A DNA stretch of 64,000 bases from Parcubacteria bacterium GBS-2 (GTDB lineage: Bacteria; Patescibacteriota; Minisyncoccia; Minisyncoccales; GBS-2). This document shows, piece after piece, positions 1 to 64,000 of this stretch. How positions within the stretch are numbered: position 1 is the first letter of the stretch; every line of letters begins with the position of its first letter. The DNA is taken from assembly GCA_001443025.1 (NCBI GenBank), contig LEKP01000001.1, positions 56 to 64,055 of the forward strand, read 5' to 3'. The notes under the pieces are model-generated. The model saw nothing but the letters and a program-made list of their open reading frames with translations. It searched no databases and was not told the DNA's origin. A program made the translations under genes and the position numbers.

Positions 1-20
1 AAATATTAAAACTCCCCTAA

Positions 21-188
21 ATGTTTGAAATTTATTTTAGACCAAGGGCGCTTAAGGCGTTAAAGAAAATTGAAAGGCGTGAACAGTTAAAAATTAACTC
101 TGCTTTAGATAATCTGAAATTAGGGAATTTTAGTTTACTTGATTTAGACAAAATCGAAGGAACACAACACGGATCAGAGCGATGTTAA
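21..188 (+). pseudogene. Truncated RelE/ParE-family toxin fragment (55 codons)
   Basis: ATG 21, TAA 186-188 (below ORF-track cutoff). MFEIYFRPRALKALKKIERREQLKINSAL parallels the N-terminus of the intact RelE/ParE-like ORF 1954..2226 (MEIFFKPSFIKDFKKLPKEIKSEIKKIC) but lacks the C-terminal YRI..GDYRI core. Confidence 0.35.
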
Positions 189-209
189 AAGGCTGAGTAA
201 TAAAAGAAT

Positions 210-239
210 TTGACAACATAGAATAAGGTTTATTAAAAT
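210..239 (+). promoter_or_regulatory. Sigma70-like promoter of the vapB-like/vapC cassette
   Basis: TTGACA (210-215), 18-bp spacer, TAAAAT (234-239), 8 nt to ATG 248. No Shine-Dalgarno. Confidence 0.45.
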
Positions 240-247
240 TAAATTGT

Positions 248-433
248 ATGAATAATTTAACTTTAGCCAAATTAGAAAAACTTGAAAAAGAAATTCTTAA
301 GCTAAAAAAAGGAGGCACTTTTTTGGGGCCAAAGAAAATAATTTCTTTAAAAGGAATTTTAAAAGGAGTTAAAATTAGCGAAAAAGAAATTGAAAAAGCA
401 AAAAAATCTTTATTTAAAAAAATTAAGATTTAA
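248..433 (+). CDS. Putative antitoxin partner of the PIN toxin (VapB-like position)
   Basis: 61-aa ORF directly upstream of the PIN gene. Its stop overlaps the toxin start (TAATG at 431-435). No family motif recognised. Confidence 0.5.
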   Translation: MNNLTLAKLEKLEKEILKLKKGGTFLGPKKIISLKGILKGVKISEKEIEKAKKSLFKKIKI

Positions 434-819
434 TGTATTACGTTGCTGATACTCATTCATTTTTATGGTATCTCACTGATAGCCCCAAACTTTCATCAAA
501 AGCGCGGGCTATTTTTGATAGGTGCGAGCGAGGCGAAGTAATCATTATTATCCCGGCTATTGTGTTATTGGAGTGTATTGATATTTTGGAGAAAAAAGAA
601 ATAAATTTAAAATTTGAAACTATTATTTCAAAAATTTTTGAAGCTGATAATTTTATTTTTTCTGAAATAAATTGGAGCATAATTTTACAAGTAACTAAAG
701 TTAAAGCACTAAAGGATTTACACGATAGAATAATTGTGGCTACCGCACAAATTTTTGGAGCTTTTTTAATCTCAAAAGACAAAAATATAAGAGAGGTTTA
801 TAAAAAAACTATTTGGTGA
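433..819 (+). CDS. vapC: PIN-domain ribonuclease toxin (VapC family)
   Basis: 128 aa with PIN acidic residues in typical context: YYVADTH (D6), LLECIDIL, LHDRIIVATA, ISKDKN. Translationally coupled to the upstream small ORF. Confidence 0.8.
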   Translation: MYYVADTHSFLWYLTDSPKLSSKARAIFDRCERGEVIIIIPAIVLLECIDILEKKEINLKFETIISKIFEADNFIFSEINWSIILQVTKVKALKDLHDRIIVATAQIFGAFLISKDKNIREVYKKTIW

Positions 820-1012
820 ATAATTGCTTGGTGTTTCCGAGTCCTCTCGCTCACAAATAAAATAATAGCGCTCAGTCGGTGTCAAAAAATATTAGGCCCA
901 TCTCCAAGTAGTTAAAGCAAGCACACGGGTCAGACCGGTGTCAAAATTTTATTTACTCGTTATTTCTCGATCGCGAAATAACGCGCAACTTGTGACTCTA
1001 AATAAATTTTTA

Positions 1013-1056
1013 ATGTTGACGTCAGACATCAACATAAGGTACATCAACATAAGGTA
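1013..1056. repeat. REP-like palindrome ATGTTGACGTCAGACATCAACAT plus duplicated right-arm half-site
   Basis: 23-bp palindrome at 1013-1035, same family as those flanking the RAYT gene at 3000-3909. CATCAACATAAGGTA occurs twice in tandem (1027-1041, 1042-1056). Confidence 0.7.
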
Positions 1057-1114
1057 GCTTTAAAGAAAGCAAACTTAAAAACTCTTAGACCTGACTTAGA
1101 GATCGTTTGCAGAT

Positions 1115-1142
1115 TTGACCTTTAATTTTAAATTTGTATAAT
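1115..1142 (+). promoter_or_regulatory. Sigma70-like promoter of hicB/hicA cassette 1 (leaderless spacing)
   Basis: TTGACC (1115-1120), 16 bp, TATAAT (1137-1142), 7 nt to ATG 1150. Confidence 0.5.
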
Positions 1143-1149
1143 GGAAAGT

Positions 1150-1398
1150 ATGGCCAAGAAGTTTTTCCGTTCAAAAGAATATTCTTATACTGTAATTTAT
1201 GAACCAGTAAAAGAAGGGGGCTACAAAGTTATTGTGCCTCTTTTACCTGGACTGATTACTTATGGGAGAACGCTAGAGGAAGCTCGAGAAATGGCTCGGG
1301 ATGCCATTCGTTGTTATATTGAGGGGCTTTTGAAAGAAAAAGAAGAAGTACCTCAAGAGAAAAGTGTCTTGCAAGAAAAAGTGAGTATTTCTCTTTAA
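1150..1398 (+). CDS. hicB: HicB-family antitoxin
   Basis: YSYTVIYEPVKEGGYKVIVPLLPGLITYGRTLEEAREMARDAI matches the HicB/UPF0150 N-terminal fold motif. The ORF-track start 1141 overlaps the -10 box, so ATG 1150 is preferred (MAKK..., parallel to MAKV... of the second HicB). Confidence 0.85.
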   Translation: MAKKFFRSKEYSYTVIYEPVKEGGYKVIVPLLPGLITYGRTLEEAREMARDAIRCYIEGLLKEKEEVPQEKSVLQEKVSISL

Positions 1399-1404
1399 CT
1401 TTTA

Positions 1405-1644
1405 ATGTCCAAATTGCCAGCTCTTAAACCAAAACAAGTTTTAAAAGTTTTATTGAGAGCTGGCTTTTATATTCATCACCAAAGAGGAAGTCATGTTCAA
1501 CTTCGCCATCCTTTGAAAACACATCTGAGAGTTACTATTCCCTATCACACTAAATTTGATTTACCACCCTCTGTAATCCATAGCATTCTAAAGCAAGCTG
1601 AAATTTCGAGAGAAGAATTTTTAAAACTTTTAAAAAAGTTGTAG
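1405..1644 (+). CDS. hicA: HicA-family mRNA interferase toxin
   Basis: 79 aa. LPALKPKQVLKVLLRAGFYIHHQRGSHVQLRH is a typical HicA/YcfA motif (GSH). Lies immediately downstream of hicB. Confidence 0.85.
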   Translation: MSKLPALKPKQVLKVLLRAGFYIHHQRGSHVQLRHPLKTHLRVTIPYHTKFDLPPSVIHSILKQAEISREEFLKLLKKL

Positions 1645-1647
1645 CTA

Positions 1648-1687
1648 TCTCTTACAAATTTTTGCCATGGCAAAATTATGTAAGAGA
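1648..1687. repeat. 40-bp palindromic element P1 (TCTCTTACA..TTTTGCCATGGCAAAAT..TGTAAGAGA), likely cassette terminator
   Basis: Near-perfect inverted repeat centred on GCCATGGC, starting 4 nt after the hicA stop. Near-identical copies at 2252, 2936 and 58494. Confidence 0.7.
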
Positions 1688-1709
1688 ATTTGGTGTGGCT
1701 TTTCAAGAT

Positions 1710-1738
1710 TTGATTTTTAATTCCAAAGAGAGTAAGAT
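1710..1738 (+). promoter_or_regulatory. Sigma70-like promoter of the antitoxin/RelE-ParE cassette
   Basis: TTGATT (1710-1715), 17 bp, TAAGAT (1733-1738), 9 nt to ATG 1748. Confidence 0.4.
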
Positions 1739-1747
1739 AAAAATTGT

Positions 1748-1939
1748 ATGGCCAATAAAACTACTTCTACTTCTAAAAAAGAGGCTATTAAAAAGGGGCT
1801 CGAAGAATTAAAAATTAAGGCTTCTATTTTAGATGAATTGGTAGAGTTGATTGAAGATCGCTATCTTGGTTATTTGATGAAGTTAGTCGAAAAGGAAAAA
1901 AACATTCCTTTAAAGAAAGCAAGGAAGTTACTTCGTTAG
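1748..1939 (+). CDS. Putative antitoxin of the RelE/ParE-like toxin
   Basis: 63-aa ORF directly upstream of the RelE/ParE-like gene. Family not recognised. Its stop region carries a 15-bp tandem duplication. Confidence 0.45.
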   Translation: MANKTTSTSKKEAIKKGLEELKIKASILDELVELIEDRYLGYLMKLVEKEKNIPLKKARKLLR

Positions 1940-1953
1940 AAGTTACTTCGTTA

Positions 1954-2226
1954 ATGGAAATTTTCTTTAAACCAAGTTTTATTAAAGATTTTAAGAAGCT
2001 CCCTAAAGAAATTAAGTCCGAAATTAAAAAGATTTGTTTTGAGGTTTTCCCTTTAGCCAAAAGTCTAAGAGAAATTAAAGAATTTGATATAAAGCCGATT
2101 AAGGGTTTTAAAAATTTTTACAGAATAAAATTGGGAGATTACCGTATTGGCTTTAAAAAGGAAGATGGAATGATTATTTTTATGAGAGTTAAACATCGCA
2201 AAGATATTTATAAATATTTCCCTTAA
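1954..2226 (+). CDS. RelE/ParE-family toxin
   Basis: 90 aa. KGFKNFYRIKLGDYRIGFKKEDGMIIFMRVKHRKDIYK is the typical RelE/ParE core (YRxRxGDYRi ... HRkdiY). Confidence 0.75.
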   Translation: MEIFFKPSFIKDFKKLPKEIKSEIKKICFEVFPLAKSLREIKEFDIKPIKGFKNFYRIKLGDYRIGFKKEDGMIIFMRVKHRKDIYKYFP

Positions 2227-2251
2227 GTGAAAAAACCCCTTGGTAAAATTA

Positions 2252-2291
2252 TCTCTTACAGATTTTTGCCATGGCAAAATTATGTAAGAGA
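2252..2291. repeat. 40-bp palindromic element P2
   Basis: TCTCTTACAGATTTTTGCCATGGCAAAATTATGTAAGAGA, 26 nt after the toxin stop. Confidence 0.7.
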
Positions 2292-2354
2292 ATTTTAAAA
2301 AATGTTTACTGCACAATTAAGCTGCCAAAAATGTATTCATCTTGTACTTAAAAT

Positions 2355-2382
2355 TTGACATTTATTTTTTAAAGTATAAAAT
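2355..2382 (+). promoter_or_regulatory. Sigma70-like promoter of hicB/hicA cassette 2 (leaderless spacing)
   Basis: TTGACA (2355-2360), 16 bp, TAAAAT (2377-2382), 7 nt to ATG 2390. Confidence 0.5.
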
Positions 2383-2389
2383 AAAATAT

Positions 2390-2635
2390 ATGGCGAAAGT
2401 TAAAAAGAAAATTTTAAATTACACTGTTATTTTTGAACCGGCAAAAGAAGGAGGATTCATTGTTCATGTTCCTGCTTTGCCTGGTTGTCATACTCAAGGC
2501 GAAACTTTAGATGAGGCCTATAAAATGGCTCAAGATGCTATTTTAGGTTGCATAAAAACCCTTCGAGATTTGAAAGAAGAAATTCCAGAAGAAATCGAAG
2601 GTTCAATAATAGCCAAAATTCCAGTGAAGGTCTAA
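2390..2635 (+). CDS. hicB: HicB-family antitoxin (second copy)
   Basis: MAKVKKKILNYTVIFEPAKEGGFIVHVPALPGCHTQGETLDEAYKMAQDAI. The ORF-track start 2342 (TTG) lies upstream of the promoter, so ATG 2390 is preferred. Confidence 0.85.
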   Translation: MAKVKKKILNYTVIFEPAKEGGFIVHVPALPGCHTQGETLDEAYKMAQDAILGCIKTLRDLKEEIPEEIEGSIIAKIPVKV

Positions 2636-2866
2636 ATGAAATTGCCGGCGATTAAATCGCGAGACTTAATCAAGATTCTCAAGAAATTAAATTGTGTTGA
2701 AAAAAGACAAACAGGTAGCCACCTGATTTTTTATTGTCCAAATCAAAAGAAGATCATTCCAGTACCAATTCATTCTAAAGATCTCAAAAAAGGATTAGTT
2801 CACTCCATTCGTAAAGAATTAAATTTATCAATCAAAGAATTTATAAGGCTTTTAAGAGATTGTTAA
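2636..2866 (+). CDS. hicA: HicA-family toxin (second copy)
   Basis: 76 aa. MKLPAIKSRDLIKILKKLNCVEKRQTGSHLIF. The ATG follows the hicB stop directly. Confidence 0.85.
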   Translation: MKLPAIKSRDLIKILKKLNCVEKRQTGSHLIFYCPNQKKIIPVPIHSKDLKKGLVHSIRKELNLSIKEFIRLLRDC

Positions 2867-2935
2867 TAATCAAACAACCGCTACTATCGACGTTAAACTT
2901 ACCAAACTTAATTTGCTTTCAAAATTTAATTGTTA

Positions 2936-2975
2936 TCTCTTACAGATTTTTGCCATGGCAAAATTATGTAAGAGA
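2936..2975. repeat. 40-bp palindromic element P3
   Basis: Identical core to P2. The flank GAGAATTTGGT is shared with P1. Confidence 0.7.
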
Positions 2976-3065
2976 ATTTGGTTTCAACAAAATGTAACAA
3001 TGTTGACGTCTGACATCAACATTCCCTCTTTATTATGTTGATGTCTGACATAAACATAAACAATG

Positions 3066-3095
3066 TTGACGTCTGACGTCAACATAAGGTAAAAT
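3066..3095 (+). promoter_or_regulatory. Promoter of the RAYT gene; -35 box supplied by the REP palindrome arm
   Basis: TTGACG (3066-3071, inside palindrome 3063-3085), 18 bp, TAAAAT (3090-3095), 6 nt to ATG 3102. Confidence 0.45.
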
Positions 3096-3101
3096 GGGGG
3101 T

Positions 3102-3824
3102 ATGAGGGTGGAACCATATACGGTGGGGGATTTTGTTCATGTATTTAATCGGGCAAATCGAGGAATGGTACTTTTTCCAGATGTCAGCGATAAATGGCAT
3201 TTTTTAAAAATTCTCCGCTTTTTTAACGATCAATACATTCCTCAAAACCCCTCTCGCCAACTCGAGTATTTATTAAAATCAGGAAGGATGTCTCGCCATT
3301 TTGAATGGCCAAAAGACTGGCCACCCCATCGTCCATTAGTCAAAATTTTGTCGTATCGATTAAGGGATACTCACTTTCATTTACTTTTAAAAGAAATTAT
3401 TAAAGGCGGAATTAGTAAATTTATGCAAAGATTGGGAGACGCGATTACAAAATACATCAACAAAAAGTACAATCAAAGAGGAAGGATTTTCCAAAGCGCC
3501 TATCGAGGGAAAACAGTGGGGAAAGATGTGAGAATTCTTCAATATCTCGATGCCTATATTCAGGTTTTTAATGCATTTGAGGATTATCCGGGCGGGATTG
3601 AAAGGGCTTTAAAAGAATTTGACAAGGCTTTTAAGTTTGCCCTTCGAGATCCTTTTTCTAGTTTGGGCGAAAGTTTTGGCAAAAGGAATTTGGGGATTAT
3701 CGACAGGGATGTTTTGAGAGAAATATTTCCAAGTTTAAAAATATACAAGGAATTTGCTTACGATGCCCTTTTAGTAAGAAACATCCGAGAAATTTTAGGC
3801 AAATTAACCATCGAAGAACATTGA
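3102..3824 (+). CDS. REP-associated tyrosine transposase-like protein (IS200/IS605 TnpA-type HUH Y1 family)
   Basis: 240 aa. N-terminal VHVFNRANRGMVLF (YHV.NRG..r..iF pattern), HUH motif THFHLLL, ISKFMQRLGDAITKYINKKYNQRGRIFQSAYRGKTV with a candidate catalytic Tyr, then YLDAYIQ. Confidence 0.65.
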   Translation: MRVEPYTVGDFVHVFNRANRGMVLFPDVSDKWHFLKILRFFNDQYIPQNPSRQLEYLLKSGRMSRHFEWPKDWPPHRPLVKILSYRLRDTHFHLLLKEIIKGGISKFMQRLGDAITKYINKKYNQRGRIFQSAYRGKTVGKDVRILQYLDAYIQVFNAFEDYPGGIERALKEFDKAFKFALRDPFSSLGESFGKRNLGIIDRDVLREIFPSLKIYKEFAYDALLVRNIREILGKLTIEEH

Positions 3825-3915
3825 TAATGTTGATGTCAGACATCAACATAATTAATGTTGACGTCAGACGTCAACATAGTGAGTCAACATAGTGATCAGA
3901 CGTCAACATAATGAT

Positions 3916-3986
3916 GGGCCTGTAGTTTAATGGGAGAATGCCACATTCGCATTGTGGAGGTGTGGGTTCGATTCCCACCGGGTCCA
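3916..3986 (+). tRNA. tRNA-Ala (anticodon CGC)
   Basis: Acceptor GGGCCTG/CGGGTCC with the G3:U70 Ala identity pair. Anticodon stem CCACA/TGTGG, loop TTCGCAT. T-arm GTGGG-TTCGATT-CCCAC. No encoded CCA. Confidence 0.9.
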
Positions 3987-4205
3987 CTCCTTCGCTAAAG
4001 CTTCGGAGTGTGAACACTCTACGCTAAAGCTTCGGAGTGTGAACACTCTACGCTAAAGCTTCGGAGTGTGAACACTCTACGCTAAAGCTTCGGAGTGTCT
4101 GCACTCCGTAGCCTTGGCGAAGGAGTGTAGCCTTGGCGAAGGAGTGTAGCCTTGGCGAAGGAGTGTAGCCTTGGCGAAGGAGCGAACACCCTTCGCTAAA
4201 GCTTT
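3987..4205. repeat. Compound minisatellite: 4 x 29-bp unit followed by 4 x 19-bp unit
   Basis: CGCTAAAGCTTCGGAGTGTGAACACTCTA starts at 3993, 4022, 4051, 4080. GCCTTGGCGAAGGAGTGTA starts at 4111, 4130, 4149, 4168. The block is bracketed by CCTTCGCTAAAGCTT at both ends. Confidence 0.9.
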
Positions 4206-4445
4206 ATGTACTACGTATACATTATTAAAAGTGAGAAAGATGGGAGCTATTATACTGGAGTGACGAGAAATTTAAGAAAAAGGTTAAGGGAACACAATGA
4301 AGGAAAAGTAAAATCCACTTCTTTTAAAAATCCTTATATTCTTGTTTGGTATTGCGCTTTTCGTTCGAAAGAGAAAGCCATTGAATTTGAAAAATATCTT
4401 AAAACAGGATCTGGCATCGCTTTTAGAAATAAGCGATTATTATGA
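4206..4445 (+). CDS. GIY-YIG domain nuclease (small stand-alone type)
   Basis: 79 aa. YYVYIIKSEKDGSYYTGVTRNLRKRLREHN is the GIY-YIG motif. Confidence 0.85.
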   Translation: MYYVYIIKSEKDGSYYTGVTRNLRKRLREHNEGKVKSTSFKNPYILVWYCAFRSKEKAIEFEKYLKTGSGIAFRNKRLL

Positions 4446-4819
4446 GAGAAAAAGTGGGGAAAATTGGGGAGGAAATTGCGGTTGATTTTTTGAAGAAAAA
4501 GGGATATCAAATTTTAGACAGAAATTATAAATTCAAAATTCCTGGAGATTTACAAAAGGGAGAGATTGACATTGTTGCGAAAAAGAAAGATACAATTTGC
4601 TTTGTTGAAGTTAAAACTTTAAAAAATCCTAAAATTGAAATTTTTCCAGAAGAGAAAATCAATCTTTCAAAAAAGAAAAAATTGATCGCAACTGCAGAAA
4701 GTTGGTTAATCAAAAACAAAATCCCCTTAGATTCAAAATGGCAAATCGATGTGATTTCAATCGTGATTAAAGAAGGGAAAACAAAAATTTCTCATTTTGA
4801 GAATGCAATCTCAGCTTGA
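4442..4819 (+). CDS. yraN: YraN-family (UPF0102) endonuclease-like protein
   Basis: GEEIAVDFLKKKGYQILDRNYK...GEIDIVAKKKDTICFVEVKT is the typical YraN pattern. ATGA overlap with the upstream gene. Confidence 0.8.
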   Translation: MREKVGKIGEEIAVDFLKKKGYQILDRNYKFKIPGDLQKGEIDIVAKKKDTICFVEVKTLKNPKIEIFPEEKINLSKKKKLIATAESWLIKNKIPLDSKWQIDVISIVIKEGKTKISHFENAISA

Positions 4820-4886
4820 CATTAAATTCTAAAGAGATAAAATAAGAATTAGCTGAGGGAATTTTTTGGGAGTTTTCCCTCCCGAT

Positions 4887-4911
4887 GAAGCTCTTTGTAG
4901 CTTCTTTTTTT
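4887..4911 (+). terminator. Rho-independent terminator after yraN
   Basis: GAAGCT-CTTTGT-AGCTTC stem-loop followed by T7. A second hairpin GAGGGAA..TTCCCTC lies just upstream. Confidence 0.6.
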
Positions 4912-5497
4912 ATTTTAGAGTCAAAAATATTCTTTGAATTGCAGTTAAATTTGAAAAAATTGCCAAAAGAGAAATTGGGTAAATTATTAAATTTTGATTA
5001 AAAATTCCAACAAAGAGGGTTATCGAAAGCAAAATCATTCTTTCTCCTCTTCCAAAGAATCCTTTTTTTAATTCTTGAGAAACTAACTCCTTTTCTTTTG
5101 CTGCTGCCTTTGCATAAGTTGTCATTAAAGAACCAAAAAAAGCCAAAAATATCCAATATTTCGCTTCGATAATGAATTTTGGCAAAGGCAAAGATAAAAC
5201 TCCCAAAAAAATCAATCCTTCGACGAATCTATCTGAAATCGTGTCCAAATAAGCGCCAACTTTTGTTACTTTTCCAGAATACCTCGCAACTACCCCATCG
5301 ATAAAGTCTAAAAATGCTGAAATCAAAAAGAAAATCAAAGCTAAAATAAAATTTCTATAGACCAAAGAGACAAAACAAAAAATTCCAAAAACTATTGAAT
5401 TTAGAGTGTACTGATTTGGGCTAGCTCCTAGTTTTGAGAAAATTCTCCCAATTTTTTCTTCAATTTTTTTAAATTTTTCTCTTTTTTCTTCCAACAT
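4910..5497 (-). CDS. CDP-alcohol phosphatidyltransferase family protein
   Basis: 195 aa, multi-TM. DFIDGVVARYSGKVTKVGAYLDTISDRFVE matches the DG..AR..8..G...D...D signature. Confidence 0.8.
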   Translation of the reverse strand: MLEEKREKFKKIEEKIGRIFSKLGASPNQYTLNSIVFGIFCFVSLVYRNFILALIFFLISAFLDFIDGVVARYSGKVTKVGAYLDTISDRFVEGLIFLGVLSLPLPKFIIEAKYWIFLAFFGSLMTTYAKAAAKEKELVSQELKKGFFGRGERMILLSITLFVGIFNQNLIIYPISLLAIFSNLTAIQRIFLTLK

Positions 5498-6149
5498 ACT
5501 TTTGAATTTTTACAAGATTTCTTTTTAAATGATCGATCAATTTTTCAAAAAAATTTGCCCCTTCCCCAACAACTCTTCCTTCTCCTTTCTTTATTTTTTT
5601 AAAAATCTCTTCAACTGACAAATTTTCTCCTGGAATTTCCAAATAACACTTTCCAATGAAATTTAGAGAATGGGAATCTGAACCAACGGTAAAAGGGATA
5701 TTATTTTCTTTTGCAAATTTTTTTGCAATCTCATTTCCATTGCCAAAAATTGATCCATTCAATATCTCGATCGCATCTATTTCTTTTATTAATTCTTCTA
5801 AATTTCCTTTGAATTTGCAAAAAAGTCCAAAAGGATGGGGAATGACCACAAAGCCACCTTGCTCTTTTATTTTTTTTATCGTTTCTTTTGCTGAAAGTCC
5901 ATCTGGAATTTTTTCTTTTACATTCAATCCCAGAATATCTCCTTCTTTGCTTTTTATTTCAATCCCTGGGATAATTAAAATAGGCTTTCCTTTTGAATAT
6001 TCAATCGCTTCGAAAGCCCCTTCAATTTCCCCGTGGTCAGTGATTGCGATACAATTAACTCCTTCTTTTATTGCTTTATCTACAATTTCTTTTGGCGAAG
6101 CATTGCTATCGAATGAATAGCAAGAGTGAGTGTGAAAGTCGCATTTCAT
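5469..6149 (-). CDS. PHP-domain metal-dependent phosphoesterase
   Basis: MKCDFHTHSCYSFDS...AITDHGEIEG...GSDSHS are PHP histidine/aspartate motifs. 29-nt overlap with the downstream transferase gene. Confidence 0.75.
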   Translation of the reverse strand: MKCDFHTHSCYSFDSNASPKEIVDKAIKEGVNCIAITDHGEIEGAFEAIEYSKGKPILIIPGIEIKSKEGDILGLNVKEKIPDGLSAKETIKKIKEQGGFVVIPHPFGLFCKFKGNLEELIKEIDAIEILNGSIFGNGNEIAKKFAKENNIPFTVGSDSHSLNFIGKCYLEIPGENLSVEEIFKKIKKGEGRVVGEGANFFEKLIDHLKRNLVKIQKYVGRKKRKI

Positions 6150-6164
6150 CTTTTATTTTAATTC

Positions 6165-6740
6165 ATGTTTTATCAATCTACAATCTACAATTTGAAATTT
6201 ATAATTTCTTGCCTCTATTTTTTCTTACCAGCCTATTTTGCCAACATGACCCCACCGATCGCAAAGAAATTGGGAGTTTTAAAGTCTTTAGCAAAGCCAA
6301 TCGATTTTGACAAAAAATTTTTTGGAAAACCAATTTTTGGTTCTCATAAAACCTGGAGGGGAGCGATTTTGGCATTTTTTGTTGGGTTTTTAACTGCCTT
6401 GATTCAAGGATTTCTCTTTAATTTTGAACTTTTTAAAAAAATTTCAATTATTGATTACTCAAGGATTAATATTTTTCTCTTTGCTATTCTAATTTCTCTT
6501 GGTGAAATTTTCGGAGATTTATTTTTCGCTTTTGTTAAAAGAAGAATTAACCTGAAACCTGGAGCTCCTTTTATTCCCTTTGATCAAACAAACTACGTCT
6601 TTGGTTGTTTTTTGTTTTTGCAACCTTATTTGAAATTGGATTTGAAAATTTGGCTGACCATTTTAATTTTGACTTTTTTCTTACACATAATTTTCAACCG
6701 TCTAGGTTATTACTTGAAAATCCATAACGCAAAATGGTAA
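6165..6740 (+). CDS. carS: CDP-archaeol synthase (CarS, DUF46) homolog
   Basis: 191 aa, multi-TM. LPAYFANMTPP, PIDFDKKFFGKPIFGSHKTWRG, GEIFGDLFFAFVKRRINLKPGAPFIPFDQTNY and a C-terminal ...KIHNAKW track remembered archaeal CarS motifs (PIDFGK..GDGKTWRG; GDL..SFIKRR; ...VPW). Confidence 0.75.
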   Translation: MFYQSTIYNLKFIISCLYFFLPAYFANMTPPIAKKLGVLKSLAKPIDFDKKFFGKPIFGSHKTWRGAILAFFVGFLTALIQGFLFNFELFKKISIIDYSRINIFLFAILISLGEIFGDLFFAFVKRRINLKPGAPFIPFDQTNYVFGCFLFLQPYLKLDLKIWLTILILTFFLHIIFNRLGYYLKIHNAKW

Positions 6741-6749
6741 AATCAGATT

Positions 6750-7379
6750 ATGCTTGAAAAAATCTTTGAGATTTCTCCCTCTTTCTTTTGGGCAGGAATA
6801 ACTTTACTTTTTGGAATTTTGGTCGCAAAATTGTTTGAAAAGATCTGTCAAAGATTTTTGGAAAGAATAAGGTTAAATTCAGTTTTAAAAAGAATTGGAT
6901 TGAAAGAAGGGTTTGAAAAAATTGGAATCTCTCTCGATGCTCAAAAATTTTTCTCAGAAATTGTTCAATGGTTCTTTATCATTTTGTTTTTGATGGTCTC
7001 TTTTGAAATTTTAGGACTGTCAAAGTTTAGCGATTTTTTAGAAAAAGTTATTCTCTATTTTCAAAACATTTTCATTTCGATTTTGATTTTCATTTTCGCT
7101 TCTTATTTGATCGATTTTTCTCAAAAAGTTTTTGTTGGCTCTCTTGAAAGAGAAAAAATAACTTATTCTAGAACCTTTGGAAAAGGGTTTTCCCTTTCAA
7201 TTTGGGTTTTGAGCACTTTGGCGATTCTTTATCAACTGAAAATAGTTCCTGAACTGATTTTGGCAATCTTTGTTGGAGTAATTCTGATTATAGTTTTGGT
7301 AGTGGGCATTTCTTTTGGCTTGGCGGGAAAAGGAGTTGCAGAAAAATTCTTAAAGGAAATTGAGGAGAAACTAAAATAA
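6750..7379 (+). CDS. Multi-pass membrane protein (conserved-TM-helix / MscS-N-like)
   Basis: 209 aa with about 4 hydrophobic segments. No catalytic motif recognised. Confidence 0.3.
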   Translation: MLEKIFEISPSFFWAGITLLFGILVAKLFEKICQRFLERIRLNSVLKRIGLKEGFEKIGISLDAQKFFSEIVQWFFIILFLMVSFEILGLSKFSDFLEKVILYFQNIFISILIFIFASYLIDFSQKVFVGSLEREKITYSRTFGKGFSLSIWVLSTLAILYQLKIVPELILAIFVGVILIIVLVVGISFGLAGKGVAEKFLKEIEEKLK

Positions 7380-7380
7380 A

Positions 7381-9168
7381 ATGGAATATTTGACTCAAAA
7401 TGAGCTAAAGAGAATGTTTTTGAAATCTTGGGAAAGAATAGAGAAAGAAAAAGAAGAAATTAACAAAATCAACGTTTTTCCGGTTCCAGATCAAGACACT
7501 GGAACGAATTTAGCAAAGACTTTGGAGGGAATAAAAAAGGAAATTGAAGGAAAAGAATTCAAGGATTTAGAGGAAATTTCAAAATCTGCCCTAGAAGGAG
7601 CTTTAATTTCTGCTCAGGGAAATGCGGGTGTAATTTACACTGGCTTTTTAGCTGGATTTTTGCCAAAGTTAAACAAAAATCCAGTTGATGCAAAAAAACT
7701 AGCAGAGGCATTCGAGGAAGGAAGAAAAAGAGCTTGGAAATCTATGGTAAATCCAAAAGAAGGAACGATTTTGGATGTAATCGATGTAGTCGCTGAAACT
7801 TTTAAAAAAGAGGCAGAGAGAGAAAAAGATATTGTGAAAATTTTTGAAAAAGTAATTGAGAAGGCAAAAGAGGCGCTTTTGGCAACCAGAGAGAAAATGG
7901 AAATTTTTAAAAAAGCAAACGTCGTTGATGCAGGAGGGCTTGGCTTTTTAATGATCTTGGAAAGTTATTTGGATGCTTTAAAGCCAGAGGAGAAAAGGGA
8001 AAGAGAGAAAGAAAAGCCATCTGAAGAAATCAGAAGGTTCGTTCAAGTTTTGACAAACAGGTTTGAAGTAGTCGCTCTAATTTTGGATCCGAGGTTTGAT
8101 GAGGAGAAGGTAAAGGGAAAATTGAAGAAATTGGGAAATTGCCTAGACATTGTTAAAGTTGGAAACAAAATGAAAATTCACATTCATACTGATTATCCTG
8201 AGGAGGTCAGAGATGAAATAAAAAAGATCGGAAAAATTGAGAATTTGAGAATTGAAGATATGGCAAAAGAAATTGCTGGTGAGCCATCTTTAAGGAAAGT
8301 TTCAATCGGAATTGTTACTGAAGATGTAGCTTCGATTTTGCCAAAAATTTTAGAAAGGTATCAAATCGAAATTGCAAAAACAAAGTTTAATTGGCCAGAA
8401 TTAGAAAAAATCGAGGGAGAAAATATTTATCAAAAGATCAAAAAGGCTTATGAAATTGGGATCGAAACTAGACCAAGAACTTCTCAAGCAACTCCAAAAG
8501 AATATTTCGAAGCCATTAAAAAACAACTTCAAAATTTTGAAAAAGTTTTGTGTTTGACTGTAAGTTCAGGGCTTTCTGGATGCTACAATTCTGCGACTCA
8601 AGCAAGGGAAATGTTTTCAGAAAAAGACAGAGAAAGGATTTTTATTTTTGACACTCAAAACGCAGCAGCAGGTCAAGCCCTTTTTGTTTTAAGGGCAATT
8701 GAATTGATTCAAGAGCAAAGAGAAATTGAAGAAGTTATTGAAGAATTAAAAAAATTGATTCAAAAAACTCATTTGTATATTATTTTTGCCGATCCAAAAG
8801 GAATAGAATTTATTGGAAGAATAACAAAAAGTCAAGCAAATTGGATAAGGAGAATGAAGAAATTGAAGATCCATCCAATAATGACAATAAAAAATGGAGT
8901 TTTAACAAAAGGAGGAACAGTTTTTGCCAAAGACGAACCAGAAACCCTTTTTAAGAAAATTTTAAAAGAGAGTAAAAAAGAAAGAAAATTGGGAAAGAAA
9001 ATAAGGGTAATCATCAATCACGCTGACAATTTAGACGGGGCAAAAAGGTTAAAGGAATTTTTGAAAGGAATTGGAGCTGAAATTTCTTTTATCTCAGAGG
9101 GACCTCCGATAATTTGTGCTGTTACTGGTCCTGGAACTTTGATTTTAGGTTGGCAGCCAATTGAATAA
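7381..9168 (+). CDS. Fusion protein: FakA/YloV-like DAK2 (DhaL) kinase domain plus full DegV (FakB-like) domain
   Basis: N-terminus: PVPDQDTGTNL, AQGNAGVIYTGF, KEGTILDV, ANVVDAGGLGF (DhaL/FakA N-domain motifs). Middle: KIHIHTDYPEEV (YloV-type). Residues ~310-595: IGIVTEDVASILP...TSQATPKEYFEAI...LTVSSGLSGCYNSATQA...GPGTLILGW, colinear with the three downstream DegV paralogs. Confidence 0.75.
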   Translation: MEYLTQNELKRMFLKSWERIEKEKEEINKINVFPVPDQDTGTNLAKTLEGIKKEIEGKEFKDLEEISKSALEGALISAQGNAGVIYTGFLAGFLPKLNKNPVDAKKLAEAFEEGRKRAWKSMVNPKEGTILDVIDVVAETFKKEAEREKDIVKIFEKVIEKAKEALLATREKMEIFKKANVVDAGGLGFLMILESYLDALKPEEKREREKEKPSEEIRRFVQVLTNRFEVVALILDPRFDEEKVKGKLKKLGNCLDIVKVGNKMKIHIHTDYPEEVRDEIKKIGKIENLRIEDMAKEIAGEPSLRKVSIGIVTEDVASILPKILERYQIEIAKTKFNWPELEKIEGENIYQKIKKAYEIGIETRPRTSQATPKEYFEAIKKQLQNFEKVLCLTVSSGLSGCYNSATQAREMFSEKDRERIFIFDTQNAAAGQALFVLRAIELIQEQREIEEVIEELKKLIQKTHLYIIFADPKGIEFIGRITKSQANWIRRMKKLKIHPIMTIKNGVLTKGGTVFAKDEPETLFKKILKESKKERKLGKKIRVIINHADNLDGAKRLKEFLKGIGAEISFISEGPPIICAVTGPGTLILGWQPIE

Positions 9169-10066
9169 AAAATCAAAAATCAACATGCAAAATGAAAATT
9201 TAAAATCAAAAATTGGAATTGTCGCAGATGAAGGAGGAGATTTACCAAAAGAATTAATTGAAGAGCACAAAATTTCAATTGTGCCTTTTAAGGTTGATTT
9301 GGGTGAAATGAAAGATTTGGCAGGAAATATTTATCAGAGAATTAGGGAAGCAGAAAAGAGAGGATTGAAAAGTTTTGTTAAAACCTCACAACCTTCACCA
9401 GGAGATTTTTTGAAGGCATTTAAAGAAAAGTTAAAAGAATTTGAAGAGATTATTTGCGTTACCGTTACTTCAAAACATTCTGGAACTTTCAATTCTGCTT
9501 TGCAGGCAAAAGAATTTTTGCCAGAGAAAGAAAAAATTCATGTTCTGGATTCAATGAGTGTTTCTGGGGGAGAAGGATTGATAATTTTGAAGGTAGTTTC
9601 TTTGATAAAGAGTGGTTTGAAAATAAGCGAAGTTTTGGAAAAATTAAAGGAATCAATTTTAAAAACCAATTTAGTTTTTGTTTTGGAAAATCCAAAATGG
9701 GCGGTAGCCTCTGGGAGGATCCCAAAAGTTCTTGGTGCTCTTTTGGAAAGAATGCAAAGATTAGGTTTTTATCCTGTTTTGACAATAAAAAAGGGAAAAA
9801 TAAAGTTGAGTAGCATCAGAAAAGGAGTTAGAGATTTATCGGACGCTCTTTTTGAAGAATTTAAAAGCAAGATTTCAAAAGAAAAAGTTAAATCTGAAAT
9901 CAAAATTACAATCACTCATGCAGACAATGAAAAAGAAGCTAAAAAGCTTGAAGAATTAATTTTAAAGGTCAAAAACTGCAAAATTGAATTTAAAAACATT
10001 ATCGGAAACATCCTCGGTGGTCTCTCAGGTCCTGGAGCTTTAGTTTTGGCTTGGCAAATAGAATAA
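9161..10066 (+). CDS. DegV-family fatty-acid-binding protein
   Basis: IGIVADEGGDLP...TSQPSPGDFLKAF...VTVTSKHSGTFNSALQA...GPGALVLAW. Confidence 0.85.
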   Translation: MNKKSKINMQNENLKSKIGIVADEGGDLPKELIEEHKISIVPFKVDLGEMKDLAGNIYQRIREAEKRGLKSFVKTSQPSPGDFLKAFKEKLKEFEEIICVTVTSKHSGTFNSALQAKEFLPEKEKIHVLDSMSVSGGEGLIILKVVSLIKSGLKISEVLEKLKESILKTNLVFVLENPKWAVASGRIPKVLGALLERMQRLGFYPVLTIKKGKIKLSSIRKGVRDLSDALFEEFKSKISKEKVKSEIKITITHADNEKEAKKLEELILKVKNCKIEFKNIIGNILGGLSGPGALVLAWQIE

Positions 10067-10070
10067 AAAT

Positions 10071-10766
10071 ATGCATGTAGTAGTAATTCCAGACGGAAAC
10101 AGAAGGTGGGCAAGAAAGAGAAGGTTTTTACCTTGGCAAGGGCATATTGAAGGAGCAAAAACATTAGAAAAAATTTTAAAGAAAGCCTGGGAATTAAAAA
10201 TTCCTTATTTTACTTTTTGGGGAATGTCAGCAGACAATGTCTTAAAAAGACCAAAAAAAGAAGTTGAGGTTTTATTTTCAATTTTCAAAAAACAATTTAA
10301 AAAATTAGCAAAATCAAAAGAAATTCAAAAAGAGGGAGTAAAAATTAATGTTTTTGGGCTTTGGAAAAAATTTTTTCCAGAAAATGTAAAAGAAGCAATA
10401 AAATCAGCAATTGAAAGAACAAAGAAAAATCAAAAATTTGTTTTAACTTTTTTGTTGGCTTATAACGGCACAGACGAAATGTTAGAGGCAATCAAAAAAA
10501 TTGTGAAAAAAGCAAAAGAAAAAGAAATTGAAATTACAGAAAAATTGTTACTTGAAAATTTATGGACAGGGTCTTTGCCCCCGGTGGATTTGGTAATTAG
10601 AACAGGATGTGAAGACGATCCCCACAATTCTGCAGGTTTTATGATGTGGCATACAGCTTACTCTCAATTTTACTTTACAAAAACTTTTTTTCCAGATTTT
10701 TCTCCAGAGGAGTTTGAAAGAGCGATAAAAAATTTTCAAAAAAGAGAAAGAAGATTTGGAAAATGA
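10071..10766 (+). CDS. uppS: Isoprenyl (undecaprenyl-type cis-prenyl) diphosphate synthase
   Basis: VVIPDGNRRWARKR, FTFWGMSADN, IRTGCEDDPHNSAGFMMWHTAYSQFYF. Confidence 0.85.
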   Translation: MHVVVIPDGNRRWARKRRFLPWQGHIEGAKTLEKILKKAWELKIPYFTFWGMSADNVLKRPKKEVEVLFSIFKKQFKKLAKSKEIQKEGVKINVFGLWKKFFPENVKEAIKSAIERTKKNQKFVLTFLLAYNGTDEMLEAIKKIVKKAKEKEIEITEKLLLENLWTGSLPPVDLVIRTGCEDDPHNSAGFMMWHTAYSQFYFTKTFFPDFSPEEFERAIKNFQKRERRFGK

Positions 10767-11638
10767 AAAAAATAAGTTTAATAATCGGGCAAACTTCATC
10801 TTTACCAAAAGAAGTCATAGAAGAACACGGGATAGTTTGCGTTCCTTACATTGTTAATTGGCCGGAAGGAGAAAAAATTCCTGGGGAAAACATTTTTCAG
10901 AAAATGAGAGAGGCTGAAAAAGAGGGAATTTTGACCCTTCCGAAAACCTCTCAACCATCTCCCGGAGTTTTTAAAAAAATTTTTGATGAAGAATTAAAAA
11001 GAGCAGAAAAACTCATTGTTTTGACTTTAAGCTCAAAACTTTCTGGTGGTTATAATTCTGCCCTTCAAGCAAGAGAAATAATTCCAGAAAAAAATAGGAT
11101 TTTTGTTTTAGATACGTTAAACGTTACAGTTGGTGAAGGATTGATCGATCTTTATGTTGTAAAAATGATCCAAGAAGGAAAAGATGAAAGAGAAATTTTA
11201 GAAAGATTCCCCCAAATTATTAAGAACACGCATTTATTTGGAATGGTTGAAGATCCAAAATGGCTAGAAAGAGGGGGAAGGATTTCCCATTCTTTTGCTC
11301 TTTTGCTAGAAAAAATGCAAAAAATCGGAATGAGACCTTTGATCGGTGTTAAAAATGGAAAGGTAAAACCAGTTGCCTTAAAAATGAAAGCAAAGGATGT
11401 TCCAGAAGCTCTTTTCAGAGAATTGAAAAAGGAAGTTGAGAAAATTAAAGATAAAAAAGAAATTAAAATAGCAATCGGGCATGCTGACAATTTAGAGGGA
11501 GCTGAAAAATTAAAAGAGTTAATTAAAAAAAATTTAAAGGAAATAGAAATTTTGTTTTTAGGATTGATCGATCCTGTAATTGGAGTTCATGTCGGTCCTG
11601 GAAGCTTGGCAATAGCTTGGTCTCAGTTTAAACTATGA
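10763..11638 (+). CDS. DegV-family fatty-acid-binding protein
   Basis: TSQPSPGVFKKIF...LTLSSKLSGGYNSALQA...GPGSLAIAW. ATGA overlap with uppS. Confidence 0.85.
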   Translation: MKKISLIIGQTSSLPKEVIEEHGIVCVPYIVNWPEGEKIPGENIFQKMREAEKEGILTLPKTSQPSPGVFKKIFDEELKRAEKLIVLTLSSKLSGGYNSALQAREIIPEKNRIFVLDTLNVTVGEGLIDLYVVKMIQEGKDEREILERFPQIIKNTHLFGMVEDPKWLERGGRISHSFALLLEKMQKIGMRPLIGVKNGKVKPVALKMKAKDVPEALFRELKKEVEKIKDKKEIKIAIGHADNLEGAEKLKELIKKNLKEIEILFLGLIDPVIGVHVGPGSLAIAWSQFKL

Positions 11639-12474
11639 AAAAAATTGGAATTATCACCGAAGATGTTTGCTCTTTACCAGAGAGAATTATCAAGTATTTT
11701 GGAATTGAAATTGTAAAAACAAAGCTTTATTTTCCAGAATGGGAAAAATTTCCAAAAAATAATCTTTATCAATTGATGGCAGAGACAAAGGCAACTCCAA
11801 AGACTTCTGCTCCATCACCGGGGGACTATTTGAGAGCCTATAAAAAAGTTTTAGAAGATTTTGAAAAAGCGTTGGTCATTACTTTATCATCAAAACTTTC
11901 TGCATGTTATAATTCTGCTCTTCAGGCCAGAGAGGTTTTTGAAAATCCAGAAAAAGTAATAATTGTAGATTCTCTTCAGGCTGTTGCTGCTCAAGGACTT
12001 TTAGTTCTAAAGGCAGTCGAATTGATTAAAGAGAGAAGAGAAGTTAATGAAATTTTGGAGGTTTTGGAAAAATTGAAGAAAAAAATAAAACTTTTTGGTT
12101 TTTTAAGAACAACTTATTGGGCAGAAAAAATCGGGAGGATCAGCAAAAGAATGGCCCTTGCTTTCAGTACATTAAGAATTCTTGGAGTTTATCCTTATTT
12201 TGGAATCAAAGATGGAAAGATTGGATTTTCTGGATTTAATCTTTGGACCTACGATGAGCTTGAGGCAATGTTTAATCAATTAAAACATCAGGCAAAAAAA
12301 GGAAAAATTAGAGTTGGAATAAATTATACTGACAATCCTGACATTGCTTTAAAATTAAAAGAAAAAATCGAAAAAGAATTAAGGACAGAGGTTTTATTCG
12401 TTTCGATGGTTCCTCCAATTGTCGGTGCAAACTCAGGTCCTGGAACTTTAATTTCAGCTTGCTACCATGTTTAA
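11635..12474 (+). CDS. DegV-family fatty-acid-binding protein
   Basis: IGIITEDVCSLP...TSAPSPGDYLRAY...ITLSSKLSACYNSALQA...GPGTLISA. Confidence 0.85.
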   Translation: MKKIGIITEDVCSLPERIIKYFGIEIVKTKLYFPEWEKFPKNNLYQLMAETKATPKTSAPSPGDYLRAYKKVLEDFEKALVITLSSKLSACYNSALQAREVFENPEKVIIVDSLQAVAAQGLLVLKAVELIKERREVNEILEVLEKLKKKIKLFGFLRTTYWAEKIGRISKRMALAFSTLRILGVYPYFGIKDGKIGFSGFNLWTYDELEAMFNQLKHQAKKGKIRVGINYTDNPDIALKLKEKIEKELRTEVLFVSMVPPIVGANSGPGTLISACYHV

Positions 12475-13075
12475 ATTTATTTTCCTTTCAATCTTTGCCT
12501 ATTTCTTTGGTTCAATACCAACCGCTTTTTTAATTGGTAAATCAAAAGGAATAGATATTAGAAAAATTGGTTCAAAATCAATCACTGAAACAAATTTGGC
12601 AAGGGCTTTGGGCTGGAGATACGGAATAATTAGTGGAATTTTAGACGTTTTGAAGGGAGTAATTCCGACTCTTTTGGCAAAAAGCTTTTTAACTAACAAT
12701 TGGCAAATTATTTTAGTTGCTCTTTTGCCAACTTTGGGTCATGATTTTCCAATTTTTTTAAAGTTCAAACATGGGGGAAGAGGCGCTACAACGTTTTTTG
12801 GCGCTTCAATAGCTTTAGTTGGAATTAAATTTTTCTTTCCTCTTTTTTTAATTTGGCTTTTAATTCTCTCTCTAACAAAAATGACAGGCTTAACCAATTT
12901 TATTTTCCCTTGGGTTTTTTCAATTTTCCTTTACTTTTGGTACAAAATTGGTTTTTTTCCTTTTGAATATTTCATCTTTGGAATTTTGGAAGCGATTTTG
13001 ATAAACTTTGCATTAAGGAACAATATTAAAAGGTTGTGGGAAGGAAAAGAGCACAAAACTCCTCTAAAGTTTTAA
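12467..13075 (+). CDS. plsY: PlsY-like acyl-phosphate:glycerol-3-phosphate acyltransferase (copy 1)
   Basis: FGSIPTAFLIGKSKGIDIRKIGS, DVLKG, GHDFPIFLKFKHGGRGATT. The first motif is degenerate (GSKSITETN instead of GSGNxGATN). Confidence 0.7.
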   Translation: MFKFIFLSIFAYFFGSIPTAFLIGKSKGIDIRKIGSKSITETNLARALGWRYGIISGILDVLKGVIPTLLAKSFLTNNWQIILVALLPTLGHDFPIFLKFKHGGRGATTFFGASIALVGIKFFFPLFLIWLLILSLTKMTGLTNFIFPWVFSIFLYFWYKIGFFPFEYFIFGILEAILINFALRNNIKRLWEGKEHKTPLKF

Positions 13076-13077
13076 CC

Positions 13078-14208
13078 ATGTTCATTAAAGGAGTTGGAAT
13101 GACAAAATTTGATTATTCCCAAAAACCCTGGTGGAAGTTTGCCTTTGAAGCTGCAATGGAAGCATTGGAAGACTCGAAAATGAAAATTTCTCAAATTGAT
13201 TGCATTGTTTTTACTGGGATGGAAAGTTGCGATGGATTTTTTGAGCATCAGACCCACAAAACCTCTCTTTTGTCTGATCTTTTTAAAACTCATGTACCAA
13301 TAATTGAAGTTCCTGCAGTTTGTGCTGGAGGAGGAGTTGCTTTCTGGACTGCTTTAAAGCTAAAAGGGTTTAAAAACATTTTAGTTTTGTCAGGGGAAAA
13401 ATTGGTTGATAATTTAACTCCAGTTACAACCCATTGGATAGCTTCTGCAATTGAAAGAGAAATTGAGCAACCAGAAGGTCTGAATTTTCCTTTACAAAAC
13501 GCTCTAATCTGGGAGCAATACAAAAGAAAATACGGGGCAACTCACGAAGATTTAGAATTGATTTCTTTCAAAAATCATCAAAACGCAACCTTGAATGAGA
13601 AAGCATATTTTTATAAAAGACCTGTAACTTTAGAACAAATTAAAAATGCGCCAAAAATTGCCGGAGATTTTACAATGTACGATTGCTCTCTTTCTGTTAA
13701 CGGAGGATCCGCAGTGATTTTAACGCAAGAAAAAACCGACATTCAAGTTATAGGTTCTGGATTTGCTACTGATTATCTTTTAACTTTTGGTAGAGAAGAT
13801 CCAACCCATTTTGTTGCAACAAAAATTGCAGCAAAAAAAGCCTTTGAAGAAGCGAAAATTAAACCTCAAGATGTCCAAGTTGCAGAAATTCACGATGCTT
13901 TCACATCAGTTGAACTAATCTCTTACGAAGATTTAGGGTTTGCACCAGAAGGAAAAGGAGCAGAATTAATCAGAAAAGGAATTGTTAATTTAGATGGAAA
14001 ATTGCCAGTCAATCCTTCTGGAGGTTTAAAGGCAAGAGGTCATCCAATCTCTCCTACTGGGTTGGCTCAAATTTATGAGATAGTGAAGCAATTGAGGGGG
14101 CAAGCTAGAGAAAGGCAAGTAAAACCTATTCCAAAAATTGGTCTTTGCCACAATATTGGAGGAGCTGGAGGATCAGTTACTGTTCACATTATTAAAAAAA
14201 TATCTTGA
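13078..14208 (+). CDS. Archaeal/SCP-x-type thiolase-like condensing enzyme
   Basis: MFIKGVGMTKF..., active-site-like VPAVCAGGG, C-terminal NPSGGLKARGHPISPTGLAQIYEIVKQLRGQA...CHNIGGAGG. ATG 13078 (2 nt after the plsY stop) is preferred over the ORF-track start 13036. Confidence 0.75.
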   Translation: MFIKGVGMTKFDYSQKPWWKFAFEAAMEALEDSKMKISQIDCIVFTGMESCDGFFEHQTHKTSLLSDLFKTHVPIIEVPAVCAGGGVAFWTALKLKGFKNILVLSGEKLVDNLTPVTTHWIASAIEREIEQPEGLNFPLQNALIWEQYKRKYGATHEDLELISFKNHQNATLNEKAYFYKRPVTLEQIKNAPKIAGDFTMYDCSLSVNGGSAVILTQEKTDIQVIGSGFATDYLLTFGREDPTHFVATKIAAKKAFEEAKIKPQDVQVAEIHDAFTSVELISYEDLGFAPEGKGAELIRKGIVNLDGKLPVNPSGGLKARGHPISPTGLAQIYEIVKQLRGQARERQVKPIPKIGLCHNIGGAGGSVTVHIIKKIS

Positions 14209-14265
14209 GTAAAAAAATATCTTGAGAATAAAAATTTTAATACTCAGACTTGCCAGGCAGACTAA

Positions 14266-14572
14266 GCTATTTTTAAATTGAATGAAAAGCCTCGTTTTTT
14301 CTTCTCCCGAAAAAGTGAAGTTCTTTTGCTCGCAAAGAAAGAATTAAAAAAGATAATCAAAAATAAAGATGATGCCCCCCTTCCTCTTGGAATTGGTTTC
14401 GATTGCTGAATCCTTTATAGAGATGGAGTAAGCGGAAAGCCCTCTAAAGTTGGTTCAGGCCTTCTTTGGGAAATATTGAGTGTTACAGACAGCAATAAAC
14501 AAAGAGAATACGAAGCAGCTTATCGAGAAGGATACAAAGCGGGAGAAGAAGACAGAGAGAAAATAAAATAAT
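14266..14572 (+). pseudogene. About 100-codon reading frame interrupted by a single in-frame TGA (14407-14409)
   Basis: One frame is open 14266-14406 (...KKIIKNKDDAPLPLGIGFDC) and again 14410-14569 (ILYRDGVSGKPSKVGSGLLWEILSVTDSNKQREYEAAYREGYKAGEEDREKIK). No ATG start. It lies in the largest non-coding gap of the window. Confidence 0.3.
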
Positions 14573-14613
14573 AGCCCTTTGAGATAATGCTCATTTAAAT
14601 TGCTCATTTGATA

Positions 14614-15129
14614 CTAGCCTCTCATCAAAGAGGTTTTTTTATATAAATAGTAGGTTATCCCAAACTTTTTCTTACTAACGCAGATAGGCCTTGCATTTTC
14701 AAATGGCCAACAGGCGACTATTATTTTTGCCTCTTCTTTTAATTCTTTAACGAGTTTTTCTTTTAATTTCTTGTAGATCTTTGGGTGCCCAAAAATGAAA
14801 ACTACGTCCGCTTTTGATAAATCGTGGTGGAAAAAATCACCATAAAGTATTTTTACTCTTTTTTGAAGCAAAGATTTGATTTTCGAATATAAATATAATA
14901 GAGGAGAAATTTCTATTCCAACGCAATTTGCACGATATTTTTTTGCAAAATAAAATAGTACTCCTCCAGTGCCACTCCCAAGATCGTAAAAAACCACATT
15001 TTCTCTAAGATCTGCCAATTTTGCTATTCTTTCGTAATCCTCCTTTTTTGTAGGAATCCAAGGAACCCCCCAGAAAGCCCCAAAGAATAGCAGGATGAGC
15101 AGTATTATAAAAAGAAAAAGTGGGGACAT
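14614..15129 (-). CDS. Class I SAM-dependent methyltransferase with N-terminal TM anchor
   Basis: VFYDLGSGTGGVLFYFA (motif I), hydrophobic N-terminus. Confidence 0.7.
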   Translation of the reverse strand: MSPLFLFIILLILLFFGAFWGVPWIPTKKEDYERIAKLADLRENVVFYDLGSGTGGVLFYFAKKYRANCVGIEISPLLYLYSKIKSLLQKRVKILYGDFFHHDLSKADVVFIFGHPKIYKKLKEKLVKELKEEAKIIVACWPFENARPICVSKKKFGITYYLYKKTSLMRG

Positions 15130-15135
15130 ATTATT

Positions 15136-15618
15136 TCAAAAAAGTCTAAGTAAATTTTTAATTTTCTTTTTCATTCTTTTATTTACTTCAATTGCGCAAA
15201 TTCCCTTTTTCGGAAAACCATAGACCACTAAAGAATTTTTTGGAGCTAGCAAAACCGCAGGAATTGCTAAAAGATCTTCCTCTCCCTCAATAAAGACATT
15301 TTTGTTTTCTTTGATTGCCTTTTTAATCGTTGACCAAGCCTCTTTTTGAATTGTTCCTCTTTGGTTTTTACATTTTAAAGAATATGGCAAAATTTTTTTG
15401 ATTTTCTTCCTTCTTACTTTTCCATCAAAGATTTTGATATTAGAAGGTAAATTTAGTGAGCAATAATCCCCAACCGTAATTACTTTCTTGAATTTTTTCT
15501 CTTTCAAAAATTTTTCAAATTTCTCTTTTGCTTTTCTTTTTTCCCCAAATATTGCCACTCCCCAAATTTTCCTTAATTCCTTTTTCAATTCCTCTGGCAA
15601 AATATAAGTTTTTTGCAT
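15136..15618 (-). CDS. DUF359 protein (archaeal-type GTP-dependent dephospho-CoA kinase family)
   Basis: MQKTYILPEELKKELRKIWG..., VITVGDYCSLNL...IFDGKVRRKK, EGEEDLLAIPAVLLAPKNSLVVYGFPKKG. Start at Met 15618 is preferred; the ORF track extends to 15762 across the divergent gene. Confidence 0.65.
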   Translation of the reverse strand: MQKTYILPEELKKELRKIWGVAIFGEKRKAKEKFEKFLKEKKFKKVITVGDYCSLNLPSNIKIFDGKVRRKKIKKILPYSLKCKNQRGTIQKEAWSTIKKAIKENKNVFIEGEEDLLAIPAVLLAPKNSLVVYGFPKKGICAIEVNKRMKKKIKNLLRLF

Positions 15619-15629
15619 ATCATTATTAT

Positions 15630-16652
15630 ATGGCATTTTTTCAATGTCCAAAATGTAAAAGAGTTTGGCAATATCCGATTGAGAAATGCCCGGAATGTTT
15701 TTTGGCTCTAGAAAGGATGAAAAGTAAAAAAGCAAAAGTAATTGGAGGGGGGAAAACAACAATTCCCTCTATTTTCCATCAAAAAGTTCCTTATTTTGTT
15801 TATGTTTTTGAAGATGAAAATAAAAACAGGTGGATTCACAAATCAGAAAGAGAATTGAAAGTTGGAGAGGAAATCGAAACAGAAAAGGCAAAAGATAAAA
15901 ATTCAGTTGCAATCTGGAGAGTGAAGCACGATTTTTTTGAAGCAATCGAGAAATTAACTGAAATTTTGAATGTCAAATTTAATAAATATTCAAAAATTTT
16001 AATTTTGCCTACCCTACTCAAAGATTCTCATTCTTATTTCAGAGACAACACCTCACCAGAATTTTTAGAGGTTGTGATTCAATTTTTAATGGAAAATGGG
16101 GTCGAACTCCAAAATATTAAAATTTGTTCGCAAAGTTTTGATGAAATTGAGATTGAGAAAAAGGCAAGCAAATCTGGGATTTTGGAGGTGTGCCAAAGAC
16201 AAAAAATAATACCTTTTGATTTAGCAAAGGGAAATTTTATTAAAAAGGGAGATTTGGAGATTTCAGAAGAAGCTTTTAAGGTAGATTTAATTTTGAATTT
16301 GCCAATTTTAAAAATTGGGAAAGCAAGTTCTTGCGAAAATCTATTTTTTCTTTTGAAAAAAGAAAATTATTTGGCTCAAAAATATCTTTATTCAGATAAC
16401 GAGATTTTTGAAAAATTGAAAGAAAAACTGCCAGAAGTTTTGACAATCGCTGAAGTAAACCGAGTTCAAGACAAAAGTGGCATCGTTCATTATTTGAATT
16501 TGGCCATGGCATCTTTTAATCCCAAAAATTTAGATAGAGCATTTTGCGAAATAATAAAAGAAAGAGAATTGCCAGAGATAATAAAAGAAGTTAAAATTGA
16601 AAGTATAGAAATTTTGGGAAGAAAAATTGGCGAAATCGAATTTTATTTGTAA
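15630..16652 (+). CDS. DUF35 (zinc-ribbon plus OB fold) fused to a DUF362-like domain
   Basis: N-terminus MAFFQCPKCKRVWQYPIEKCPEC...VPYFVYVFEDENKNRWIHKS (DUF35 pattern). The remainder, ILILPTLLKDSHSYFRDNTSPEFLEVVIQFLMENGV...LILNLPILKIGK, resembles DUF362. Met 15630 is preferred over the ORF-track start 15528. Confidence 0.55.
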   Translation: MAFFQCPKCKRVWQYPIEKCPECFLALERMKSKKAKVIGGGKTTIPSIFHQKVPYFVYVFEDENKNRWIHKSERELKVGEEIETEKAKDKNSVAIWRVKHDFFEAIEKLTEILNVKFNKYSKILILPTLLKDSHSYFRDNTSPEFLEVVIQFLMENGVELQNIKICSQSFDEIEIEKKASKSGILEVCQRQKIIPFDLAKGNFIKKGDLEISEEAFKVDLILNLPILKIGKASSCENLFFLLKKENYLAQKYLYSDNEIFEKLKEKLPEVLTIAEVNRVQDKSGIVHYLNLAMASFNPKNLDRAFCEIIKERELPEIIKEVKIESIEILGRKIGEIEFYL

Positions 16653-16654
16653 AC

Positions 16655-17236
16655 ATGGAAAAAAATTTAACATTGATTGAGGCAATATTACCAAAGATTG
16701 AGAACAAAACCATAAGCTTAATCAAAGATGCATTTTTTGTTTTGAGTTTTGCTATTTTAACTGGAATTTGCGCAAAATTGAAAATTGAAATAGGTCCTGT
16801 CCCAATAACAATGCAAACTTTTGCTGTTTTGTTGAGCGGAGCTTTGCTTGGTTCAAAAAAAGGGGCTTTGGCTCAATTAACTTATCTTTTATTAGGATTG
16901 CTGGGTCTTCCTTGGTTTGCTCGAGGTGGGGGAATGGCTTATATTTTTTCTCCAACTTTTGGTTATATTGTTGGCTTTGTCTTGGCTGCCTATTTGGTTG
17001 GCTGGCTTTGTGAGAAAGGATTTGATAGAGAGATAAAGAAAGCAATTTTGGCAATGTTAGCTGGGAATATTGTCATTTACATTCCTGGACTTTTATGGTT
17101 AGCAAATTTTGTGGGATTTGGCAAGGTCTTGAAAATCGGACTTTATCCTTTCATTTTTGGCGAGCTCTTGAAAATATTTTTGGCAAGTTCTATTTTGCCA
17201 ATTAGTTGGAGGTTAGTGAAGAAATTTAGACAATGA
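16655..17236 (+). CDS. bioY: BioY biotin transporter S-component
   Basis: PVPITMQTFAVLLSGALLGSKKGALAQLTYLLLGLLGLPWFARGGG...PTFGYIVGF. Confidence 0.85.
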   Translation: MEKNLTLIEAILPKIENKTISLIKDAFFVLSFAILTGICAKLKIEIGPVPITMQTFAVLLSGALLGSKKGALAQLTYLLLGLLGLPWFARGGGMAYIFSPTFGYIVGFVLAAYLVGWLCEKGFDREIKKAILAMLAGNIVIYIPGLLWLANFVGFGKVLKIGLYPFIFGELLKIFLASSILPISWRLVKKFRQ

Positions 17237-17243
17237 AACTTTT

Positions 17244-17606
17244 ATGGTTAAAACTTTTGTCGATCTTTTAATCGAGGGAAAGAAGAGGAAAGAGAAATAT
17301 TTTAAAAATTACAAGTTTTACTGCCAAGAAATCAAAAAAGAGGCAAAAAAAATTTTGGGCGAAAATGTGAAAGTTTTAGTTTTTGGCTCTCTTGTTAAGA
17401 GAAATTGGACTCTTCAAAGCGATATTGATGTTTTAATAATTTCTGATAATTTGCCAGAAGATTTTGAAGAAAGAGGAAAGATTAGGACAAAGATTAAATC
17501 AAAAATTGACCCCTTTTCTCCTTTTCAATTGCATTTGGTGACAAAAGAAGAATTTGAAAAATGGTACAAAAATTTCATAAAAAAAGATTTTTTGGAGATA
17601 AAATAA
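17244..17606 (+). CDS. Minimal nucleotidyltransferase (MNT-type) domain protein
   Basis: VLVFGSLVKRNWTLQSDIDVLIISD (GS...DxD motif). No HEPN partner seen adjacent. Confidence 0.7.
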   Translation: MVKTFVDLLIEGKKRKEKYFKNYKFYCQEIKKEAKKILGENVKVLVFGSLVKRNWTLQSDIDVLIISDNLPEDFEERGKIRTKIKSKIDPFSPFQLHLVTKEEFEKWYKNFIKKDFLEIK

Positions 17607-17607
17607 A

Positions 17608-18228
17608 ATGGAAAAATTTTCAAAAAAATCCGCAATAAAATTTGGATGGGAGATTGCAAACAGAAAAATTAAATTTTTTATTCCCTTGTTGATTTTAGTT
17701 TATGGTTTGCCCGCTCTTTTGAACTCTTTTTCTGACTCCTTGAAGAAAGAAAGTTTTTTAGCAAGTTTTATTTTAAACATAATCTCAAGTCTAATCTCGA
17801 TAATTTTTGGCTTGGGATTAATTAAAATTTCTCTTAAGCTTTGCGATGGAGAGGAAGCAAAATTTTCTGATTTGATTTCTCAATACAAACTTTTCTTTAG
17901 GTATCTTTTTGCCTCATTTCTTTATGGTTTAATAACTTTTTTAGGATTCATCTTATTGATTGTTCCTGGAATCATTCTTTCAATAAGGCTTGGCTTTTTT
18001 GACTATTTAATCGTCGACAAAAACTCAAGAATTATTGAGTCTTTAAAAAGAAGTTGGGAAATTACAAAAGGCAATGCCTGGAATTTATTTTTACTTTATC
18101 TTTTGTTTGCTATAATAAATATTTCGGGAGCATTCGCTTTAATAGTTGGGCTTTTTTGGTCAATTCCCACTACAATGCTTGCGGAAGCCTTTGTTTACCG
18201 AAAATTATCGAGTCAATTAAAGGTCTAA
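17608..18228 (+). CDS. Multi-pass membrane protein (DUF975-like)
   Basis: 206 aa with 4-5 hydrophobic segments. Weak resemblance only. Confidence 0.3.
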   Translation: MEKFSKKSAIKFGWEIANRKIKFFIPLLILVYGLPALLNSFSDSLKKESFLASFILNIISSLISIIFGLGLIKISLKLCDGEEAKFSDLISQYKLFFRYLFASFLYGLITFLGFILLIVPGIILSIRLGFFDYLIVDKNSRIIESLKRSWEITKGNAWNLFLLYLLFAIINISGAFALIVGLFWSIPTTMLAEAFVYRKLSSQLKV

Positions 18229-18243
18229 AAATTAAATAAAATT

Positions 18244-18984
18244 ATGTTCAAAGATAAAGTTGTTTTAATTACAGGTTCTGCTCAAGGAATTGGGGAAGCG
18301 ATTGCTTTGAGATTTGCAAAGGGAGGAGCAAAAATTGCCTTGAATGATATTGAAGCACAAAAGGAGAATTTGGAAAAAGTGAAAAAAGAAATTGAGGAAT
18401 TGGGGAGTGAAGCAAAATATTATTTTGCTGATGTTTCAAAATATGAAGAAGTAGAAAGAATGATAAAAGAAATTGAAAAAGATTTTGGAAGATTAGATGT
18501 TTTAGTGAACAATGCAGGAATTATTAAAGATAGGACTTTAGCAAAAATGACTCCAGAAGAATGGAAAGCAGTGATCGATGTTAATTTAACCGGAGTTTTC
18601 AATTGTACAAAGGCAGCCTTGCCTTTAGTTATTGCCAATCAAGGAAACATAATTTCAATTTCTTCGATCGTTGGGGAGAGAGGAAATTTTGGACAAACAA
18701 ATTATGCAGCAGCAAAAGCAGGGATTATTGGATTTACAAAGAGTTTGGCAAAAGAACTTGGAAAATTTGGAGTAAGGGTAAATGCAATAGCCCCTGGATT
18801 TATTGAGACGAAAATGGTAGAATCTGTACCAGAAAACATTAAGGTCTTAGTAAGACAGTTAACTGCCTTGGGAAGATTTGGCAAACCAGAAGAGGTAGCA
18901 AACTTGGTTTATTTTTTGGCATCGGAAGAAGCTTCCTTTATTACTGGAACAGTCATTAATATTGATGGGGGGTTATCCATCTAG
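18244..18984 (+). CDS. fabG: 3-oxoacyl-[ACP]/acyl-CoA reductase (SDR, FabG-like)
   Basis: TGSAQGIG, NNAG, catalytic YAAAKAG, PGFIET. Confidence 0.85.
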   Translation: MFKDKVVLITGSAQGIGEAIALRFAKGGAKIALNDIEAQKENLEKVKKEIEELGSEAKYYFADVSKYEEVERMIKEIEKDFGRLDVLVNNAGIIKDRTLAKMTPEEWKAVIDVNLTGVFNCTKAALPLVIANQGNIISISSIVGERGNFGQTNYAAAKAGIIGFTKSLAKELGKFGVRVNAIAPGFIETKMVESVPENIKVLVRQLTALGRFGKPEEVANLVYFLASEEASFITGTVINIDGGLSI

Positions 18985-18991
18985 TAAACCT

Positions 18992-20107
18992 ATGAAAAAA
19001 TCTCTAGGCGACCTCTTTCTTCGAGAAAAAACTTTAAAAGAGCGAGGAGAAAAAGTTTTAGGCTTTACCCTTACTTCGCCAGCCTTTCCTCCACCACCGA
19101 TAAGGGAAAAAATTTTAAATTTTTATAAATTCTCTTTTTCTTATTCTCCAGCTGGTGGTGACCTTGGGCTAAGGGAGGTTTTAGCCAACTTCTATTCAAA
19201 GAAATGGCAGGTTGATTTAAAAAAAGAGAACGTTTTTGTGGGCAATGGAGGAAAAGAAGTCCTTTTTATCTTGCTTCAGGTTCTTTTAAAAAAGAAAGGG
19301 GAAGTTATTTTATTTTCTCCCTATTGGCCATCTTATGTCGGAATGGTAAAAATGGCTGGCGGAAAATTAAAAATTCTAAAAACTTCAGAAAAACACGGAT
19401 TTTATCCTGACCTCAAAGAATTGAAAAAAAAGATTTCCTCAAAAACAAGAGCACTAATTTTAAATTCGCCTTGTAATCCAACTGGAAGAATCCTTCGCCA
19501 AAAGGAAGTTGAGTATTTAGCTGATCTTTCTCAAAAGAGAAATTTCATTTTAATCTCTGATGAGGTTTATGAAATTTACGATTTTGAAAATCTTTATTGC
19601 TCTTTCTTAAAATTTTTTCACAAGAATATTTTTTGCGTTTTTTCCGCGTCTAAAATTTTTTCCCTCTGCGGTTGGAGATTGGGTTGGGGATTTGGAGATG
19701 AAAAACTTATTGAGGAAATGAAAAGCTACCAGAACGACCTTTCTACTTCTCCTCATACCCTTTCTCAGATTTTAATGAGAGAAATTTTTAGGGAAGAGAA
19801 AAAAGTTTTGAGATATTTTTCAAAAAATAAAAAATTAGCCCAAGAAAGAAGAGATTTTGTAATTAATTTTTTAAAAGAAAGAAAGATTGATTTTATTTTT
19901 CCTGAAGGAGGAATTGCCATTTTTATTAAAATCCCTTCCAAATTTAAAAATGCCTTTTCTTTCTCCGAAACGCTTTTAGAAAAAGAAAAAGTGTCGGTTG
20001 CTCCGGGGGAGATTTTTGGTCACAAAAAGTACTTTCGGATGAATTTAGCTTTACCTTTTGAAGATTTAAAAGAAGGATTAAAGAGGATTGCTAGGTACTA
20101 CTCCTGA
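18992..20107 (+). CDS. Class I/II pyridoxal-phosphate aminotransferase
   Basis: NSPCNPTG, SDEVYE, SASKIFSLCGWRLGWG (PLP-lysine motif). Met 18992, after the fabG stop, is preferred. Confidence 0.75.
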   Translation: MKKSLGDLFLREKTLKERGEKVLGFTLTSPAFPPPPIREKILNFYKFSFSYSPAGGDLGLREVLANFYSKKWQVDLKKENVFVGNGGKEVLFILLQVLLKKKGEVILFSPYWPSYVGMVKMAGGKLKILKTSEKHGFYPDLKELKKKISSKTRALILNSPCNPTGRILRQKEVEYLADLSQKRNFILISDEVYEIYDFENLYCSFLKFFHKNIFCVFSASKIFSLCGWRLGWGFGDEKLIEEMKSYQNDLSTSPHTLSQILMREIFREEKKVLRYFSKNKKLAQERRDFVINFLKERKIDFIFPEGGIAIFIKIPSKFKNAFSFSETLLEKEKVSVAPGEIFGHKKYFRMNLALPFEDLKEGLKRIARYYS

Positions 20108-20120
20108 ATAGGAGTAATAG

Positions 20121-21203
20121 ATGGTAACTCTTCAACCTAAAAATATTTCAAAATATCTTAAAAGGCTAAGACTTCAAATCGATCAGAGGATCAGTAGATA
20201 TTTGCCAAGAAGAATTAACAAAGAATGGGCGAAGGAATTTTTTGGAAAAGGAGATTATTCATTGAGAGCAATTCAAAAGGCAGTTTTGGATCCGATTTGG
20301 AACTTTTTGGACAGAGGAGGAAAGAGATGGAGACCTGCATTGTTTTTGTTGATTTTGGAAGCATTAGGTAAAGATCCAAAGAAATTCTTTGATTTTGCTA
20401 CAATTCCTGAAATTTTGCATGAGGGAACATTGGTAATCGATGATATTCAAGACCAAGGAGAATTAAGAAGAGGGAAACCTTGTTTGCATAAAATTTTTGG
20501 AGTAGATATTGCCTTAAATGCTGGAAATTTTTTGTATTTTTTTCCAATTTACATTTTTAAAAAGAATAAAAAGAAACTTGAAAAAGAAGTTTATTTGAGA
20601 GCGTTGGAAACTTATCTTGAAGAAATGAAAAATTTGCACCTTGGTCAAGGAACTGATATTTTTTGGCACAAAGGAAAACAAAAGGAAATTTCAGAAAAAG
20701 AATACTTTCAAATGTGCGCTTTCAAAACAGGATGCATGGCAAGATTGGCAGCAAAATTAGCAGGAATTCTTGCTAAAAAAGATCAGAAAATTGTAGAAGA
20801 AATTGGAAATTTTGCTCAAAACATTGGAATTGCTTTCCAAATTCAAGATGATATTTTGGACATAGAATTAACAGGAAAAGAGAGAGAAAAATTTGGAAAA
20901 TCTTTTGGAAACGACATTAAAGAAGGAAAAAGAAGTTTGATGGTAATTTATGCTTTGAAAAAAGCGAGTAAAAAAGATAGGGAAAGGTTAATTAGAATTT
21001 TGGATAAAAAGGGAAAAACTAAAAAGGAAATTTTGGAAGCAATTTCCATTCTCAAAAAGTGTGGTTCAATAGAATATGCGAAAGAGAAAGCAAGGGAGAT
21101 TGTGAGAGAAAGTTGGGAAAAGGTTGATAAAATTTTTCTTAAAGGAAAACCAAAGGAAAGGTTGAAGGAATTGATTGAATTTTTAATTGAAAGAAAATTA
21201 TGA
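20121..21203 (+). CDS. trans-Polyprenyl diphosphate synthase (GGPP-synthase-like)
   Basis: First Asp-rich motif LVIDDIQD...RRGKP, second FQIQDDILD, GKSFGNDIKEGK. Confidence 0.85.
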   Translation: MVTLQPKNISKYLKRLRLQIDQRISRYLPRRINKEWAKEFFGKGDYSLRAIQKAVLDPIWNFLDRGGKRWRPALFLLILEALGKDPKKFFDFATIPEILHEGTLVIDDIQDQGELRRGKPCLHKIFGVDIALNAGNFLYFFPIYIFKKNKKKLEKEVYLRALETYLEEMKNLHLGQGTDIFWHKGKQKEISEKEYFQMCAFKTGCMARLAAKLAGILAKKDQKIVEEIGNFAQNIGIAFQIQDDILDIELTGKEREKFGKSFGNDIKEGKRSLMVIYALKKASKKDRERLIRILDKKGKTKKEILEAISILKKCGSIEYAKEKAREIVRESWEKVDKIFLKGKPKERLKELIEFLIERKL

Positions 21204-21679
21204 TTTTGAACAAAGAAGAAATCAAAAAAATCATTCCCTACCAAGAGCCGTTTTTGTTTGTCGATGGAGTTGAAGAAATAAAAGAAAACGAAATTTTTGG
21301 CTTTTATCAAACTTCAAGAGAAGATTATTACTTTAAAGGACATTTTGTTGATTTCAAAATTATGCCTGGGGTTTTAATCGTTGAAGCAATGGCACAATTA
21401 TCTACAATTTTGTTGAGAAAAAAAATCGGTGAAAATCATAAAGATTATCATTTTTTGGCTTACGATGTAAAGTCATGTCAGTTCTTCAAACCAATTTTTC
21501 CAGGAGATAGAATCGATATGGAGGCAGAGATTTTGGCAATTTATCCAATTCCTGATTCTGATATGAAAATTGCTAGAATAAAATCTCAAGCCTTTGTTAA
21601 AAATGACTTAAAAGTCGAGGCGAGGTTTTCAGTTGTTATTATTAAAAAGGAGGATTTCGCTAAAAAATATGGAATTTGA
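21200..21679 (+). CDS. fabZ: 3-hydroxyacyl-[ACP] dehydratase FabZ-like (hotdog fold)
   Basis: IPYQEPFLFVDGV...YFKGHFVDFKIMPGVLIVEAMAQ. Confidence 0.8.
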   Translation: MILNKEEIKKIIPYQEPFLFVDGVEEIKENEIFGFYQTSREDYYFKGHFVDFKIMPGVLIVEAMAQLSTILLRKKIGENHKDYHFLAYDVKSCQFFKPIFPGDRIDMEAEILAIYPIPDSDMKIARIKSQAFVKNDLKVEARFSVVIIKKEDFAKKYGI

Positions 21680-22580
21680 AAAAAACAGAGTTTGTCAACT
21701 TTTAGGAATTAAATATCCAATAATTCAAGGGGGAATGGCAGGGATTTCTGAGTCGAATTTGGTTTCTGCTGTATCTAATGCTGGAGGTTTGGGAGTGATT
21801 GGCTCTGGATTGATGCCCCCTTCTTGGTTAGAAAGAGAGATTAAGTTGACAAGAGAGAAAACAAAGAACCCCTTTGGAGTGAATTTGTTCATGCAAAACC
21901 CAAAAGTTGAAGATTTGGTTAGAGTTTTAATTAAAGAGAAACCTCCAGTTGTTTTTACAGGAGGCGGAAATCCATTACCAGTTTTTCCTTACTTGAAAAT
22001 GGTGGGAATAAAAATAATTCCAGTGGTTCCTTCCCCAAGATTAGCAAAGAAAATGGAAGAAAACGGAGCAGACGCTGTCGTCGTTTCTGGATGGGAGGCA
22101 GGAGGACATGTCGGAAAGAATACTTTGTTTTCTCTTTTGATTGAAACTAAAAAAATTGTAAAAATTCCAGTAATTGCTGCAGGAGGAATTTACGATGGAA
22201 AAACCGCAAGGGCAGCATTTTTGTTAGGGGCAGAAGGAATTCAAATGGGAACTAGATTTTTAGCCTCAAAAGAGTGTATTGCATCCGAAGCTTACAAGAA
22301 AAAAATTGTTGAAGCGACAATGGATGATGTTGAAGTTGTTTTGTGGAATACAGGTCATCCAATAAGAGTAATAAAGAATAATTGGTCAGAAAAGGTTAAA
22401 AAAATTGAAGACAAAATTTTTCCAGAAGAAATCAAAGCAGAGAAAATTGCAGGATCTCTTGGAGGCCAAAAAGTTGATGATATTCCTCTTTTGGCAGGAC
22501 TTTCTGTAGCTGGTATTTTTGAAATAAAAACTTGCAAAGAAATTATTGAAGAAATTGTTAAAGAGCTTTCTGAATTATGA
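21669..22580 (+). CDS. fabK: Enoyl-[ACP] reductase II (FabK) / nitronate monooxygenase family
   Basis: LGIKYPIIQGGMAGIS, VVVSGWEAGGHVG, PVIAAGGIYDG, GAEGIQMGTRF. Met 21669 is preferred. Confidence 0.65.
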   Translation: MEFEKNRVCQLLGIKYPIIQGGMAGISESNLVSAVSNAGGLGVIGSGLMPPSWLEREIKLTREKTKNPFGVNLFMQNPKVEDLVRVLIKEKPPVVFTGGGNPLPVFPYLKMVGIKIIPVVPSPRLAKKMEENGADAVVVSGWEAGGHVGKNTLFSLLIETKKIVKIPVIAAGGIYDGKTARAAFLLGAEGIQMGTRFLASKECIASEAYKKKIVEATMDDVEVVLWNTGHPIRVIKNNWSEKVKKIEDKIFPEEIKAEKIAGSLGGQKVDDIPLLAGLSVAGIFEIKTCKEIIEEIVKELSEL

Positions 22581-23239
22581 ACAAATTATTAAGTTGGTTT
22601 TGCTACATTTTCTTAAAACCAATTGTTAAATTAATCTGGATAAAAGAAATTAGAGGGCTTGAGAACATCCCAAAGTCAAATTTCATCTTAGCAGCAAATC
22701 ATCAAAGCCATTGGGACCAAGTAATTACTGGATATTTGTGCGTTCCGAGAAGCTTTACTTATCTAGGACAGATTGATAAATACTCAGGATTTGGCGCTTT
22801 TTTAAGAGATTTTCTTTATTTTATTGCGGGAGTAATTCCAGTTCATAGGTATGACGAAGAATCGAAAAAGAGAGCGATTAAAAAATGTATAGAAAGGTTA
22901 AAAAAAGGAGAAATTTTGATTATGTATCCTGAAGGGACGAGGTCAAAAGATGGGAAGATCCACGAAGGAAAACCAGGGATCGCAAAAATTTATCTTGAAA
23001 CTGGAATTCCGATTTTACCAGTGGCAATCAAAGGAAACTTTGAAATAATGCCAGTTGGAAAACCTTTTCCAAAATTTAAAAAAATTGTCAAAATCAATGT
23101 CGGAAAACCTTTAGAATTTAAAAAAGAACTTGAAATTGGAAGGAATTTAAACTGTCAGTCTCCAGAATATAAAGAAATTTGCCAAAAAATTATCCAAAAG
23201 GTAATGGGAGAAATAAAAAATCTTTTCGACCAATTGTGA
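22577..23239 (+). CDS. plsC: 1-acyl-sn-glycerol-3-phosphate acyltransferase (PlsC family)
   Basis: AANHQSHWD (HX4D), MYPEGTRS, PILPVAI. Confidence 0.85.
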   Translation: MNKLLSWFCYIFLKPIVKLIWIKEIRGLENIPKSNFILAANHQSHWDQVITGYLCVPRSFTYLGQIDKYSGFGAFLRDFLYFIAGVIPVHRYDEESKKRAIKKCIERLKKGEILIMYPEGTRSKDGKIHEGKPGIAKIYLETGIPILPVAIKGNFEIMPVGKPFPKFKKIVKINVGKPLEFKKELEIGRNLNCQSPEYKEICQKIIQKVMGEIKNLFDQL

Positions 23240-24762
23240 TTAAAAAAATTTTAATTGCCAACAGAGGAGAAGTTGCTTTAAGGATTATTAGAACTTGTAA
23301 AGAAATGGGAATTAAAACAGTAGCTCTTTGTCCTGAAAAAGGACAAGAATCAAATTTCATCGAAACATCTTTAGCAGATGAATTTTATTATCTAGAAAGA
23401 GAAGGGGCAAAAGGATACTTGGATATTAAAAGAATTTTAGAAATTGCAAAAAAAGCAAATGTTGATGCCATCCATCCAGGTTATGGTTTTTTGGCAGAAA
23501 ATTGGCTTTTTGCAAAGCTTTGCGAAAAAAACAAAATAAAATTTATAGGACCTCATTATTCAATCTTAAAAAAATTGGAAGACAAAGTTGAAACAAAAAA
23601 ACTGGCAAGGAAAATTGGAATTCCAATTTTGCCAATGAGCGAAGAATCGATAAATTCACTTAAAGATCTCAAAAAATGGATTTTCAAAATCAGGCCCCCT
23701 TTTGTTTTAAAAGCTAGAAAAGGGGGAGGGGGAATTGGAATCAGGGCGATCAACGGAGAAATATCTGTCGGAGAAATTTTCACGATTGCTTTGGGAATTA
23801 GAAGACAAATGTCAATGGCATTTTCAGATACTGAATTTTTCCTTGAAAAATATTTACCAGATACAAGACACATTGAATTTCAAGTTCTAGCGGACGGAGA
23901 AAACTTTTTACACTTGGGAGAAAGAGAATGTACAATTCAAAGAAGATTTCAAAAAATTTTAGAAGAATCCCCATCTCCGTTTTTAGATGAAGACACAAGA
24001 AAAAAAATAGGAGAATGTGCGGTGAGGTTGGCCAGGTTTTTAAAATACAGTACAGTAGGAACAGTTGAATTCCTAGTTGATAAGGACAAAAACTTTTACT
24101 TGATGGAAGTGAACCCTAGATTGCAGGTTGAACATCCGGTGACTGAAGCTAGGACGAAAATCGATCTGGTTGAAATGCAGATTAGAATTTCTCAAGGTGA
24201 AAAAATAAAATTTTCCCAAGATGATGTTTTTTTTGAGGGATGGGCAATCGAAGCAAGAGTTTGTGCTGAAGATCCTTATCAGAATTTTAAGCCTGTGACT
24301 GGAAAAATTGAGAAGTATTTACCCCCCGGAGGACAAGGAATTTTTGTTCATACCTTTTTACATGAAGGTCAAGAGATTTTGCCTTATTTCGATTCTCTTT
24401 TGATGAAATTAATTGCCTTTGGGAAAGACAGAAGAGAGGCGATTTTGAGATTAAAAAGAGCAATTGGAGAAACGATTATTGAAGGAGTGAAAACCAATAT
24501 TCCGTTTTTAAAAGTCTTGTTAGAAGAAAAAGACTTTTTAGCCGGAGATTTTGACACCGAATTTATTGAAAAAAAGAAGTTATTAGAAAAACTTAAAAAA
24601 ATTCCTATACCAAAATCTATTCTGCCAGAAAAAGAAAAAATCACGGAAAAAGAAATTGCAGAGATTGTTTTTAAGATTTATCAAGCCTTAAAAGAAAACA
24701 AACCAGAGAAAGAGGAAATTTCAAAATGGCAGCTTTTAGAAAGGCTAAAGATGTTTGAATAA
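23236..24762 (+). CDS. accC: Biotin carboxylase (AccC-type ATP-grasp)
   Basis: KKILIANRGEVALRIIRTCKEMGI, HPGYGFLAEN, MEVNPRLQVEHPVTE. Probable GTG start 23236 overlaps the plsC TGA (GTGA). Carries a C-terminal extension of about 60 aa. Confidence 0.85.
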   Translation: MIKKILIANRGEVALRIIRTCKEMGIKTVALCPEKGQESNFIETSLADEFYYLEREGAKGYLDIKRILEIAKKANVDAIHPGYGFLAENWLFAKLCEKNKIKFIGPHYSILKKLEDKVETKKLARKIGIPILPMSEESINSLKDLKKWIFKIRPPFVLKARKGGGGIGIRAINGEISVGEIFTIALGIRRQMSMAFSDTEFFLEKYLPDTRHIEFQVLADGENFLHLGERECTIQRRFQKILEESPSPFLDEDTRKKIGECAVRLARFLKYSTVGTVEFLVDKDKNFYLMEVNPRLQVEHPVTEARTKIDLVEMQIRISQGEKIKFSQDDVFFEGWAIEARVCAEDPYQNFKPVTGKIEKYLPPGGQGIFVHTFLHEGQEILPYFDSLLMKLIAFGKDRREAILRLKRAIGETIIEGVKTNIPFLKVLLEEKDFLAGDFDTEFIEKKKLLEKLKKIPIPKSILPEKEKITEKEIAEIVFKIYQALKENKPEKEEISKWQLLERLKMFE

Positions 24763-24764
24763 AA

Positions 24765-25136
24765 ATGAAGTTTTCAATAAAAATCGGAGATAAAGAATAT
24801 CCGATTGAAATTTTAGAAAAGAATGGCGAGGTGAAAATAAAAGTTGGAGAAAAAGAGTTTATTTTTGAAGAAAATAAGGAAGTTTTTTTGGCAAGGACTA
24901 AGTTGGAAAAAAAGGAGTTTAAGGAGAGAAAAATTTTAGCCCCAATTGGTGGAGTAATTAATGAAGTTTTTGTAAAAGAGGGAGATTTTATAAAAGAAGG
25001 ACAGAAACTTTTTTTGCTCTCTGCGATGAAAATGGAAAATGAAATTTTATCAGATTTCGATGGAAAAATTAAAAAGATTTTTGTGAAAAAAGGCGAGGTA
25101 GTTAAAAAAGATCAGTTGCTTTTACTTGGAGAATGA
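24765..25136 (+). CDS. accB: Biotin carboxyl carrier protein
   Basis: Biotinyl-lysine motif LSAMKMENEI within a lipoyl/biotinyl fold. Confidence 0.85.
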   Translation: MKFSIKIGDKEYPIEILEKNGEVKIKVGEKEFIFEENKEVFLARTKLEKKEFKERKILAPIGGVINEVFVKEGDFIKEGQKLFLLSAMKMENEILSDFDGKIKKIFVKKGEVVKKDQLLLLGE

Positions 25137-25657
25137 GAATTTTGAAATTTAAAAAATTGGACTCTACTCAAAAAAAAGCAAAAGAAATTGTTCAAAAGAT
25201 GAAACCTTGGACGATTATTCTTGCCGAAGAACAAATTTCTGGTTATGGCAGGAAAGGAAATTTTTGGTATTCCCCGAGAGGTGGGCTTTATTTTTCAGTA
25301 ATCTTACCAAAAGCAAAAATTGAAGATCTCCAAATTATGACGATTTTAAGCGCTTTTTGCGTGGCAAAAATTTTAAAAGAAGATTTTCAATTAGAACCTT
25401 TCATAAAATTGCCAAATGATATTTACGTTAGAGGGAAAAAAATCTGCGGAATTTTGACTGAAAATCTAATTTTCGGAAAAGAAATTAGAGCTTCGATTAT
25501 TGGTATAGGTTTGAACACAAACATCGAAAAATTTCCAGAAAATCTTAAGGAAAAATCAACTTCTCTCAAGATTGAATTGAAAAGTGAGATAAATAACAAT
25601 AAAGTTTTAGAAAGAATCGTAAAAGAAATGAAAAACATTTTTGAGAAAATAGCCTAA
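25133..25657 (+). CDS. birA: Biotin--protein ligase (short BirA, catalytic domain only)
   Basis: GYGRKGNFWYSPRGGLYFSV (GRGRxGRxWxSPxGxLYxS pattern), NDIYVRGKKICGIL. Confidence 0.8.
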   Translation: MRILKFKKLDSTQKKAKEIVQKMKPWTIILAEEQISGYGRKGNFWYSPRGGLYFSVILPKAKIEDLQIMTILSAFCVAKILKEDFQLEPFIKLPNDIYVRGKKICGILTENLIFGKEIRASIIGIGLNTNIEKFPENLKEKSTSLKIELKSEINNNKVLERIVKEMKNIFEKIA

Positions 25658-25662
25658 CTTCC

Positions 25663-25690
25663 TTGACATTATTTTTTTATTTCATAAAAT
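25663..25690 (+). promoter_or_regulatory. Sigma70-like promoter of the ATP synthase operon
   Basis: TTGACA (25663-25668), 16 bp, TAAAAT (25685-25690), 8 nt to ATG 25699. Confidence 0.5.
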
Positions 25691-26374
25691 GAATTTCTAT
25701 GGAAGTGCCAGAGATTTTACTTTTTCCAGAAAAAATTTTTGAAATTTTAAACTTTCCAGTAACTAGTACTTACATTTTAACCTTGGTATTAGGGGTTTTT
25801 CTCTTTTTCATTTTTTATTTTGGGTTGAAGAAAAAAATTATTCCCAATTACCTGCAGGCTTTTTTGGAATGGGCCTTGGAGAGTTTATTTCGTTATATAA
25901 ACGGAATGACAGGAGATAGAAAGAAAACTTTAGAGATATTTCCCTTAGCTGCTACCTTGTTCATTTTTATTTTTTTGGTTAATATCGTTGAAATTTTCCC
26001 TGGGCTGGGAGTTTTTCACTTTCTTCGTTCACCCAGTTCTGATTTAAATTTCACGCTTGCTTTGGCATCTGTTTCAATGGCCTATATTCACCTTTCCGCA
26101 ATTAAGAAATTAGGGTTTTCCCCTCATCTTAAAAAATTTTTTAATTTCAAAAATCCGTTTTTATTTTTCGTCGGAATCTTAGAAGGAATTAGTGAAATCA
26201 CTAGACTTTTTTCTTTAGGAGTCCGACTTTTTGGGAACTTATTTGCGGGAGAAATTCTTTTGATAATTGTTTCTTATCTTTTTTCCTTTCTTTTGCCTCT
26301 ACCTTTTTTAGCACTAGAAATTTTTGTGTGTTTTATTCAAGCTTTAATTTTTTCATCATTAGTAGTAATATTTT

Positions 26375-26868
<494 letters not shown>

Positions 26869-26881
26869 TTTAGCTCAAGGT

Positions 26882-27388
26882 ATGGAAGGACTTGAAAGCC
26901 TAGGAATAAACTGGAAGGTCTTATTAGGTCAGATTGCTAACTTTTTAATACTTCTTTTTCTATTGCAAAAATATGTTTTCCCAAAGTTCTTCCAAGTTTT
27001 AAAAGAAAGAAAGGAAAAAATTGAAGAAATAATAAGAAAAGAGGAAGAATTGGATAAAAAAAGTGAAATGCTGGAGGCAGAAGCGGAGGAAATTATTAAT
27101 AAAACCAAAGAGAAAGCAGAAGCGATTTTAAAAGAAGCTCAAGAAAAAGCAAAGGAAAAAGAGGCGGAGATTTTAGGAAACGCGGAAAAGGAAAAAGAAA
27201 AAATCATTCAAGAAGCAAAAATGTTAGGAGAGATGGAAATTCAAAAATTAAGAAATGAATTTTTAAAAAAGAATTTGAGGTTAGTTATACTTTTGGTTGA
27301 GAAAATGTTGGCAAAAAAAATTGACCCTAAAGAAGATGAAAGATTGGTTTTGGAATTGTTGAAAAAAATTGAAAATCATGAAAAATGA
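26882..27388 (+). CDS. atpF: F-type ATP synthase subunit b
   Basis: N-terminal TM followed by a long charged helix. Operon position. Confidence 0.8.
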   Translation: MEGLESLGINWKVLLGQIANFLILLFLLQKYVFPKFFQVLKERKEKIEEIIRKEEELDKKSEMLEAEAEEIINKTKEKAEAILKEAQEKAKEKEAEILGNAEKEKEKIIQEAKMLGEMEIQKLRNEFLKKNLRLVILLVEKMLAKKIDPKEDERLVLELLKKIENHEK

Positions 27389-27773
27389 GGTTCAAAGATT
27401 GGCGGAATTGTTGATTAGGAATTTAGAGAAAGTAGAAGATGAAAAGAAAAAAGAAGAAATGATTAGGGTATTTGTTCAAATTTTGAAGGAAAAAAACAAA
27501 ATACATCTTTTACCGAGAATATTAGAAGAGGTAAAAAGAAGAGAAAAAGAAACTGAAACTGTATTGGTCCTAGCAAGAAAATTTGACGAAGAAACTCTTC
27601 GGGAGATAAAGGAAAGGGTGAAAAAAATTTTGGGGAAGGAAGTTAAACTAAAAATCGATGAAGAACTTCTTGGAGGATTTTTAATCAAAAATGGTTCATT
27701 ATTAATCGATGCATCAATTAAAAATTTTTTAAATAAAATCGAAAAAATTCTATGGAAATTTACGAAATTTTAA
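27369..27773 (+). CDS. atpH: F-type ATP synthase subunit delta (short OSCP)
   Basis: Operon position between b and alpha. C-terminal LLGGFLIKNGSLLIDASIKNFL is OSCP-like. Confidence 0.75.
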   Translation: MKIMKNEVQRLAELLIRNLEKVEDEKKKEEMIRVFVQILKEKNKIHLLPRILEEVKRREKETETVLVLARKFDEETLREIKERVKKILGKEVKLKIDEELLGGFLIKNGSLLIDASIKNFLNKIEKILWKFTKF

Positions 27774-29243
27774 AAAAAGAAATAGAAAAAATAGAGTTAA
27801 AGGCAGAAGAAAAAGAAGTTGGTGAGGTTTTGGAGGTAAAAGACGGAGTTGTAAAAATTTCTGGGCTAAAAGCAGTTGAGAATTTTGAAATTGTAAAGTT
27901 TGAAAGAGCGGATGTTGAAGGGGTGGTTCTGAATTTGGAAAAGGAAACAGCGGGTGCAATAGTCTTGGGAGATTTTTCAAAAATTAAAGAAGGAGACATT
28001 GTGAAAAGAGAAAAAAGAATTCTCTCTGTCCCAGTAGGGGAAGAAATGATAGGAAGAGTGATTGATCCTCTTGGAAATCCTTTAGACGAAAAAGGGGAGA
28101 TTAAAACAAGTGTGTTTTTCCCGGTGGAGAAAATAGGACCTAGTGTTGTAGAAAGAGAGCCTGTTAATACTCCTCTTCATACAGGTATCAAGTTGATTGA
28201 TGCTTTGATTCCAATTGGTAGAGGACAAAGAGAGCTTTTTCTAGGGGATAGAACTACTGATAAATCTTATTGGGCATTGACCACAATTTTAAACCAAAAA
28301 AGAGAGCCAAATAGACCAATTTGTATTTATGTGGCTATTGGGAAAAAAGAAGCAGAAGTAGCTAGGATTCATGAAATATTGCAAAGAGAAGGTGCGATGG
28401 ATTATACAATCATCGTTTCCGCTTCTGCTTCAATGCCGATTTCTTTTTGGTACTTAGCTCCTTATTCAGGTTGTGCTCAAGGAGAATATTTTATGGAAAA
28501 AGGTAAAGATGCATTAGTTATTTATGATGATCTTACTAATCATGCATACGCTTGGAGACAAATTGCTTTGATTTTAAGAAGACCACCTGGAAGAGAAGCC
28601 TATCCAGGAGATATTTTTTATCTACATTCAAGATTGTTAGAAAGAGCAGCAAAATTGAACAAAGAAAAGGGGGGAGGCTCCCTTACTGCTATTCCTTTAA
28701 TTGAGACTCAAGAAGGAGATATTAGCGCTTTTATTCCGACGAACGTTATTTCAATTTGCGATGGTCAAATATTCTTTAATTATTCGCTTTATCTTAAAGG
28801 ACAAAAGCCAGAAATTGACATTGGTCTTTCTGTTTCAAGAGTTGGTTCTTCTGCTCAAACAAAAGCAATGAAAAAGGTGGCAGGAAAATTAAAACTTGAG
28901 TTGGCTCAATTTGCTGAACTGGAAAGATTTTTGGAGTTTATTGAAGAAGTAGACCCAGAGACTAGAAAAAAATTAGAAAGAGGAAGGAGAATAAAAGAAA
29001 TTTTAAAACAAGAAAGATTGAAACCACTTAGTTTCGAAAAAATAGTGGTAGCAATCTATTCAGCAGTTGAAGGATTTTTAGACAATATTCCGCTTGAGAT
29101 GGTAAGAAGTTTTGAGGAGAAATTGTATCAGAAAATTGAGAAAGAGAAACCTGAAATTTTAAAGAAGATTTCTGAAACAAAAGATTTAGATGAGCAAACT
29201 CTAAAAGATTTAAGAGAAATTATTTCTCAACTTGTAAAAGAAT

Positions 29244-29263
<20 letters not shown>
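27752..29263 (+). CDS. atpA: F-type ATP synthase subunit alpha
   Basis: PIGRGQRELFLGDRTTDKS (variant P-loop region), YDDLTNHAYAWRQIALILRRPPGREAYPGDIFYLHSRLLERA. Confidence 0.95.
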
Positions 29264-31736
<2,473 letters not shown>

Positions 31737-31747
<11 letters not shown>

Positions 31748-33293
31748 AAAAGAAATTGAAAAATTAAACAAAAAATTAAAAGATTTGGAAAAGCCAGAAT
31801 TTATTGAAAAACAACACCAAAAAGGAAAACTGACTGCTAGAGAAAGGATAAGTTTGCTTTTGGATCCTGGAAGTTTTGTTGAATTGGATCCTTTTGTAGA
31901 AAGCAGATCTGAGTATTTGAAATTGAAATACAAAGAAGAGAAATTTCCTGGTGATGCAGTAATTACTGGTTTTGGAAAAATAAACGGTCGACAAGTTTTT
32001 GTTTTTTCTCAAGATTTTTCAAAAATTGGTGGAACTTTAGGGGAAATGCACGGTGAAAAGATTGCAAAAGTTTATCAATTTGCAAGAAAAAATGGATGTC
32101 CGATTATTGGAATTTATGATTCTGGAGGGGCAAGAATTCAAGAAGGAATTTTTTCTTTACAAGCTTATGCAAAAATTTTTAGAGAACAAGTTTTATCTTC
32201 TGGAGTCATTCCCCAAATTGCGCTAATGCTTGGACCTTCTGCAGGAGGAGCCTGCTATGCTCCAGGGCTTTCAGATTTCATTTTTATGGTCGAAGGAATA
32301 TCTTTCATGTTCATTACAGGGCCAGATGTTATCAAAAAGGTCTTGGGAGAAGAAATCTCTTTTGAGGATTTGGGAGGAGCAAAAGTTCATTTTCAAAAAT
32401 CAGGATGCGCCCATTTTATTTTTAAAGCGGAAGAAGCATGTTTTTCAGGAGTGAAAAAATTATTATCTTATTTGCCACAGAATAATTTAGAAAATCCACC
32501 AACGAAAATTGGGATGCTAGCTGAAATTTTTGAAAAAGAAGAAAGCTTGAGACTTTTGGAAATTTTGCCAAAAGAAGAGGAAAAAGGATACGATATGAGA
32601 GAAGTGATAAAAGAAATCTTTGATCGAGGAAGTTTTTTTGAAGTTCAAGAAGGCTTTGCTCAAAATGCAATAGTTGGTTTTGCAAGGTTAGCAGGATATG
32701 TAGTTGGGGTAGTGGCAAATCAGCCAAAAATTTTAGCTGGAGTTTTGGACATTGATTCTTCAGATAAAATTTCAAGGTTTGTTAGATTTTGCGATTGCTT
32801 TAACATTCCAATAATTAATTTGGTCGATACTCCGGGTTATTTACCAGGGAAAGAGCAAGAATCAGGAGGAATCATCAGACATGGAGCAAAAGTCTTGTAT
32901 GCTTTTGCAGAAGCTACTGTTCCAAAGATTTCAGTAATTTTGAGGAAGGCATTTGGTGGAGCTTACATTGCCTTAGCATCAAGAAATTTAGGCTACGATT
33001 ATGTTATAGCTTGGCCCACTGCCCAAATTTCTGTGATGGGGCCAGAGCAAGCAGTAAAGGTTCTCTATAAAAAGGAAATTGCTCAGGCTAAAAACCCAGA
33101 TGAATTTGAAAAAGAAAAGATCAAAGAATTCAAGGAAATCTACCTTGATGTTTTCAATGGTGCAAAAGAAGGACACGTTGATATGATAATCAATCCAAAA
33201 GATACTAGAAAGATTTTAATTAAATGTTTAGAATCAATCTTTCAAAAGAGGGGAGAGAAAGTTCCGAGAAAACACGGAAATATTCCTCTCTAA
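31737..33293 (+). CDS. Acyl-CoA carboxylase carboxyltransferase subunit (PccB/MmdA type)
   Basis: 518 aa. GKLTARERISLLLDPGSF, GGARIQEG, MGPSAGGACYAPGLSDF, GGIIRHGAKVLYAF. Start overlaps the atpC end by 11 nt. Confidence 0.9.
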
Positions 33294-34249
33294 AAATTGG
33301 AATTGTCGGGATGGGAAGGACTGGTTCAATGTTCTTTCAAGAGTTGAAAGATTCTTTTGAAGTTCTTGGAATTTCAAAAAAGGAAGATATTGAGCTAATA
33401 AAAAAAGGGAAAATTTGGATCAAGAAAAATGGGAAAATCGAGGTTTTGAAAGGGAATTTTCTTTTAGATAAAGACTTTAATCATTCTTTTGACTTTTTGT
33501 TTTTCACAGTTAAAAATCCAGTAGGGCCTGCAATTTCTTTTTATTTTAGAAGAATAAAGGAGAAAAAATTGAAAATCCCAGCAATTTTTCTTTCTCAAAA
33601 CGGAATTGAAGCAGGTGAAGAAGCAATCTCTATTTTAAAAGAAATTTTTGGAGAAAAGGCCAAAGAAATTCCAGTTTTTAGAATTTCACTTTTTAATCCA
33701 GTTGAGAAAGAAATTGAAAATGAAAAAATTTTGATTTCTTATTCTTTACCAATTAAAATGGCTATTTCTCAAATTTCAGGTCCAAGAGTTAATGTTTCTG
33801 AGATTTTTGACAAAAATTTTAAAGTTTTCTTTATGGATTCAAAAAACGCAAAAAATATGGAATATTCGAAGCTTTTTTTGAACTTAATTGGAATGCCCTC
33901 TGCAACTTATGGTTTCTCAATTAAAGAAGGTTTTTTAAAAAAAGAAATTTTTAAAGAAGAAATTTTAGCCTTGAGAGAATACAAAAAAGTCGTTAAACTT
34001 TCTGGAGGAAAATTTTTGAACTTCCCAGGTTATCCCGTGGAAATTCTTTCTTTTTTGATTTCTCTTCCGATTTTTCTTTTGGTATTCCTGAGAAATATCT
34101 TGGTAGAAAAAATAGAAAAAGGAAGGGCAGGAAAAAAGAAGGATTTAGACGAAATAGATTATTACAATGGAGCGGTTTTGAAAATGGCAAACAAATTAAA
34201 GGTTGAGGTTCCAATAAATTCAAAAATTTTAGAGAGAGTAAAAAAATGA
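33224..34249 (+). CDS. Ketopantoate reductase (PanE/ApbA)-like NAD(P)-binding oxidoreductase
   Basis: KIGIVGMGRTGS Rossmann motif, FDFLFFTVKN, C-terminal DEIDYYNGAVLKMANKLKVEVPIN. Start uncertain: ATG 33224 overlaps the upstream gene by 70 nt, and the next ATG (33311) would cut the GxGxxG motif. Confidence 0.55.
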   Translation: MFRINLSKEGRESSEKTRKYSSLKIGIVGMGRTGSMFFQELKDSFEVLGISKKEDIELIKKGKIWIKKNGKIEVLKGNFLLDKDFNHSFDFLFFTVKNPVGPAISFYFRRIKEKKLKIPAIFLSQNGIEAGEEAISILKEIFGEKAKEIPVFRISLFNPVEKEIENEKILISYSLPIKMAISQISGPRVNVSEIFDKNFKVFFMDSKNAKNMEYSKLFLNLIGMPSATYGFSIKEGFLKKEIFKEEILALREYKKVVKLSGGKFLNFPGYPVEILSFLISLPIFLLVFLRNILVEKIEKGRAGKKKDLDEIDYYNGAVLKMANKLKVEVPINSKILERVKK

Positions 34250-34887
34250 AAGAATTTTTGGTTTTAATTTTTTCTTATCTTTTGGGCGCAATACCCTTTG
34301 GTTTTATATTCACAAAAATTTTTGCAAAAAAGAACATTTTAGAAATTGGTTGGAGAAAGACTTCAGGATCTAATGTTTTCAAGAATGTTGGAGCTCTACC
34401 TGGAGCTTTAACCGGAATTTGTGATGTTTTGAAGGGAGCTTTAGCAGTTTATTTGGCAAGGAAATTAGGATTTCCTCTTGAAATTCAATCTTTGTGTGCT
34501 CTTTTTTCTGTTTTAGGTCACAACTGGTCAATATTTTTGAAATTTGCTGGGGGAAGGGGAATTGGAACTTTCATGGGTTGCCTTTTAATTTTAGCTCCAA
34601 AAATTCTTTTTTACTCTTTAATTCCCTTTTTATTTTTTGCCCTGATTTTAGATACTTCACTCGCCACTATTTTATTTTTACTTTGCTCAATTTTTCTTTC
34701 TCTAAAAACCAAAGTTTTAATTTTTACTCTTCCAGTTTTCTTTTTCATTCTTTTGAAAAGATTGAGTCCAATAGGCGAACTTTCAATTAACAATAAAAAT
34801 TTGATTTTGGCAAAGTTAATTTTTGATGATGAAAAATTTCATCCAATGAGGTTTCAAAAAATCGTTCAAAGATTGACGAAAAAATAA
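34246..34887 (+). CDS. plsY: PlsY-like acyltransferase (copy 2, divergent)
   Basis: LLGAIPFGFIFTKI, CDVLKGALAVYLA, LGHNWSIFLKFAGGRGIGT. First motif degenerate (TSGSNVFKN). Confidence 0.65.
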   Translation: MKEFLVLIFSYLLGAIPFGFIFTKIFAKKNILEIGWRKTSGSNVFKNVGALPGALTGICDVLKGALAVYLARKLGFPLEIQSLCALFSVLGHNWSIFLKFAGGRGIGTFMGCLLILAPKILFYSLIPFLFFALILDTSLATILFLLCSIFLSLKTKVLIFTLPVFFFILLKRLSPIGELSINNKNLILAKLIFDDEKFHPMRFQKIVQRLTKK

Positions 34888-34906
34888 ATTTTGGCAAGAT
34901 AAAATT

Positions 34907-35989
34907 ATGGAGCTAAAAGAAATAAAAGCTGCAATTTCCCAAATTTCAGAAGAGAGGGGTATTCCTTTTGAAAAAGTTTTAGAAACTTTTGAACAAGCTC
35001 TAGCCTCCGCTTATAAAAAAGAGTACGGGAAAAAAGGGCAATTAATTAGATCAAAGATTGATTTGGAAACTGGAGAAGTAAAATTTTGGCAGGAGAAAGT
35101 AGTAGTTGATGAAAAAGAGGTTAAAGAGGGAAAAATTAAATTCAATCCCGAGAGACAAATTCTCTTTGAAGAAGCAAAAAAGATAAAGCCCGATATAAAG
35201 GTAGGAGAGGAATTGATAATTCCCTTAGAGGTCAAAAAAGATTACGGAAGAATTGCTGCTCAAACAGCAAAACAGGTAATTTTGCAAAAATTAAAGGAAA
35301 CTGAAAGGGAGTTGGTTTTCCAAGAATATAAATCAAAAGAGGGGCAAATTGTTTCTGGAGTTGTTCAAAGAGTAGAACCAAAGGCTGTTTATTTAAACAT
35401 TGGGAAGACTCTAGGAATTTTGCCAAAGGAAGAACAGGTTCAGGGAGAATTTTACAGACCTGGACAAAGATTGAGGGTTTACATTGTAAAGGTTGAACAA
35501 ACCCCAAGAGGACCATCAGTAATTTTGTCAAGGTCCCATCCAAAATTGGTTACCAGACTTTTTGAATTAGAAGTTCCAGAAATTCAGTCAGGTCAAGTTG
35601 AAATAAAATCGATTGCCAGAGAAGCAGGATCGAGAACAAAAATTGCAGTAGTTTCAAAAGTAAAAGAAATTGATGCAATAGGAGCAATGGTAGGCCATAG
35701 AGGGACAAGGGTTGGAGCGGTTATTAATGAATTAGGAGGAGAAAAAATTGATATTGTTTTGTATTCAGAAAAACCAGAAGAATACATTGCCAATGCTCTA
35801 TCTCCAGCAAAAGTTTTAGAGGTTAGAATTTTGCCAAAAAATAAAGCCTTAGCAATCGTTCCAGACGATCAATTGTCTTTGGCAATTGGGAAAGATGGCC
35901 AAAACGTAAGGTTAGCTGCAAAATTGACAAACTGGAAAATTGATGTTAAATCAAAAAGCGAAGTTGAAAAGGAAGAAAAAACTTCTTAA
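34907..35989 (+). CDS. nusA: Transcription termination/antitermination factor NusA
   Basis: N-terminal domain, S1 (GQIVSGVVQRVE), two KH domains (AIGAMVGHRGTRV; LAIGKDGQNVRLA). Confidence 0.9.
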   Translation: MELKEIKAAISQISEERGIPFEKVLETFEQALASAYKKEYGKKGQLIRSKIDLETGEVKFWQEKVVVDEKEVKEGKIKFNPERQILFEEAKKIKPDIKVGEELIIPLEVKKDYGRIAAQTAKQVILQKLKETERELVFQEYKSKEGQIVSGVVQRVEPKAVYLNIGKTLGILPKEEQVQGEFYRPGQRLRVYIVKVEQTPRGPSVILSRSHPKLVTRLFELEVPEIQSGQVEIKSIAREAGSRTKIAVVSKVKEIDAIGAMVGHRGTRVGAVINELGGEKIDIVLYSEKPEEYIANALSPAKVLEVRILPKNKALAIVPDDQLSLAIGKDGQNVRLAAKLTNWKIDVKSKSEVEKEEKTS

Positions 35990-35998
35990 AATAAAATT

Positions 35999-36586
35999 AT
36001 GGCAACATTAATTCCAATGGTCATTGAAAAAACCCCCTATGGGGAAAGGGCCTATGATATTTATTCGAGATTGTTAAAAGAGAGGATTGTTTTTTTAGGA
36101 GGTCCGATTACCGATCAAGTGGCAAATTCAATAATTGCTCAGCTTTTGTATTTGGCATCAAAAGATCCAGAAAAGGAAATCCAATTTTATATTAATTCTC
36201 CTGGTGGAGTAGTTACTGCGGGTTTGGCAATTTATGACACAATGCAATACATTAAATGTCCAATTTCAACTGTTTGTGTTGGGATGGCAGCTTCAATGGC
36301 AGCAACTCTTTTGACGGCTGGAACAAAAGGAAAAAGATATGCCTTGCCAAACGCAGAAATTCTACTCCATCAAGTAATGGGTGGGGTAAGCGGTGAAGCA
36401 ATTGAAATTGAAATTACTGCAAAGCAAATAATGAAGATAAAAGACAAAATAAACAGGATTTTAGCAAAGCATACTGGACAACCCCTTGAAAAGATTGAAA
36501 AAGACACTGATAGAGATTTTTACTTGACTGCTGAAGAAGCAAAAGCTTATGGATTGATAGATGAAGTAATTCAGCCAAAAAAATAA
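35999..36586 (+). CDS. clpP: ATP-dependent Clp protease proteolytic subunit
   Basis: [31 protein letters not shown] (Ser), LLHQVMGG (His). Confidence 0.95.
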
Positions 36587-36612
36587 TATGCAAAAAAAAT
36601 ATCTAAAAATCT

Positions 36613-38097
36613 ATGGCAGAAATTTATTACCTAATTTTGACAATTTTTTCTTTATCTTTAGGGGCAGTTTTAGGTTACTTTGCTAGGCAGACAATAGTAA
36701 AAAGAGAAGAAAAAGAACTCAAAGAAAAACTCCAAAAGGTAAAAGAGGAGGCAGATTTGATTTTGAGAGAGGCAGAAAGAAAGAGAAAGAAAAAAGAAAA
36801 AGAAATTTTTGAAAAAGAAGAAGTTTTGGCAAAAAGGGAAACTTTTTTAAAGAGAAAAATTTCTGAAATTGAAAAGAGAGAACTGGAATTAAAAGAAGAA
36901 GCAGAGAAAATAAATAAAGAAAAAGAGGAGATAGAAAATCTAAAAACCCAAATTAAAGAAAGACTGGAGAAAATTTCTGGGATAAAAAAAGAAGAGGCAA
37001 AGAAGGAAATTTTAAAGGAAATCGAAGAGGAAATTAAGAAAGAAGCCACAGAAAGAATTAAAAAATTGGAAAAAGAAGGAGAAGAAAGATTTCAAAAAAG
37101 GGCAAGGGAAATTTTAGCTAGCACTATTCAAAGATTAACCCTTCCAGTAGTTCAAGAAACAACCACCTCAACCGTTCTTTTACCGAATGAAGAAATAAAG
37201 GGAAAAATTATTGGGAAAGAAGGAAGAAATATTAGAACTTTGGAAAATTTGACAGGGGTTGAAATTATCGTTGATGAAACTCCAGAAACAGTAACTATCT
37301 CTTGTTTTGATCCTATCAGGAGGCAAATTGCAAAATTGGCTCTAGAGAAATTAATCAAAAATGGAAGAATTCAACCTGCAAAGATTGAGGAAAAAGTTGA
37401 GGAAGCAAAAAAAGAGATTAATCAGCAAATCAAAGAAGCTGGGGAAATGGCTGCAATGGAATTGGGGTTGGTTGGAATTGATCCAAGGCTTTTACAAATT
37501 TTAGGAAGGCTAAAATTCAGAACATCCTATGGTCAGAATGTTTTGTTACATTCTATCGAAGTTGCTCTTTTGGCTTCAGCTTTAGCAGAAGAAATTGGAG
37601 CTAATGCCTTAGTTTGTAAAAAGGCAGGACTTTTTCATGACATTGGAAAAGCAATGGATTTGCAGGTTGAAGGATCTCATGTAGATATTGGGATCAAAAT
37701 TTTGGAAAAATTTGGAGTAGAAAAAGAAGTAATCGATGCGATGAAATCTCATCATGAAGAATATCCTTATGAGTCTGTCGAAGCAGTCTTAGTTCAGGTT
37801 GCAGATCAAATTTCAGGAGCAAGACCTGGAGCAAGAAAGGATACTTTGGAAAACTATTTAAAGAGAATTTCTGAATTAGAAAAAATCGCCCTTTCTTTTC
37901 CTGGAGTAGAAAAGGCTTGGGCGTTACAAGCAGGAAGAGAAATTAGGGTTTTTGTTAGACCAGAGGAAATTGATGATTTTGGAGCAAGAAAATTGGCAAG
38001 GGAAATTGCAAAAAGAATAGAGGAAGAATTGAATTATCCTGGAGAGATCAAAGTAACTTTAATTCGCGAAATGAAAGTGGTTGAGTACGCAAGGTAA
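36613..38097 (+). CDS. rny: Ribonuclease Y
   Basis: N-terminal TM, long coiled coil, KH (KGKIIGKEGRNIRTLE), HD domain (LLHSIEVA...FHDIGKA). Confidence 0.9.
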   Translation: MAEIYYLILTIFSLSLGAVLGYFARQTIVKREEKELKEKLQKVKEEADLILREAERKRKKKEKEIFEKEEVLAKRETFLKRKISEIEKRELELKEEAEKINKEKEEIENLKTQIKERLEKISGIKKEEAKKEILKEIEEEIKKEATERIKKLEKEGEERFQKRAREILASTIQRLTLPVVQETTTSTVLLPNEEIKGKIIGKEGRNIRTLENLTGVEIIVDETPETVTISCFDPIRRQIAKLALEKLIKNGRIQPAKIEEKVEEAKKEINQQIKEAGEMAAMELGLVGIDPRLLQILGRLKFRTSYGQNVLLHSIEVALLASALAEEIGANALVCKKAGLFHDIGKAMDLQVEGSHVDIGIKILEKFGVEKEVIDAMKSHHEEYPYESVEAVLVQVADQISGARPGARKDTLENYLKRISELEKIALSFPGVEKAWALQAGREIRVFVRPEEIDDFGARKLAREIAKRIEEELNYPGEIKVTLIREMKVVEYAR

Positions 38098-38107
38098 AGC
38101 TAATTTT

Positions 38108-38167
38108 CTAGTTAGTTGTCTGGTTTTCTAGTTATCTGGTTTGCTGGTTTTCTAGGTAGCTGGGTAA
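38108..38167 (+). repeat. Octamer array A: 8-bp-periodic CTRGTTWT repeats in the rny 3' region
   Basis: CTAG/CTGG at 38108, then 38120, 38128, 38136, 38144, 38152, 38160 (strict 8-bp phase). Confidence 0.85.
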
Positions 38168-38175
38168 TTCTTTAT

Positions 38176-38215
38176 TGCGGCCCAAGGTTTCATATTTTGA
38201 GCCGCATTTTTATTT
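38176..38215 (+). terminator. Candidate rho-independent terminator of rny
   Basis: TGCGGC (38176-38181) ... GCCGCA (38201-38206) followed by TTTTTATTTT. The loop is long (19 nt). Confidence 0.45.
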
Positions 38216-38300
38216 TAAGAAAAATATATTTGGTGAGGTTATAAATTAGGGCAATCGTCGTATTTTGTAACGGGTTGGAGAAGGAGTTTAATGCAAAATT

Positions 38301-38365
38301 TTTACAATGGGCAAGTGCTGGCGCGATAGCACCAGGGAGCGGAGCCCCAGGGGAGAGGGTGTTTG
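38301..38365 (-). ncRNA. Conserved tRNA-Gly 3' trailer element (copy 1)
   Basis: About 80 percent identical to 57475..57538 by hand alignment. Lies directly 3' of tRNA-Gly on the minus strand. Contains the hairpin CTGGTGC-TATC-GCGCCAG, which is pairable only in the minus-strand sense. Confidence 0.4.
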
Positions 38366-38436
38366 AGCGGGAGAGGGGAATCGAACCCCCGTACACGGCT
38401 TGGAAGGCCGTTGCATTACCACTATGCTACTCCCGC
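38366..38436 (-). tRNA. tRNA-Gly (anticodon UCC)
   Basis: Minus strand GCGGGAG..CTCCCGC plus U73. Anticodon stem ACGGC/GCCGT, loop CTTCCAA, T-loop TTCGATT. Confidence 0.9.
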
Positions 38437-38437
38437 T

Positions 38438-38508
38438 TCGGGGTGCTGGGAATTGAACCCAGTCCACATCCTCCCAAGGGATGCGTACTACCGTTATACT
38501 ACACCCCG
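38438..38508 (-). tRNA. tRNA-Pro (anticodon UGG)
   Basis: CGGGGTG..CACCCCG plus A73. Anticodon stem CATCC/GGATG, loop CTTGGGA, T-arm CTGGG-TTCAATT-CCCAG. 1-nt spacer to tRNA-Gly. Confidence 0.9.
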
Positions 38509-38514
38509 ATAAAA

Positions 38515-38574
38515 CCAGCAAACCAGAAAACCAGCCAGCCAAACGCCCAGCCAACCAGAAAACCAGCCAACTAA
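38515..38574 (-). repeat. Octamer array B (minus-strand CTGGTTTT sense), predicted 5' leader of the tRNA-Pro/Gly operon
   Basis: CCAG/CCAA on the plus strand at 38515, 38523, 38531, 38539, 38547, 38555, 38563, 38571 (8-bp phase). Ends 6 nt from the tRNA-Pro 5' end. Confidence 0.85.
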
Positions 38575-38577
38575 TTT

Positions 38578-38606
38578 TACTTATCATTTTCTTTTTTTTC
38601 AGTCAA
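38578..38606 (-). promoter_or_regulatory. Candidate promoter of the tRNA-Pro/Gly operon
   Basis: Minus strand TTGACT (38606-38601), 17 bp, TAAGTA (38583-38578). The predicted TSS would place the whole array B in the leader. The -10 is weak. Confidence 0.3.
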
Positions 38607-38621
38607 TTGTATAATTGAATA

Positions 38622-39560
38622 ATGAAGATTTTTGAACAACTAAACGTTCCAAAGCAATGCAAAAGATATGGACTTTCTCTTTGGCAATGCCCCTCTTTTT
38701 TATTTTTACTAATGGGAATAATTATTTGTCTAGTGTCAATAGTATCCTATCTTATTGGAACAAGATATATTGCAGAACCAAGGATTGTGGCATTAATAGT
38801 GTTAATAATCTCTATGATTTTATTAGCCCTTGCTACCATTATCACAAATTCTTTTGAAAGATTGGCCGAAGCAAACAGAATGAAATCAGAATTTATTAGT
38901 ATCGTTTCTCACCAGTTAAGAGCCCCTCTCTCAAATTTAACTTGGGTTATTGAGCTTTTAATGTCAGGAAGAGTAGGGAAAATTGAAGAAGAACAGGTGG
39001 AATATCTTAAAATTTTAAAAGAAAACTCAGACAGAATGAAAGATTTAGTCAAAGATCTTTTAATTGTTTCAAGAATTGAAAGCGCGAGACTTTCCCTCAG
39101 GAAAGAGGAATTTTCGCTAGAAGAGTTAACCAAAGAAATAATTAAAGAATTTGAACACTTTGCAAAAGCCTCAAATTGCCAAATTGAGTTTTCAGCTGAA
39201 AAAAATTTACCGAAAATTTTTGGTGATAGATACCAAATAAGGCAAGTGATTGAGAATTTATTAGATAATGCGATCCGGTATACTAAAGGGCGGGGAAAAG
39301 TAAAAATTAGGATAAAAAAAGAAAAAAAATTTATCCACTTTGAAATTGAAGATAATGGAATTGGAATTCCAAAGGAAGATCAAAAATTTATCTTCCAGAA
39401 ATTTTTCAGGGCTTCTAACGTTTTAAAATACAAAACTCAAGGAACTGGCCTTGGACTTTACATTGCAAAAGCAATAGTAGAAAGGTCGGGTGGCAAAATT
39501 GGCTTTAAAAGCCAAGAAGGAGCAGGATCTACCTTTTGGTTTAAACTCCCAATAAAATGA
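38622..39560 (+). CDS. Sensor histidine kinase (two TM segments, no obvious sensor domain)
   Basis: H-box FISIVSHQLRAPLS, N-box LLDNAIRYT, G1 IEDNGIGIP, G2 GTGLGLYIAK. TATAAT (38610-38615) lies 6 nt before the ATG. Confidence 0.9.
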   Translation: MKIFEQLNVPKQCKRYGLSLWQCPSFLFLLMGIIICLVSIVSYLIGTRYIAEPRIVALIVLIISMILLALATIITNSFERLAEANRMKSEFISIVSHQLRAPLSNLTWVIELLMSGRVGKIEEEQVEYLKILKENSDRMKDLVKDLLIVSRIESARLSLRKEEFSLEELTKEIIKEFEHFAKASNCQIEFSAEKNLPKIFGDRYQIRQVIENLLDNAIRYTKGRGKVKIRIKKEKKFIHFEIEDNGIGIPKEDQKFIFQKFFRASNVLKYKTQGTGLGLYIAKAIVERSGGKIGFKSQEGAGSTFWFKLPIK

Positions 39561-39925
39561 AAAAAATTTTATTCATAGAAGATGAATCTGCCTTACAAAA
39601 AACCTTCAGAGATATTTTAGAAAGGGAAGGCTATGAAATGATTTCAGCATTAGATGGAGAAAGTGGTTTAAGATTAGCAAAGACTCAAAAACCTGATTTA
39701 ATTTTGTTAGATTTAATACTGCCCAAAAAAGATGGGTTTGATGTGTTAAAGGAATTGAAAGAAAATGAAGCTACAAAAGAGATTCCGGTGATAGTTTTAA
39801 CAAACCTCGAAGAGATTGAATCTATAGAAAAAGCAATTGAGCTTGGAGCAACTACTTATTTAGTGAAAGCCCAATACACTTTAGAAGAAGTTATCCAAAA
39901 AGTAAAGAAAGCATTAGAAAAATAA
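39557..39925 (+). CDS. Stand-alone response-regulator receiver domain (CheY-like)
   Basis: 122 aa. FIEDE, phospho-acceptor context LILLDLILP, VIVLTN, KA. No output domain. Confidence 0.9.
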   Translation: MKKILFIEDESALQKTFRDILEREGYEMISALDGESGLRLAKTQKPDLILLDLILPKKDGFDVLKELKENEATKEIPVIVLTNLEEIESIEKAIELGATTYLVKAQYTLEEVIQKVKKALEK

Positions 39926-39926
39926 A

Positions 39927-41678
39927 ATGAAAGTAGAACCTCAGCAATTGAAAGCATTTATGATGGATGCGGGCCTAATTAGTGAAGAAAGGTTCGAAGA
40001 GTGTTTAAAAAAAGCTCAATCGAGGGGAATAAGGATCGAAGACATTTTGGTTTCAGAAGGAATAATCTCAGAGAACGATTTAAGAAAATTGGAGGCATAT
40101 ATTTTAGGAATTCCCTTTGTTGATTTAGAGAAAGAAACTATCGACCCTGAGGTTTTAAAAATTATTCCAGAGCCAGTTGCCAGAGCAAACAACATCGTTG
40201 CTTTTAGAAAAAAAGGGAATGATGTAGAAGTTGCGATGCTAGATCCTGAAGATCTGAGGGCGATTGAATTTTTAAAGAAGGCTTATCCAAATTTTAGAAT
40301 TTTGCCAAGATTGACCACACCAGAGTCGATAAAGCATGTTTTGAGACAATATCAGAAAACTTTGGAGGCAGAGTTTGGAGAGATAATTAAAAAAGAAGCA
40401 GGGGAAATAAAAACAATAAAGGAAGAAGAAAAAATTGAGGAAAAGGAAGAATTAGAAAAGATGGCAATGGAGCTTCCGATAATAAAGATTGTTGATACTT
40501 TGATAAAACATGCAATTTTGCAAAGGGCTTCTGACATCCACATTGAACCCATGGAGAAAGAAGTTTTAGTAAGATATCGCATCGATGGAATTTTGAGAGA
40601 TGCAATGACTTTACCAAAGATTGCAGCATCTGGGATCGTCGCAAGAATTAAAGTTCTTTCAAATTTAAGAATGGACGAACATAGACTTCCCCAAGATGGG
40701 AGATTCAAGGTAGAAACTCCAGAGTACAAATACTCAATCAGAGTTTCGGTTATGCCTGTGTTCGATGGAGAAAAAATTGTAATGAGGCTTTTACCAGAAA
40801 CTGCCCGAGGATTTACTCTAGAACAGCTTGGTTTTAGGGGGAAAGCTTTAGAAGATGTTCAGCTTAATTTAAGGAAGCCGGTTGGAATGATTTTGGTTTG
40901 CGGTCCCACAGGCTCTGGGAAAACCACTACTTTGTATTCAATGATTGAAATTTTAAATAATCCCGGTGTAAACATTTGTACAATTGAAGACCCAATAGAA
41001 TACAGAATGCCAAGAGTAAATCAAACTCAAGTAAACCCCAAAATTGGGTTAACTTTCGCTGCAGGACTAAGAGCTCTCCTTAGACAGGACCCTGATATCA
41101 TTATGGTTGGTGAAATTAGAGATAATGAAACTGCTTCTTTAGCAATTAATGCTGCTTTAACTGGTCATCTGGTTTTATCAACTTTACACACAAACTCTGC
41201 GGCTGGCGCAATTCCCAGATTGATTGATATGAAAGTTGAACCCTTCTTAATTGCTTCCACCTTAAATTTGATTATTGGACAGAGATTAGTTAGAAAAATT
41301 GCGGGAGAAAAGGAAAAATATTATTTAAAAGAAAGCGAATTAGACAACATCGCCAGATACTGTAATTTAGATAGAATTTTACAAATTTTAAGAGAAGAAA
41401 ATTTAATAAGACCTAATCAGCCTTTAACAAAAGTTCCTTTTTATCGCCCAAAACCTACCAAGGAATACCCGGATGGGTACAAAGGGAGAATTGGGATTTT
41501 TGAGGTTTTACCGGTTACTCAAACAATTAAGGAATTAATTGTTAAAGAGTCGAATATTGATGAGATTGAAGAACAAGCAAAAAAAGAAGGAATGAGAACA
41601 ATGGTTGAAGATGGATTTGTAAAAGCTGCTCTGGGAATAACTACCATCGAAGAAGTTTTAAGAGTAATTACTGAATAA
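39927..41678 (+). CDS. pilB: Type IV pilus assembly ATPase PilB/GspE family (copy 1, no tetracysteine motif)
   Basis: ASDIHIEP, RMDEHRLPQDGRF, Walker A GPTGSGKTTT, LRQDPDIIMVGEIRD, GHLVLSTLHTN. Confidence 0.9.
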   Translation: MKVEPQQLKAFMMDAGLISEERFEECLKKAQSRGIRIEDILVSEGIISENDLRKLEAYILGIPFVDLEKETIDPEVLKIIPEPVARANNIVAFRKKGNDVEVAMLDPEDLRAIEFLKKAYPNFRILPRLTTPESIKHVLRQYQKTLEAEFGEIIKKEAGEIKTIKEEEKIEEKEELEKMAMELPIIKIVDTLIKHAILQRASDIHIEPMEKEVLVRYRIDGILRDAMTLPKIAASGIVARIKVLSNLRMDEHRLPQDGRFKVETPEYKYSIRVSVMPVFDGEKIVMRLLPETARGFTLEQLGFRGKALEDVQLNLRKPVGMILVCGPTGSGKTTTLYSMIEILNNPGVNICTIEDPIEYRMPRVNQTQVNPKIGLTFAAGLRALLRQDPDIIMVGEIRDNETASLAINAALTGHLVLSTLHTNSAAGAIPRLIDMKVEPFLIASTLNLIIGQRLVRKIAGEKEKYYLKESELDNIARYCNLDRILQILREENLIRPNQPLTKVPFYRPKPTKEYPDGYKGRIGIFEVLPVTQTIKELIVKESNIDEIEEQAKKEGMRTMVEDGFVKAALGITTIEEVLRVITE

Positions 41679-43745
41679 TTAAACAAAATAGATTTTTCTT
41701 TTTCTAACTAAATTTTCTCTTAACTTCAAATATTTTCTTAAATTAGGATCTTCTTTCAGAATTTCTTTTGCATTTTCTCGTGCCAATTCAATTAAGCCCA
41801 AGTCGGTCAATTTTGCAACTTTTAGATCTAATTTACCAGTTTGTTTCTCTCCTAAAAGATCCCCAGGTCCTCTAATTTCCAAATCTTTTTCTGCAAGCTC
41901 AAAAGCATTATTTGAAGATAAAAGAGCTTCGATTCTTTGAGCTGATTTTTTAGTTGGCAAATGAGAAATCAAAAAACAAAAAGCTTTTTTTCCAGATCTT
42001 CCGATTCTTCCGATCAATTGATAAAGTTGAGCCAATCCAAACATTTCCGCATTCTGGATAACCAACACATTAACTTGAGGCAGATCAATTCCTTCTTCAA
42101 TTACATTAGTGGCGACCAAAATATCCAAAAATTTTTCTTCAAATTGCCTCATTACAATTTCTTTTTCTTTTGTACTCATTTTTCCATATAAAATTCCAAT
42201 TTTAAATTCAGGGAAAAATTTTTTGAGTAAAGAATGCTGTTCTTTCACAGTTTTTACTTCTGAAAAAAGCCTTCCTTTTTGGGAAAACTCAATTCGGGGG
42301 CAAACAAAGAAAACCTGCTCCCCTTCTTCTATTTTTTCTTTGATAAATTCCAAAACCATCTTTTCTTCTTTTGGTAAAACGACTTTAATTTCTATTTCTC
42401 TTTTTCCACAAGGCAATTCTTTGAGTAAAGAAATATCTAAATCTCCAAAAATTGTTAAGGCTAAAGTTCTAGGAATCGGTGTTGCGGTCATTGACAAAAA
42501 ATGAGGTAAAATTTTTTGTTTCTCCAAAAGTTTTCTTCTTTGTTCAACTCCAAATTTGTGTTGCTCATCAAAAATTAAAAGAGCTAATTTTTGAAATTCT
42601 ATCTTTTCTTCAAAAAGAGAATGTGTGCCGATTAAAATCTTAACCCCCCCTTCTTTAATTTTTTTAATCATTTCTTCTTTCTTGAGCTTCTTTCCAGCGA
42701 ATTCAGAATACCCCTTTGTTAAAATGCCGATTCTTTTTTCAAAAGGTTCTAACATTCGAAAAATTTTTCTATAATGCTGGGCCGCTAAAATTTCTGTGGG
42801 AGCAATCATTGCTGATTGATAATTATTTTTTGCGCAGTTCAAGGCTAAAATTGTTGCCACTAAAGTTTTTCCAGAGCCCACATCCCCTTGCAATAACCTA
42901 TTCATAGGAACACTTTTTTCCATCTCTTTTAGCATTCTCCAAGTTTCTTTTTTTTGAGATTCAGTTAATTCAAAAGGCAAAGACTTTATAAACTCCTTTA
43001 TCGCTTCAACTTGAATTTTTAAGGGATAAGCCCTTTTCTTTTTAACTTTTAATTTCTCCCTTAAAACTTCAATTTCTAGTAAAAAGAGTTCTTCAAAAGC
43101 AAACCTAAACCTCGAAATTTTAATATCCTCTTTTGTTTCTGGAAAATGGATTTTTAAGATTGCCTCTTTTAAGGGAACTAAATTTAGTTTTTTTAAAATT
43201 TTTTCTGGTAAAAATTCTCTTGCTCTCCAAATTTCATTTTTCAACACCAAAGAAATCTTCTCTCTTATCCATTTTGTAGTAATTCCCTTTGTTTCAGGAT
43301 AAATTGGAATGATTTTTCCGGTATGTAAAAGATTAAAGTGGGGAATTTTTGGGATTTTTTCAAAAACAGGGTGCTGTAAATAAAAATAACCCTTCTTTTG
43401 TACAATTTTTCCAGAAAAAGAGAAAAACTCTCCTTTTTTGAAAACGTTTTTTAGAAAGGGTTGGTTATAAAAAACCGCTTTAATTCTTGAAGAAGAGTCA
43501 GAAATTTCAATTTCAGTTAAAATTTTTCCTCCTCTCAAGAATAAATTTTTAATACTTTCTATCTTCCCTTGAATGGTTAATGGAATTCCAATCTCTGCCT
43601 CAGAAATTTTTGAAATTTTTGAAAAATCTTCATACTTATTAGGGAAGTAATAAAAACAATCCTCGATCGTCTCTATGCCCAATTTTTTTAATCTTGTAAT
43701 CTCTCTCTTTTTTAGATAATTCAAACTCTCAATTTTTTCTTCCAT
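41679..43745 (-). CDS. recG: ATP-dependent DNA helicase RecG
   Basis: LQGDVGSGKTLVA (Walker A), DEQHKFG, MTATPIPRTL, GRIGRSG. The stop abuts the pilB stop with zero spacing. Confidence 0.9.
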   Translation of the reverse strand: MEEKIESLNYLKKREITRLKKLGIETIEDCFYYFPNKYEDFSKISKISEAEIGIPLTIQGKIESIKNLFLRGGKILTEIEISDSSSRIKAVFYNQPFLKNVFKKGEFFSFSGKIVQKKGYFYLQHPVFEKIPKIPHFNLLHTGKIIPIYPETKGITTKWIREKISLVLKNEIWRAREFLPEKILKKLNLVPLKEAILKIHFPETKEDIKISRFRFAFEELFLLEIEVLREKLKVKKKRAYPLKIQVEAIKEFIKSLPFELTESQKKETWRMLKEMEKSVPMNRLLQGDVGSGKTLVATILALNCAKNNYQSAMIAPTEILAAQHYRKIFRMLEPFEKRIGILTKGYSEFAGKKLKKEEMIKKIKEGGVKILIGTHSLFEEKIEFQKLALLIFDEQHKFGVEQRRKLLEKQKILPHFLSMTATPIPRTLALTIFGDLDISLLKELPCGKREIEIKVVLPKEEKMVLEFIKEKIEEGEQVFFVCPRIEFSQKGRLFSEVKTVKEQHSLLKKFFPEFKIGILYGKMSTKEKEIVMRQFEEKFLDILVATNVIEEGIDLPQVNVLVIQNAEMFGLAQLYQLIGRIGRSGKKAFCFLISHLPTKKSAQRIEALLSSNNAFELAEKDLEIRGPGDLLGEKQTGKLDLKVAKLTDLGLIELARENAKEILKEDPNLRKYLKLRENLVRKRKIYFV

Positions 43746-43774
43746 ACTCTCAATTTTATGTTAAAATTTAAATA

Positions 43775-44986
43775 ATGCCAAAGTACTCTTTTTTAGCAAA
43801 ATCTTTGGAAGGAAAAACGGAGAAAGGAATTTTGGAAACAAAAGATGAATTTGAATTGGCAAAGATTTTAAGAGAAAAAGGGTTGATTTTAATTAAGGCA
43901 GAAAAAGAAAGAGAAAAGAAAAGGCTAAAAATTCCTCTTTTTTCTTTGGGGGTCCCCCTTTCTGAAAAAATGTTTTTTACAAGAAATTTAAGGGTAATGA
44001 TATCTGCTGGAGTTTCTTTACCGAGAGCAATTTTAAGTTTATCTGAACAAACGAAAAATAAAAAATTTAAAAATGCTCTACAGAAAATTGCAGAAAGGAT
44101 TGTCAAAGGGGAGAAATTTTCAGATGCTCTTTCTTATTTCCCTCAAATTTTTAATGAATTTTATCAAAACATGATCAAAGTTGCTGAAGAAACCGGGAAG
44201 TTAGAGGATGTTTTGGGAATTTTAGCAACCCAGATGGAAAGAGAGCATGAATTGAGATCAAAAATTAAAGGAGCAATGATTTATCCAGCAGTAATAGTTT
44301 GTGCCTTAATTGGGGTTGGTGTTTTAATGCTTGTAATGGTAGTTCCAAAATTGGCTGAAACTTTTAAAGAGTTAGGGGTAGAGTTGCCAATGACAACAAG
44401 AATTGTAATTTCTCTGGGAACTTTTTTAGAAAAAAACTTTTTAATTTTACTTATTTCTTTCATTGTTTTAATCTTCTTTTTCTTCCAATTTTTAAAAACG
44501 AAAGTTGGAAAAAGGATTTTTGATAAAATTTCCCTCTTTCTCCCAATTTTTTCTTCTTTGGTTAAAAAATCAAACTCAGCATCAACTGCCAGATCTTTGA
44601 GTTCTTTAATTTCTGCGGGAGTTTCTTTGCCAAGAGCTCTAGAAATTACCGCAAATACTTTAGGAAACGTTTTTTATAAAGAAGCATTATTAACTAGTGC
44701 AGAAGCAGTGAGAAAAGGAGGAAAATTGTCTGAAAGCTTAAAACCTTATCAAAAAATTTATCCACTGACTCTAATTTCGATGCTTGCGGTTGGAGAAGAA
44801 ACTGGAGAAACTTCGGAGGTTTTGGCAAAAATTGCTGATTTTTATGAAAGCGAAGTAACAGATGCAGCAAAAAACTTAACTTCTGTTATTGAACCAATTT
44901 TAATGTTGATTATTGGAGCTGCGGTTGGATTTTTTGCAATTTCGATGGTTCAACCAATGTATTCGATGCTTGGTGCGATTAAATGA
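43775..44986 (+). CDS. pilC: Type IV pilus platform protein PilC (GspF family)
   Basis: Two GspF repeats (MISAGVSLPRAI...; LISAGVSLPRALE), 3 TM segments, EPILMLIIGAAVG. Confidence 0.9.
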   Translation: MPKYSFLAKSLEGKTEKGILETKDEFELAKILREKGLILIKAEKEREKKRLKIPLFSLGVPLSEKMFFTRNLRVMISAGVSLPRAILSLSEQTKNKKFKNALQKIAERIVKGEKFSDALSYFPQIFNEFYQNMIKVAEETGKLEDVLGILATQMEREHELRSKIKGAMIYPAVIVCALIGVGVLMLVMVVPKLAETFKELGVELPMTTRIVISLGTFLEKNFLILLISFIVLIFFFFQFLKTKVGKRIFDKISLFLPIFSSLVKKSNSASTARSLSSLISAGVSLPRALEITANTLGNVFYKEALLTSAEAVRKGGKLSESLKPYQKIYPLTLISMLAVGEETGETSEVLAKIADFYESEVTDAAKNLTSVIEPILMLIIGAAVGFFAISMVQPMYSMLGAIK

Positions 44987-46743
44987 ATTTTCAATATCCA
45001 ACTTTCAATTTTAAAAAATCAAAGAGTTTTACCTTAACCGAAGTTTTAATTACTATTTTTTTAGTTTCGGTTATTTTTTTAGGAATTTTTGGTGCTTATC
45101 AACTTGGATTAAAAGTTGTTGGTTTGTCAGAAAGAAAAATCACAGCTACTCAAATTGCTCAAGGAGAAATTGAAAAAATCAAAAACATGCCTTATTTGGA
45201 TGTTGGAACGATCGGAGCCAAAGCTCCTTATGCTTCGGGAACTTTGGAAGCTTCAACCTCAACGATTTTAAACGGTATTGAATATAAAATTGAAAGAAAA
45301 GTGAGGTTAATTTCTGATGCTTCAGATGGTGATGAAGAATGTTTAATAGATTACAAGAGAGTTGAAATTAAAGTCTCTTTTTCTGGGATCTTAAAAGGAG
45401 AAGTGATTTTAACAGCAGACATTATGCCAAAAAGCAAAACCGAAGAAATAGCAATTTGTCAAACCCAACCTATTGGAATTATCTCTGTTCAAGTGTTAAA
45501 TGCTATTGGTCAATTCGTCAATTCCCCAACGATCGAAATTTACGATTCTCAAAAAAATTTGATAGGAATTTTTTCACCTTTTGAAGGAAAAGATGATATC
45601 CCTTTAGAACCTGGAAGTTACAAAGTAATCGTTTCAAAAGAGGGTTATTCGAGAGAAGAAACTTTTTCTATTGAAGAGATTGCCATTCCTGAAAAGCCAA
45701 ACCCAACAGTTTTTGAAAACCAAATCACCCAAATTTCCTTTAATATCGATAAACTCTCTTCAATGGAAATTAAAACCTTAAGTACTTACAGTCAAGGAAT
45801 TTTTTCAGATTCGTTTTTAGATGAAAGCAAAATTTCTCAAAAGGAAAATTTGATAGTTGAAGCAGGCCAGGTAAATTTGGCAACTAATACCGAAGGTTAT
45901 TTACCTTTTGGTTACCTTTTTTCAATCGAAATTTCACCTCAAAATTTGATTAAATGGGAAAGTTTTTCTTTTACTGATGAAGAGCCCCCAGATACTGATT
46001 TAAAATACCAAGTTTATTTTGCTTCAGGAACTGAGTGGTTTTTAATTCCAGATTCTGATTTACCAGGAAACTCACAAGGTCTTGAGCAAAGTCCTGTCGA
46101 TTTATCTAATCTTTCAACTACTACCTATTCTTCTTTAAAACTAAAAGCCAACTTTTCAACGAATTCAACCTCTCAAACTCCAATTCTTTATGATTGGCAA
46201 GTTTCTTGGCAAAGTTCAAATCCAGTTCCCATTCCAGAGGTTAGCTTTAATTTAAAAGGGGAGAAAATTTTGGGAAAAGATGCTGAGGAGAATTTAATCT
46301 ATAAATACTCAACAACTACCCAAACCAATCCTCAAGGCCAAATTCAAATTTCAAACTTGGAATGGGATACTTATTACTTTTCAGATTTTCAAAAAGATTC
46401 TCAGAGCTTAGAATTGATAAATTCTTCTCTTGAACTTCCAGTTTCTTTACCTCCAGATACTAACTTGAACTTAGATCTTTATCTTGAAAGCCAAAATTCC
46501 CTTTTGATTTCAGTTTACGATTCAGAAACCCTAAATCCAATTTCTTTTGCAACCGCTACTCTATCGAGTGTAAATTTTGAAAAAATTGAAATTACCAATT
46601 TAAACGGGCAGGCAATTTTTATTCCTTTGGATTCAAAAAATTATAATCTTTCAATAGAAGCTCAAGGATATTATTCGACCTCAACTACCCTCTTTGTCTC
46701 TGGAAAAACAACCAAAATTATAAAATTGGAACCAAGAGACTAA
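44983..46743 (+). CDS. Giant pilin-like protein with beta-sandwich (CarboxypepD_reg-like) repeats
   Basis: N-terminal class III signal-like KSKSFTLTEVLITIFLVSVIFLGIFGAY (FTLxE plus hydrophobic helix). Later GSYKVIVSKEGYSREE and NYNLSIEAQGYYSTS repeats. Confidence 0.7.
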   Translation: MNFQYPTFNFKKSKSFTLTEVLITIFLVSVIFLGIFGAYQLGLKVVGLSERKITATQIAQGEIEKIKNMPYLDVGTIGAKAPYASGTLEASTSTILNGIEYKIERKVRLISDASDGDEECLIDYKRVEIKVSFSGILKGEVILTADIMPKSKTEEIAICQTQPIGIISVQVLNAIGQFVNSPTIEIYDSQKNLIGIFSPFEGKDDIPLEPGSYKVIVSKEGYSREETFSIEEIAIPEKPNPTVFENQITQISFNIDKLSSMEIKTLSTYSQGIFSDSFLDESKISQKENLIVEAGQVNLATNTEGYLPFGYLFSIEISPQNLIKWESFSFTDEEPPDTDLKYQVYFASGTEWFLIPDSDLPGNSQGLEQSPVDLSNLSTTTYSSLKLKANFSTNSTSQTPILYDWQVSWQSSNPVPIPEVSFNLKGEKILGKDAEENLIYKYSTTTQTNPQGQIQISNLEWDTYYFSDFQKDSQSLELINSSLELPVSLPPDTNLNLDLYLESQNSLLISVYDSETLNPISFATATLSSVNFEKIEITNLNGQAIFIPLDSKNYNLSIEAQGYYSTSTTLFVSGKTTKIIKLEPRD

Positions 46744-46744
46744 A

Positions 46745-47779
46745 ATGAAAATTCCAAATTTCAAATCCCAAATTCCAAATTTAAAATTCAAAAAGGGATT
46801 TACCTTAACTGAGGCAATCGTTGCAATTTTTGTTTTTTCTCTTTTGATGGGAGCAATTTCAGCAACGATTTTAATTTTATATCGAACCCATTCTTACGAG
46901 TGGCAACAATCGATTGCTATTGAAGAAGCAAGAAGGGGGATTGAAACGATGGTAAAAGAAATTAGAGAAGCAAGAGAGGGAGAAAACGGAGCTTATCCCA
47001 TAGAATATGCTGGAGATAAAGAATTCGTTTTTTATTCAGATATTGACAACGATGGAAAAACAGAAAGGGTAAGATACTTTTTGGGAAAAATCGAAACTGA
47101 AAATTTTTTTGATGAATGTCAAAGCAACCAAAAAGGGGGATCTTGCTCGGTTAGTTTTTCAAATTTTATTAAAGAAAATGGAAAAGTAATCTCGGCAATT
47201 TTGAAAGTTACAGCTAGGGGAGATCTAGATAGCATCTATGAGTATTTAACGATTTCGGTAAACGGTCAAGAATTGGAAGATAAAATTTGCCAAACAGGAT
47301 GTTCTCAATGTCCCTTGAATTTTGAGGGAATGAAAACTTTCGATATTACTGATTTTGCAAAAACTGGTTCAATTACAATTTTGGCAAAAGCATCTTGCCC
47401 AAACCCCAACAAAGAATCAAGATGCGTCGATGTCATTTGCGATTCAAACACAATTTCTTTTAAAGCAAGGTTTGAACTCTCAATCACTCAAGAAGTTCAA
47501 ACAACTGAATTGAAAAAAGGAGTAATAAAAGCAATAGGAGACCCACCAACTTATCCTTTAGACCAAGAAAAAGTTTCAGTAATTACTTCTTATGTCAGAA
47601 ATTCACCTCCAATTTTTGAATACTTTGATCAAAACGGAAATAAAATTATAGACTATCCAGCAAGATTAAAAGATACTAAAGTAATGAAAGTTTTTTTAGT
47701 GATTAATGTTGATCCAAATCGACCTCCTACTGAATTTCAATTGGAATCTTTTGTGCAATTGAGGAATTTAAAAGAATGA
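46745..47779 (+). CDS. Cys-rich minor pilin/pseudopilin (PilW/GspJ-like position)
   Basis: KFKKGFTLTEAIVAIFVFSLLMGAI prepilin motif. About 10 Cys in the globular part. Confidence 0.7.
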   Translation: MKIPNFKSQIPNLKFKKGFTLTEAIVAIFVFSLLMGAISATILILYRTHSYEWQQSIAIEEARRGIETMVKEIREAREGENGAYPIEYAGDKEFVFYSDIDNDGKTERVRYFLGKIETENFFDECQSNQKGGSCSVSFSNFIKENGKVISAILKVTARGDLDSIYEYLTISVNGQELEDKICQTGCSQCPLNFEGMKTFDITDFAKTGSITILAKASCPNPNKESRCVDVICDSNTISFKARFELSITQEVQTTELKKGVIKAIGDPPTYPLDQEKVSVITSYVRNSPPIFEYFDQNGNKIIDYPARLKDTKVMKVFLVINVDPNRPPTEFQLESFVQLRNLKE

Positions 47780-49278
47780 AAAAAGGGTTTACCACAAGCT
47801 ATGTTTTAGTTTTTGGAATGATTTTTCTAATAATGCTTGCTGGTCTTTTGGGTTTTATTTTAACTCAATTGAAAATTTCAAAACAAAAAATAGCCTGGCA
47901 CGAAGCTTTAAACATTGCAGAAGCTGGCTTGGAATACTACAAATGGTGCATAAACAATAATATCGAAAACTGTTCCACAACCAAAACTTATTATGACCTT
48001 TCTGGAAAAGCAATTGGAAAGTTTGAAATTCAATTTGAAAGCAACCAAAACTGCGGAAAACTCATTTCCCAAAAAATAGTTTCTACGGGTTACACTTTCG
48101 ATTTTCCTAATATAAAAAGAAAAATTGCTACTTTTTACGGCAGAGAATCAGTCGCTAAATATTCTTACATTTTAAACTCCAACGTTTGGGTCGATTCAGA
48201 CCACGTCATTAAAGGACCTTTTCACTCAAACGGAGGAATTAGGTTTGATGGAACGAATTATTCTACGGTTTCTTCTGCCCAATCTAGTTGGGTTTGCACT
48301 TCTTCTTTTGGTTGCGGTCCTCAGGGAGTAGGTTATGGATTGGGGCTTTGTCTTCCAGAGTGCCAAATTATAAACCAAAAATGCATTTGTCCTGGAGTAT
48401 TTTCAACTACCCAAAATTCAAACAGAGATCTCTTTTTATACCCTACTTCTCAATTTGATTTTGCAGGCATTAGCGTAGATTTGGCTCAGGTCAAAAAAAT
48501 TACTAAAGACGATGGATTGGGTTTGTATTTTGGACCCTCTGGCGCTTATGGTTACCACATTTTCATTAACGGCGATTACCTCATTGTCAAAAGAGTGACT
48601 CAAGTTAGAATGATTGACGATCTTTGCACAATAGTGAACGATAAAATAATCTGTCAAGGAGACCCTTGCACTTCAGAATGCACTCGATGCCAATCTGGAA
48701 AATGCATTGTCGAAGAACCAGTTATTAAATCTGAAATAGATCTTGGGACTTTTCAAATCCCTTCAGATTGTGGAGCAATCTTTTTTGAAGACAATCTTTG
48801 GGTAGGAAGCGAAAATCAAACTAGTAGCATAAGAGGAAAAATAACGATTGTTTCTGCCAATTTAACTGGTACCCCTCAAAAGACAAACATTTGGCTCCAA
48901 GGAAGCATCGAATATGCAAGCTCTAGCCAGTTTGATGGTTTGACCATAATTTCCCAAAACAACCTTTTGGTCGGACTTTATTCTCCAAACGTTATGAATT
49001 TGAAGGGAATTTTTGTTGCCCAAAACGGATTTTTTGGAAGGAATTATTATCCTTGTTCTAAATATTCGCCCTATTGCAAAAGAGATTTCTTATCAATTAC
49101 AGGTTCGATCGTTTCTTCAGGAAGGGTTGGAACAAAATGGACTGGTTCTGGAGGACAATTTGTTTCTGGTTATCAAAATCGAGAAACCTATGTTGATTCA
49201 AATTTGCTTTACAATCCTCCAATTTTCACTCCTTTTTTATCTTTTGAATTTAAAATTGTTAAATGGGAAGAACTTTAA
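47776..49278 (+). CDS. Large Cys-rich PilX-like pilus-associated protein
   Basis: MKKGFTTSYVLVFGMIFLIMLAGLLGFIL (pilin-like N-terminus lacking Glu5). More than 20 Cys, e.g. CLPECQIINQKCICPG and CQGDPCTSECTRCQSGKC. Confidence 0.55.
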   Translation: MKKGFTTSYVLVFGMIFLIMLAGLLGFILTQLKISKQKIAWHEALNIAEAGLEYYKWCINNNIENCSTTKTYYDLSGKAIGKFEIQFESNQNCGKLISQKIVSTGYTFDFPNIKRKIATFYGRESVAKYSYILNSNVWVDSDHVIKGPFHSNGGIRFDGTNYSTVSSAQSSWVCTSSFGCGPQGVGYGLGLCLPECQIINQKCICPGVFSTTQNSNRDLFLYPTSQFDFAGISVDLAQVKKITKDDGLGLYFGPSGAYGYHIFINGDYLIVKRVTQVRMIDDLCTIVNDKIICQGDPCTSECTRCQSGKCIVEEPVIKSEIDLGTFQIPSDCGAIFFEDNLWVGSENQTSSIRGKITIVSANLTGTPQKTNIWLQGSIEYASSSQFDGLTIISQNNLLVGLYSPNVMNLKGIFVAQNGFFGRNYYPCSKYSPYCKRDFLSITGSIVSSGRVGTKWTGSGGQFVSGYQNRETYVDSNLLYNPPIFTPFLSFEFKIVKWEEL

Positions 49279-49297
49279 ATTGAGGTATAATTGAAAT

Positions 49298-50383
49298 ATG
49301 GAGTTTTTATCTTTAAAACCAAAAGCTTTTGGATTGGATATTTCTGATTTATCTTTGAAATTTTTGATGTTAGAAAGGAAAAGAAGAAATTTTTCAGTGA
49401 GTTTTTTTGGAGAAAGAGAAATTGAGCCTGGAATAATTGAGGGTGGGGAAATAAAAGAAGAGGAAAAGTTGGTAAAAATACTTAAAGAAGTGGCAAAAAA
49501 AGCAAAAACGAAATATGTTGTAGCTTCTTTACCAGAAGAAAAAGCATTTTTACAGGTTATCAAAATGCCCTTGATGTCAGAAGAAGAATTGAGGTCCGCG
49601 ATTGTCTTTGAGGCAGAAAGTTATGTTCCAATACCAATAAATGAAATCTATCTAGATTGCGATATTGTTCCTTCTTTACAGAACCATTCTAAAAATTTAG
49701 ATGTACTTTTAGCAGTGGTTCCAAAAAAAATAGTTGATTCTTATTTGAGGGTTCTAAAAAACGCTGGATTAACACCAATTATCTTTGAAGTTGAATCTTT
49801 AGCCATTGCAAGAGCTTTAATAAAGGATCAATTTACAAATTATTCTGTTTTGATTATTGACCTGGGGGCGACTAGAACTTCTTTTATTATTTTTGCTGGA
49901 AAATCAGTAAGGTTTACTTGCTCTATTCCAGTCTCTGGAATTCATTTCACTGAACTAATCGCAAAGGCGTTAAACGTGAGTTTTGAAGAAGCAGAAAAAT
50001 TAAAAATCACTCATGGTTTGAAAGAAGGGTTAAAAATTAAACTTGGAGAGCAGACAATAGTTGAAAAAATAAAGGGGAAGACCTTTGAAGCTTTGATCCC
50101 AGGATTAGTTGATTTGGTTCAGCAAATTAAAAGATACCTTGATTATTATCAGGCCCATTGTTCTTCTTTTGATCTTCCTTCCGAAATTGGCAAGGTTAAA
50201 AAGATTATTCTTTCTGGAGGAGGAGCAAATCTTGCTGGTTTGAGTGATTTTCTAGAATTGGAAATAGGGATTCCTGTGGAAATTGGGAATCCTTGGATTA
50301 ATATTGGAGAAACAAAAAATTTCCCAAAAGAAAAGTCATTAGCTTTTACAACCGCAATCGGCCTAGCTCAGCAAGGAATATGA
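49298..50383 (+). CDS. pilM: Type IV pilus assembly protein PilM (actin-like ATPase fold)
   Basis: FGLDISDLSLKFL, IIDLGATRTSF, ILSGGGANLAGL. Confidence 0.85.
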   Translation: MEFLSLKPKAFGLDISDLSLKFLMLERKRRNFSVSFFGEREIEPGIIEGGEIKEEEKLVKILKEVAKKAKTKYVVASLPEEKAFLQVIKMPLMSEEELRSAIVFEAESYVPIPINEIYLDCDIVPSLQNHSKNLDVLLAVVPKKIVDSYLRVLKNAGLTPIIFEVESLAIARALIKDQFTNYSVLIIDLGATRTSFIIFAGKSVRFTCSIPVSGIHFTELIAKALNVSFEEAEKLKITHGLKEGLKIKLGEQTIVEKIKGKTFEALIPGLVDLVQQIKRYLDYYQAHCSSFDLPSEIGKVKKIILSGGGANLAGLSDFLELEIGIPVEIGNPWINIGETKNFPKEKSLAFTTAIGLAQQGI

Positions 50384-50901
50384 TTAATCTATTGCCCCCA
50401 GAACAAATAAAGGAATTAAAAGAACAAGAGAATTTTAAAATTCTTGTGAACATTTTTTTATTAATTTTATTTTTTCTTTTTTCCTTTTTTTTAATTCTGC
50501 TTTCAATTAAATTTTATCTATCTGGTAAGCTAGAATCTCAAAAAATTCTTCTTGAAAAGGGAGAAAGAATTTTAGACTTAGAAAAAGAAAAGAAAATCAA
50601 AAAATACAATGAGATTTTATCCCGAATTGAAAATTTTTACCAAAAAAAGATTTCACTTTTCCCAAAGGCAGAGAATTTTTTTGAAAAAATTCCCCCCGCG
50701 ATTTATTTGAATGAATTTGAACTTAAAATAGATAAAAAAGGAGAAATTTCTTTTTGGGTTTTAGGCTTTTCAAAAACTAGAGAAAACTTTTTAGATTTAA
50801 TAAAAATTTTAAAAGACAATTATAAAGAAGTTTCTTTCCCTCCAGAAATTCTTTTGAAAGAAGCTGAGATAAATTTTTCAATTAGTTTCAAAATAAAATG
50901 A
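50380..50901 (+). CDS. pilN: PilN-like bitopic protein
   Basis: MINLLPPEQ start typical of PilN, single TM. ATGA coupling to pilM. Confidence 0.7.
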   Translation: MINLLPPEQIKELKEQENFKILVNIFLLILFFLFSFFLILLSIKFYLSGKLESQKILLEKGERILDLEKEKKIKKYNEILSRIENFYQKKISLFPKAENFFEKIPPAIYLNEFELKIDKKGEISFWVLGFSKTRENFLDLIKILKDNYKEVSFPPEILLKEAEINFSISFKIK

Positions 50902-51440
50902 GCCCAAAAAGAAAAATAATTTTATCTTCAATTTTCTTTTTAATCTTTTTTCTTTTAATTTTTCTTTTCCTGATTTTCCCAACTTTGAAGGAACTAAAAA
51001 GGATTTCGAGAGAGATTCTTCAAACTAACCTAAAGTTGGAAGAAATTGAAAGACGTCAAGAAGAAATTGAGAAATTCAAAAAACTTCCCTCAGAGATTAA
51101 AGAAAATTTATCAAAATTTGAAAATTTTCTGGTTAATAAAGAGATTCCTATAGATTTTGTTGAATTTTTGGAAAAAATGGCAAAAGATTTAAATATCCAA
51201 AGCCAAATTTCAATTTCAAGTTTCTCAAAAGACAGCATTTCCTTTCAAATTAAAGGGGTAAGTTCTCCAGAAAATGTTTTTAAATTTATTGAGAAGGTTG
51301 AAAATTGTAATTATTTGACCCAAATCGAAAAAATAAGAATCTCTAAACTGACTGAATCTGAATTAAAAAGGGAAGAGTTTAAGGAATTTTCAAAAAACGA
51401 TTTAAAATTTGAAATTTTCTTTTCGGTTTTAACAAAATGA
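50898..51440 (+). CDS. pilO: PilO-like bitopic protein
   Basis: N-terminal TM plus coiled coil, by position after pilN. ATGA coupling. Confidence 0.55.
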   Translation: MSPKRKIILSSIFFLIFFLLIFLFLIFPTLKELKRISREILQTNLKLEEIERRQEEIEKFKKLPSEIKENLSKFENFLVNKEIPIDFVEFLEKMAKDLNIQSQISISSFSKDSISFQIKGVSSPENVFKFIEKVENCNYLTQIEKIRISKLTESELKREEFKEFSKNDLKFEIFFSVLTK

Positions 51441-51718
51441 GAATCAAAATGAGAAAATTAAAAAACTTTGTAAAAAAACTACCAAGAATTTTGGTGGAGA
51501 GATTTATTTTGACTTTACTTTTCCTTTTAATCTTAGCCTTTTCTCTGGGTCTTTTGGTCTTTAAAGTTTCAATCTCATTTAAAGAAAAAAAGTTTCCTAA
51601 GATTGAAACATTTAATGAAAATCTTTATCAGAAGGTATTGGAAAAAATTAGAGAACGAGAAAAGAAATTTGAGGAAATTAACCAAAAAATTTATCTCAAC
51701 CCCTTCGAGGAAAAATAA
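51437..51718 (+). CDS. Small bitopic protein with C-terminal NPF motif (fourth member of the pilMNO unit)
   Basis: 93 aa, one TM, ends ...YLNPFEEK. Counterpart at 61696..61995 ends ...RENPFLPIK. Confidence 0.5.
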   Translation: MRIKMRKLKNFVKKLPRILVERFILTLLFLLILAFSLGLLVFKVSISFKEKKFPKIETFNENLYQKVLEKIREREKKFEEINQKIYLNPFEEK

Positions 51719-51721
51719 AAT

Positions 51722-51795
51722 GGTGGCCGACGCGACTCGAACGCGCAACCACCTGGGCCACAGCCAGGCGCTCTGCCAATTGAGCTACGGCCACC
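51722..51795 (-). tRNA. tRNA-His (anticodon GUG) with encoded G-1
   Basis: Minus strand G(-1)GTGGCCG..CGGCCACC (8-bp acceptor including G-1:C73). Anticodon stem CCTGG/CCAGG, loop CTGTGGC. T-loop TTCGAGT. Confidence 0.9.
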
Positions 51796-51796
51796 G

Positions 51797-51869
51797 TGTC
51801 CCCGCTGGGAGTCGAACCCAGATCTCAGGCTTAGAAGGCCCGTGCTCTATCCATTTGAGCTACGGGGAC
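51797..51869 (-). tRNA. tRNA-Arg (anticodon UCU)
   Basis: GTCCCCG..CGGGGAC plus A73. Anticodon stem CGGGC/GCCTG, loop CTTCTAA. T-arm CTGGG-TTCGACT-CCCAG. 1-nt spacer to tRNA-His. Confidence 0.9.
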
Positions 51870-51874
51870 TTTGA

Positions 51875-51926
51875 CCAGAAAACCAGATAACTAGAAAGCC
51901 AGAAAACTAGCCAACCAGCCAACTAT
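51875..51926 (-). repeat. Octamer array C (minus-strand CTGGTTTT sense), predicted 5' leader of the tRNA-Arg/His operon
   Basis: CCAG/CTAG on the plus strand at 51875, 51883, 51891, 51899, 51907, 51915, 51923 (8-bp phase). Ends 5 nt from the tRNA-Arg 5' end. Confidence 0.85.
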
Positions 51927-51930
51927 ACTA

Positions 51931-51958
51931 ATTTTACCAGAAATTTTTAAAAGATCAA
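51931..51958 (-). promoter_or_regulatory. Candidate promoter of the tRNA-Arg/His operon
   Basis: Minus strand TTGATC (51958-51953), 16 bp, TAAAAT (51936-51931). The predicted TSS near 51924 makes array C the leader. Confidence 0.45.
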
Positions 51959-52999
51959 CTATTTTTTCTCTTCTAATTTTACTTTAAGATGAATTTCCTC
52001 TCCCTTTCCTTCCATCCAACCTCTTAAAATCTTAAATTCAATTTCATCGCCAACTTTGTGCCTTGAAAGAATATCCGCTAAAGTATTATCCTCAGTGATT
52101 TTTTCTCCGTCAGCCTCCAACAAAATATCATCCTCCTTTATTCCAGCTTTTTCTGCAGGAGAATTTTTAACTACAGCTCTTTCGCCAAAACTTTCTCTGG
52201 TTACCAAAGCCCCATAATCTACCGGAAGTTTATAAAGCTTTGCTAAATTTTCATTCAAAATCACATACCTTACTCCCAAAAATGGCCTTCTAATTTTTCC
52301 AAATTTCATTACTTCTTCCAAAATTGGCTTTGCATAGTTTATTGGAATTGCAAAGCCGATGTTTTCTGCCCCCATTACCATCGCAGTGTTAATTCCAATA
52401 ACCTTTCCCTCCATATTCACTAAAGGGCCTCCTGAATTTCCAGGATTGATTGCTGCATCAGTCTGAATTAGACCTCTCAAACTTGTTGCTTTAAAAGGAA
52501 TTCCTCCATAGGCTGTAATTTTTCTGGATAATCCAGAAACTATTCCTGCAGAAATTGTATCTTCAAATTCTCCTAAAGGATTTCCAATTGCCAAAACTTG
52601 CTCTCCCAACTCAACTTTATTTGAATCACCTAATTCCAAATAGGGTAAATTTTTTCCATCGATTTTTAAAACTGCAATATCAACTAAAGGATCTCTTGCC
52701 AAAACTTTTGCTTTAAATTTATTTTTTGGATCCAAAATTACAGTATAATCTGCAATCGGATCTGAAACTACATGGTTGCAAGTTAAAACATAGCCATCTG
52801 GCGAAACTATAAATCCAGATCCCCCTCCAACTTTTGTTTTTTCTTTTTCTTTTTTAAACTTTGGAAAGATGAATTCTTCACCCCAAAGAGGAAACAAATA
52901 AAAACCTTCAATTTTTGGAAGGTCTTTAGTAATAACAATGGTAATTACCCCAGGGCAGACTTTTTTGGCAATTTCGACAAAAGGTCCTTTGTTTGTCAT
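51959..52999 (-). CDS. htrA: HtrA/DegP-family serine protease with PDZ domain
   Basis: GSGFIVSPDGYVLTCNHVV (His), DIAVLKI (Asp), GNSGGPLVN (Ser), C-terminal PDZ (PAEKAGIKEDDILL). Confidence 0.9.
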   Translation of the reverse strand: MTNKGPFVEIAKKVCPGVITIVITKDLPKIEGFYLFPLWGEEFIFPKFKKEKEKTKVGGGSGFIVSPDGYVLTCNHVVSDPIADYTVILDPKNKFKAKVLARDPLVDIAVLKIDGKNLPYLELGDSNKVELGEQVLAIGNPLGEFEDTISAGIVSGLSRKITAYGGIPFKATSLRGLIQTDAAINPGNSGGPLVNMEGKVIGINTAMVMGAENIGFAIPINYAKPILEEVMKFGKIRRPFLGVRYVILNENLAKLYKLPVDYGALVTRESFGERAVVKNSPAEKAGIKEDDILLEADGEKITEDNTLADILSRHKVGDEIEFKILRGWMEGKGEEIHLKVKLEEKK

Positions 53000-53112
53000 G
53001 GATTCATTTTATCATCAATTCCTCTTGTCAACAAGGAGAAAATTGAATAAAATACTTTATCCTCAATTTATAACCCATTTCAGTCAATTGGATAAAGCAA
53101 ACTTGTCCTAGA

Positions 53113-53141
53113 TTGAATTGGTATTTCGCTTGCAGTATAAT
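53113..53141 (+). promoter_or_regulatory. Near-consensus sigma70 promoter with leaderless spacing
   Basis: TTGAAT (53113-53118), 17 bp, TATAAT (53136-53141), 6 nt to ATG 53148. Confidence 0.55.
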
Positions 53142-53147
53142 TGAGTA

Positions 53148-53822
53148 ATGAAAAGGAAGGCGCTTACTAAAGAAGAAATCAAGCGGATAGTTTTTCTTCG
53201 ACAAAGAGGATATAGTCTTCCGGAAATAAGACGAATAACTGGTCACTCAGGTAGCACAGTGTTTAAATATATTCGAGGAGTGAAAATCCTTCCAGAATTC
53301 GAGGAAATATGGAAAAATAAAAGAAAAACTAGCATTGCGCGATCGATTCAGAAATGGCAGGAGGCCCAGCAACGAGCGAGAAAAATTATAGGAAAGTTAA
53401 CCAGAAAGGAAAAAATCCTGATTACAGCATCCCTTTATTGGGCAGAAGGAGCAAAAAGTGATCTAAGTTTTCTCAACAGCGACCCCGCATTGATAAAAGT
53501 TTTTCTAGAAGGTCTTAAAGAGTTGGGAATAAAGAAAGACAAACTGAAAGTGAGTTTACGAATTTACGAAGACTTGAACCGGGAGGAAGTATTAAACTTC
53601 TGGGCAAAAGTTATTGGAATTTCTGAAGACAAGATAAATAGTATTAATATCTTGAAAGGTAGAAAGAAAGGAAAGCTCAAATATGGAATGTGTCGAATAA
53701 GAGTTTCTAAAGGAGGTGATTTATTGAAATTATTACATTCTTTAGCTGATGTTATTAAAGAGAATTTGAATGCCCCCGTAGTTCAACGGATAGAACGGCG
53801 GACTCCTAAGCCGCAGATATAG
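53148..53822 (+). CDS. HTH plus LAGLIDADG-like putative homing-endonuclease-type protein; reading frame terminates inside tRNA-Arg
   Basis: N-terminus LTKEEIKRIVFLRQRGYSLPEIRRITGHSGSTVFKYIRG (HTH). ASLYWAEGAKSDLSFLNSDPALIKVFLEGL (LAGLIDADG-like). YGMCRIRV. Homology to ORF 58004..58315 ends at codon 208; codons 209-224 are tRNA sequence. Confidence 0.45.
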   Translation: MKRKALTKEEIKRIVFLRQRGYSLPEIRRITGHSGSTVFKYIRGVKILPEFEEIWKNKRKTSIARSIQKWQEAQQRARKIIGKLTRKEKILITASLYWAEGAKSDLSFLNSDPALIKVFLEGLKELGIKKDKLKVSLRIYEDLNREEVLNFWAKVIGISEDKINSINILKGRKKGKLKYGMCRIRVSKGGDLLKLLHSLADVIKENLNAPVVQRIERRTPKPQI

Positions 53823-53843
53823 GTTCAATTCCTATCGGGGGCA
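53772..53843 (+). tRNA. tRNA-Arg (anticodon CCU)
   Basis: GCCCCCG..CGGGGGC plus A73. Anticodon loop CTCCTAA (stem GCGGA/GCCGC with an A31-G39 mismatch). T-arm ATAGG-TTCAATT-CCTAT. Confidence 0.8.
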
Positions 53844-53853
53844 CAAGGATTTA

Positions 53854-54303
53854 ATGGAGAACTTATCAATCGAAAAATTCAATCCCCTGAACCTGAACGA
53901 AATTTTAGAAATAGAGAGGAATGCTTTTGAAAAGAAAGAAACCTTTCCTAAAGAGTACTTTTTAGAAGTTTTTAAAAAGTGGCCGGAGGGATTTTTAGTA
54001 GCAAAGATAAATAAAGAAATTGTTGGTTACGCTATTGGCGAAAAAAATGAAAACTCAGGACTGATTATTTCAGTAGCAGTAAAAAAAGAATGGAGGAGAA
54101 AGGGAATAGGAAGAAAATTAATTGAAAAATTATTAGAAAATTTTAAAAAAGAGGGAATGAAAATGATTTTTTTGCACGTTAGAGAGGAAAACAAAGAAGC
54201 GATTAATTTTTATCAGGCATTGGGTTTTAAAATCATAGAATTGGTTGATAATTATTATTCAAATGGAGAAAATGCATATTTGATGGAAAGGACATTGGGC
54301 TAG
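53854..54303 (+). CDS. rimI: GNAT-family N-acetyltransferase (RimI-like)
   Basis: VAVKKEWRRKGIGRKLIEKLL (acetyl-CoA motif A). Starts 10 nt after the tRNA; AAGGA lies 4 nt before the ATG. Confidence 0.8.
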   Translation: MENLSIEKFNPLNLNEILEIERNAFEKKETFPKEYFLEVFKKWPEGFLVAKINKEIVGYAIGEKNENSGLIISVAVKKEWRRKGIGRKLIEKLLENFKKEGMKMIFLHVREENKEAINFYQALGFKIIELVDNYYSNGENAYLMERTLG

Positions 54304-54345
54304 ATGGTTTTCTGATTATCTGGTTGTTTGGTTTTTTTTGGGTTT
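54300..54345 (+). repeat. Octamer array D (degenerate), between rimI and tRNA-Val
   Basis: CTAGATGGTTTTCTGATTATCTGGTTGTTTGGTTTT. NTGG/CTGA at 54304, 54312, 54320, 54328 (8-bp phase). Confidence 0.6.
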
Positions 54346-54370
54346 CTACCCTATGGAGAGCGGAAAGAAA

Positions 54371-54445
54371 GGGCGCGTAGCTCAGTGGTAGAGCGTCCGC
54401 CTTACACGCGGAAGGTCTCAGGTTCAAGTCCTGACGCGCCCACCA
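54371..54445 (+). tRNA. tRNA-Val (anticodon UAC), CCA encoded
   Basis: GGGCGCG..CGCGCCC-A-CCA. Anticodon stem TCCGC/GCGGA, loop CTTACAC. T-arm TCAGG-TTCAAGT-CCTGA. Confidence 0.9.
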
Positions 54446-54455
54446 ATATTAAGGG

Positions 54456-54542
54456 GGCGGGTTGGCAGAATTGGCTAATGCGCCGGTCTTGAAAACCGGT
54501 GGGGAGTTTCTCCCCTTGCAGGTTCGAGTCCTGCACCCGCCG
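54456..54542 (+). tRNA. tRNA-Ser (anticodon UGA), long variable arm
   Basis: GGCGGGT..ACCCGCC plus G73. Anticodon stem CCGGT/ACCGG, loop CTTGAAA. Variable arm GGGGAGTTTCTCCCC. Confidence 0.9.
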
Positions 54543-54549
54543 CAAAAAC

Positions 54550-54954
54550 ATGTTTGTTTTTTTAAAAAAGAAAAAAGAACCAGAGAATTTAAATGATCTT
54601 TTAAGAGAATTCGATCAATTAAAGAAAGAATTTGAAAAAGTTTTGAAAGAACTCGAAAATTTAAAAGAAAAAGAGAAATTCAACATTCAAAAGATTGGAA
54701 TCGTTAGGTTTAATCCATTTGAAGAATTAGGAGGAAATCAAAGCTTTTCAATTGCCCTTTTGGACGGTAAAGATGATGGAGTAGTAATTACCAGTTTATA
54801 TTTAAAAGACGGGAACAGAGTTTTTGCAAAACCGATTAAAGGAGGGAAATCAGATTTTAATCTTTCAAAAGAGGAAATTGAAGCAATTAATTTAGCAAAA
54901 CATGGAAAAGGAAATTCCAAAGCAACCAGTAGTAGTAATTTTAGGTCACATTGA
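54550..54954 (+). CDS. DUF4446-family protein
   Basis: MFVFLKKKK...IGIVRFNPFEELGGNQSFSIALLDGKDDGVVITSLY. Met 54550 is preferred, since the ORF-track start 54499 lies inside tRNA-Ser. 53-nt overlap with infB. Confidence 0.6.
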   Translation: MFVFLKKKKEPENLNDLLREFDQLKKEFEKVLKELENLKEKEKFNIQKIGIVRFNPFEELGGNQSFSIALLDGKDDGVVITSLYLKDGNRVFAKPIKGGKSDFNLSKEEIEAINLAKHGKGNSKATSSSNFRSH

Positions 54955-56377
54955 TGCTGGGAAAACTAGTCTTTTGAATGCAATCAGAGAAATTGAATTT
55001 AAAGAAGAAAAACCAGGGGGAGAAATTACTCAACACCTTGGTGCCTTTGAAATCGAAAAAGATGGAAAGAAAATCACTTTTTTAGATACACCAGGCCATG
55101 AGGCATTTTCCCAAATGAGATCTAGAGGCGCGAAAGTTGCAGATATTGCTGTTTTGGTGGTAGATAGCGTCGAGGGAGTGAAGGAACAAACAAAAGAGGC
55201 AATAAAATGTGTAGAAGAAGCCAAAATTCCTTTAATTGTTGCTTTGCACAAAATTGACAAACCAACTGCAAACCCAGAAAAAGCAAAAAGAGAGTTGGCA
55301 AAAGAAGGCGTTTTGGTTGAATCTTATGGGGGGAAAGTACCAGAAGTTAAAACTTCAGCAAAGACTAAAGAGGGGATAAAGGATCTTTTGGATTTGATTT
55401 TACTATTATCTGAATTGGAAGGATTAAAAGCTGATATTTCAAAACCTGCAAAGGGAGTAATAGTAGAATCTTTTTTAGATCCAAAAAGGGGTCCTACTGC
55501 AACAGTGATTTTGGAAGAAGGAATCTTAAAAAGCGGAGATTTCATCGCGACACCAAGTACTTTCGGAAAAGTTAGAATTTTGGAAAATCCTCAAAAAAAG
55601 AAAGTTGAGAAAATTTTTCCAGGCCAAGCCGGAATCATTGTGGGATTTGAAGAAGTTCCGATAATTGGTGAGGAGTTTTTAGTTTTTGAAAATTTGGAAA
55701 AGGCCAGAGAATATGTAAAACCAATTGAGAAAAAAATTGAAACAATTGGAACAGGGGAGGGTCAAAAAATCTTAAACTTAATTTTGAAAACCGATGTCTT
55801 GGGCACGAAAGAAGCAATAGAGCAAGTTTTGAAGAATTTGAAATCAGAAAAAGTTGCTTTAAGAATTATAAAATCTCAGGTCGGTCAAATAGATGAAGAA
55901 GATGTGAAATTGGCAAAAACCGCAGGGGCTGCGATTTTGGGTTTTAGGGTAAAAACTGAAAAATCGGCGATGGAATTGTCATTAAGGCAAAAGGTTAGGA
56001 TTTTAACATTTCACCTAATATACGATTTAGTAGAGGGAGTGAGAAAGTTAATTTCGGAAATGGTAGAGCCTGAAATTATTAGAGTTGACGTGGGTAAAGT
56101 TAAAGTTTTAGTTGAATTTTGGAGAAAAGGAGAACGACAAATTATTGGAGGAAGGGTAATAGAAGGAGAGATCCAAAATGGATTATTTTTAGAAGTCGTT
56201 AGAGAGGGAGAAATAATCGGCGAGGGAAAAATTTTAAATTTACAAAAAGAAAAAAGAGATATTCAATTTGCAAAGAGAGGAGAAGAGATTGGAATTTTGT
56301 GCGGAGGGAAAGTAAGAATAAAAGAGGGAGATATTTTAAATGTTTTTAAAAAAGAAAAAAAGAAAGCTGAAATTTGA
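54902..56377 (+). CDS. infB: Translation initiation factor IF-2 (short form lacking the long N-terminal region)
   Basis: PVVVILGHIDAGKTSLL (G1), DTPGHEAF (G3), ALHKID (G4 variant), C-terminal beta-barrel domains. Confidence 0.9.
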   Translation: MEKEIPKQPVVVILGHIDAGKTSLLNAIREIEFKEEKPGGEITQHLGAFEIEKDGKKITFLDTPGHEAFSQMRSRGAKVADIAVLVVDSVEGVKEQTKEAIKCVEEAKIPLIVALHKIDKPTANPEKAKRELAKEGVLVESYGGKVPEVKTSAKTKEGIKDLLDLILLLSELEGLKADISKPAKGVIVESFLDPKRGPTATVILEEGILKSGDFIATPSTFGKVRILENPQKKKVEKIFPGQAGIIVGFEEVPIIGEEFLVFENLEKAREYVKPIEKKIETIGTGEGQKILNLILKTDVLGTKEAIEQVLKNLKSEKVALRIIKSQVGQIDEEDVKLAKTAGAAILGFRVKTEKSAMELSLRQKVRILTFHLIYDLVEGVRKLISEMVEPEIIRVDVGKVKVLVEFWRKGERQIIGGRVIEGEIQNGLFLEVVREGEIIGEGKILNLQKEKRDIQFAKRGEEIGILCGGKVRIKEGDILNVFKKEKKKAEI

Positions 56378-56721
56378 TGGAAAGAAGAATTGAGAAAATA
56401 AATAGCTTGGTTAAAGAAGAGCTTTCAAAGATTATTCAAAAGGAAATCGATTTTCCAAGAAATACCTTAGTTACAATTACTCGCGTAGAGACAAACAAAG
56501 ATCTTACCGAGTGCAAGGTTTTCTTTTCTTGTTATCCCGAAAGCAAATTTGATGAAGTTTTGGGAATTTTAGAGAAAGAAATTTATTTCATTCAGGGAAG
56601 ACTAAACCAAAAATTGTTTTTAAAGAAAGTTCCAATGATAAGGTTTAAAAAAGAAAAAAAGATTATTGAGGCAGCGAGAATTGAGGAAATTTTGGAGAGG
56701 TTGAAAAGAGAGAAAAAATGA
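56374..56721 (+). CDS. rbfA: Ribosome-binding factor A
   Basis: RIEKINSLVKEELSKIIQKEIDFPRNTLVTITRVETNKDLTECKVFFS. ATGA coupling to infB. Confidence 0.85.
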   Translation: MMERRIEKINSLVKEELSKIIQKEIDFPRNTLVTITRVETNKDLTECKVFFSCYPESKFDEVLGILEKEIYFIQGRLNQKLFLKKVPMIRFKKEKKIIEAARIEEILERLKREKK

Positions 56722-56736
56722 GGTATCATCAAAAAA

Positions 56737-56809
56737 GGCGCGGTAGCTAAGTGGCTAAAGCACCGGACTGCAAATCCGGGATACGTGGGTTCGATTCCCA
56801 CCCGCGCCT
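56737..56809 (+). tRNA. tRNA-Cys (anticodon GCA)
   Basis: GGCGCGG..CCGCGCC plus U73. Anticodon stem CCGGA/TCCGG, loop CTGCAAA. T-arm GTGGG-TTCGATT-CCCAC. Confidence 0.9.
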
Positions 56810-56816
56810 TAAATTT

Positions 56817-56904
56817 GCCGCGGTGGCGGAATTTGGCATACGCGAAGGGCTTAAAACCCTTTGGGGTGAATAACCCCTTGTGGGTTCAAATCCCACCCGC
56901 GGCA
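56817..56904 (+). tRNA. tRNA-Leu (anticodon UAA), long variable arm, no intron
   Basis: GCCGCGG..CCGCGGC plus A73. Anticodon stem AAGGG/CCCTT, loop CTTAAAA. Variable arm GGGGTGAATAACCCC. Confidence 0.9.
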
Positions 56905-56916
56905 CAGTATAGTTTT

Positions 56917-56964
56917 CTAGTTATCTGGTTATCTGGTTTTCTAGGGAGTTGGGTTTCTAGTCGG
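56917..56964 (+). repeat. Octamer array E, immediately 3' of tRNA-Leu
   Basis: CTAG/CTGG/TTGG at 56917, 56925, 56933, 56941, 56949, 56957 (8-bp phase). Overlaps the 3' end of the convergent gene 56957..57430. Confidence 0.8.
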
Positions 56965-57430
56965 GTAAGATCTCAACGTAGGTTTTTTTGGCACCAAATT
57001 TTAGGGCTTCAAAATAATTTTCAAACCAGACGTCGAACTGATAATTTCCCTTTCCCCAACTCATCCTATCTTCCACAACAAAAATTTTATCCCCGAAAAT
57101 CTCGGGGATTTTAATTTTAGTTCCAAAAGGAAGAAAGTTGTTTGCAACTATTCCATCTCTGACAGTTTTTCCGGAGGCAGTAATATGAGGATCTTCATCA
57201 GTTTCCCAAGGGGTGGAAGAGTAACCAGTAACTATTGCTAAAATTCTTATTGGTACTTTTTCTGGATTGTTGGGACTTGCTATACCAAAAAGTGAGTTTC
57301 CAAAGGATACAACAATTTTTTCAGGCTCCCTCTGTGAAAAATTAGAATTTTCAGCCTCCAGAGGAAACTCAAATGCAGTTCCTATTAAAACTAAAAAAGA
57401 AATCATCAAAATTTTTAGCCAAATTTTCAT
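56957..57430 (-). CDS. Secreted 3D-domain (MltA/RlpA-like double-psi beta-barrel) protein
   Basis: Signal peptide MKIWLKILMISFLVLIGTAFE. TGYSSTPWETDEDPHITASGKTVRDGIVANNFLPFGTKIKIPEIFGDKIFVVEDRM. Confidence 0.75.
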   Translation of the reverse strand: MKIWLKILMISFLVLIGTAFEFPLEAENSNFSQREPEKIVVSFGNSLFGIASPNNPEKVPIRILAIVTGYSSTPWETDEDPHITASGKTVRDGIVANNFLPFGTKIKIPEIFGDKIFVVEDRMSWGKGNYQFDVWFENYFEALKFGAKKTYVEILPD

Positions 57431-57474
57431 CCCTTTATCATAAAATTTTTTCCCTTAAATGTCAACAAAATGAA

Positions 57475-57538
57475 TTTACAGTAAGCGAGCGCTGGCACGA
57501 TAACACCAGGGAGCGGAGTCCCAGGGGAAGGGTGTCAA
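57475..57538 (-). ncRNA. Conserved tRNA-Gly 3' trailer element (copy 2)
   Basis: Aligns with 38301..38365 (shared core CACCAGGGAGCGGAG(C/T)CCCAGGGGA). The hairpin CTGGTGT-TATC-GTGCCAG needs three G-U pairs, possible only in the minus-strand RNA. Confidence 0.4.
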
Positions 57539-57610
57539 AGCGGGTGAGGGGAGTCGAACCCCCTTCTCAGCCTTGGCAAGGCTGCGTAATAACCGTTATA
57601 CTACACCCGC
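57539..57610 (-). tRNA. tRNA-Gly (anticodon GCC)
   Basis: GCGGGTG..CACCCGC plus U73. Anticodon stem CAGCC/GGCTG, loop TTGCCAA. T-loop TTCGACT. Confidence 0.9.
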
Positions 57611-57617
57611 AAATTTG

Positions 57618-57690
57618 TGCCGGGGGCCAGAATCGAACTGGCTCTTCATGTTTTTCAGACATGCGTGCGCACCAGCTACACTACCCCGGC
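57618..57690 (-). tRNA. tRNA-Phe (anticodon GAA)
   Basis: GCCGGGG..CCCCGGC plus A73. Anticodon stem CATGT/ACATG, loop CTGAAAA. T-arm GCCAG-TTCGATT-CTGGC. Confidence 0.9.
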
Positions 57691-57697
57691 TTTCCCT

Positions 57698-57908
57698 CAA
57701 TAGGGGGAACCGAGGTTCCCCCTCGATTGTCGCTCGTCATTTCGTAAAACGAAATCGACTCGCTGTCACCCCCTCCTAGTAGGTAGAATTTTCTCTTATT
57801 CTACGCGGGGCTTCGGCTCGCTTTCCATAGGGGAGACACCTTCGGTTTCTCCCCTCCATGGCGCTCAGCATTTTGCAAGCAAAATTGCTTCGCTGTCACC
57901 CCTCTTCC
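57698..57908 (-). ncRNA. Two tandem structured units (U1 57698-57776, U2 57825-57908) plus two linker hairpins in the tRNA-Ala/tRNA-Phe spacer
   Basis: Each unit has a bulged outer helix and 8-bp inner helix (hairpin A), then CGCTC, a bulged hairpin B, then TCGCTGTCACCCC. Helices differ between units by compensatory changes. Strand is assigned from the flanking tRNAs only. Confidence 0.45.
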
Positions 57909-57944
57909 TTTAATTCAATCACTCAATCACTTGATTTACTTTTT

Positions 57945-58018
57945 TGGTGGACCTGCGGGGATTTGAACCCCGAACTCGACCATGCCATAGTCGCGTGTTG
58001 CCATTACACCACAGGCCC
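57945..58018 (-). tRNA. tRNA-Ala (anticodon GGC), CCA encoded
   Basis: GGGCCTG..CAGGTCC with G3:U70, A73, CCA. Anticodon stem CGACT/GGTCG, loop ATGGCAT. T-arm GGGGT-TCAAATC-CCCGC region. Confidence 0.85.
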
Positions 58019-58315
58019 ATCTCGAAGTATTGTTTTTTTGATCACTTCGATAATTTGTTTTAGTTCTGTGACCACTTTGCTACAAAAATATTCAATTCTA
58101 CACACTCCATAATAATCTTTCTTTTTAGTAGACCTGTTGAAAGTTCGAGGATCTATTCGTGGTTTGTAGAATCTAGAAAGGGGGATTTGAGTGACCTGGG
58201 ACCAATATCTGTTTAAATAATCAGTATCTTGGTCGGCTCGGCATTGGACAACACAATGAAGCCTCCCCTCTTTTCTAAGTTGTATTACCTCTTCTTTTAG
58301 TGGTAATTTATTCAT
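58004..58315 (-). CDS. Internally deleted paralog of the HTH/LAGLIDADG-like ORF, embedded between two tRNAs; stop codon inside tRNA-Ala
   Basis: MNKLPLKEEVIQLRKEG parallels KALTKEEIKRIVFLRQRG. DYLNRYWSQVTQIP...YYGVCRIEY...IIEVIKK parallels EEVLNFWAKVIGIS...KYGMCRIRV...LADVIKE of ORF 53148..53822. The last 4 codons (GPVV) plus the stop are tRNA-Ala sequence. Confidence 0.4.
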   Translation of the reverse strand: MNKLPLKEEVIQLRKEGRLHCVVQCRADQDTDYLNRYWSQVTQIPLSRFYKPRIDPRTFNRSTKKKDYYGVCRIEYFCSKVVTELKQIIEVIKKTILRDGPVV

Positions 58316-58332
58316 TTAATTTGTTGTTTTTG

Positions 58333-58405
58333 TGCCCTCGGGAGGATTTGAACCTCCACTCTCGAGTTCCGCAAACTCGCGTTTTATCCATTAAACTACG
58401 AGGGC
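58333..58405 (-). tRNA. tRNA-Arg (anticodon GCG)
   Basis: GCCCTCG..CGAGGGC plus A73. Anticodon stem CGAGT/ACTCG, loop TTGCGGA. T-arm GGAGG-TTCAAAT-CCTCC. Confidence 0.85.
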
Positions 58406-58414
58406 ACACTATAT

Positions 58415-58442
58415 ATAATAACAAAAAAATATATTTCATCAA
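58415..58442 (-). promoter_or_regulatory. Candidate promoter of the minus-strand tRNA operon (Arg-ORF-Ala-units-Phe-Gly)
   Basis: Minus strand TTGATG (58442-58437), 16 bp, TATTAT (58420-58415), 9 nt to the tRNA-Arg 5' end. Confidence 0.45.
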
Positions 58443-58493
58443 TATGCCAAAATCCGAGCCTTTATTAAACCTAAAATTATACCTATTTTAACT

Positions 58494-58533
58494 TTTCTTA
58501 CATATTTTTGTCATGGCAAAATTATGTAAGAGA
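58494..58533. repeat. Palindromic element P4 (slightly diverged copy of P1-P3)
   Basis: TTTTCTTACATATTTTTGTCATGGCAAAATTATGTAAGAGA. Confidence 0.65.
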
Positions 58534-58592
58534 TTTTAAGTTAAGGGGCAAGGCTGACCGGCGAAAAGTCAGGTTCTTTAAGTTCAATTAAG

Positions 58593-58627
58593 TCTACTTA
58601 AAAAAAGCCATGGCAATGTTAAGTAGA
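58593..58627. repeat. Palindromic element P5: same GCCATGGC core, different but complementary outer arms
   Basis: TCTACTTAA-AAAAAGCCATGGCAATG-TTAAGTAGA, compared with TCTCTTACA...TGTAAGAGA in P1-P4. Confidence 0.55.
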
Positions 58628-58771
58628 ATATTTTAAGACGAAAAAATGAGATAAGTTTTTTAATAGCCTGAGTCAAAAATTTTTGGTCAAATTCAAAAAC
58701 TCCATCAAAATTTAAGTTACAAAATATCCATTGAGTTATTGTTCAAAAATGCATTCCGCTTACATAAACAC

Positions 58772-58800
58772 TTGAAAAGATACAACAATTAAGGTAATAT
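58772..58800 (+). promoter_or_regulatory. Candidate promoter of tRNA-Ser(GCU)
   Basis: TTGAAA (58772-58777), 17 bp, TAATAT (58795-58800), 11 nt to the tRNA 5' end. Confidence 0.45.
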
Positions 58801-58811
58801 AATTTATTTGA

Positions 58812-58900
58812 GGAGGAGTGCGGCGAATTTGGTAAGCCACCAGGTTGCTAACCTGTGCCGCCTAAAAAGCGGCTTGTGGGTTCGAATCCCACCTCCTCCG
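58812..58900 (+). tRNA. tRNA-Ser (anticodon GCU), long variable arm
   Basis: GGAGGAG..CTCCTCC plus G73. Anticodon stem CCAGG/CCTGT (one G-U pair), loop TTGCTAA. Variable arm GCCGCCTAAAAAGCGGC. T-arm GTGGG-TTCGAAT-CCCAC. Confidence 0.9.
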
Positions 58901-58903
58901 CTT

Positions 58904-59578
58904 TTATTGAAGTTTATCTTGGCCAGGCGAAGCCTTGGCGACAACAACTCCAATTATTTTCTTTGCTCCAGATTCTTTTAAAACCCTTGCAGCTTCTTCC
59001 ATCGTCGCTCCAGTTGTAAAAACATCATCAACTAATAAAATGTTTTTCCCAGAGATTTTCTCTTTATTTTTAACTAAAAACGCATTTTTTACATTTTCTT
59101 TTCTTTCTTCTTCAGAAAGTTCCACTTGATCTTTAGTTTCTTTTATTTTGATCAAACAATCCGAAATTAAAGGAATTTTTAAAAATTTACTCAGCTCTTT
59201 TGCAATTTCTTCTGCTTGATTGAATCCCCTCCATTTTAATTTTCTTTTACTCAAAGGAATTGGTACTAAAACAAAATCAAAAAAATTTGGTTTTTTATCA
59301 AGCAATAAAAAATGGGAAATTATCAACAAAGCTAAATCCTTTTTCAATTCTTTAATTAAGGGTGGATATTTGAAATTTTGGATTAATTTTTTTACCAAAA
59401 AATTTTCATAATTTACTGGAAAATAAAGATCATTTAAATTCTTTCCCTTAAATTTTTGATGAGTTGTTAAAACCTCTAAAATAGAAAAACAATCTTGGCA
59501 CAGAAAAACCCCTTCTTTTTTGCAACCCAGGCAAAACTTTGGGAAAACCAAATCTAAAATGAATTCTTTAATTTTCAT
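58904..59578 (-). CDS. comFC: ComF-family phosphoribosyltransferase-like protein (ComFC)
   Basis: N-terminal zinc-finger-like PKFCLGCKKEGVFLCQDC. PRT motif ILLVDDVFTTGATMEEA. Confidence 0.85.
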   Translation of the reverse strand: MKIKEFILDLVFPKFCLGCKKEGVFLCQDCFSILEVLTTHQKFKGKNLNDLYFPVNYENFLVKKLIQNFKYPPLIKELKKDLALLIISHFLLLDKKPNFFDFVLVPIPLSKRKLKWRGFNQAEEIAKELSKFLKIPLISDCLIKIKETKDQVELSEEERKENVKNAFLVKNKEKISGKNILLVDDVFTTGATMEEAARVLKESGAKKIIGVVVAKASPGQDKLQ

Positions 59579-59602
59579 TAGATTAATGGTAAAATAGAAT
59601 TA

Positions 59603-60670
59603 ATGAAAATTCCATCTCTTTTCCCAAAAAGTTCTGTTGGTATTGATATTGGGACTTCTGATATAAAAGTAGTTCAGCTATCTTTTTTTGCGGGAAGGAT
59701 AAAATTAGAAAACTATGGCCAGATTTCTTCAAAGGCATTGTATCAAAAACCTTTTAGAACCTTTGAAAAAAGTACTCTTTTGCTTTCCACCCAAGACATT
59801 GTTAGAGCCATAAAGGCAATTTTTGAAGAAGCGAAAATTAAGACAAAGACTGCTTACTTTTCAATTCCAGATTTTGCCACTTTTTTTACTACTTTCGAGC
59901 TCCCACCAATGACGAAAGAAGAAATTCCTTTTGCTGTTGAGGCAGAGGCAAGGAAGCATATTCCTCTTCCACTTTCAGAAGTCGCCTGGGATTGGCAATT
60001 GATTGGTAAAATACCTTTCATGGGTAAAGAAAGATTCAGAATTTTATTGGTCTCGGTGCCCAAAGAAGTAGTAAATCAGTATGAGTTAATTGCCAAATCT
60101 TTGGAGATAGAATCTTGTGCATTGGAGGCAGAAACCTTTTCTTTAGTTAGAGCCTTCTTTGAAAAAGATAAAATAATCTCTATAATTGATATTGGTGCGA
60201 GAACTACCTCTTGTAGTATAATAGAAGGGAAAATCTTGAAAATTTCAAGAAGTTTTGACTCATCGGAAGATAAATTCATCCAAGCTATTTCAAAAAGCCT
60301 AGGTGTGACTCCAAATTTAGCAGAAGAAATGAAAAAAAGGTATGGGTTGTTACCTACGGAAATTCCAGAAGGAAAAGAGGTAAGGAAAGTTTTGGTACCC
60401 CTAATTAATTCACTTTTGAGAGATATTGAGCAAACTTTTTTAAAGTTCAAGAACATTGAAGGAAAGGAAATAGAAAAAATAATTTTAGCTGGAGGGGGAG
60501 CGAATTTGCCGGGTTTGTTGCAATATTTTCAAAATTATTTTAAAAAAGAAGTGGAGATTGCAAACCCATTTAAAAGGATTTATTTTCCAGCAATTTTGGA
60601 AGAAACCTTAAAGGAAATGGGGCCCTCATTTTCAGTAGCAGTAGGTTTGGCCCAAAGAGCATTCGAATAA
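59603..60670 (+). CDS. pilM: Type IV pilus assembly protein PilM (copy 2)
   Basis: VGIDIGTSDIKVV, IIDIGARTTSC, ILAGGGANLPGL. TAAAAT (59590-59595) lies 7 nt before the ATG. Confidence 0.85.
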   Translation: MKIPSLFPKSSVGIDIGTSDIKVVQLSFFAGRIKLENYGQISSKALYQKPFRTFEKSTLLLSTQDIVRAIKAIFEEAKIKTKTAYFSIPDFATFFTTFELPPMTKEEIPFAVEAEARKHIPLPLSEVAWDWQLIGKIPFMGKERFRILLVSVPKEVVNQYELIAKSLEIESCALEAETFSLVRAFFEKDKIISIIDIGARTTSCSIIEGKILKISRSFDSSEDKFIQAISKSLGVTPNLAEEMKKRYGLLPTEIPEGKEVRKVLVPLINSLLRDIEQTFLKFKNIEGKEIEKIILAGGGANLPGLLQYFQNYFKKEVEIANPFKRIYFPAILEETLKEMGPSFSVAVGLAQRAFE

Positions 60671-60671
60671 A

Positions 60672-61190
60672 ATGGAGATAATTCCAAAACCAAAAAGGAA
60701 ATTACCCTCACCAGAAACAATTTTTCTTTATTTTTCAATTTTGATTTTTCTCTCTGCAATTTTTACTTCTTTTTATTTTTGGTTTGAAGAAAAATCAAAA
60801 AGGAAAGAAATTTCCCAGTTAGAAGAGAAAATTTTGGCTCTTAAAACCCCTGAAATAAGAAAAAAAGAAGAAGAGGTTTCAAAATACCAAGAAAAAATCT
60901 CTCATTTCTCAGAATTAATCAAAGACCGTCTTTCTTATTCAAAAATTTTTCCTTATCTAGAGCAAAAAACTCACAAGCAAATCTATTTTTCAAAGATGGA
61001 TTTGGACCTTGAAAGTTCAACCCTTCTTCTTTCAGGAGAATCTCCAAACTTTTTTGTTTTAGCTCAACAACTTGAAATTTTCAAAAACGATCCATTTTTG
61101 AAACTTCAACTCAAAGAATTAAGTTTGGGGAAAGAAGGAAAGGTCAATTTTAAACTTGAAATAAATTTTGATAAAAGCATTTTAAAATGA
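60672..61190 (+). CDS. pilN: PilN-like bitopic protein (copy 2)
   Basis: Single TM after a short N-terminus, coiled coil. Assigned by position. Confidence 0.55.
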   Translation: MEIIPKPKRKLPSPETIFLYFSILIFLSAIFTSFYFWFEEKSKRKEISQLEEKILALKTPEIRKKEEEVSKYQEKISHFSELIKDRLSYSKIFPYLEQKTHKQIYFSKMDLDLESSTLLLSGESPNFFVLAQQLEIFKNDPFLKLQLKELSLGKEGKVNFKLEINFDKSILK

Positions 61191-61693
61191 AAAAAGAAGT
61201 TTTTTATTCAATCTTTTTCCTTATTTTCTCGGTTTTGTTGTTTTTTCTTCTCATTTCCCCAAAACAAGTTTCCCTTTCTACTTTAAATTCTGAACTTTTA
61301 CAGAAAAAGCAAGAATTTGAAAGTTCAGATAGATCCTTTCAAGAAATATTAAAAACCTCTGAGAGGTTAAAAAATTATCAAGAAGAAATTTCAAAAGTTG
61401 ATTCGGCCTTGCCTGAAGATCCTTCTATTCCTTCTTTGTTTAACTTCATTCAAAAATCTTCCTCTCAGTCTGGACTTTTATTAGAAAACATTGGTTCAAT
61501 AAGTGTCAAAGAAGAGGGAAAATTAAAAAAATGGACAACTAATATTAAACTCAAGGGAGATTACTCTTCTTTTAAAAATTTTGTTTCGATCTTAGAAAAA
61601 TCTGCTAGATTGATAAAGGTCGAAAAAATTTCCCTTTTGATCGAAAAAGAAACCCCTACCTACAACCTTACAATTTCATTTTTTAGTTATTAA
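61187..61693 (+). CDS. pilO: PilO-like bitopic protein (copy 2)
   Basis: N-terminal TM, coiled coil. ATGA coupling. Assigned by position. Confidence 0.55.
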   Translation: MKKEVFYSIFFLIFSVLLFFLLISPKQVSLSTLNSELLQKKQEFESSDRSFQEILKTSERLKNYQEEISKVDSALPEDPSIPSLFNFIQKSSSQSGLLLENIGSISVKEEGKLKKWTTNIKLKGDYSSFKNFVSILEKSARLIKVEKISLLIEKETPTYNLTISFFSY

Positions 61694-61695
61694 AA

Positions 61696-61995
61696 ATGGA
61701 GCCAATCTATCAAAGGAGAAAAAGAGAAAGAAATTTAATAATAGTATTTTTTGTATTTTTAATGATTACTATTTTCAATCTTTATTTTGGTTATTTCAAA
61801 AGAGAAAAAGCACCTGAAATACCCCCTCCAGAGGTTTCTTCTGTTGAAGAGCTTTCTTTTCCTGAAAAGAAAACCCAAATTGATTTTTCAATTTTTGAAA
61901 ATCCAATTTTAAAAGAACTTCAACCTAGTGAGAAAATAGAATTTCCTAATCCAGAGGAAATGGGGAGGGAAAATCCATTTTTACCAATAAAATGA
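61696..61995 (+). CDS. Small bitopic protein with C-terminal NPF motif (copy 2)
   Basis: 99 aa, one TM, ends GRENPFLPIK. Same position as 51437..51718. Confidence 0.5.
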   Translation: MEPIYQRRKRERNLIIVFFVFLMITIFNLYFGYFKREKAPEIPPPEVSSVEELSFPEKKTQIDFSIFENPILKELQPSEKIEFPNPEEMGRENPFLPIK

Positions 61996-63704
61996 TAATC
62001 GAAGAATTGGTAAAAAGAGGAATTTTAACAAAGGAACAGGAAGAAAAATTGAAAAAGGAGGTTGAAACTTCAGGCAAAAAAGAAGATGAGATAATTTTGG
62101 ATAAAAAGATTTTAAACGAAGAAGAACTCTTTTCTCTAAAATCTGAAATTTTAAAAATTCCATTAAAAAAATTTGAACCAAAGGAAATTTTGCCTGAAGT
62201 TTTAAAAGAAATTCCAGAGGAAACTGCAAGCTTTTACAAAATTATTCCTATTTCAAAAAAAGGGAAAGTGTTAGAAGTGGGGATGGTCTATCCTGAAGAC
62301 CTAGACGCCATTGAGGCAATAAAGTTTTTGGCTAGAAAAAGAGATCTCGAGATAAAAACCTTCTTGATAACGCTTACTGATTTTAAAAAGACGCTCGAAG
62401 AATATCGGGCAAAAAAGGAAGAAATAGAAAAAGCTATTGAAGAACTTGAAAAAGAACTCAAAGCTGAAAAATACGAGAAACCAACAGTTGCCGAATTGGG
62501 TAGAGTAGTTGAAGAGGCCCCGATTACTAAAGCTGTTGCATCCATTTTGAGATACGGAATCGAAGGAGAAAGCTCAGACATTCATATTGAGCCGTTCAAA
62601 GATAGAATGAGAGTTCGGTACAGATTTTTAGGGAAGCTTTACTCTAGCATTTTTTTACCTATTAAGGTTCATCCTGCGATAGTTTCTAGAATAAAAATTC
62701 TTTCTGATTTAAGAATTGATGAGACCAGAATTCCTCAAGATGGAAGGTTTTCGATAGAATATGGAGGAAGGAAAATCGATTTTAGGGTCTCTACTTTCCC
62801 TACCGCAATGGGAGAAAAAGTTGCAATCAGAATTTTAGATCCGAGAGTTGGATTGAAGAAAATCGAAGAGTTGGGACTTTCTGGAAGGAATTTTGAAGTT
62901 TTACAAAGGGCAATCAAAAAACCATTTGGAATGATTTTAGCAACAGGACCTACTGGGTCTGGGAAAACTACTACTTTGTACGCAATTTTGCAAAAATTAA
63001 ACCAAGAAGGGGTGAATATCGTTACTTTGGAGGATCCGGTAGAATATTTCATTGAGGGAATAAACCAATCTCAAATTAGACCAGAGATTGGCTATACTTT
63101 CGCAACCGGCCTAAGACATGTTTTAAGGCAAGACCCAGACATTATTATGGTTGGGGAAATCAGGGATAGAGAAACTGCCGAATTGGCAGTCCATGCTGCT
63201 TTAACTGGCCACTTGGTTTTATCTACCCTTCATACCAACAACGCAATAGGAGTGATTCCTAGATTAGTAGATTTGGGAGTTTCTCCGTTTTTGATTCCTT
63301 ATGCTTTGTCAATAGCCATAGCTCAAAGATTGGTTAGGAGACTTTGTGATAAATGTAAAAAAGAAGTTAAACCCACAAAGGAAATTAAAGACCTGATTTT
63401 AGCAGAGCTTGATAAATTCCCATTGGAAGAAAAGAAAAAATTGAAAATTTCTCAAGATTTTAAAATTTATGAGGCAGTAGGTTGCGATGAGTGCCATAAA
63501 GTTGGTTTTTCAGGCAGAATCGGAATTTTTGAAGTTTTGGAAATAACAAAAAATTTAGAGGAGATAATTTTGAAAGAGCCATCTGAAGCGAACATTGCGG
63601 AAGAGGCAAAAAGGCAAGGGATGATAACAATGAAACAAGATGGGATTTTAAAGATCTTGAAAGGCGAAACAACGATTGAAGAAGTTTTAAGAGAAACAAC
63701 TTAA
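61992..63704 (+). CDS. pilB: Type IV pilus assembly ATPase PilB/GspE family (copy 2, with tetracysteine zinc motif)
   Basis: SSDIHIEP, RIDETRIPQDGRF, GPTGSGKTTT, LRQDPDIIMVGEIRD, CDKCKKE...CDECHKVGFSGR. Confidence 0.9.
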   Translation: MIIEELVKRGILTKEQEEKLKKEVETSGKKEDEIILDKKILNEEELFSLKSEILKIPLKKFEPKEILPEVLKEIPEETASFYKIIPISKKGKVLEVGMVYPEDLDAIEAIKFLARKRDLEIKTFLITLTDFKKTLEEYRAKKEEIEKAIEELEKELKAEKYEKPTVAELGRVVEEAPITKAVASILRYGIEGESSDIHIEPFKDRMRVRYRFLGKLYSSIFLPIKVHPAIVSRIKILSDLRIDETRIPQDGRFSIEYGGRKIDFRVSTFPTAMGEKVAIRILDPRVGLKKIEELGLSGRNFEVLQRAIKKPFGMILATGPTGSGKTTTLYAILQKLNQEGVNIVTLEDPVEYFIEGINQSQIRPEIGYTFATGLRHVLRQDPDIIMVGEIRDRETAELAVHAALTGHLVLSTLHTNNAIGVIPRLVDLGVSPFLIPYALSIAIAQRLVRRLCDKCKKEVKPTKEIKDLILAELDKFPLEEKKKLKISQDFKIYEAVGCDECHKVGFSGRIGIFEVLEITKNLEEIILKEPSEANIAEEAKRQGMITMKQDGILKILKGETTIEEVLRETT

Positions 63705-63706
63705 AA

Positions 63707-64000
63707 ATGGAAGATTACAGAAAAATTTTAAATAGAATTTTAGAAATAGCAATAAAAGAACAAGCGTCGGATGTTCATTTTTCTCCAGGGCACCCTCCGA
63801 TTTTGAGGATTTTTGGAAGCCTCTTTCCTTTAGTTAAAGAGAAAATAATTACTCCAGAAGATTCGAAGAATTTAGCATTTCTGATGATGAATGAATCTCA
63901 AAGAGAAAGGTTTTTAAAAGAAAAAGATTTAGATTTTTCCTACGATTTTGAAGGGAAAGCAAGATTTAGAGTAAACGCCTTTTTCCAAATGGGTCAAGTT
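63707..64000 (+). CDS. pilT: PilT-family retraction ATPase (5' partial, runs off the window)
   Basis: MEDYRKILNRILEIAIKEQASDVHFSPGHPPILRIFGSLFPL...FDFEGKARFRVNAF is a typical PilT N-terminus. Confidence 0.8.
   Translation, partial: MEDYRKILNRILEIAIKEQASDVHFSPGHPPILRIFGSLFPLVKEKIITPEDSKNLAFLMMNESQRERFLKEKDLDFSYDFEGKARFRVNAFFQMGQV

Follow-up and report, generated by a model that had tools for sequence, protein, structure and literature searches.

In Parcubacteria bacterium GBS-2, a gene of the CarS family probably encodes the only CDP-diacylglycerol synthase of the cell, an enzyme that would act on diacyl phosphatidate and feed a phosphatidylinositol-phosphate (PIP) synthase and a PIP phosphatase in the formation of phosphatidylinositol. 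The host thus most likely makes ester-type CDP-diacylglycerol and phosphatidylinositol, and not archaeal ether lipids. We infer both the ester-linked diacyl-phosphatidate substrate and the inositol head group, and the weakest step of the pathway is the assignment of the candidate PIP phosphatase, a protein of the PHP family. The gene was found in the window, which here means the whole stretch of 64,000 nucleotides that was analyzed, and the searches covered the genome of 659 kb, which is 94% complete.

The proposed route would begin with a FakA-FakB kinase that generates acyl-phosphate, from which PlsY and a PlsC-type acyltransferase would build diacyl-glycerol-3-phosphate (phosphatidate). The CarS-like enzyme would convert phosphatidate and CTP into CDP-diacylglycerol. 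A CDP-alcohol phosphatidyltransferase (CAPT) resembling PIP and AIP synthases would then join CDP-diacylglycerol to inositol phosphate, provided by the genome's own inositol-3-phosphate synthase (MIPS), and a PHP phosphoesterase would strip the remaining phosphate to leave phosphatidylinositol. The head group would in this way be finished by a divergent two-gene operon.

Family, motifs and fold of the CarS-like protein

The CarS-like ORF (6165-6740, forward strand) encodes a predicted CTP:lipid cytidylyltransferase of 191 amino acids, which from its conserved active-site columns should be catalytically intact. It matches Pfam PF01864 with an E-value of 1.5e-30 and 106.9 bits (cut-off 22), and the alignment spans positions 3-175 of the 175 in the model, as befits a whole-length member of the family. 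Against the NCBIfam CarS model, NF003114, the score is 131.7 bits and lies under the equivalog cut-off of 148. As judged from these profiles, the protein is a member of the CarS family that falls short of a certified equivalog. It also aligns end to end with the CarS of A. pernix (5GUF), which is the best PDB match of its AlphaFold2 model (pLDDT 92.9), with a probability of 1.00, TM 0.68/0.81 (0.81 by target), an rmsd of 3.0 Å and 23% identity in the structural alignment. The model has the compact helical membrane fold of ApCarS, which holds a cytoplasmic polar cavity. Residues N27, P45, G59, K62, R65, G66, G117, D118, K125, R126, G133, D140 and Q141 are invariant across 18 CPR homologues, and these columns, which belong to the CTP- and metal-binding motifs P.D, G..KT.RG, GD...S/A.KRR and PG....DQ.D, coincide with the motifs of 5GUF. 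Residue-level catalytic assignments are based on the alignment and on a review (PMC9385802). The earlier note, made from the sequence by itself, had recognized the ORF as a CarS homolog along its whole length, and this is borne out by the PF01864 profile, the 5GUF alignment and the predicted fold. The motifs that it quoted (P.D...G..KT.RG, GD...F.KRR and DQ.) sit on the invariant columns, and HMM searches placed the ORF in PF01864. In public annotation, these CPR genes already carry the name "CDP-archaeol synthase".

With the archaeal enzymes (ApCarS and AfCarS), the protein shares its family, a length of about 180-190 amino acids, the helical membrane fold, the motifs and, presumably, the chemistry, in which CTP and a lipid phosphate yield a CDP-lipid and pyrophosphate. 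It differs from them in its setting, a bacterial host that has PlsY, PlsC and Fak and is without ether-lipid genes, and its likely substrate is an ester-linked diacyl-glycerol-3-phosphate. With CdsA (PF01148; T. maritima TmCdsA, 4Q2E/4Q2G), it shares a superfamily, a catalytic core and a predicted place in the pathway between phosphatidate and CDP-diacylglycerol. However, it is without the N-terminal part of CdsA (191 compared with about 260-310 amino acids), and its model matches the fold of 4Q2G weakly (TMq 0.38). The match to PF01148 (CTP_transf_1) is partial, at 28.6 bits, and pairs residues 61-138 with positions 169-238 of the 264 in the model, so that the protein resembles CdsA in the core and is not a full-length CdsA. 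This partial match, together with the review (PMC9385802), also corrects the earlier view that CdsA is unrelated to CarS; the two are distant members of one CTP-transferase superfamily.

The CarS-like ORF is the sole match in the genome to both PF01864 and PF01148. The previous observation that no CdsA is visible in the window is confirmed by profile search and extends to the rest of the genome, and redundancy with a canonical CdsA, which had been named as a case that would undermine the claim, does not apply. A search for Tam41 (PF09139) gave no match, but it carries no weight, since the control search for this family was equally without any match. The single CAPT of the genome requires a CDP-activated donor and the CarS-like ORF is the only gene of the CdsA/CarS superfamily, which supports a role for its product in the provision of CDP-lipid.

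Lipid genes around carS

The genes described here downstream of carS lie on the forward strand. The first (6750-7379; PF05552, E 1.1e-10) codes for a small protein of the membrane that has TM-helix repeats of the MscS type. Its homologues hold the same position in the closest named relatives, L036 (48% identity) and L037 (34%), so that close relatives have kept it in the interval from carS to fakA. In both L036 and L037 the gene order is plsY-carS-membrane protein-fakA/degV. Next comes a FakA-FakB (Dak2-DegV) fusion, a fatty-acid kinase (7381-9168) with Dak2, FakA_M and DegV domains and NCBIfam matches to FakA and FakB1. It is followed by a DegV/FakB paralogue (9161-10066), UppS (10071-10766) and two further DegV paralogues (10763-11638 and 11635-12474), all assigned with Pfam, and then by the first of three genomic copies of PlsY, the acyl-phosphate:glycerol-3-phosphate acyltransferase (12467-13075; PF02660, E 2.5e-36; TIGR00023, 131.3 bits). 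Further along the same strand are a PlsC-type 1-acylglycerol-3-phosphate acyltransferase (22577-23239; PF01553, E 5.7e-26; TIGR00530, 79.3 bits) and the second PlsY (34246-34887; PF02660, E 1.1e-31), which overlaps an upstream ORF for an ApbA/PanE-like NAD-binding protein (33224-34249). No ACP, PlsX or GpsA was found in the genome, which leaves the route to phosphatidate incomplete on paper, as regards both the acyl donor for PlsC and the supply of glycerol-3-phosphate, and counts against the main reading. For the latter, the ApbA-like ORF ahead of the second PlsY is a candidate glycerol-phosphate dehydrogenase.

The lipid metabolism of this region had at first been read as archaeal in its chemistry. 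The CarS family membership, the absence of CdsA and the nature of the CAPT bear out parts of that reading, whereas the position of carS inside a bacterial ester-lipid cluster of FakA-FakB, DegV, PlsY and PlsC speaks against it. In its strongest form, the protein would be a true CDP-archaeol synthase working on ether lipids (archaetidic acid/DGGGP) that are scavenged from archaeal neighbors or made by enzymes that escaped recognition, with archaeal-type or mixed membranes as the outcome. We regard this as very unlikely, even though it agrees with the family, fold and motifs of the protein, with its nearest non-CPR relatives and with the polyprenyl synthase at 20121, which scores best as a short-chain IdsA/GGPP synthase. 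It also agrees with the behavior of the one archaeal CarS that has been purified, from A. fulgidus, which favors DGGGP over phosphatidate and did not complement an E. coli cdsA mutant (PMC9385802, citing Jain 2014); activity on diacyl phosphatidate would therefore mean a change in specificity, which counts against the main reading. However, the proposed check of the genome for ether-lipid genes went against archaeal chemistry, as there is no match to GGGPS (PF01884), to a UbiA-type prenyltransferase/DGGGPS (PF01040) or to an Fe-ADH_2-type G1P dehydrogenase (PF13685). The genome thus lacks the genes of a DGGGP-making host and with them any encoded path to archaetidic acid. In a phylum sample of 201 genomes, not one has a GGGPS match that exceeds the cut-off. 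Moreover, carS is embedded with plsY, fakA and plsC both here and in close relatives. The polyprenyl synthase, which had been taken as a sign of archaeal lipids, is sufficiently explained as the primer supplier for the UppS of the same operon.

Some members of the CTP-transferase superfamily are CTP-dependent kinases, and UppS lies four genes downstream of the CarS-like gene in the same orientation. Both facts would suit a protein that acts as a CTP-dependent polyprenol kinase, akin to dolichol and phytol kinases, and recycles undecaprenol for the cell wall. This idea is scarcely credible, since the end-to-end match is to CarS and not to the kinase-type members, and a kinase would leave the only CAPT of the genome without a CDP-lipid donor. 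The linkage to CAPTs and head-group enzymes is also conserved, and includes a Psd-CAPT-CarS arrangement in L045 and L047.

The divergent operon and its head group

On the other side of carS, and on the reverse strand, are the genes for a PHP-family metal-dependent phosphoesterase (5469-6149; 226 amino acids) and for the CAPT (4910-5497; 195 amino acids), which share a 29-nt overlap. A spacer of 15 bp (6150-6164), deduced from the ORF coordinates and the sequence, separates the start codon of the carS-like gene from that of the divergent pair. The coordinates agree with the arrangement first described, and the CAPT is indeed of the kind that consumes a CDP-activated lipid, with a match to PF01066 (E 7.7e-19) and a best match to AIP synthase. 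Across positions 4700-7500, promoter-like sites were not above shuffled expectation (12, compared with 8.0 +/- 2.8), and the same was true of a terminator scan; the 15-bp spacer is accordingly not claimed as a promoter.

The CAPT is the sole match to PF01066 in the genome, and its motif, D64x2D67G68x2A71R72x8G81x3D85x3D89, is complete in the translation. In NCBIfam it scores 135.8 bits with AIP synthase (cut-off 180) and 77.7 bits with PIP synthase (cut-off 170), as against 69.5 bits with a profile of di-myo-inositol-phosphate-phosphate (DIPP) synthase and 24-27 bits with PgsA models. The closest solved relatives are all inositol-phosphate enzymes, namely A. fulgidus IPCT/DIPPS (4MND, the best match, E 9.5e-12), AF2299 and MtPIPS, while S. 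aureus PgsA is matched with an E-value of 0.0048. The inositol-phosphate contacts of MtPIPS, as listed in PMC9385802, are S132, K135, R155, R195, R152, Y133 and R137, and in a HMMER alignment with 6H53 they correspond to T127, K130, R153, R189, R150, Y128 and A132 of the CAPT. Six of these seven are thus the same or conservatively changed. The replacement of R137 by alanine counts against the main reading, as do the equivalog cut-offs that were missed by both the CarS-like protein and the CAPT.

The inositol phosphate would come from MIPS, which is encoded in the genome, on contig 2 (470.9 bits). The pathway shares its two steps, its phosphorylated intermediate and MIPS with the known prokaryotic phosphatidylinositol pathways of Mycobacterium (PgsA1, 6H53/6H59) and Bacteroides (BT_1526/BT_1523/BT_1525, PMC9246714), along with the CAPT motif and most of the inositol-phosphate contacts. 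It differs in that the CAPT is nearer to archaeal AIP synthase than to bacterial PIP synthase, in that the CDP donor is predicted to come from CarS and not CdsA, and in the candidate phosphatase, which belongs to the PHP family whereas BT_1525 is of the PgpA type (PMC9246714). The PHP protein matches PF02811 (E 7.9e-15) and PF13263 (E 3e-15), exceeds the cut-off for the CehA/McbA metallohydrolase domain (86.2 bits, cut-off 80) and carries the metal-binding motifs HxH (residues 6-8), ITDH, PHP and DSH in its translation. It is solely gene order that suggests PIP as its substrate.

The same two steps could instead install a glycerol-3-phosphate head group and give phosphatidylglycerol, if the CAPT is a PGP synthase whose product is dephosphorylated by the PHP protein in the role of PGP phosphatase. 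This is a common bacterial outcome of such two-step logic, and it would suit a CAPT that is the only one in its genome. PgsA-like CAPTs do occur beside CarS, in L030, where the CAPT is paired with a HAD phosphatase, and in the doubled CAPT of L039, and most CPR genomes with CarS and CAPT are without MIPS, which is present in five of the 201 genomes of the phylum sample; this scarcity of MIPS also counts against the main reading. Nevertheless, a phosphatidylglycerol product is unlikely in view of the low scores with the PgsA models and PgsA itself, the inositol-phosphate enzymes that are the best solved relatives, the largely conserved contacts and the MIPS gene of this genome.

Alternatively, the CAPT could be a DIPP synthase and the PHP protein a DIPP phosphatase, which would together make the thermoprotective solute DIP and leave the CarS-like gene as a mere neighbor. 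The best solved match (4MND) and the presence of MIPS fit this proposal, as does a generic nucleotidyltransferase that scores 44 bits with the IPCT portion of the model for the bifunctional enzyme. It has, however, only a slim chance of being correct. The score of the AIP synthase profile is about twice that of the DIPPS profile, the IPCT-like match is non-specific (it was also obtained in 14 of 14 control genomes), and the linkage between CarS and CAPT in other genomes, among them five loci labeled as Saccharibacteria, points to a lipid donor.

CarS across the phylum and its meaning

The arrangement in GBS-2 has parallels elsewhere in the phylum. In the sample of 201 genomes, strong CarS-like genes were found in 29 (about 15%) and true CdsA, with 82-180 bits and ORFs of about 260-310 amino acids, in six (3%), and in no genome did the two occur together. 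All six other genera of the host's family have a CarS-like gene. A CAPT is present in every one of the 29 CarS-bearing genomes as against 45 of the 172 others, and in 20 of the 29 it lies within 2 kb of CarS. The CAPT-PHP-CarS order recurs in G087, G186, G155 and five loci of Saccharibacteria (GenBank labels), and the pairing of PHP with CarS is also found in a Woesearchaeote. In G151, the genes for MIPS, CarS, CAPT and a HAD phosphatase stand in one row on the same strand. A phosphatase beside CarS and CAPT is thus a recurring feature, as a phosphorylated head-group intermediate would predict, although its family varies between PHP, HAD (PGP_phosphatase-like) and metallophosphoesterase. PHP homologues occur in 59 of the 201 genomes, a tally that includes the unpublished genome G154, and are adjacent to a CAPT in only five of those; the link between PHP and lipids is therefore not general, which counts against the main reading.

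Relatives of the CarS-like protein were retrieved with an alignment of five CarS sequences, and the nearest of them outside the CPR are from DPANN archaea (Woesearchaeota and Nanoarchaeota), at 39-45% identity. CPR and archaeal sequences interleave in the tree, and an AU test of a single archaeal clade gave p 0.065. Transfer of CarS between CPR and DPANN is, on this phylogeny, not proven, and no direction is claimed. Of the archaeal flavor first ascribed to the locus, the affinity itself stands, in that the CarS-like protein and the CAPT score best against archaeal models and have DPANN relatives, whereas archaeal lipid chemistry is unsupported by the gene content. One locus, L041, is labeled "uncultured archaeon" and has a sigma-70 gene, the only one in that MAG, adjoining CarS; its label is suspect for this reason and it was given no weight as an archaeal CarS locus.

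A related scheme has been predicted for a Saccharibacterium, in which diacyl-glycerol-3-phosphate is converted by a "putative phosphatidate cytidylyltransferase" into CDP-diacylglycerol and then into phosphatidylinositol (Starr et al. 2018, PMC6031116). The available part of that paper mentions neither CarS nor a PHP phosphatase in this prediction, and the Saccharibacterium must import phosphatidate, whereas the genome described here encodes PlsY, PlsC, Fak and MIPS. A literature search of limited reach found nothing on CarS in CPR/Patescibacteria or on a PIP phosphatase of the PHP type.

A broader reading, which we put forward tentatively and consider possible rather than probable, is that CDP-lipid activation in the CPR is usually the task of CarS-type enzymes, rather than of CdsA, and that they act on ester-linked diacyl-phosphatidate, that cassettes of CAPT with a phosphatase or of Psd with CAPT have been exchanged with DPANN archaea, and that PHP proteins are a second, non-PgpA type of PIP phosphatase. 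A review credits CarS and CdsA with the ability to tell archaeal and bacterial lipids apart, by which they "uphold the lipid divide" (PMC9385802). If the broader reading is true, the split between CarS and CdsA does not track the divide between archaeal and bacterial lipids. With a natural CarS in a bacterial ester-lipid pathway, two variants of differing specificity would also be at hand, with which the selection between isoprenoid and acyl chains in the lipid groove could be mapped. The PIP/AIP phosphatase is listed as unidentified in mycobacteria and archaea (PMC9385802), and the recurring phosphatase slot beside CarS and CAPT supplies candidates for it. The findings bear on how the ultra-small, lipid-poor bacteria of the CPR complete their membranes; the single head-group route in this genome points to phosphatidylinositol, a lipid that is uncommon in bacteria, and, if the DPANN link holds, lipid genes would have been exchanged between two groups of episymbionts.

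The CarS-like protein and its neighbours

The gene at 6165-6740 (+), encoding a protein of 191 aa, is a CarS homolog, as the earlier note had recognized. The protein matches the whole of the Pfam CarS-like model PF01864 (E 1.5e-30) and can be aligned over its full length with CarS of A. pernix (5GUF), the structure that its AlphaFold2 model (pLDDT 92.9) matches with a TM score of 0.81. The fold of T. maritima CdsA matches this model weakly, and the CdsA family PF01148 gives only a short secondary match. Against the NCBIfam CarS equivalog the protein scores 131.7 bits, under the cut-off of 148. Thirteen columns, including the KT.RG, GD...KRR and DQ motifs, are invariant across 18 diverse CPR homologues, and the nearest named homologues are from the Patescibacteria (CPR).

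The source genome comprises 659 kb on 7 contigs and is 94% complete. The 64-kb window has a G+C content of about 32% and carries bacterial housekeeping genes, among them the F1Fo ATP synthase operon, NusA, YraN and a FakA/DegV fatty-acid kinase. Gene coordinates and family matches bear out the divergent pair described previously: a metallophosphoesterase of the PHP family whose metal motifs are intact (5469-6149, -, 226 aa), its start codon 15 bp from that of carS, and a CDP-alcohol phosphatidyltransferase (CAPT; 4910-5497, -, 195 aa), the two genes overlapping by 29 nt. The carS-like gene itself is the first of a same-strand run that continues with a small membrane protein, fakA-fakB, degV, uppS, two further degV genes and plsY. 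L036 and L037, which hold the closest named relatives (51-55% identity), are arranged plsY-carS-membrane protein-fakA/degV. The membrane protein (6750-7379, +) has two MscS-type TM-helix repeats, keeps its position between carS and fakA in both relatives (34-48% identity), and possibly has a lipid-related role.

An ester-lipid gene context and a proposed route to phosphatidylinositol

No match to GGGPS (PF01884), UbiA-type prenyltransferases (PF01040) or the Fe-ADH_2 family, which includes G1P dehydrogenase, is found in the whole genome. The absence of CdsA from the window likewise extends to the whole genome, which also lacks a second CarS. The genome does encode three copies of PlsY, two of them within the window, a PlsC-type acyltransferase, a FakA-FakB fusion with three further DegV paralogues, and inositol-3-phosphate synthase (MIPS). 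The polyprenyl synthase at 20121 scores highest as a short-chain IdsA/GGPP-type enzyme, and its presence is sufficiently accounted for by UppS. Because the ether-lipid genes are absent, PlsY, PlsC and Fak are present, plsY and fakA lie in the gene run of carS and UppS explains the prenyl synthase, the genomic setting is one of bacterial glycerol-3-phosphate ester lipids. The archaeal flavour attributed to this metabolism applies to two enzymes in their ancestry, but does not extend to the lipid chemistry.

Another archaeal-family enzyme in the window is a protein (15136-15762, -) of DUF359, to which the archaeal GTP-dependent dephospho-CoA kinase belongs. Genes for FabG, FabZ, FabK, biotin carboxylase, BCCP, carboxyltransferase, BirA and BioY, together with the archaeal-type thiolase, are clustered at 13036-14208, 18244-24762 and 31737-33293. 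ACP (PF00550), PlsX and GpsA were not found in the whole genome. ACP-independent fatty-acid synthesis has been proposed for archaea, and the cluster, as it stands without ACP, resembles such a system. A 341-aa ApbA/PanE-like NAD-binding protein (33224-34249, +), whose gene overlaps the second plsY start, may be the missing glycerol-phosphate dehydrogenase, a candidacy that follows from the lack of a canonical GpsA.

The transferase has a complete CAPT motif and scores best as an archaetidylinositol-phosphate (AIP) synthase (135.8 bits), followed by phosphatidylinositol-phosphate (PIP) synthase (77.7), with PgsA and Pss models far below. Its closest solved structures are inositol-phosphate enzymes without exception, and when it is aligned to M. 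tuberculosis PIPS, 6/7 inositol-phosphate contact residues are retained or conservatively replaced (residue list, PMC9385802). In the proposed pathway, FakA-FakB would convert fatty acid to acyl-phosphate, PlsY would transfer the acyl group onto glycerol-3-phosphate, and the PlsC-type enzyme would attach the second chain. The CarS-like protein would then form CDP-diacylglycerol from CTP and phosphatidate, its likely substrate, after which CAPT would pass the phosphatidyl group to inositol phosphate, the predicted head group, supplied by MIPS, and the PHP protein may dephosphorylate PIP to PI. The PIP phosphatase is listed as unidentified in a review (PMC9385802); that of Bacteroides is a PgpA-type protein (PMC9246714), whereas the candidate here belongs to the PHP family.

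Distribution and recurring neighbourhoods

We searched for several families in one set of 201 genomes, sampled evenly across the phylum. Strong full-length CarS-like proteins occur in 29 and true CdsA (82-180 bits; ORFs of ~260-310 aa) in six, with no genome having both. A CDP-alcohol transferase is found in all 29 CarS-like genomes and in 45/172 others, and lies within 2 kb of CarS in 20 of the 29. GGGPS exceeds its cut-off in none of the 201. PlsY (8/201) and MIPS (5/201) are rare, and the source genome is therefore unusual: it has genes for a phosphatidate route as well as for making inositol phosphate itself. Most other carriers presumably salvage the two compounds. CarS-like genes are present in 6/6 other genera of the same family and in 13/54 other sampled genomes of the order, strong and full-length in 11 of these.

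Four kinds of arrangement recur around CarS. CAPT-PHP-CarS is seen in G087, G186, G155 and five Saccharibacteria loci, and the Woesearchaeote locus L039 has PHP-CarS adjoining doubled CAPTs. In G151, G084, G118 and G191, CarS and CAPT stand with a HAD (PGP_phosphatase-like) or calcineurin-like phosphoesterase. The order nusG-CarS-rplK-CAPT-rplA is found in seven of the sampled CPR genomes, which span four families (L015:4318-7730 in G112; L008, L009, L010, L013, L014, L017), and Psd-CAPT-CarS occurs at two loci from MAGs labelled Methanosarcinales (L045) and Woesearchaeota (L047). An otherwise universal nusG-L11-L1 cluster is thus interrupted by two lipid genes in the seven genomes; L024 has CarS at the nusG/rplK site without CAPT. 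The single-strand row HAD-CAPT-CarS-MIPS on contig 7 of G151 (L019:3807-6736), with an AIP/PIP-synthase-like CAPT, has the appearance of a complete phosphatidylinositol operon of four genes, here in a CPR genome. The top profile of the CarS-adjacent CAPTs scored is mostly AIP synthase, and if the head-group intermediate is phosphorylated (PIP or PGP), one would expect a phosphatase position that unrelated families occupy. PHP homologues are widespread in the sampled genomes, mostly away from lipid genes.

Phylogeny and significance

The CarS tree suggested earlier was built from 71 sequences (45 CarS-like from bacteria and 20 from archaea, with 6 CdsA serving as the outgroup) and sets CdsA cleanly apart. 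The window protein belongs to a CPR clade of four members (support 100/99), next to which stand sequences of Woesearchaeota and Nanoarchaeota. Labels for bacteria and archaea are mixed, with 9 changes, at least 3 of which are forced by well-supported branches alone. In four of the Woesearchaeota/Nanoarchaeota MAGs, ribosomal protein L21e is present and sigma-70 is absent, which makes them archaeal at the genome level. Exchange of CarS between DPANN archaea and CPR bacteria is no more than suggested, since the best tree with all archaeal sequences constrained together is not rejected by the AU test (p 0.065). One contig binned as 'uncultured archaeon' (L041:2983-4750) carries beside CarS the sole sigma-70 of its MAG, and probably reflects either the mis-binning of a bacterial contig or the transfer of a block. 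In Woesearchaeota MAGs with L21e and no sigma-70, CarS adjoins doubled CDP-alcohol transferases (L042:601-3528, L039:231-3528), alongside a PlsC-type acyltransferase in L042 and a PHP phosphoesterase in L039, which hints at acyl-lipid handling in some DPANN archaea too.

The CarS-like genes of CPR are already annotated publicly, under the name "CDP-archaeol synthase", and the pathway is partly anticipated in print: Starr et al. 2018 (PMC6031116) predicted, for a Saccharibacterium, synthesis of CDP-DAG and PI from phosphatidate that it imports, and assigned the CDP-DAG step to a gene annotated as phosphatidate cytidylyltransferase. Among the papers that our literature search covered, none dealt with CarS-type enzymes in CPR or with a PHP-type PIP phosphatase. 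CarS from A. fulgidus is reported to act preferentially on DGGGP rather than phosphatidate, and it fails to rescue an E. coli cdsA mutant (PMC9385802). The CarS-like protein of this genome, a putative CDP-diacylglycerol synthase, makes an appealing natural case in which to ask what sets the specificity of CarS as against that of CdsA.

Follow-up and report, generated by a model that had tools for sequence, protein, structure and literature searches.

The 64-kb stretch of DNA analysed here (the window) contains exactly five phased arrays of CTRGTTNN octamers, 48-64 bp each, confined to the spacers of tRNA operons. On sequence comparison their appearance is that of rapidly evolving spacer DNA, not of a conserved processing signal, because close relatives either lack them, carry them resized, or have unrelated sequence in the same place. 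The reading that we prefer, to which we give a probability of about one half, is that the five arrays are a lineage-specific minisatellite driven by slippage, which would occupy dispensable tRNA-operon spacers, be co-transcribed as leader or trailer, and offer a substrate for recombination.

Octamer arrays in the window

The arrays were delimited by a periodic PWM scan of both strands, with a PWM made from the units of arrays other than D and its score summed across four phased units (Table 1). Scores of the five arrays range from 29.7 to 45.2, while the next best site in the window reaches 12.9 and the maximum in 30 Markov shuffles is 19.4. TRF independently called repeats of period 8 at A, B, C and E, and these same four show CT[AG]G tetramers spaced by exactly 8 bp. 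By all three approaches (TRF, 8-bp chains, PWM) head-to-tail copies of a short unit exceed chance, as in minisatellites. An initial sequence-only reading of this DNA had proposed five arrays, and both the tetramer chains and the scan, which found no sixth, agree with the positions it gave. Its view that the ORFs running across the arrays are artefacts is also borne out, since these ORFs overlap tRNA genes.

The arrays have unit types in common, and also terminal units: D and E share the terminal unit TTGGGTTTCTA, and A and E share the end CTGGTTTTCTAGG[TG]AG[CT]TGGGT. In B and C the TRF score of a 16-bp period exceeds that of the 8-bp period. Within the units, position 2 is T and position 4 is G without exception, position 1 is only C or T and position 3 only A or G, while positions 7-8 vary freely, transversions included. 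The box tetramer is CTGG in 18 of 25 units and CTAG, a DNA palindrome, in the other 7; CTGG lacks dyad symmetry on duplex DNA. No tRNA-derived sequence occurs inside the arrays. With Rfam 15 only tRNA genes pass threshold in the window, and no family covers either the arrays or the GC-rich modules described below.

Table 1. Octamer arrays and neighbouring features, with positions in the window
Feature	Position	Strand	Sequence and setting	Score
Array A	38104..38167	+	about 7 units (CTGGTTTT, CTAGTTAT, CTGGTTTG ...); rny 3' UTR, between stop codon (38097) and terminator hairpin	PWM 45.2
rny intrinsic terminator	38176..38215	+	hairpin 38176-38206, then AUUUUUAUUU	-15.3 kcal/mol, z = -4.45
Antisense GC-rich module remnant	38300..38364	-	directly 3' of tRNA-Gly(tcc)	
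tRNA-Pro(tgg)-tRNA-Gly(tcc) operon	38365..38509	-	bracketed by B on the 5' side and A (inverted) on the 3' side	
Array B	38511..38574	-	eight units; predicted 5' leader, filling the gap from promoter-like -10 element to tRNA-Pro	PWM 41.9
Promoter-like site upstream of B	38574..38602	-	CTGAAA-17-TAAAAT	
tRNA-Arg(tct)-tRNA-His(gtg) operon	51721..51869	-		
Array C	51871..51926	-	seven units; predicted 5' leader, between promoter-like -10 element and tRNA-Arg	PWM 40.9
Promoter-like site upstream of C	51931..51958	-	TTGATC-16-TAAAAT, with TG	
Promoter-like site upstream of D	54245..54273	+	TTGATA-17-GAAAAT, within the last part of the GNAT gene	
Array D	54300..54347	+	weaker, 3-4 units plus T run; begins at GNAT stop codon, upstream of tRNA-Val	PWM 29.7 (units not in PWM build)
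GC-rich tRNA-flank module remnant	54338..54370	+	GGGTTTCTACCCTATGGAGAGCGGAAAGAAA; fused to 3' end of D	
tRNA-Val(tac)-tRNA-Ser(tga) operon	54371..54543	+		
tRNA-Cys(gca)-tRNA-Leu(taa)	56736..56905	+	end of DUF4446-infB-rbfA unit	
Array E	56909..56964	+	seven units; predicted 3' trailer of tRNA-Leu; overlaps stop codon of convergent ORF 56957-57430 (-)	PWM 38.2
Copy of antisense GC-rich module element	57480-57538		3' of tRNA-Gly(gcc)	
tRNA-Arg(gcg)/Ala(ggc)/Phe/Gly(gcc) cluster	57539-58405	-	GC-rich hairpin modules, no octamer array	
Two GC-rich modular hairpin elements	57691..57944	-	between tRNA-Ala(ggc) and tRNA-Phe; no octamers	

The gene preceding array A (36613-38097) was identified as rny by its Pfam domains (RNase_Y_N/KH/HD). 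The lineage is that of an AT-rich hot-spring bacterium, with a short IF2, RNase Y, and genes for a type IV pilus and acetyl-CoA carboxylase. No record matched the RbfA or IF2 protein exactly, probably owing to other start codons having been chosen in gene calling.

Linkage to tRNA genes and strand polarity

Arrays occur in four of the eight tRNA-holding intergenic regions and in none of the 14 others (Fisher p = 0.0096; regions of at least 40 nt in the window, which shows about one third of the genome's tRNA loci). The 15 tRNA genes in the window have differing anticodons and form single-copy clusters, with no repeated tRNA unit. The distances reported from the sequence alone are accurate: B and C each lie 2 nt from a tRNA gene (tRNA-Pro and tRNA-Arg, respectively), E lies 4 nt from tRNA-Leu and D 24 nt from tRNA-Val, and A is indeed the exception, placed between the rny stop codon and the rny terminator. 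The association had been overstated in one respect, for only four of the five multi-tRNA clusters carry an array, the fifth being the tRNA-Arg/Ala/Phe/Gly cluster. Isolated tRNA genes had been described as having no array; they do lack octamers, but tRNA-Ala(cgc) is directly followed by other repeats (29 bp x3.9 and 19 bp x3.9).

In all five arrays the G/T-rich strand coincides with the local gene sense. That this is the transcribed sense was deduced from gene orientation, and taken alone the polarity has p ~0.06; both the tRNA-spacer link and the polarity hold in the window and again in those close relatives that bear arrays. Relative to the chromosome the orientation flips, A (+) and B (-) being opposed within 470 bp and C (-) and D (+) within 2.4 kb; we rejected a Chi-like, replication-oriented octamer given these flips within 0.5-2.4 kb. 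A and B do form the inverted pair that had been noted, with 39-41 nt that are 71-86% complementary.

Immediately upstream of each of B, C and D is a promoter-like -10 element. The upstream sequence shared by B and C, which the initial reading had pointed out, is GTAAAATTAGT and contains such an element. At the promoter-like site upstream of B, the related loci L002 and L135 keep TTGAC[TG]-17-TA[AG][GA]TA.

The GC-rich modular hairpin element is an alternative tRNA-flank element that stands in for arrays in relatives. Array D runs into the 3' half of such a module, a remnant recognised by comparison with the L294 module GAAACCTAGGTTTCTCCCCTATGGAGAGCGGAGCG. Antisense GC-rich modules were found only after operon-terminal tRNA-Gly.

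Comparison with relatives

Conservation of position in related genomes was one of the tests on which the initial reading had staked its claim, and here it largely failed, the arrays being absent or replaced in close relatives. No arrays were found at the C, D and E positions in seven loci whose IF2 is 86-90% identical (L127-L130, L132-L134), and both A and B are missing from relatives with RNase Y 92-94% identical. Array A is kept in every strain with identical RNase Y; it has 5 units in L296 (RNase Y 86% identical), is degenerate in L295 (92%), and is absent in L293 (94%), L294 (92%) and L297 (79%). Its states among strains thus comprise 7 units, 8 units (7-nt units included), 5 units, degenerate and absent. 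In L004 array A is wholly re-patterned, with 7-nt units included, next to an rny gene whose last 300 nt are 99.3% identical. A GC-rich module takes the place of array B in L001, L003, L004 and L293; L295 and L296 have no array B, and their promoter lies ~10-25 nt from tRNA-Pro, leaving it almost leaderless. In relatives overall, the array slot is occupied by GC-rich hairpin modules or a homing-endonuclease gene, or is empty.

Arrays that persist range from 5 to ~16 units and differ in sequence too. The tRNA-Pro leader of the window has 8 units, that of L002 has 6 and that of L135 has ~16; the last includes 3 x AAAGTTGT and 3 x TCAGTTAT with 16-bp periods, and the CURG box is lost in many of its units (TCAGTTGT, AAAGTTGT). 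The tRNA-Pro leader and array A therefore show the between-strain change in copy number and units expected of a VNTR, and the 16-bp higher-order periods and identical-unit runs are the signatures expected of slippage or unequal exchange. Array D is 94% identical to its counterpart in L131, which is no better than the 95% of the adjacent GNAT gene, so we rejected any special conservation of D.

No array was found outside tRNA-containing regions, either in ~105 kb around rny in five relatives or in the IF2-centred loci L127-L206. Among distant relatives heptamer or octamer STRs are weakly enriched near tRNA genes (9 of 16 vs 29% expected, p = 0.023).

Two rearrangements bear on the suggestion that the arrays are a DNA-level recombination element. 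In L294 the segment from RecG to tRNA-Arg is inverted and joined to rny, and in L297 the Pro-Gly pair is inverted; the breakpoints of both fall in intergenic regions where A/C and A/B, respectively, sit mutually inverted. This lends the suggestion indirect support, but neither the L294 nor the L297 junction carries an octamer array.

Beyond the lineage, a genome-collection scan gave >120 matches across bacterial phyla, mostly simple near-perfect octamer microsatellites; in 60 loci of other phyla no array adjoined a tRNA gene, and these matches had no common neighbouring protein family. In viral contigs the CTRGTT pattern had 32 matches, and scrambled cores had 36 and 18. Nothing sets the CTRGTT core apart, and we rejected a universal or widely conserved element on these grounds (microsatellites, no tRNA or protein context, scrambled cores equally frequent).

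A proposed fast-evolving spacer minisatellite

For the preferred reading we envisage the following course. The arrays may have originated by slippage from the CTAGGTTT arm of a module hairpin. They would be resized by replication slippage or unequal exchange, processes that fit the 16-bp higher-order repeats and the identical-unit runs, and recombination between flanks alike in sequence may have carried them from one tRNA spacer to another. The G/U-rich sense would be transcribed, B, C and D within 5' leaders, E as a 3' trailer and A within the 3' UTR of rny, and the leader and trailer copies would presumably be discarded once RNase P and 3' processing free the tRNAs. No sequence-specific function would be required. 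Dispersed copies in both orientations may also serve as substrates for inversion.

Several observations run counter to a neutral minisatellite. Unit variation is non-uniform and looks like constraint on the CTRG box, an impression tempered because the units were picked by that box and are related by descent. A neutral repeat need not be polar, yet the polarity is five of five. In predictions at 37 °C every sense strand is more stably folded than shuffled sequence, unlike the antisense strands. Finally, three arrays sit exactly between a -10 element and the first tRNA, a placement that would suit a regulatory element.

Alternative explanations

The polarity and the placement are also what would be expected if the (CURGUUNN)n tracts were multivalent single-stranded sites for an endoribonuclease or RNA-binding protein that clears pre-tRNA leaders and trailers, an alternative that we consider possible but rather unlikely. 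RNase Y preferentially cleaves 3' of G in single-stranded, A/U-rich RNA and would for that reason be a candidate nuclease; through array A, upstream of a protective terminator hairpin, such a platform might extend to feedback on RNase Y synthesis. Consistent with this, B, C and D fall in predicted leaders, E in a trailer and A between stop codon and terminator of rny, always in the sense orientation; conservation extends over the CURG box, where only transitions occur, and the UU; the tracts are predicted to be unfolded, hence accessible, at 75 °C; and array A is kept both with identical RNase Y and in the 86% identical lineage. The comparison with relatives argues the other way. Arrays A and B are dispensable to relatives with RNase Y 92-94% identical, whose slots hold GC-rich modules of strong structure or lack a leader altogether, neither state being functionally equivalent to an unstructured platform; many L135 units lack the CURG box; and one multi-tRNA cluster and all the single tRNA genes do without arrays. 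The initial proposal of a pre-tRNA processing platform is thus weakened, because the arrays are not kept in position, although a lineage-specific, dispensable version is still compatible with the data. One such version, which we think doubtful, is that the tracts are a lineage-specific, multivalent ssRNA signal common to the leaders and trailers of pre-tRNAs and to the rny 3' UTR, by which one nuclease or RNA-binding protein would mature tRNA operons and autoregulate RNase Y. The GC-rich modules of sister lineages could then be an alternative solution for the array slot, and if this were true, a signal shared by pre-tRNAs and rny mRNA would be a new link from tRNA processing to the control of RNase Y.

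At the DNA level, a small protein polymerising at an 8-bp step on the CTRG boxes could act as a roadblock or repressor a short way past tRNA promoters and at transcription-unit ends. The strict phase, the conserved 4-bp box alternating with a variable AT-rich 4-bp spacer, the 5-8 units per array (3-4 plus a T run in the weaker D), the palindromic CTAG boxes and the start of B, C and D within ~30 bp downstream of promoter-like -10 elements would all suit an operator array. We nevertheless hold it to be distinctly unlikely: the CTGG boxes that predominate are not dyad-symmetric on DNA, no array overlaps a -35 or -10 element, A and E are away from promoters, polarity relative to transcription is unexpected for a DNA-binding array, and the arrays are patchily lost and replaced in close relatives. 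Moreover, scanning 10 neighbouring proteins revealed no ribbon-helix-helix domain, and only weak, below-threshold helix-turn-helix matches in ORF 53148-53822. Very little credence is due to a duplex of A with B in a long transcript, forming an RNase III-type processing or degradation stem around tRNA-Pro/Gly, with leader B paired in the tRNA transcript to a trailer of antisense A, or A paired to antisense B in rny read-through. The complementarity of A and B is matched in L001, where inverted GC-rich modules (58 nt, 76% complementary) stand on either side of this tRNA pair, and the restriction of antisense modules to terminal tRNA-Gly also fits; yet inverted partners are missing for C, D and E, L296 has A without B or an upstream module, making partner co-occurrence imperfect, and the rny terminator stands between A and the tRNA genes. 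Equally improbable is a fold-back of the sense RNA, because CURG is self-complementary with wobble pairs, into a weak terminator, attenuator or protective 5' or 3' structure. Sense strands are indeed predicted to fold at 37 °C (-8.8 to -19.4 kcal/mol, z = -2.6 to -4.6 vs shuffles), the antisense strands (AAAACCAG)n being unstructured (-0.6 to -1.4 kcal/mol, z ~0), and box substitutions are limited to C to U and G to A, which preserve wobble pairing. But folding proceeds through G·U pairs, its predicted free energy at 75 °C is only 0 to -2.6 kcal/mol, and two source samples came from a 77 °C spring, near this predicted melting; a perfect (CUGGUUUU)7 folds weakly (-6.2 kcal/mol, ranking 5th among 21 octamers of equal composition), the palindrome is broken in L135 units, and, chance matches aside, no terminator-like U tracts follow the hairpins.

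We accordingly rejected a stable hairpin or intrinsic terminator as a general role, given the melting at 75 °C and the weak folding of the perfect repeat; the hairpins predicted for the arrays are G·U-rich, unlike those of intrinsic terminators, and a separate true terminator follows array A. A Rho utilisation site on the antisense RNA was also rejected. Its composition is suitable (an unstructured tract of at least 50 nt, richer in C than in G), but the geometry, in which an incoming antisense transcript would reach the site ahead of the tRNA genes, fits only E, by way of the convergent ORF 56957-57430; read-through from rny would present A as its G/U-rich strand, and B, C and D are located on the far side. 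As judged by eye, few units match TTNTTT, the NusG-type pause motif of the non-template strand.

Relation to known repeat systems

The spacers adjoining tRNA genes of Entamoeba carry complex, imperfect STRs of ~7-12 bp that vary among strains and have no established function; the whole unit of tRNA genes plus STRs is tandemly repeated and makes up >10% of that eukaryotic genome (PMC2652664). The arrays in the window are likewise short tandem repeats in tRNA-adjacent spacers (p = 0.0096), but they accompany single-copy bacterial tRNA operons, are only 48-64 bp long and show strand polarity. If they are only hypervariable spacer, they would be a bacterial counterpart to these unexplained tRNA-linked repeats, and would provide practical strain markers and likely hot spots of misassembly or rearrangement in an uncultured thermophile lineage. 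They also resemble bacterial VNTR or minisatellite loci in being head-to-tail, variable among strains in number and composition, and marked by higher-order repeats and slippage signatures. Ordinary VNTRs are scattered, however, whereas here five paralogous arrays with common terminal units and orientation are confined to tRNA-operon spacers.

Ribbon-helix-helix proteins bind arrays of comparable spacing: MetJ on tandem 8-bp met boxes, and ParG on 4-bp boxes with 4-bp spacers. The exact 8-bp step here is like that of the met boxes and of the parH/OF sites, parH combining a 4-bp box with a 4-bp AT-rich spacer. Most boxes here are CTGG, without a dyad, and the arrays lie past a -10 element or after genes instead of across promoters; nor was a cognate protein seen among the 10 neighbouring ORFs scanned. 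Compared with the stems formed by rRNA leaders and trailers for RNase III, the complementary A and B (or the inverted modules of L001) similarly bracket tRNA-Pro/Gly, but a pair of this kind exists at a single array-bearing cluster out of four, and its partner is ~200 nt off, beyond a terminator.

The E. coli tyrT operon has distal 178-bp repeats in 3.14 copies, each beginning with a tRNA 3' end. Here too tandem repeats prone to unequal recombination are attached to a tRNA operon, although the unit is 8 bp and not 178 bp and the octamers contain no tRNA-derived sequence. A further likeness is found in relatives, in which a 21-bp copy of the tRNA 3' end borders a ~200-bp insert after tRNA-Gly. 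The tRNA-gene spacers of this lineage are a zone of turnover, in which octamer arrays, GC-rich modules, homing-endonuclease genes and nested tRNA-like genes are found, and this turnover bears on the evolution of tRNA gene sets and their flanks.

Phased octamer arrays in tRNA spacers

The sequence-only reading had placed five arrays of phased CT[AG]G tetramers in the AT-rich window (33% G+C, 15 tRNA genes). Chains with a step of exactly 8 bp were confirmed at the coordinates given for A, B, C and E, where TRF also reports period 8; a 16-bp higher-order period is stronger in B and C. A position weight matrix was built from the units of these chains, scored as the sum over four phased units, and run over both strands of the 64 kb. 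It recovered exactly the five arrays (scores 29.7-45.2), with 12.9 for the best non-array site in the window and 19.4 as the maximum over 30 Markov shuffles. D was left out of matrix building and is therefore an independent match. Within the units T2 and G4 are invariant, position 1 is only C or T, position 3 only A or G, and positions 7-8 vary freely, a pattern that hints at constraint but is confounded by unit selection and common descent.

Coordinates of arrays and other features in the window and in related loci
Locus	Feature	Position	Strand	Remark
Window	array A	38104-38167	+	position weight matrix scan
Window	array B	38511-38574	-	position weight matrix scan
Window	array C	51871-51926	-	position weight matrix scan
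Window	array D	54300-54347	+	position weight matrix scan
Window	array E	56909-56964	+	position weight matrix scan
Window	GC-rich module	57691-57944	-	
Window	GC-rich module	38300-38364		
Window	GC-rich module	57480-57538		
Window	tRNA cluster	57539-58405		no octamer array
Window	tRNA-Ala(cgc) region	3825-4205		other tandem repeats
Window	IF-2 gene	54902-56377		491 aa
Window	homing-endonuclease-like gene	53148-53844		224-aa ORF
L298	homing-endonuclease-like gene	3256-3991		
L129	homing-endonuclease-like gene	3880-4653		
L131	homing-endonuclease-like gene	after 8021		
L001	~200-bp insert	11748-11965		3' of tRNA-Gly(tcc)
L003	nested tRNA-like shells	11825-12085	-	
L004	nested tRNA-like shells	6405-6665	-	
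L135	mosaic around tRNA-Val	4210-4510	+	
L294	rearranged segment	11486-21485		window 38098-51958
L297	rearranged segment	11486-11700		
L177	heptamer repeats	5188-5282, 7817-7850, 8901-8931, 13235-13392		examples

Every array falls in an intergenic region with tRNA genes; together they occupy four of the eight such regions and none of the 14 others of at least 40 nt in the window (Fisher p = 0.0096). A starts 7 nt past the stop codon of rny, whose product has the Pfam domains RNase_Y_N, KH and HD, and stops just short of a U-tailed hairpin (-15.3 kcal/mol, z = -4.45). B fills the gap from a promoter-like CTGAAA-17-TAAAAT to the first tRNA of the Pro-Gly operon, and C that from a promoter-like TTGATC-16-TAAAAT (with TG) to the first tRNA of the Arg-His operon. 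D starts at a GNAT stop codon, ~27 nt past a promoter-like site, and ends 24 nt before tRNA-Val. E starts 4 nt past tRNA-Leu, which closes a DUF4446-infB-rbfA-tRNA-Cys-tRNA-Leu unit. The IF-2 of the window has its GTPase, IF-2 and C-terminal domains and is only 491 aa long, the long N-terminal region being missing.

The arrays had been described as always on the transcribed strand. Gene orientation agrees, in that the G/T-rich strand would be the sense strand of the local gene at 5/5 arrays, although this alone reaches only p ~0.06. The description of all five multi-tRNA clusters as flanked was wrong: one cluster carries GC-rich hairpin modules and no octamer array. Isolated tRNA genes were said to lack arrays; tRNA-Ala(cgc) indeed has no octamer but is followed directly by other tandem repeats. 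These are a 29-bp repeat x3.9 (CACTCTACGCTAAAGCTTCGGAGTGTGAA, itself a hairpin) and, also on the 3' side, a 19-bp repeat x3.9 (GTAGCCTTGGCGAAGGAGT); repeated and inverted GTCAACATA motifs lie upstream.

A lineage-specific family

The pattern CTRGTTNN x3 + CTRG, scanned in one genome per species, matched more than 120 loci among those listed, from many phyla. Most of them are plain, near-perfect microsatellites, for instance (CTAGTTTT)n and (CTGGTTGG)n; none of 60 loci checked adjoins a tRNA gene, and no protein family recurs beside the matches compared. On these three grounds they are unrelated to the window arrays. In viral contigs the pattern matched 32 times and two scrambled cores 36 and 18 times, so the octamer core is not special. 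The scrambled-core counts and the missing tRNA link rule out CTRGTT as a general element, and by these comparisons the window arrays form a lineage-specific family.

Some unrelated genomes hold several loci of one perfect octamer microsatellite type (L016, L027, L050, L063, L028/L030/L086/L102/L110 and others): (CTAGTTTT)n in Rhodobacteraceae and Vibrio, (CTGGTTGG)n at five loci in one Wenzhouxiangella MAG, and (CTGGTTGA)n at five in a Caldilineaceae MAG.

Array turnover among relatives

The window comes from a hot-spring lineage; two assemblies with identical RNase Y come from Great Boiling Spring sediment at 77 °C. Arrays A and B were compared in six assemblies with identical RNase Y protein. 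A is identical in 5/6; in the sixth, L004, it is re-patterned into eight units, two of them 7 nt, while the last 300 nt of rny are still 99.3% identical. B is retained in L005 and L006, consists of six different units in L002, and gives way to a GC-rich hairpin module in L001, L003 and L004. Further relatives were contigs of RNase Y homologues from a protein search. A has five units in L296 (RNase Y 86%) and is degenerate in L295 (92%); both lack B, with the promoter ~10-25 nt from tRNA-Pro. A is absent from L293 (94%), where a GC-rich module fills the B slot, from L294 (92%), where the B slot is rearranged, and from L297 (79%), which also lacks B.

Near IF2, positions C, D and E are all free of octamer arrays in seven loci (IF2 86-90%; L127-L130, L132-L134). 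L131 (87%) retains D with C decayed, and L135/L136 (85%) have an E-type array 3' of tRNA-Leu. L135 also has a ~130-nt leader before tRNA-Pro with units AGTTATTC, AGTTGTCT and AGTTGTAA. In L129 and L131 the E slot, directly 3' of tRNA-Leu, holds an ORF with two LAGLIDADG-type motifs (LGFITADG and FFDGDG, read by eye). Between very close strains a single substitution separates the C arrays, and the only changes in D are a different T-run length or a 1-nt indel; D is no more conserved than the adjacent gene.

The tRNA association held in relatives, where every array found in the related loci sits in a tRNA spacer; position was largely not kept. Among close relatives arrays have evidently been gained, lost, resized and replaced. 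In remoter relatives (IF2 61% identical or less) no window-type array was found; other 7-9-bp repeats are weakly enriched near their tRNA genes (9/16 vs 29% expected, p = 0.023), which suggests that tRNA spacers throughout the wider clade are repeat-prone. Heptamers within a few nucleotides of tRNA genes include (TAGAAAT)n, (TTGTCAT)n, (TAATTTC)n and (AAATTGC)n (L177, L174, L128, L135).

Shared sequence and GC-rich modules

A, C and E share CTAGTTATCTGGTT, the termini of A and E read CTGGTTTTCTAGG[TG]AG[CT]TGGGT, and those of D and E TTGGGTTTCTA; the arrays are paralogous. D runs straight into CCCTATGGAGAGCGGA, the 3' half of the GC-rich module hairpin GAAACCTAGGTTTCTCCCCTATGGAGAGCGGAGCG that lies upstream of tRNA genes in relatives. 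Modules and arrays occupy the same slots. Modules are built from blocks GGGGTGACAGCGAG, CGAGCGCCATGGAG, GGGGAAACCTNGGTTTCCCC, TATGGAGAGCGAGCCGAAGC, GCGCCAGCGC..GCGCTGG and GGAGGCGAGCGA, match no Rfam family, and have many copies in L001-L004, L127-L135 and L293-L296. Of the 47 copies found, none is more than 381 nt from a tRNA gene; 37 are sense and 10 antisense, the latter only after operon-terminal tRNA-Gly. The octamer may have been born by slippage out of the module's CTAGGTTT arm and then have spread among tRNA spacers through recombination.

Interpretation of the arrays

The arrays are real and non-random, linked to tRNA spacers, strand-polar and lineage-specific. The best-supported reading, with a probability of about one half, is a slippage-driven minisatellite in dispensable tRNA-operon spacers, which would be co-transcribed and then discarded during processing, with recombination presumably a side-effect. 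Among published systems, the one analogue we found is in Entamoeba, whose tRNA genes are linked to short tandem repeats (PMC2652664); literature searches turned up no bacterial precedent.

At 37 °C sense-strand RNA is predicted to fold via G·U pairs, with free energies from -8.8 to -19.4 kcal/mol and z from -2.6 to -4.6, since CURG is self-complementary once wobble pairs are allowed, and antisense RNA is predicted to be unstructured. At 75 °C the prediction is 0 to -2.6 kcal/mol, and a perfect (CUGGUUUU)7 gives only -6.2 kcal/mol at 37 °C (rank 5/21 among same-composition octamers), so a stable array hairpin would be unlikely in situ. A and B form an inverted pair (39-41 nt, 71-86% complementary), and in L001 inverted GC-rich modules bracket tRNA-Pro/Gly (58 nt, 76% complementary); C, D and E have no inverted partner in the window. 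Of the rival readings, an RNA platform that serves a nuclease or binding protein, is itself dispensable and may link pre-tRNAs with the rny 3' UTR seems unlikely to us. Less likely again, and in our view improbable, is a DNA operator array of the MetJ/ParG kind, which would make use of the 8-bp step.

Rearrangements and other tRNA-flank elements

In L294 tRNA-Arg/His comes immediately after rny, and beyond it the pilus genes run in the opposite order as far as RecG. A and C face opposite ways in the window, and an inversion with its ends at their positions would give this arrangement. In L297 the tRNA-Pro/Gly pair is flipped between rny and a histidine kinase gene. Rearrangement breakpoints thus fall in repeat-carrying spacers; the arrays themselves are at most candidate crossover sites, and neither L294 nor L297 has an octamer array at its rearranged junctions.

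A ~200-bp insert with an antisense GC-rich module lies 3' of tRNA-Gly(tcc) in L001, L002, L004, L293 and L296, and 21 bp of the tRNA-Gly 3' end (GTGTTTGAGCGGGAGAGGGGA) are duplicated in direct orientation at its flank; this recalls the E. coli tyrT distal repeats, or an integration footprint. Homing-endonuclease-like genes abut tRNA genes in the window, L298, L129 and L131. The window ORF has weak helix-turn-helix matches and ends inside tRNA-Arg(cct); in L298 and L302 a cassette takes its place, in which both the ORF (225 aa) and the tRNA-Arg(cct) sequence differ.

Nested tRNA-like shells, for which we found no bacterial precedent, replace tRNA-Pro in L003 and L004, strains with identical RNase Y. 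There are three: an outer tRNA-Pro with a long stem (CCCCCACCAA/TTTGGTGGGGG) in place of the anticodon arm encloses a second split tRNA-like gene, which itself encloses a complete tRNA-Pro(tgg). ARAGORN reports the inner gene only, and the region is predicted to fold as nested cloverleaves (-129.7 kcal/mol, z = -6.4). A similar mosaic surrounds tRNA-Val in L135.

Follow-up and report, generated by a model that had tools for sequence, protein, structure and literature searches.

Probable inverted copies of a modular tRNA-leader element behind the tRNA-Gly genes of Parcubacteria bacterium GBS-2

Two similar trailers follow the tRNA-Gly genes in a 64,000-nucleotide stretch of the Parcubacteria bacterium GBS-2 genome (the window, to which coordinates refer unless a contig is named). 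In our opinion, each trailer is probably the end nearest the tRNA of a GC-rich modular element that is specific to the clade and carries no genes, here present as a partly decayed copy in inverted orientation; the element behaves as a cassette of ~200 nt. The element occupies ~12 loci in this genome, is patchily distributed (four of six family genomes carry it) and shows an insertion/deletion difference within a species. A first-pass annotation of the window had described the trailer as a conserved companion of tRNA-Gly with a strand-specific hairpin, from which a stable RNA might arise. This reading is right in that the trailer is conserved and goes with tRNA-Gly, that its hairpin is genuine and that it is no canonical terminator, and it fails insofar as a dedicated, strand-specific RNA was supposed. 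Nor does the trailer appear to be tRNA-Gly's own: it seems to be an inverted member of a multi-copy element whose other copies stand before other tRNAs. A full-text literature search found no description of such a feature.

The genome (G000 in our set; 659 kb, 33% GC, 94% complete, 7 contigs) has its source in hot-spring metagenomes, and the 12 sequencing runs for the organism are all of DNA (hot-spring and sediment metagenomes, besides runs labelled as single organisms). The tRNA genes were called with ARAGORN and Rfam, and the flanks of all 37 tRNAs of the genome were compared. At gathering scores Rfam recognised only tRNAs in the window, and the trailer matched no family. A permissive Rfam scan of four element-rich loci gave tRNAs and RNase P RNA as the credible matches, with the others far under their gathering scores.

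The two trailers and their parent element

Both tRNA-Gly genes of the window lie on the minus strand, and neither encodes its CCA. The tRNA-Gly(UCC) gene (38365/6-38436; ARAGORN, and Rfam tRNA at 72.3 bits) has tRNA-Pro(UGG) directly before it (38437-38509), and the tRNA-Gly(GCC) gene (57539-57610; ARAGORN and Rfam) is the final one of an Arg-ORF-Ala-(elements)-Phe-Gly run. The hand count of about 80% identity between the trailers was borne out by pairwise alignment, with 52 of the 64 columns after the tRNA identical (81%). The tRNA bodies are indeed less alike than the trailers (53/72, 74%), and identity drops to 31% over the next 80 columns. A 25-mer core of the trailer occurs exactly twice in the window, against 0.00 occurrences expected from 100 shuffles. 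The similarity extends beyond 65 nt, with remnants of the element reaching ~38277. On a different contig, tRNA-Gly(CCC) is followed by a third copy, and tRNA-Leu(GAG) is preceded by a similar sequence in the opposite orientation.

Read outward from tRNA-Gly(UCC), copy 1 begins with a Gly-specific C-rich junction (CAAACACCCTCTCCCCTGG; 38347-38365, minus strand; conserved in 26 aligned trailers), which leads from the tRNA tail to the inverted element and forms, together with that tail, the direct repeat bounding the units described below. It is followed by a purine-rich linker (GGAGCGGAGCC; 38336-38346, plus strand), which the nhmmer profiles identify as homologous to the GGAGAGGCGAGCGA that ends the sense leader copies, and by hairpin H4 (38318-38335), with a 7-bp stem and a 4-nt loop that reads GATA on the plus strand and UAUC on the minus strand. 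Farther out, comparison with the orthologous copy of genome G002 and with the leader copies revealed decayed remnants of hairpin H3 (TGCAAAATTTTTACA) and of a 5' module (GGAGAAGGAG) at 38277-38317 (plus strand). Copy 2 consists of its junction (TTGACACCCTTCCCCTGG; 57521-57538, minus strand) and the remainder of a decayed inverted element (57475-57520, plus strand), in which linker and hairpin are kept and H3 is lost; its H4 occupies 57492-57509. The hairpins are as first described, with one U-G/G-U pair on the minus strand in copy 1 and three in copy 2, whose plus-strand counterparts are C-A/A-C mismatches. Several tRNA operons are flanked by phased octamer arrays (CTGGTTTT/CCAGAAAA type; window 38100-38160, 38515-38575, 51875-51958 and 56917-56964), which form a repeat class distinct from the GC-rich element.

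In sense orientation, the parent element was recognised immediately before tRNA-Leu(CAG), tRNA-Lys, tRNA-Ala(UGC), tRNA-Thr(UGU) and tRNA-Leu(GAG), and variants of it precede tRNA-Phe and tRNA-Tyr. It is composed of module M1 (AGGAAGAGGGGTGACAGCG, hairpin H1, GAGCGCCA), module M2 (a long GGGGAACC..GGTTCCCC hairpin) and module M34 (GAGCCGAAGC, hairpin H3, GCGCC, hairpin H4, GGAGAGGCGAGCGA), and its end lies 0-4 nt from the mature 5' end of the tRNA. Two tandem sense copies leading tRNA-Phe (57691-57944, minus strand) serve as the family reference within the window. On contig C3 (28034-28360; locus L014), an ORF that resembles ribosomal protein L33 by eye lies directly after tRNA-Thr(GGU) and is followed by a full sense element, tRNA-Ala(UGC) and 23S rRNA, which is an unusual content for the spacer of an rRNA operon.

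An nhmmer profile was built from five leader copies only, and module profiles were run separately. The leader profile matched the plus strand, antisense to the tRNA, both behind tRNA-Gly(CCC) (E=8e-9) and at C1:38350-38400(+), that is, window 38295-38345, where the match reaches into the linker of tRNA-Gly(UCC) (E=3.5e-5); the match at tRNA-Gly(GCC) was weak (E=0.096 over window 57475-57518). The module profile gave E=6.9e-5 at window 38282-38345(+) and again a weak match, E=0.2, at 57485-57518. As these matches are antisense to tRNA-Gly, the trailer corresponds to the H4-plus-linker end of an inverted copy; with weak profile evidence, copy 2 is assigned to the family mainly by its 81% identity to copy 1. 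The window copies thus belong to the modular tRNA-leader element of the clade, of which they keep H4, the linker and remnants only, the outer modules being missing in both. Their mutual likeness is explained by their being recent copies of one repeat, and the loss of the closing helix (see below) and of the outer modules indicates that they are probably relics, not working parts.

Linkage to tRNA-Gly and turnover of the units

The inverted orientation was found at all three tRNA-Gly genes of the genome, in a sister genus (G002) and on ~25 distinct hot-spring contigs, as would be expected of the conserved, tRNA-Gly-linked feature that had been proposed. The metagenome loci comprise tRNA-Gly genes of the UCC, GCC and CCC types, and most of them contain M34, M2 and M1. 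They were collected with a pattern of a tRNA-Gly tail followed by CACCCT, which returned 81 stretches (~40 of them low-GC hot-spring contigs), and frequencies within this set are biased because the pattern demanded CACCCT after the tRNA. A scan of genome contigs with the junction pattern gave 25 matches, 24 of which were chance occurrences in GC-rich genomes and one of which, in G002, was real. At this orthologous Pro-Gly(UCC) locus, the inverted element is complete, and a pseudo tRNA-Gly tail of 15 nt leads from it to a second unit. A recent local duplication in this genome, with no wider meaning, could be read from the 81% identity of the window copies and from their being more similar to one another than to any further copy. 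That reading is hardly credible against the same arrangement at three Gly isoacceptors, in another genus and on ~25 contigs with diverged sequences; the trailer is thus not absent from relatives.

Specificity for glycine is seen both in the junction and in the position of the element. A conserved C-rich junction (CACCCTCNCCCCT) connects the inverted element to the tRNA end, and its portion N2-4 CACCCT(C/T)(A/T)CCCCT is the most conserved part of the 26 aligned trailers; no covariation of the variable base of the tRNA tail with the junction was seen by eye. In a survey of this genome together with 57 low-GC loci, the element was found to touch tRNAs with its 3' end in two ways: at the 5' end of sense tRNAs (Ala, Ser, Leu, Lys, Val, Thr and Pro), or at the 3' end of antisense tRNAs, which was the case for Gly only (16 cases). 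An inverted element lies at most 40 nt downstream of 14 of 43 tRNA-Gly genes and of none of 147 other tRNAs, and at most 120 nt downstream of 21/36 tRNA-Gly genes as compared with 5/133 others, those five adjoining such units; the search pattern and relatedness both introduce a bias into these numbers. The element is sometimes missing from tRNA-Gly(GCC) genes on the same contigs that were not ascertained by the pattern.

The units behave as cassettes. In eight contigs, 2-3 of them follow one another as an array whose period is 193-228 nt, each unit being bounded by ATTTTCTCA+TCCCCTCTCCCGCT and containing no ORF. A unit ends in ATTTTCTCA and a 14-nt copy of the tRNA-Gly tail, after which the next junction begins. 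A direct repeat of the tRNA 3' end, 14 nt long (up to ~31 nt with the junction), hence bounds every unit of the eight arrays, as in an att-type duplication. The units were also searched for the tRNA tail in inverted form, but the best match had 5-7 mismatches of 14, no better than shuffles. A difference in unit number was seen in contig L089, from the same species, which agrees with the window base for base through tRNA-Pro and tRNA-Gly and over more than 200 nt beyond them. It differs by a single added base in the trailer and by one additional intact unit of 198 nt between the tRNA and the trailer of the window, bounded by an exact direct repeat of 23 nt (~31 nt with one mismatch). The tRNA-proximal unit at this locus is intact, and the distal one is the window's decayed copy. 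Units would thus be gained, lost and stacked by recombination between the direct repeats formed by the last 14 nt of tRNA-Gly and the junction. Contigs of four DNA runs, compared with window 38150-58100, contained joints of 38317/38349 to 57808/57824 on opposite strands; we did not count them, since they fit alleles with further inverted modules and may also be assembly crossings at repeats.

No recombinase tied to the element was found. The single tyrosine recombinase of the genome, a Phage_integrase match at C2:72605-73123, is far from any tRNA-Gly, no TnpB or reverse transcriptase was found, and the element-bearing contigs contained no RAYT homologue. The genome does have two Y1_Tnp genes, flanked by other palindromes (ATGTTGACGTC...GACGTCAACAT and GGCAACGTTTGACGTTGCC) and not by this element. 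A more ambitious proposal is that the units are gene-less structured cassettes inserted site-specifically at the tRNA-Gly tail by a putative recombinase. The enzyme would recognise a single strand in its folded state, whose borders are conserved and whose closing helix is free in sequence and kept in pairing, as in attC; the crossover would be the G-quadruplex-prone repeat of tail and junction, and the trailer RNAs could pair with leaders. We consider this proposal improbable.

A RAYT-like Y1 transposase ORF of 240 aa at window 3102-3824 (PF01797 at 32.8 bits) has the palindrome ATGTTGACGTC(A/T)GACGTCAACAT on both sides (2992-3910), which makes a REPtron-like locus in a 659-kb genome; the downstream copies reach the 5' end of tRNA-Ala(CGC) at 3916. 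Its paralogue at C2:92400-93560 is 68% identical and has the other flanking palindrome (GGCAACGTTTGACGTTGCC), one copy of which lies in frame inside the ORF. In the same region of the window (2342-2866, 3990-4200 and 4206-4445) we noted by eye a HicB/HicA-like pair of small ORFs and a GIY-YIG-like ORF of 79 aa after tRNA-Ala(CGC), with ~31-nt tandem repeats (CGCTAAAGCTTCGGAGTGTGAACACTCTA) between them. A further hairpin, CTCTTACAGATTTTT(G/A)CCATGGCAAAATTATGTAAGAG, recurs at window 2935-2975 and at 440-490 of contig L088, where it replaces the GC-rich unit after a pseudo tRNA-Gly tail and junction.

Fold, strand and transcription

The trailer hairpin is a true helix, as had been supposed: over 26 trailers 96.5% of its cells are paired, 18 cells have changed on both sides, and none of 500 shuffles does as well. 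In intact Gly-linked copies H4 is part of a larger fold. Behind the junction comes a hypervariable segment of 10 nt, for which 18 of 26 trailers offer a pairing partner at a distance of 55-87 nt downstream (at most one mismatch, with at most 1 of 200 shuffles as good), although at least nine different sequences of this segment occur. The closing helix so formed encloses H4 and H3 in a three-way junction, and folding of 15 copies gave this structure as the minimum-energy one every time. Both window copies fail the closing-helix test, and the G002 copy is also without the helix. The 71-nt trailers folded alone gave z-scores of -1.7 to +0.2 over both strands, from which little can be read. The conservation of several helices by covariation, together with that of the junction, suggests selection for the fold, which could reflect a host function instead of selfish spread.

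The strand-specific reading of the helix was rejected. Among the 26 trailers, H4 has six G-U cells on the tRNA strand (four of them contributed by the two window copies) and four on the other strand, so that the claim that the helix survives only in minus-strand RNA is not sustained. When all hairpins are counted, there are 7 G-U and 8 A-C cells in 32 inverted copies, and 12 and 14 in 43 sense copies. These counts bear directly on the idea of a working 3' external transcribed spacer RNA, in which a hairpin-bearing C/U-rich fragment would persist after tRNA excision and act as a small RNA or sponge. The position of the trailer immediately behind the tRNA with no terminator between, the high conservation of the junction and the four of four informative changes in the window copies that give G-U on the tRNA strand are all consistent with it. 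Nevertheless, we think that such an RNA is quite unlikely, as G-U cells occur on both strands in the larger samples, truncated relics are all that the window contains, the set of units changes within a species, and sister genera are without the trailer.

The opposite strand has also to be considered. The polarity of the element is kept when it is inverted, with the purine-rich linkers on the strand opposite tRNA-Gly; by our own count, G-N-N-A loops occur on that strand in ~16/27 copies and never on the tRNA strand. Moreover, the strand opposite the tRNA folds better in all 15 three-way-junction domains, by about 0.3-8 kcal/mol, and inside the arrays a conserved TGAGAAAAT, which resembles an extended -10, stands ~20-30 nt upstream of M1. 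These features would fit a gene of ~170 nt for a small RNA, transcribed in the direction of the tRNA-Gly end, whose 3' end would be the complement of the tail plus the junction. However, a search of the plus strand upstream of the two window copies gave no promoter-like site, the polarity may be simply inherited from the sense copies, and the folding advantage is given little weight because a G-rich strand outfolds its complement trivially through G-U pairs. A functional gene on this strand therefore seems to us decidedly unlikely.

In the sister genomes G001, G004, G005 and G006, a terminator-like hairpin with a T run lies within a few nt of the tRNA-Gly end. The same scan found no terminator-like site on the minus strand behind the tRNA-Gly genes of the window, and no U tract follows the trailer hairpins, in agreement with the remark that the trailer is not an obvious intrinsic terminator. 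According to the inverted-element reading that we prefer, the unit would have docked inverted at tRNA-Gly through its C-rich junction, at the place where sister genera hold the terminator. Given that place and the absence of a terminator after the tRNA, the trailer is most likely co-transcribed with tRNA-Gly as a structured 3' trailer, and would be cut off at the discriminator base. Rho-dependent termination was also considered, the trailer being C-rich, yet no Rho was found: Rho_RNA_bind (PF07497) had no match in the 94% complete genome, and it matches in 9 of 14 control genomes. A C-rich Rho loading site is therefore unlikely.

The junctions have a further property that could be relevant to polymerase pausing or to recombination: the genome contains only five potential G-quadruplex motifs with four G runs (runs of at least three G, loops of up to 9 nt), and three of these are tRNA-Gly tail/junctions on the antisense, that is template, strand. 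In the window they comprise the junction and the complement of the tRNA-Gly tail at 38350-38378 (plus strand) and the corresponding stretch at 57524-57551 (plus strand); the third lies at C3:133776-133803. It might be proposed that the inverted element stands in for a lost intrinsic terminator, its GC-rich hairpins or a template-strand G-quadruplex stopping or pausing the polymerase and shielding the tRNA 3' end. Its location at the exact place of the sister genera's terminator agrees with this, and so do the share of the genome's motifs held by these junctions and a strong promoter-like site for the next gene immediately after the GCC trailer (TTGACA-17-TATGAT, 11 of 12 positions, at 57437-57465 on the minus strand, beginning ~10 nt past the trailer and serving a 157-aa gene at 57430-56957). 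On the other side, the hairpins have no U tract behind them, no Rho was found, and two of the four G runs are present in any tRNA-Gly. Furthermore, the inverted element at tRNA-Gly(CCC) lies between two co-oriented tRNAs and leaves too little space for a promoter before tRNA-Thr(CGU); polymerase must therefore pass, and the element cannot be a strict stop signal. We regard the substitute-terminator role as unlikely.

The same locus contains a probable RNase P RNA (C3:134244-134590, minus strand; 87.5 bits against a gathering score of 100) directly upstream of tRNA-Gly(CCC), so that RNase P RNA, tRNA-Gly(CCC), inverted element and tRNA-Thr(CGU) follow each other on one strand. The genus of G006 has no inverted element at its tRNA-Gly(CCC)-tRNA-Thr(CGU) spot, and its contig L024 holds there a pseudo tRNA-Gly 3' half (GGGGGTTCGATTCCCCTCACTCGCTC; 372-414).

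Being leaders in inverted form, the trailers show strong complementarity to those of other tRNA operons. Between the Gly(UCC) trailer and the leader of Leu(GAG), the predicted duplex has an energy of -96 kcal/mol, versus about -55 for shuffles; between the Gly(CCC) trailer and the leader of Ala(UGC) it reaches -195 kcal/mol, versus about -87. Since the Gly trailers are antisense to the leaders of at least six other tRNA operons, trailer RNAs could pair with leaders. RNase III is encoded in the genome and RNase P RNA is present; if trailer-leader duplexes form, RNase III could couple tRNA maturation across operons.

Known repeats and the meaning of the element

REP/BIME mosaics and REPINs of proteobacteria are mobilised by RAYT, a Y1 transposase of the IS200/IS605 type. 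Like the element studied here, they are short, GC-rich imperfect palindromes arranged in mosaics, extragenic, multi-copy and variable between close relatives. They are co-transcribed with neighbouring genes, as the tRNA-Gly element would be according to our reading. The many strain-variable palindromes expected of such a family are thus present, but not a RAYT flanked by the same palindromes, as the RAYT-like genes of this genome are accompanied by other, AT-richer ones. Unlike REP sequences, the element abuts tRNA ends to the nucleotide, possesses a long-range co-varying helix and a three-way junction, and is bounded at tRNA-Gly by copies of the tRNA tail.

The last feature recalls the integrative elements that target tRNA genes, which leave direct repeats of the tRNA 3' end and whose gene-less derivatives are known as CIMEs and satellites. 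Here too, a direct copy of the tRNA 3' end, starting near the T loop, marks the border of each unit, and units stand in tandem beside an intact tRNA with the outer ones more decayed; the differences are a size of ~200 nt, the lack of any gene or integrase, and a cargo that is the very repeat preceding other tRNAs. With the attC sites of integrons the element shares the cassette-like arrangement and the conserved outer sequences around a helix of free sequence and kept pairing, but it has no integron integrase, no GTTRRRY core and no cargo genes, and it docks at a tRNA end. The 3'ETS-leuZ of the Escherichia coli glyW-cysT-leuZ operon is comparable in that it, too, trails a tRNA operon at the 3' end and could outlast processing, whereas the present trailer belongs to a repeat family found in both orientations and has no strand-specific pairing. 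Modular, hairpin-forming and gene-less repeats are also known as BOX in Streptococcus pneumoniae and as GC clusters or double-hairpin elements in fungal mitochondrial DNA. The mitochondrial clusters are GC-rich islands in a small AT-rich genome, often beside tRNA genes. BOX and the mitochondrial clusters are unrelated to the element in sequence and host, and no tRNA-tail repeats or specificity for Gly are described for them. All in all, we think that the element works most like REP/BIME or BOX mosaics combined with the att duplications of tRNA-targeting islands, although the marks that define known classes, namely a cognate RAYT, an integrase or a U tract, are missing.

Genomes of ~0.6 Mb are thought to be stripped of nearly all repeats. 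A lineage with a genome of this size nevertheless retains a complex folded element without genes, placed with nucleotide precision at tRNA ends. The element precedes many tRNAs in one orientation, follows only tRNA-Gly in the opposite one, and varies within a species in its number of units. The comparison also corrects the tempting reading of two local copies as a strand-specific RNA hairpin. With the tail repeats, the junction and the three-way junction defined, the locus offers a testable case for how such an element moves and how it affects the transcription and processing of tRNAs.
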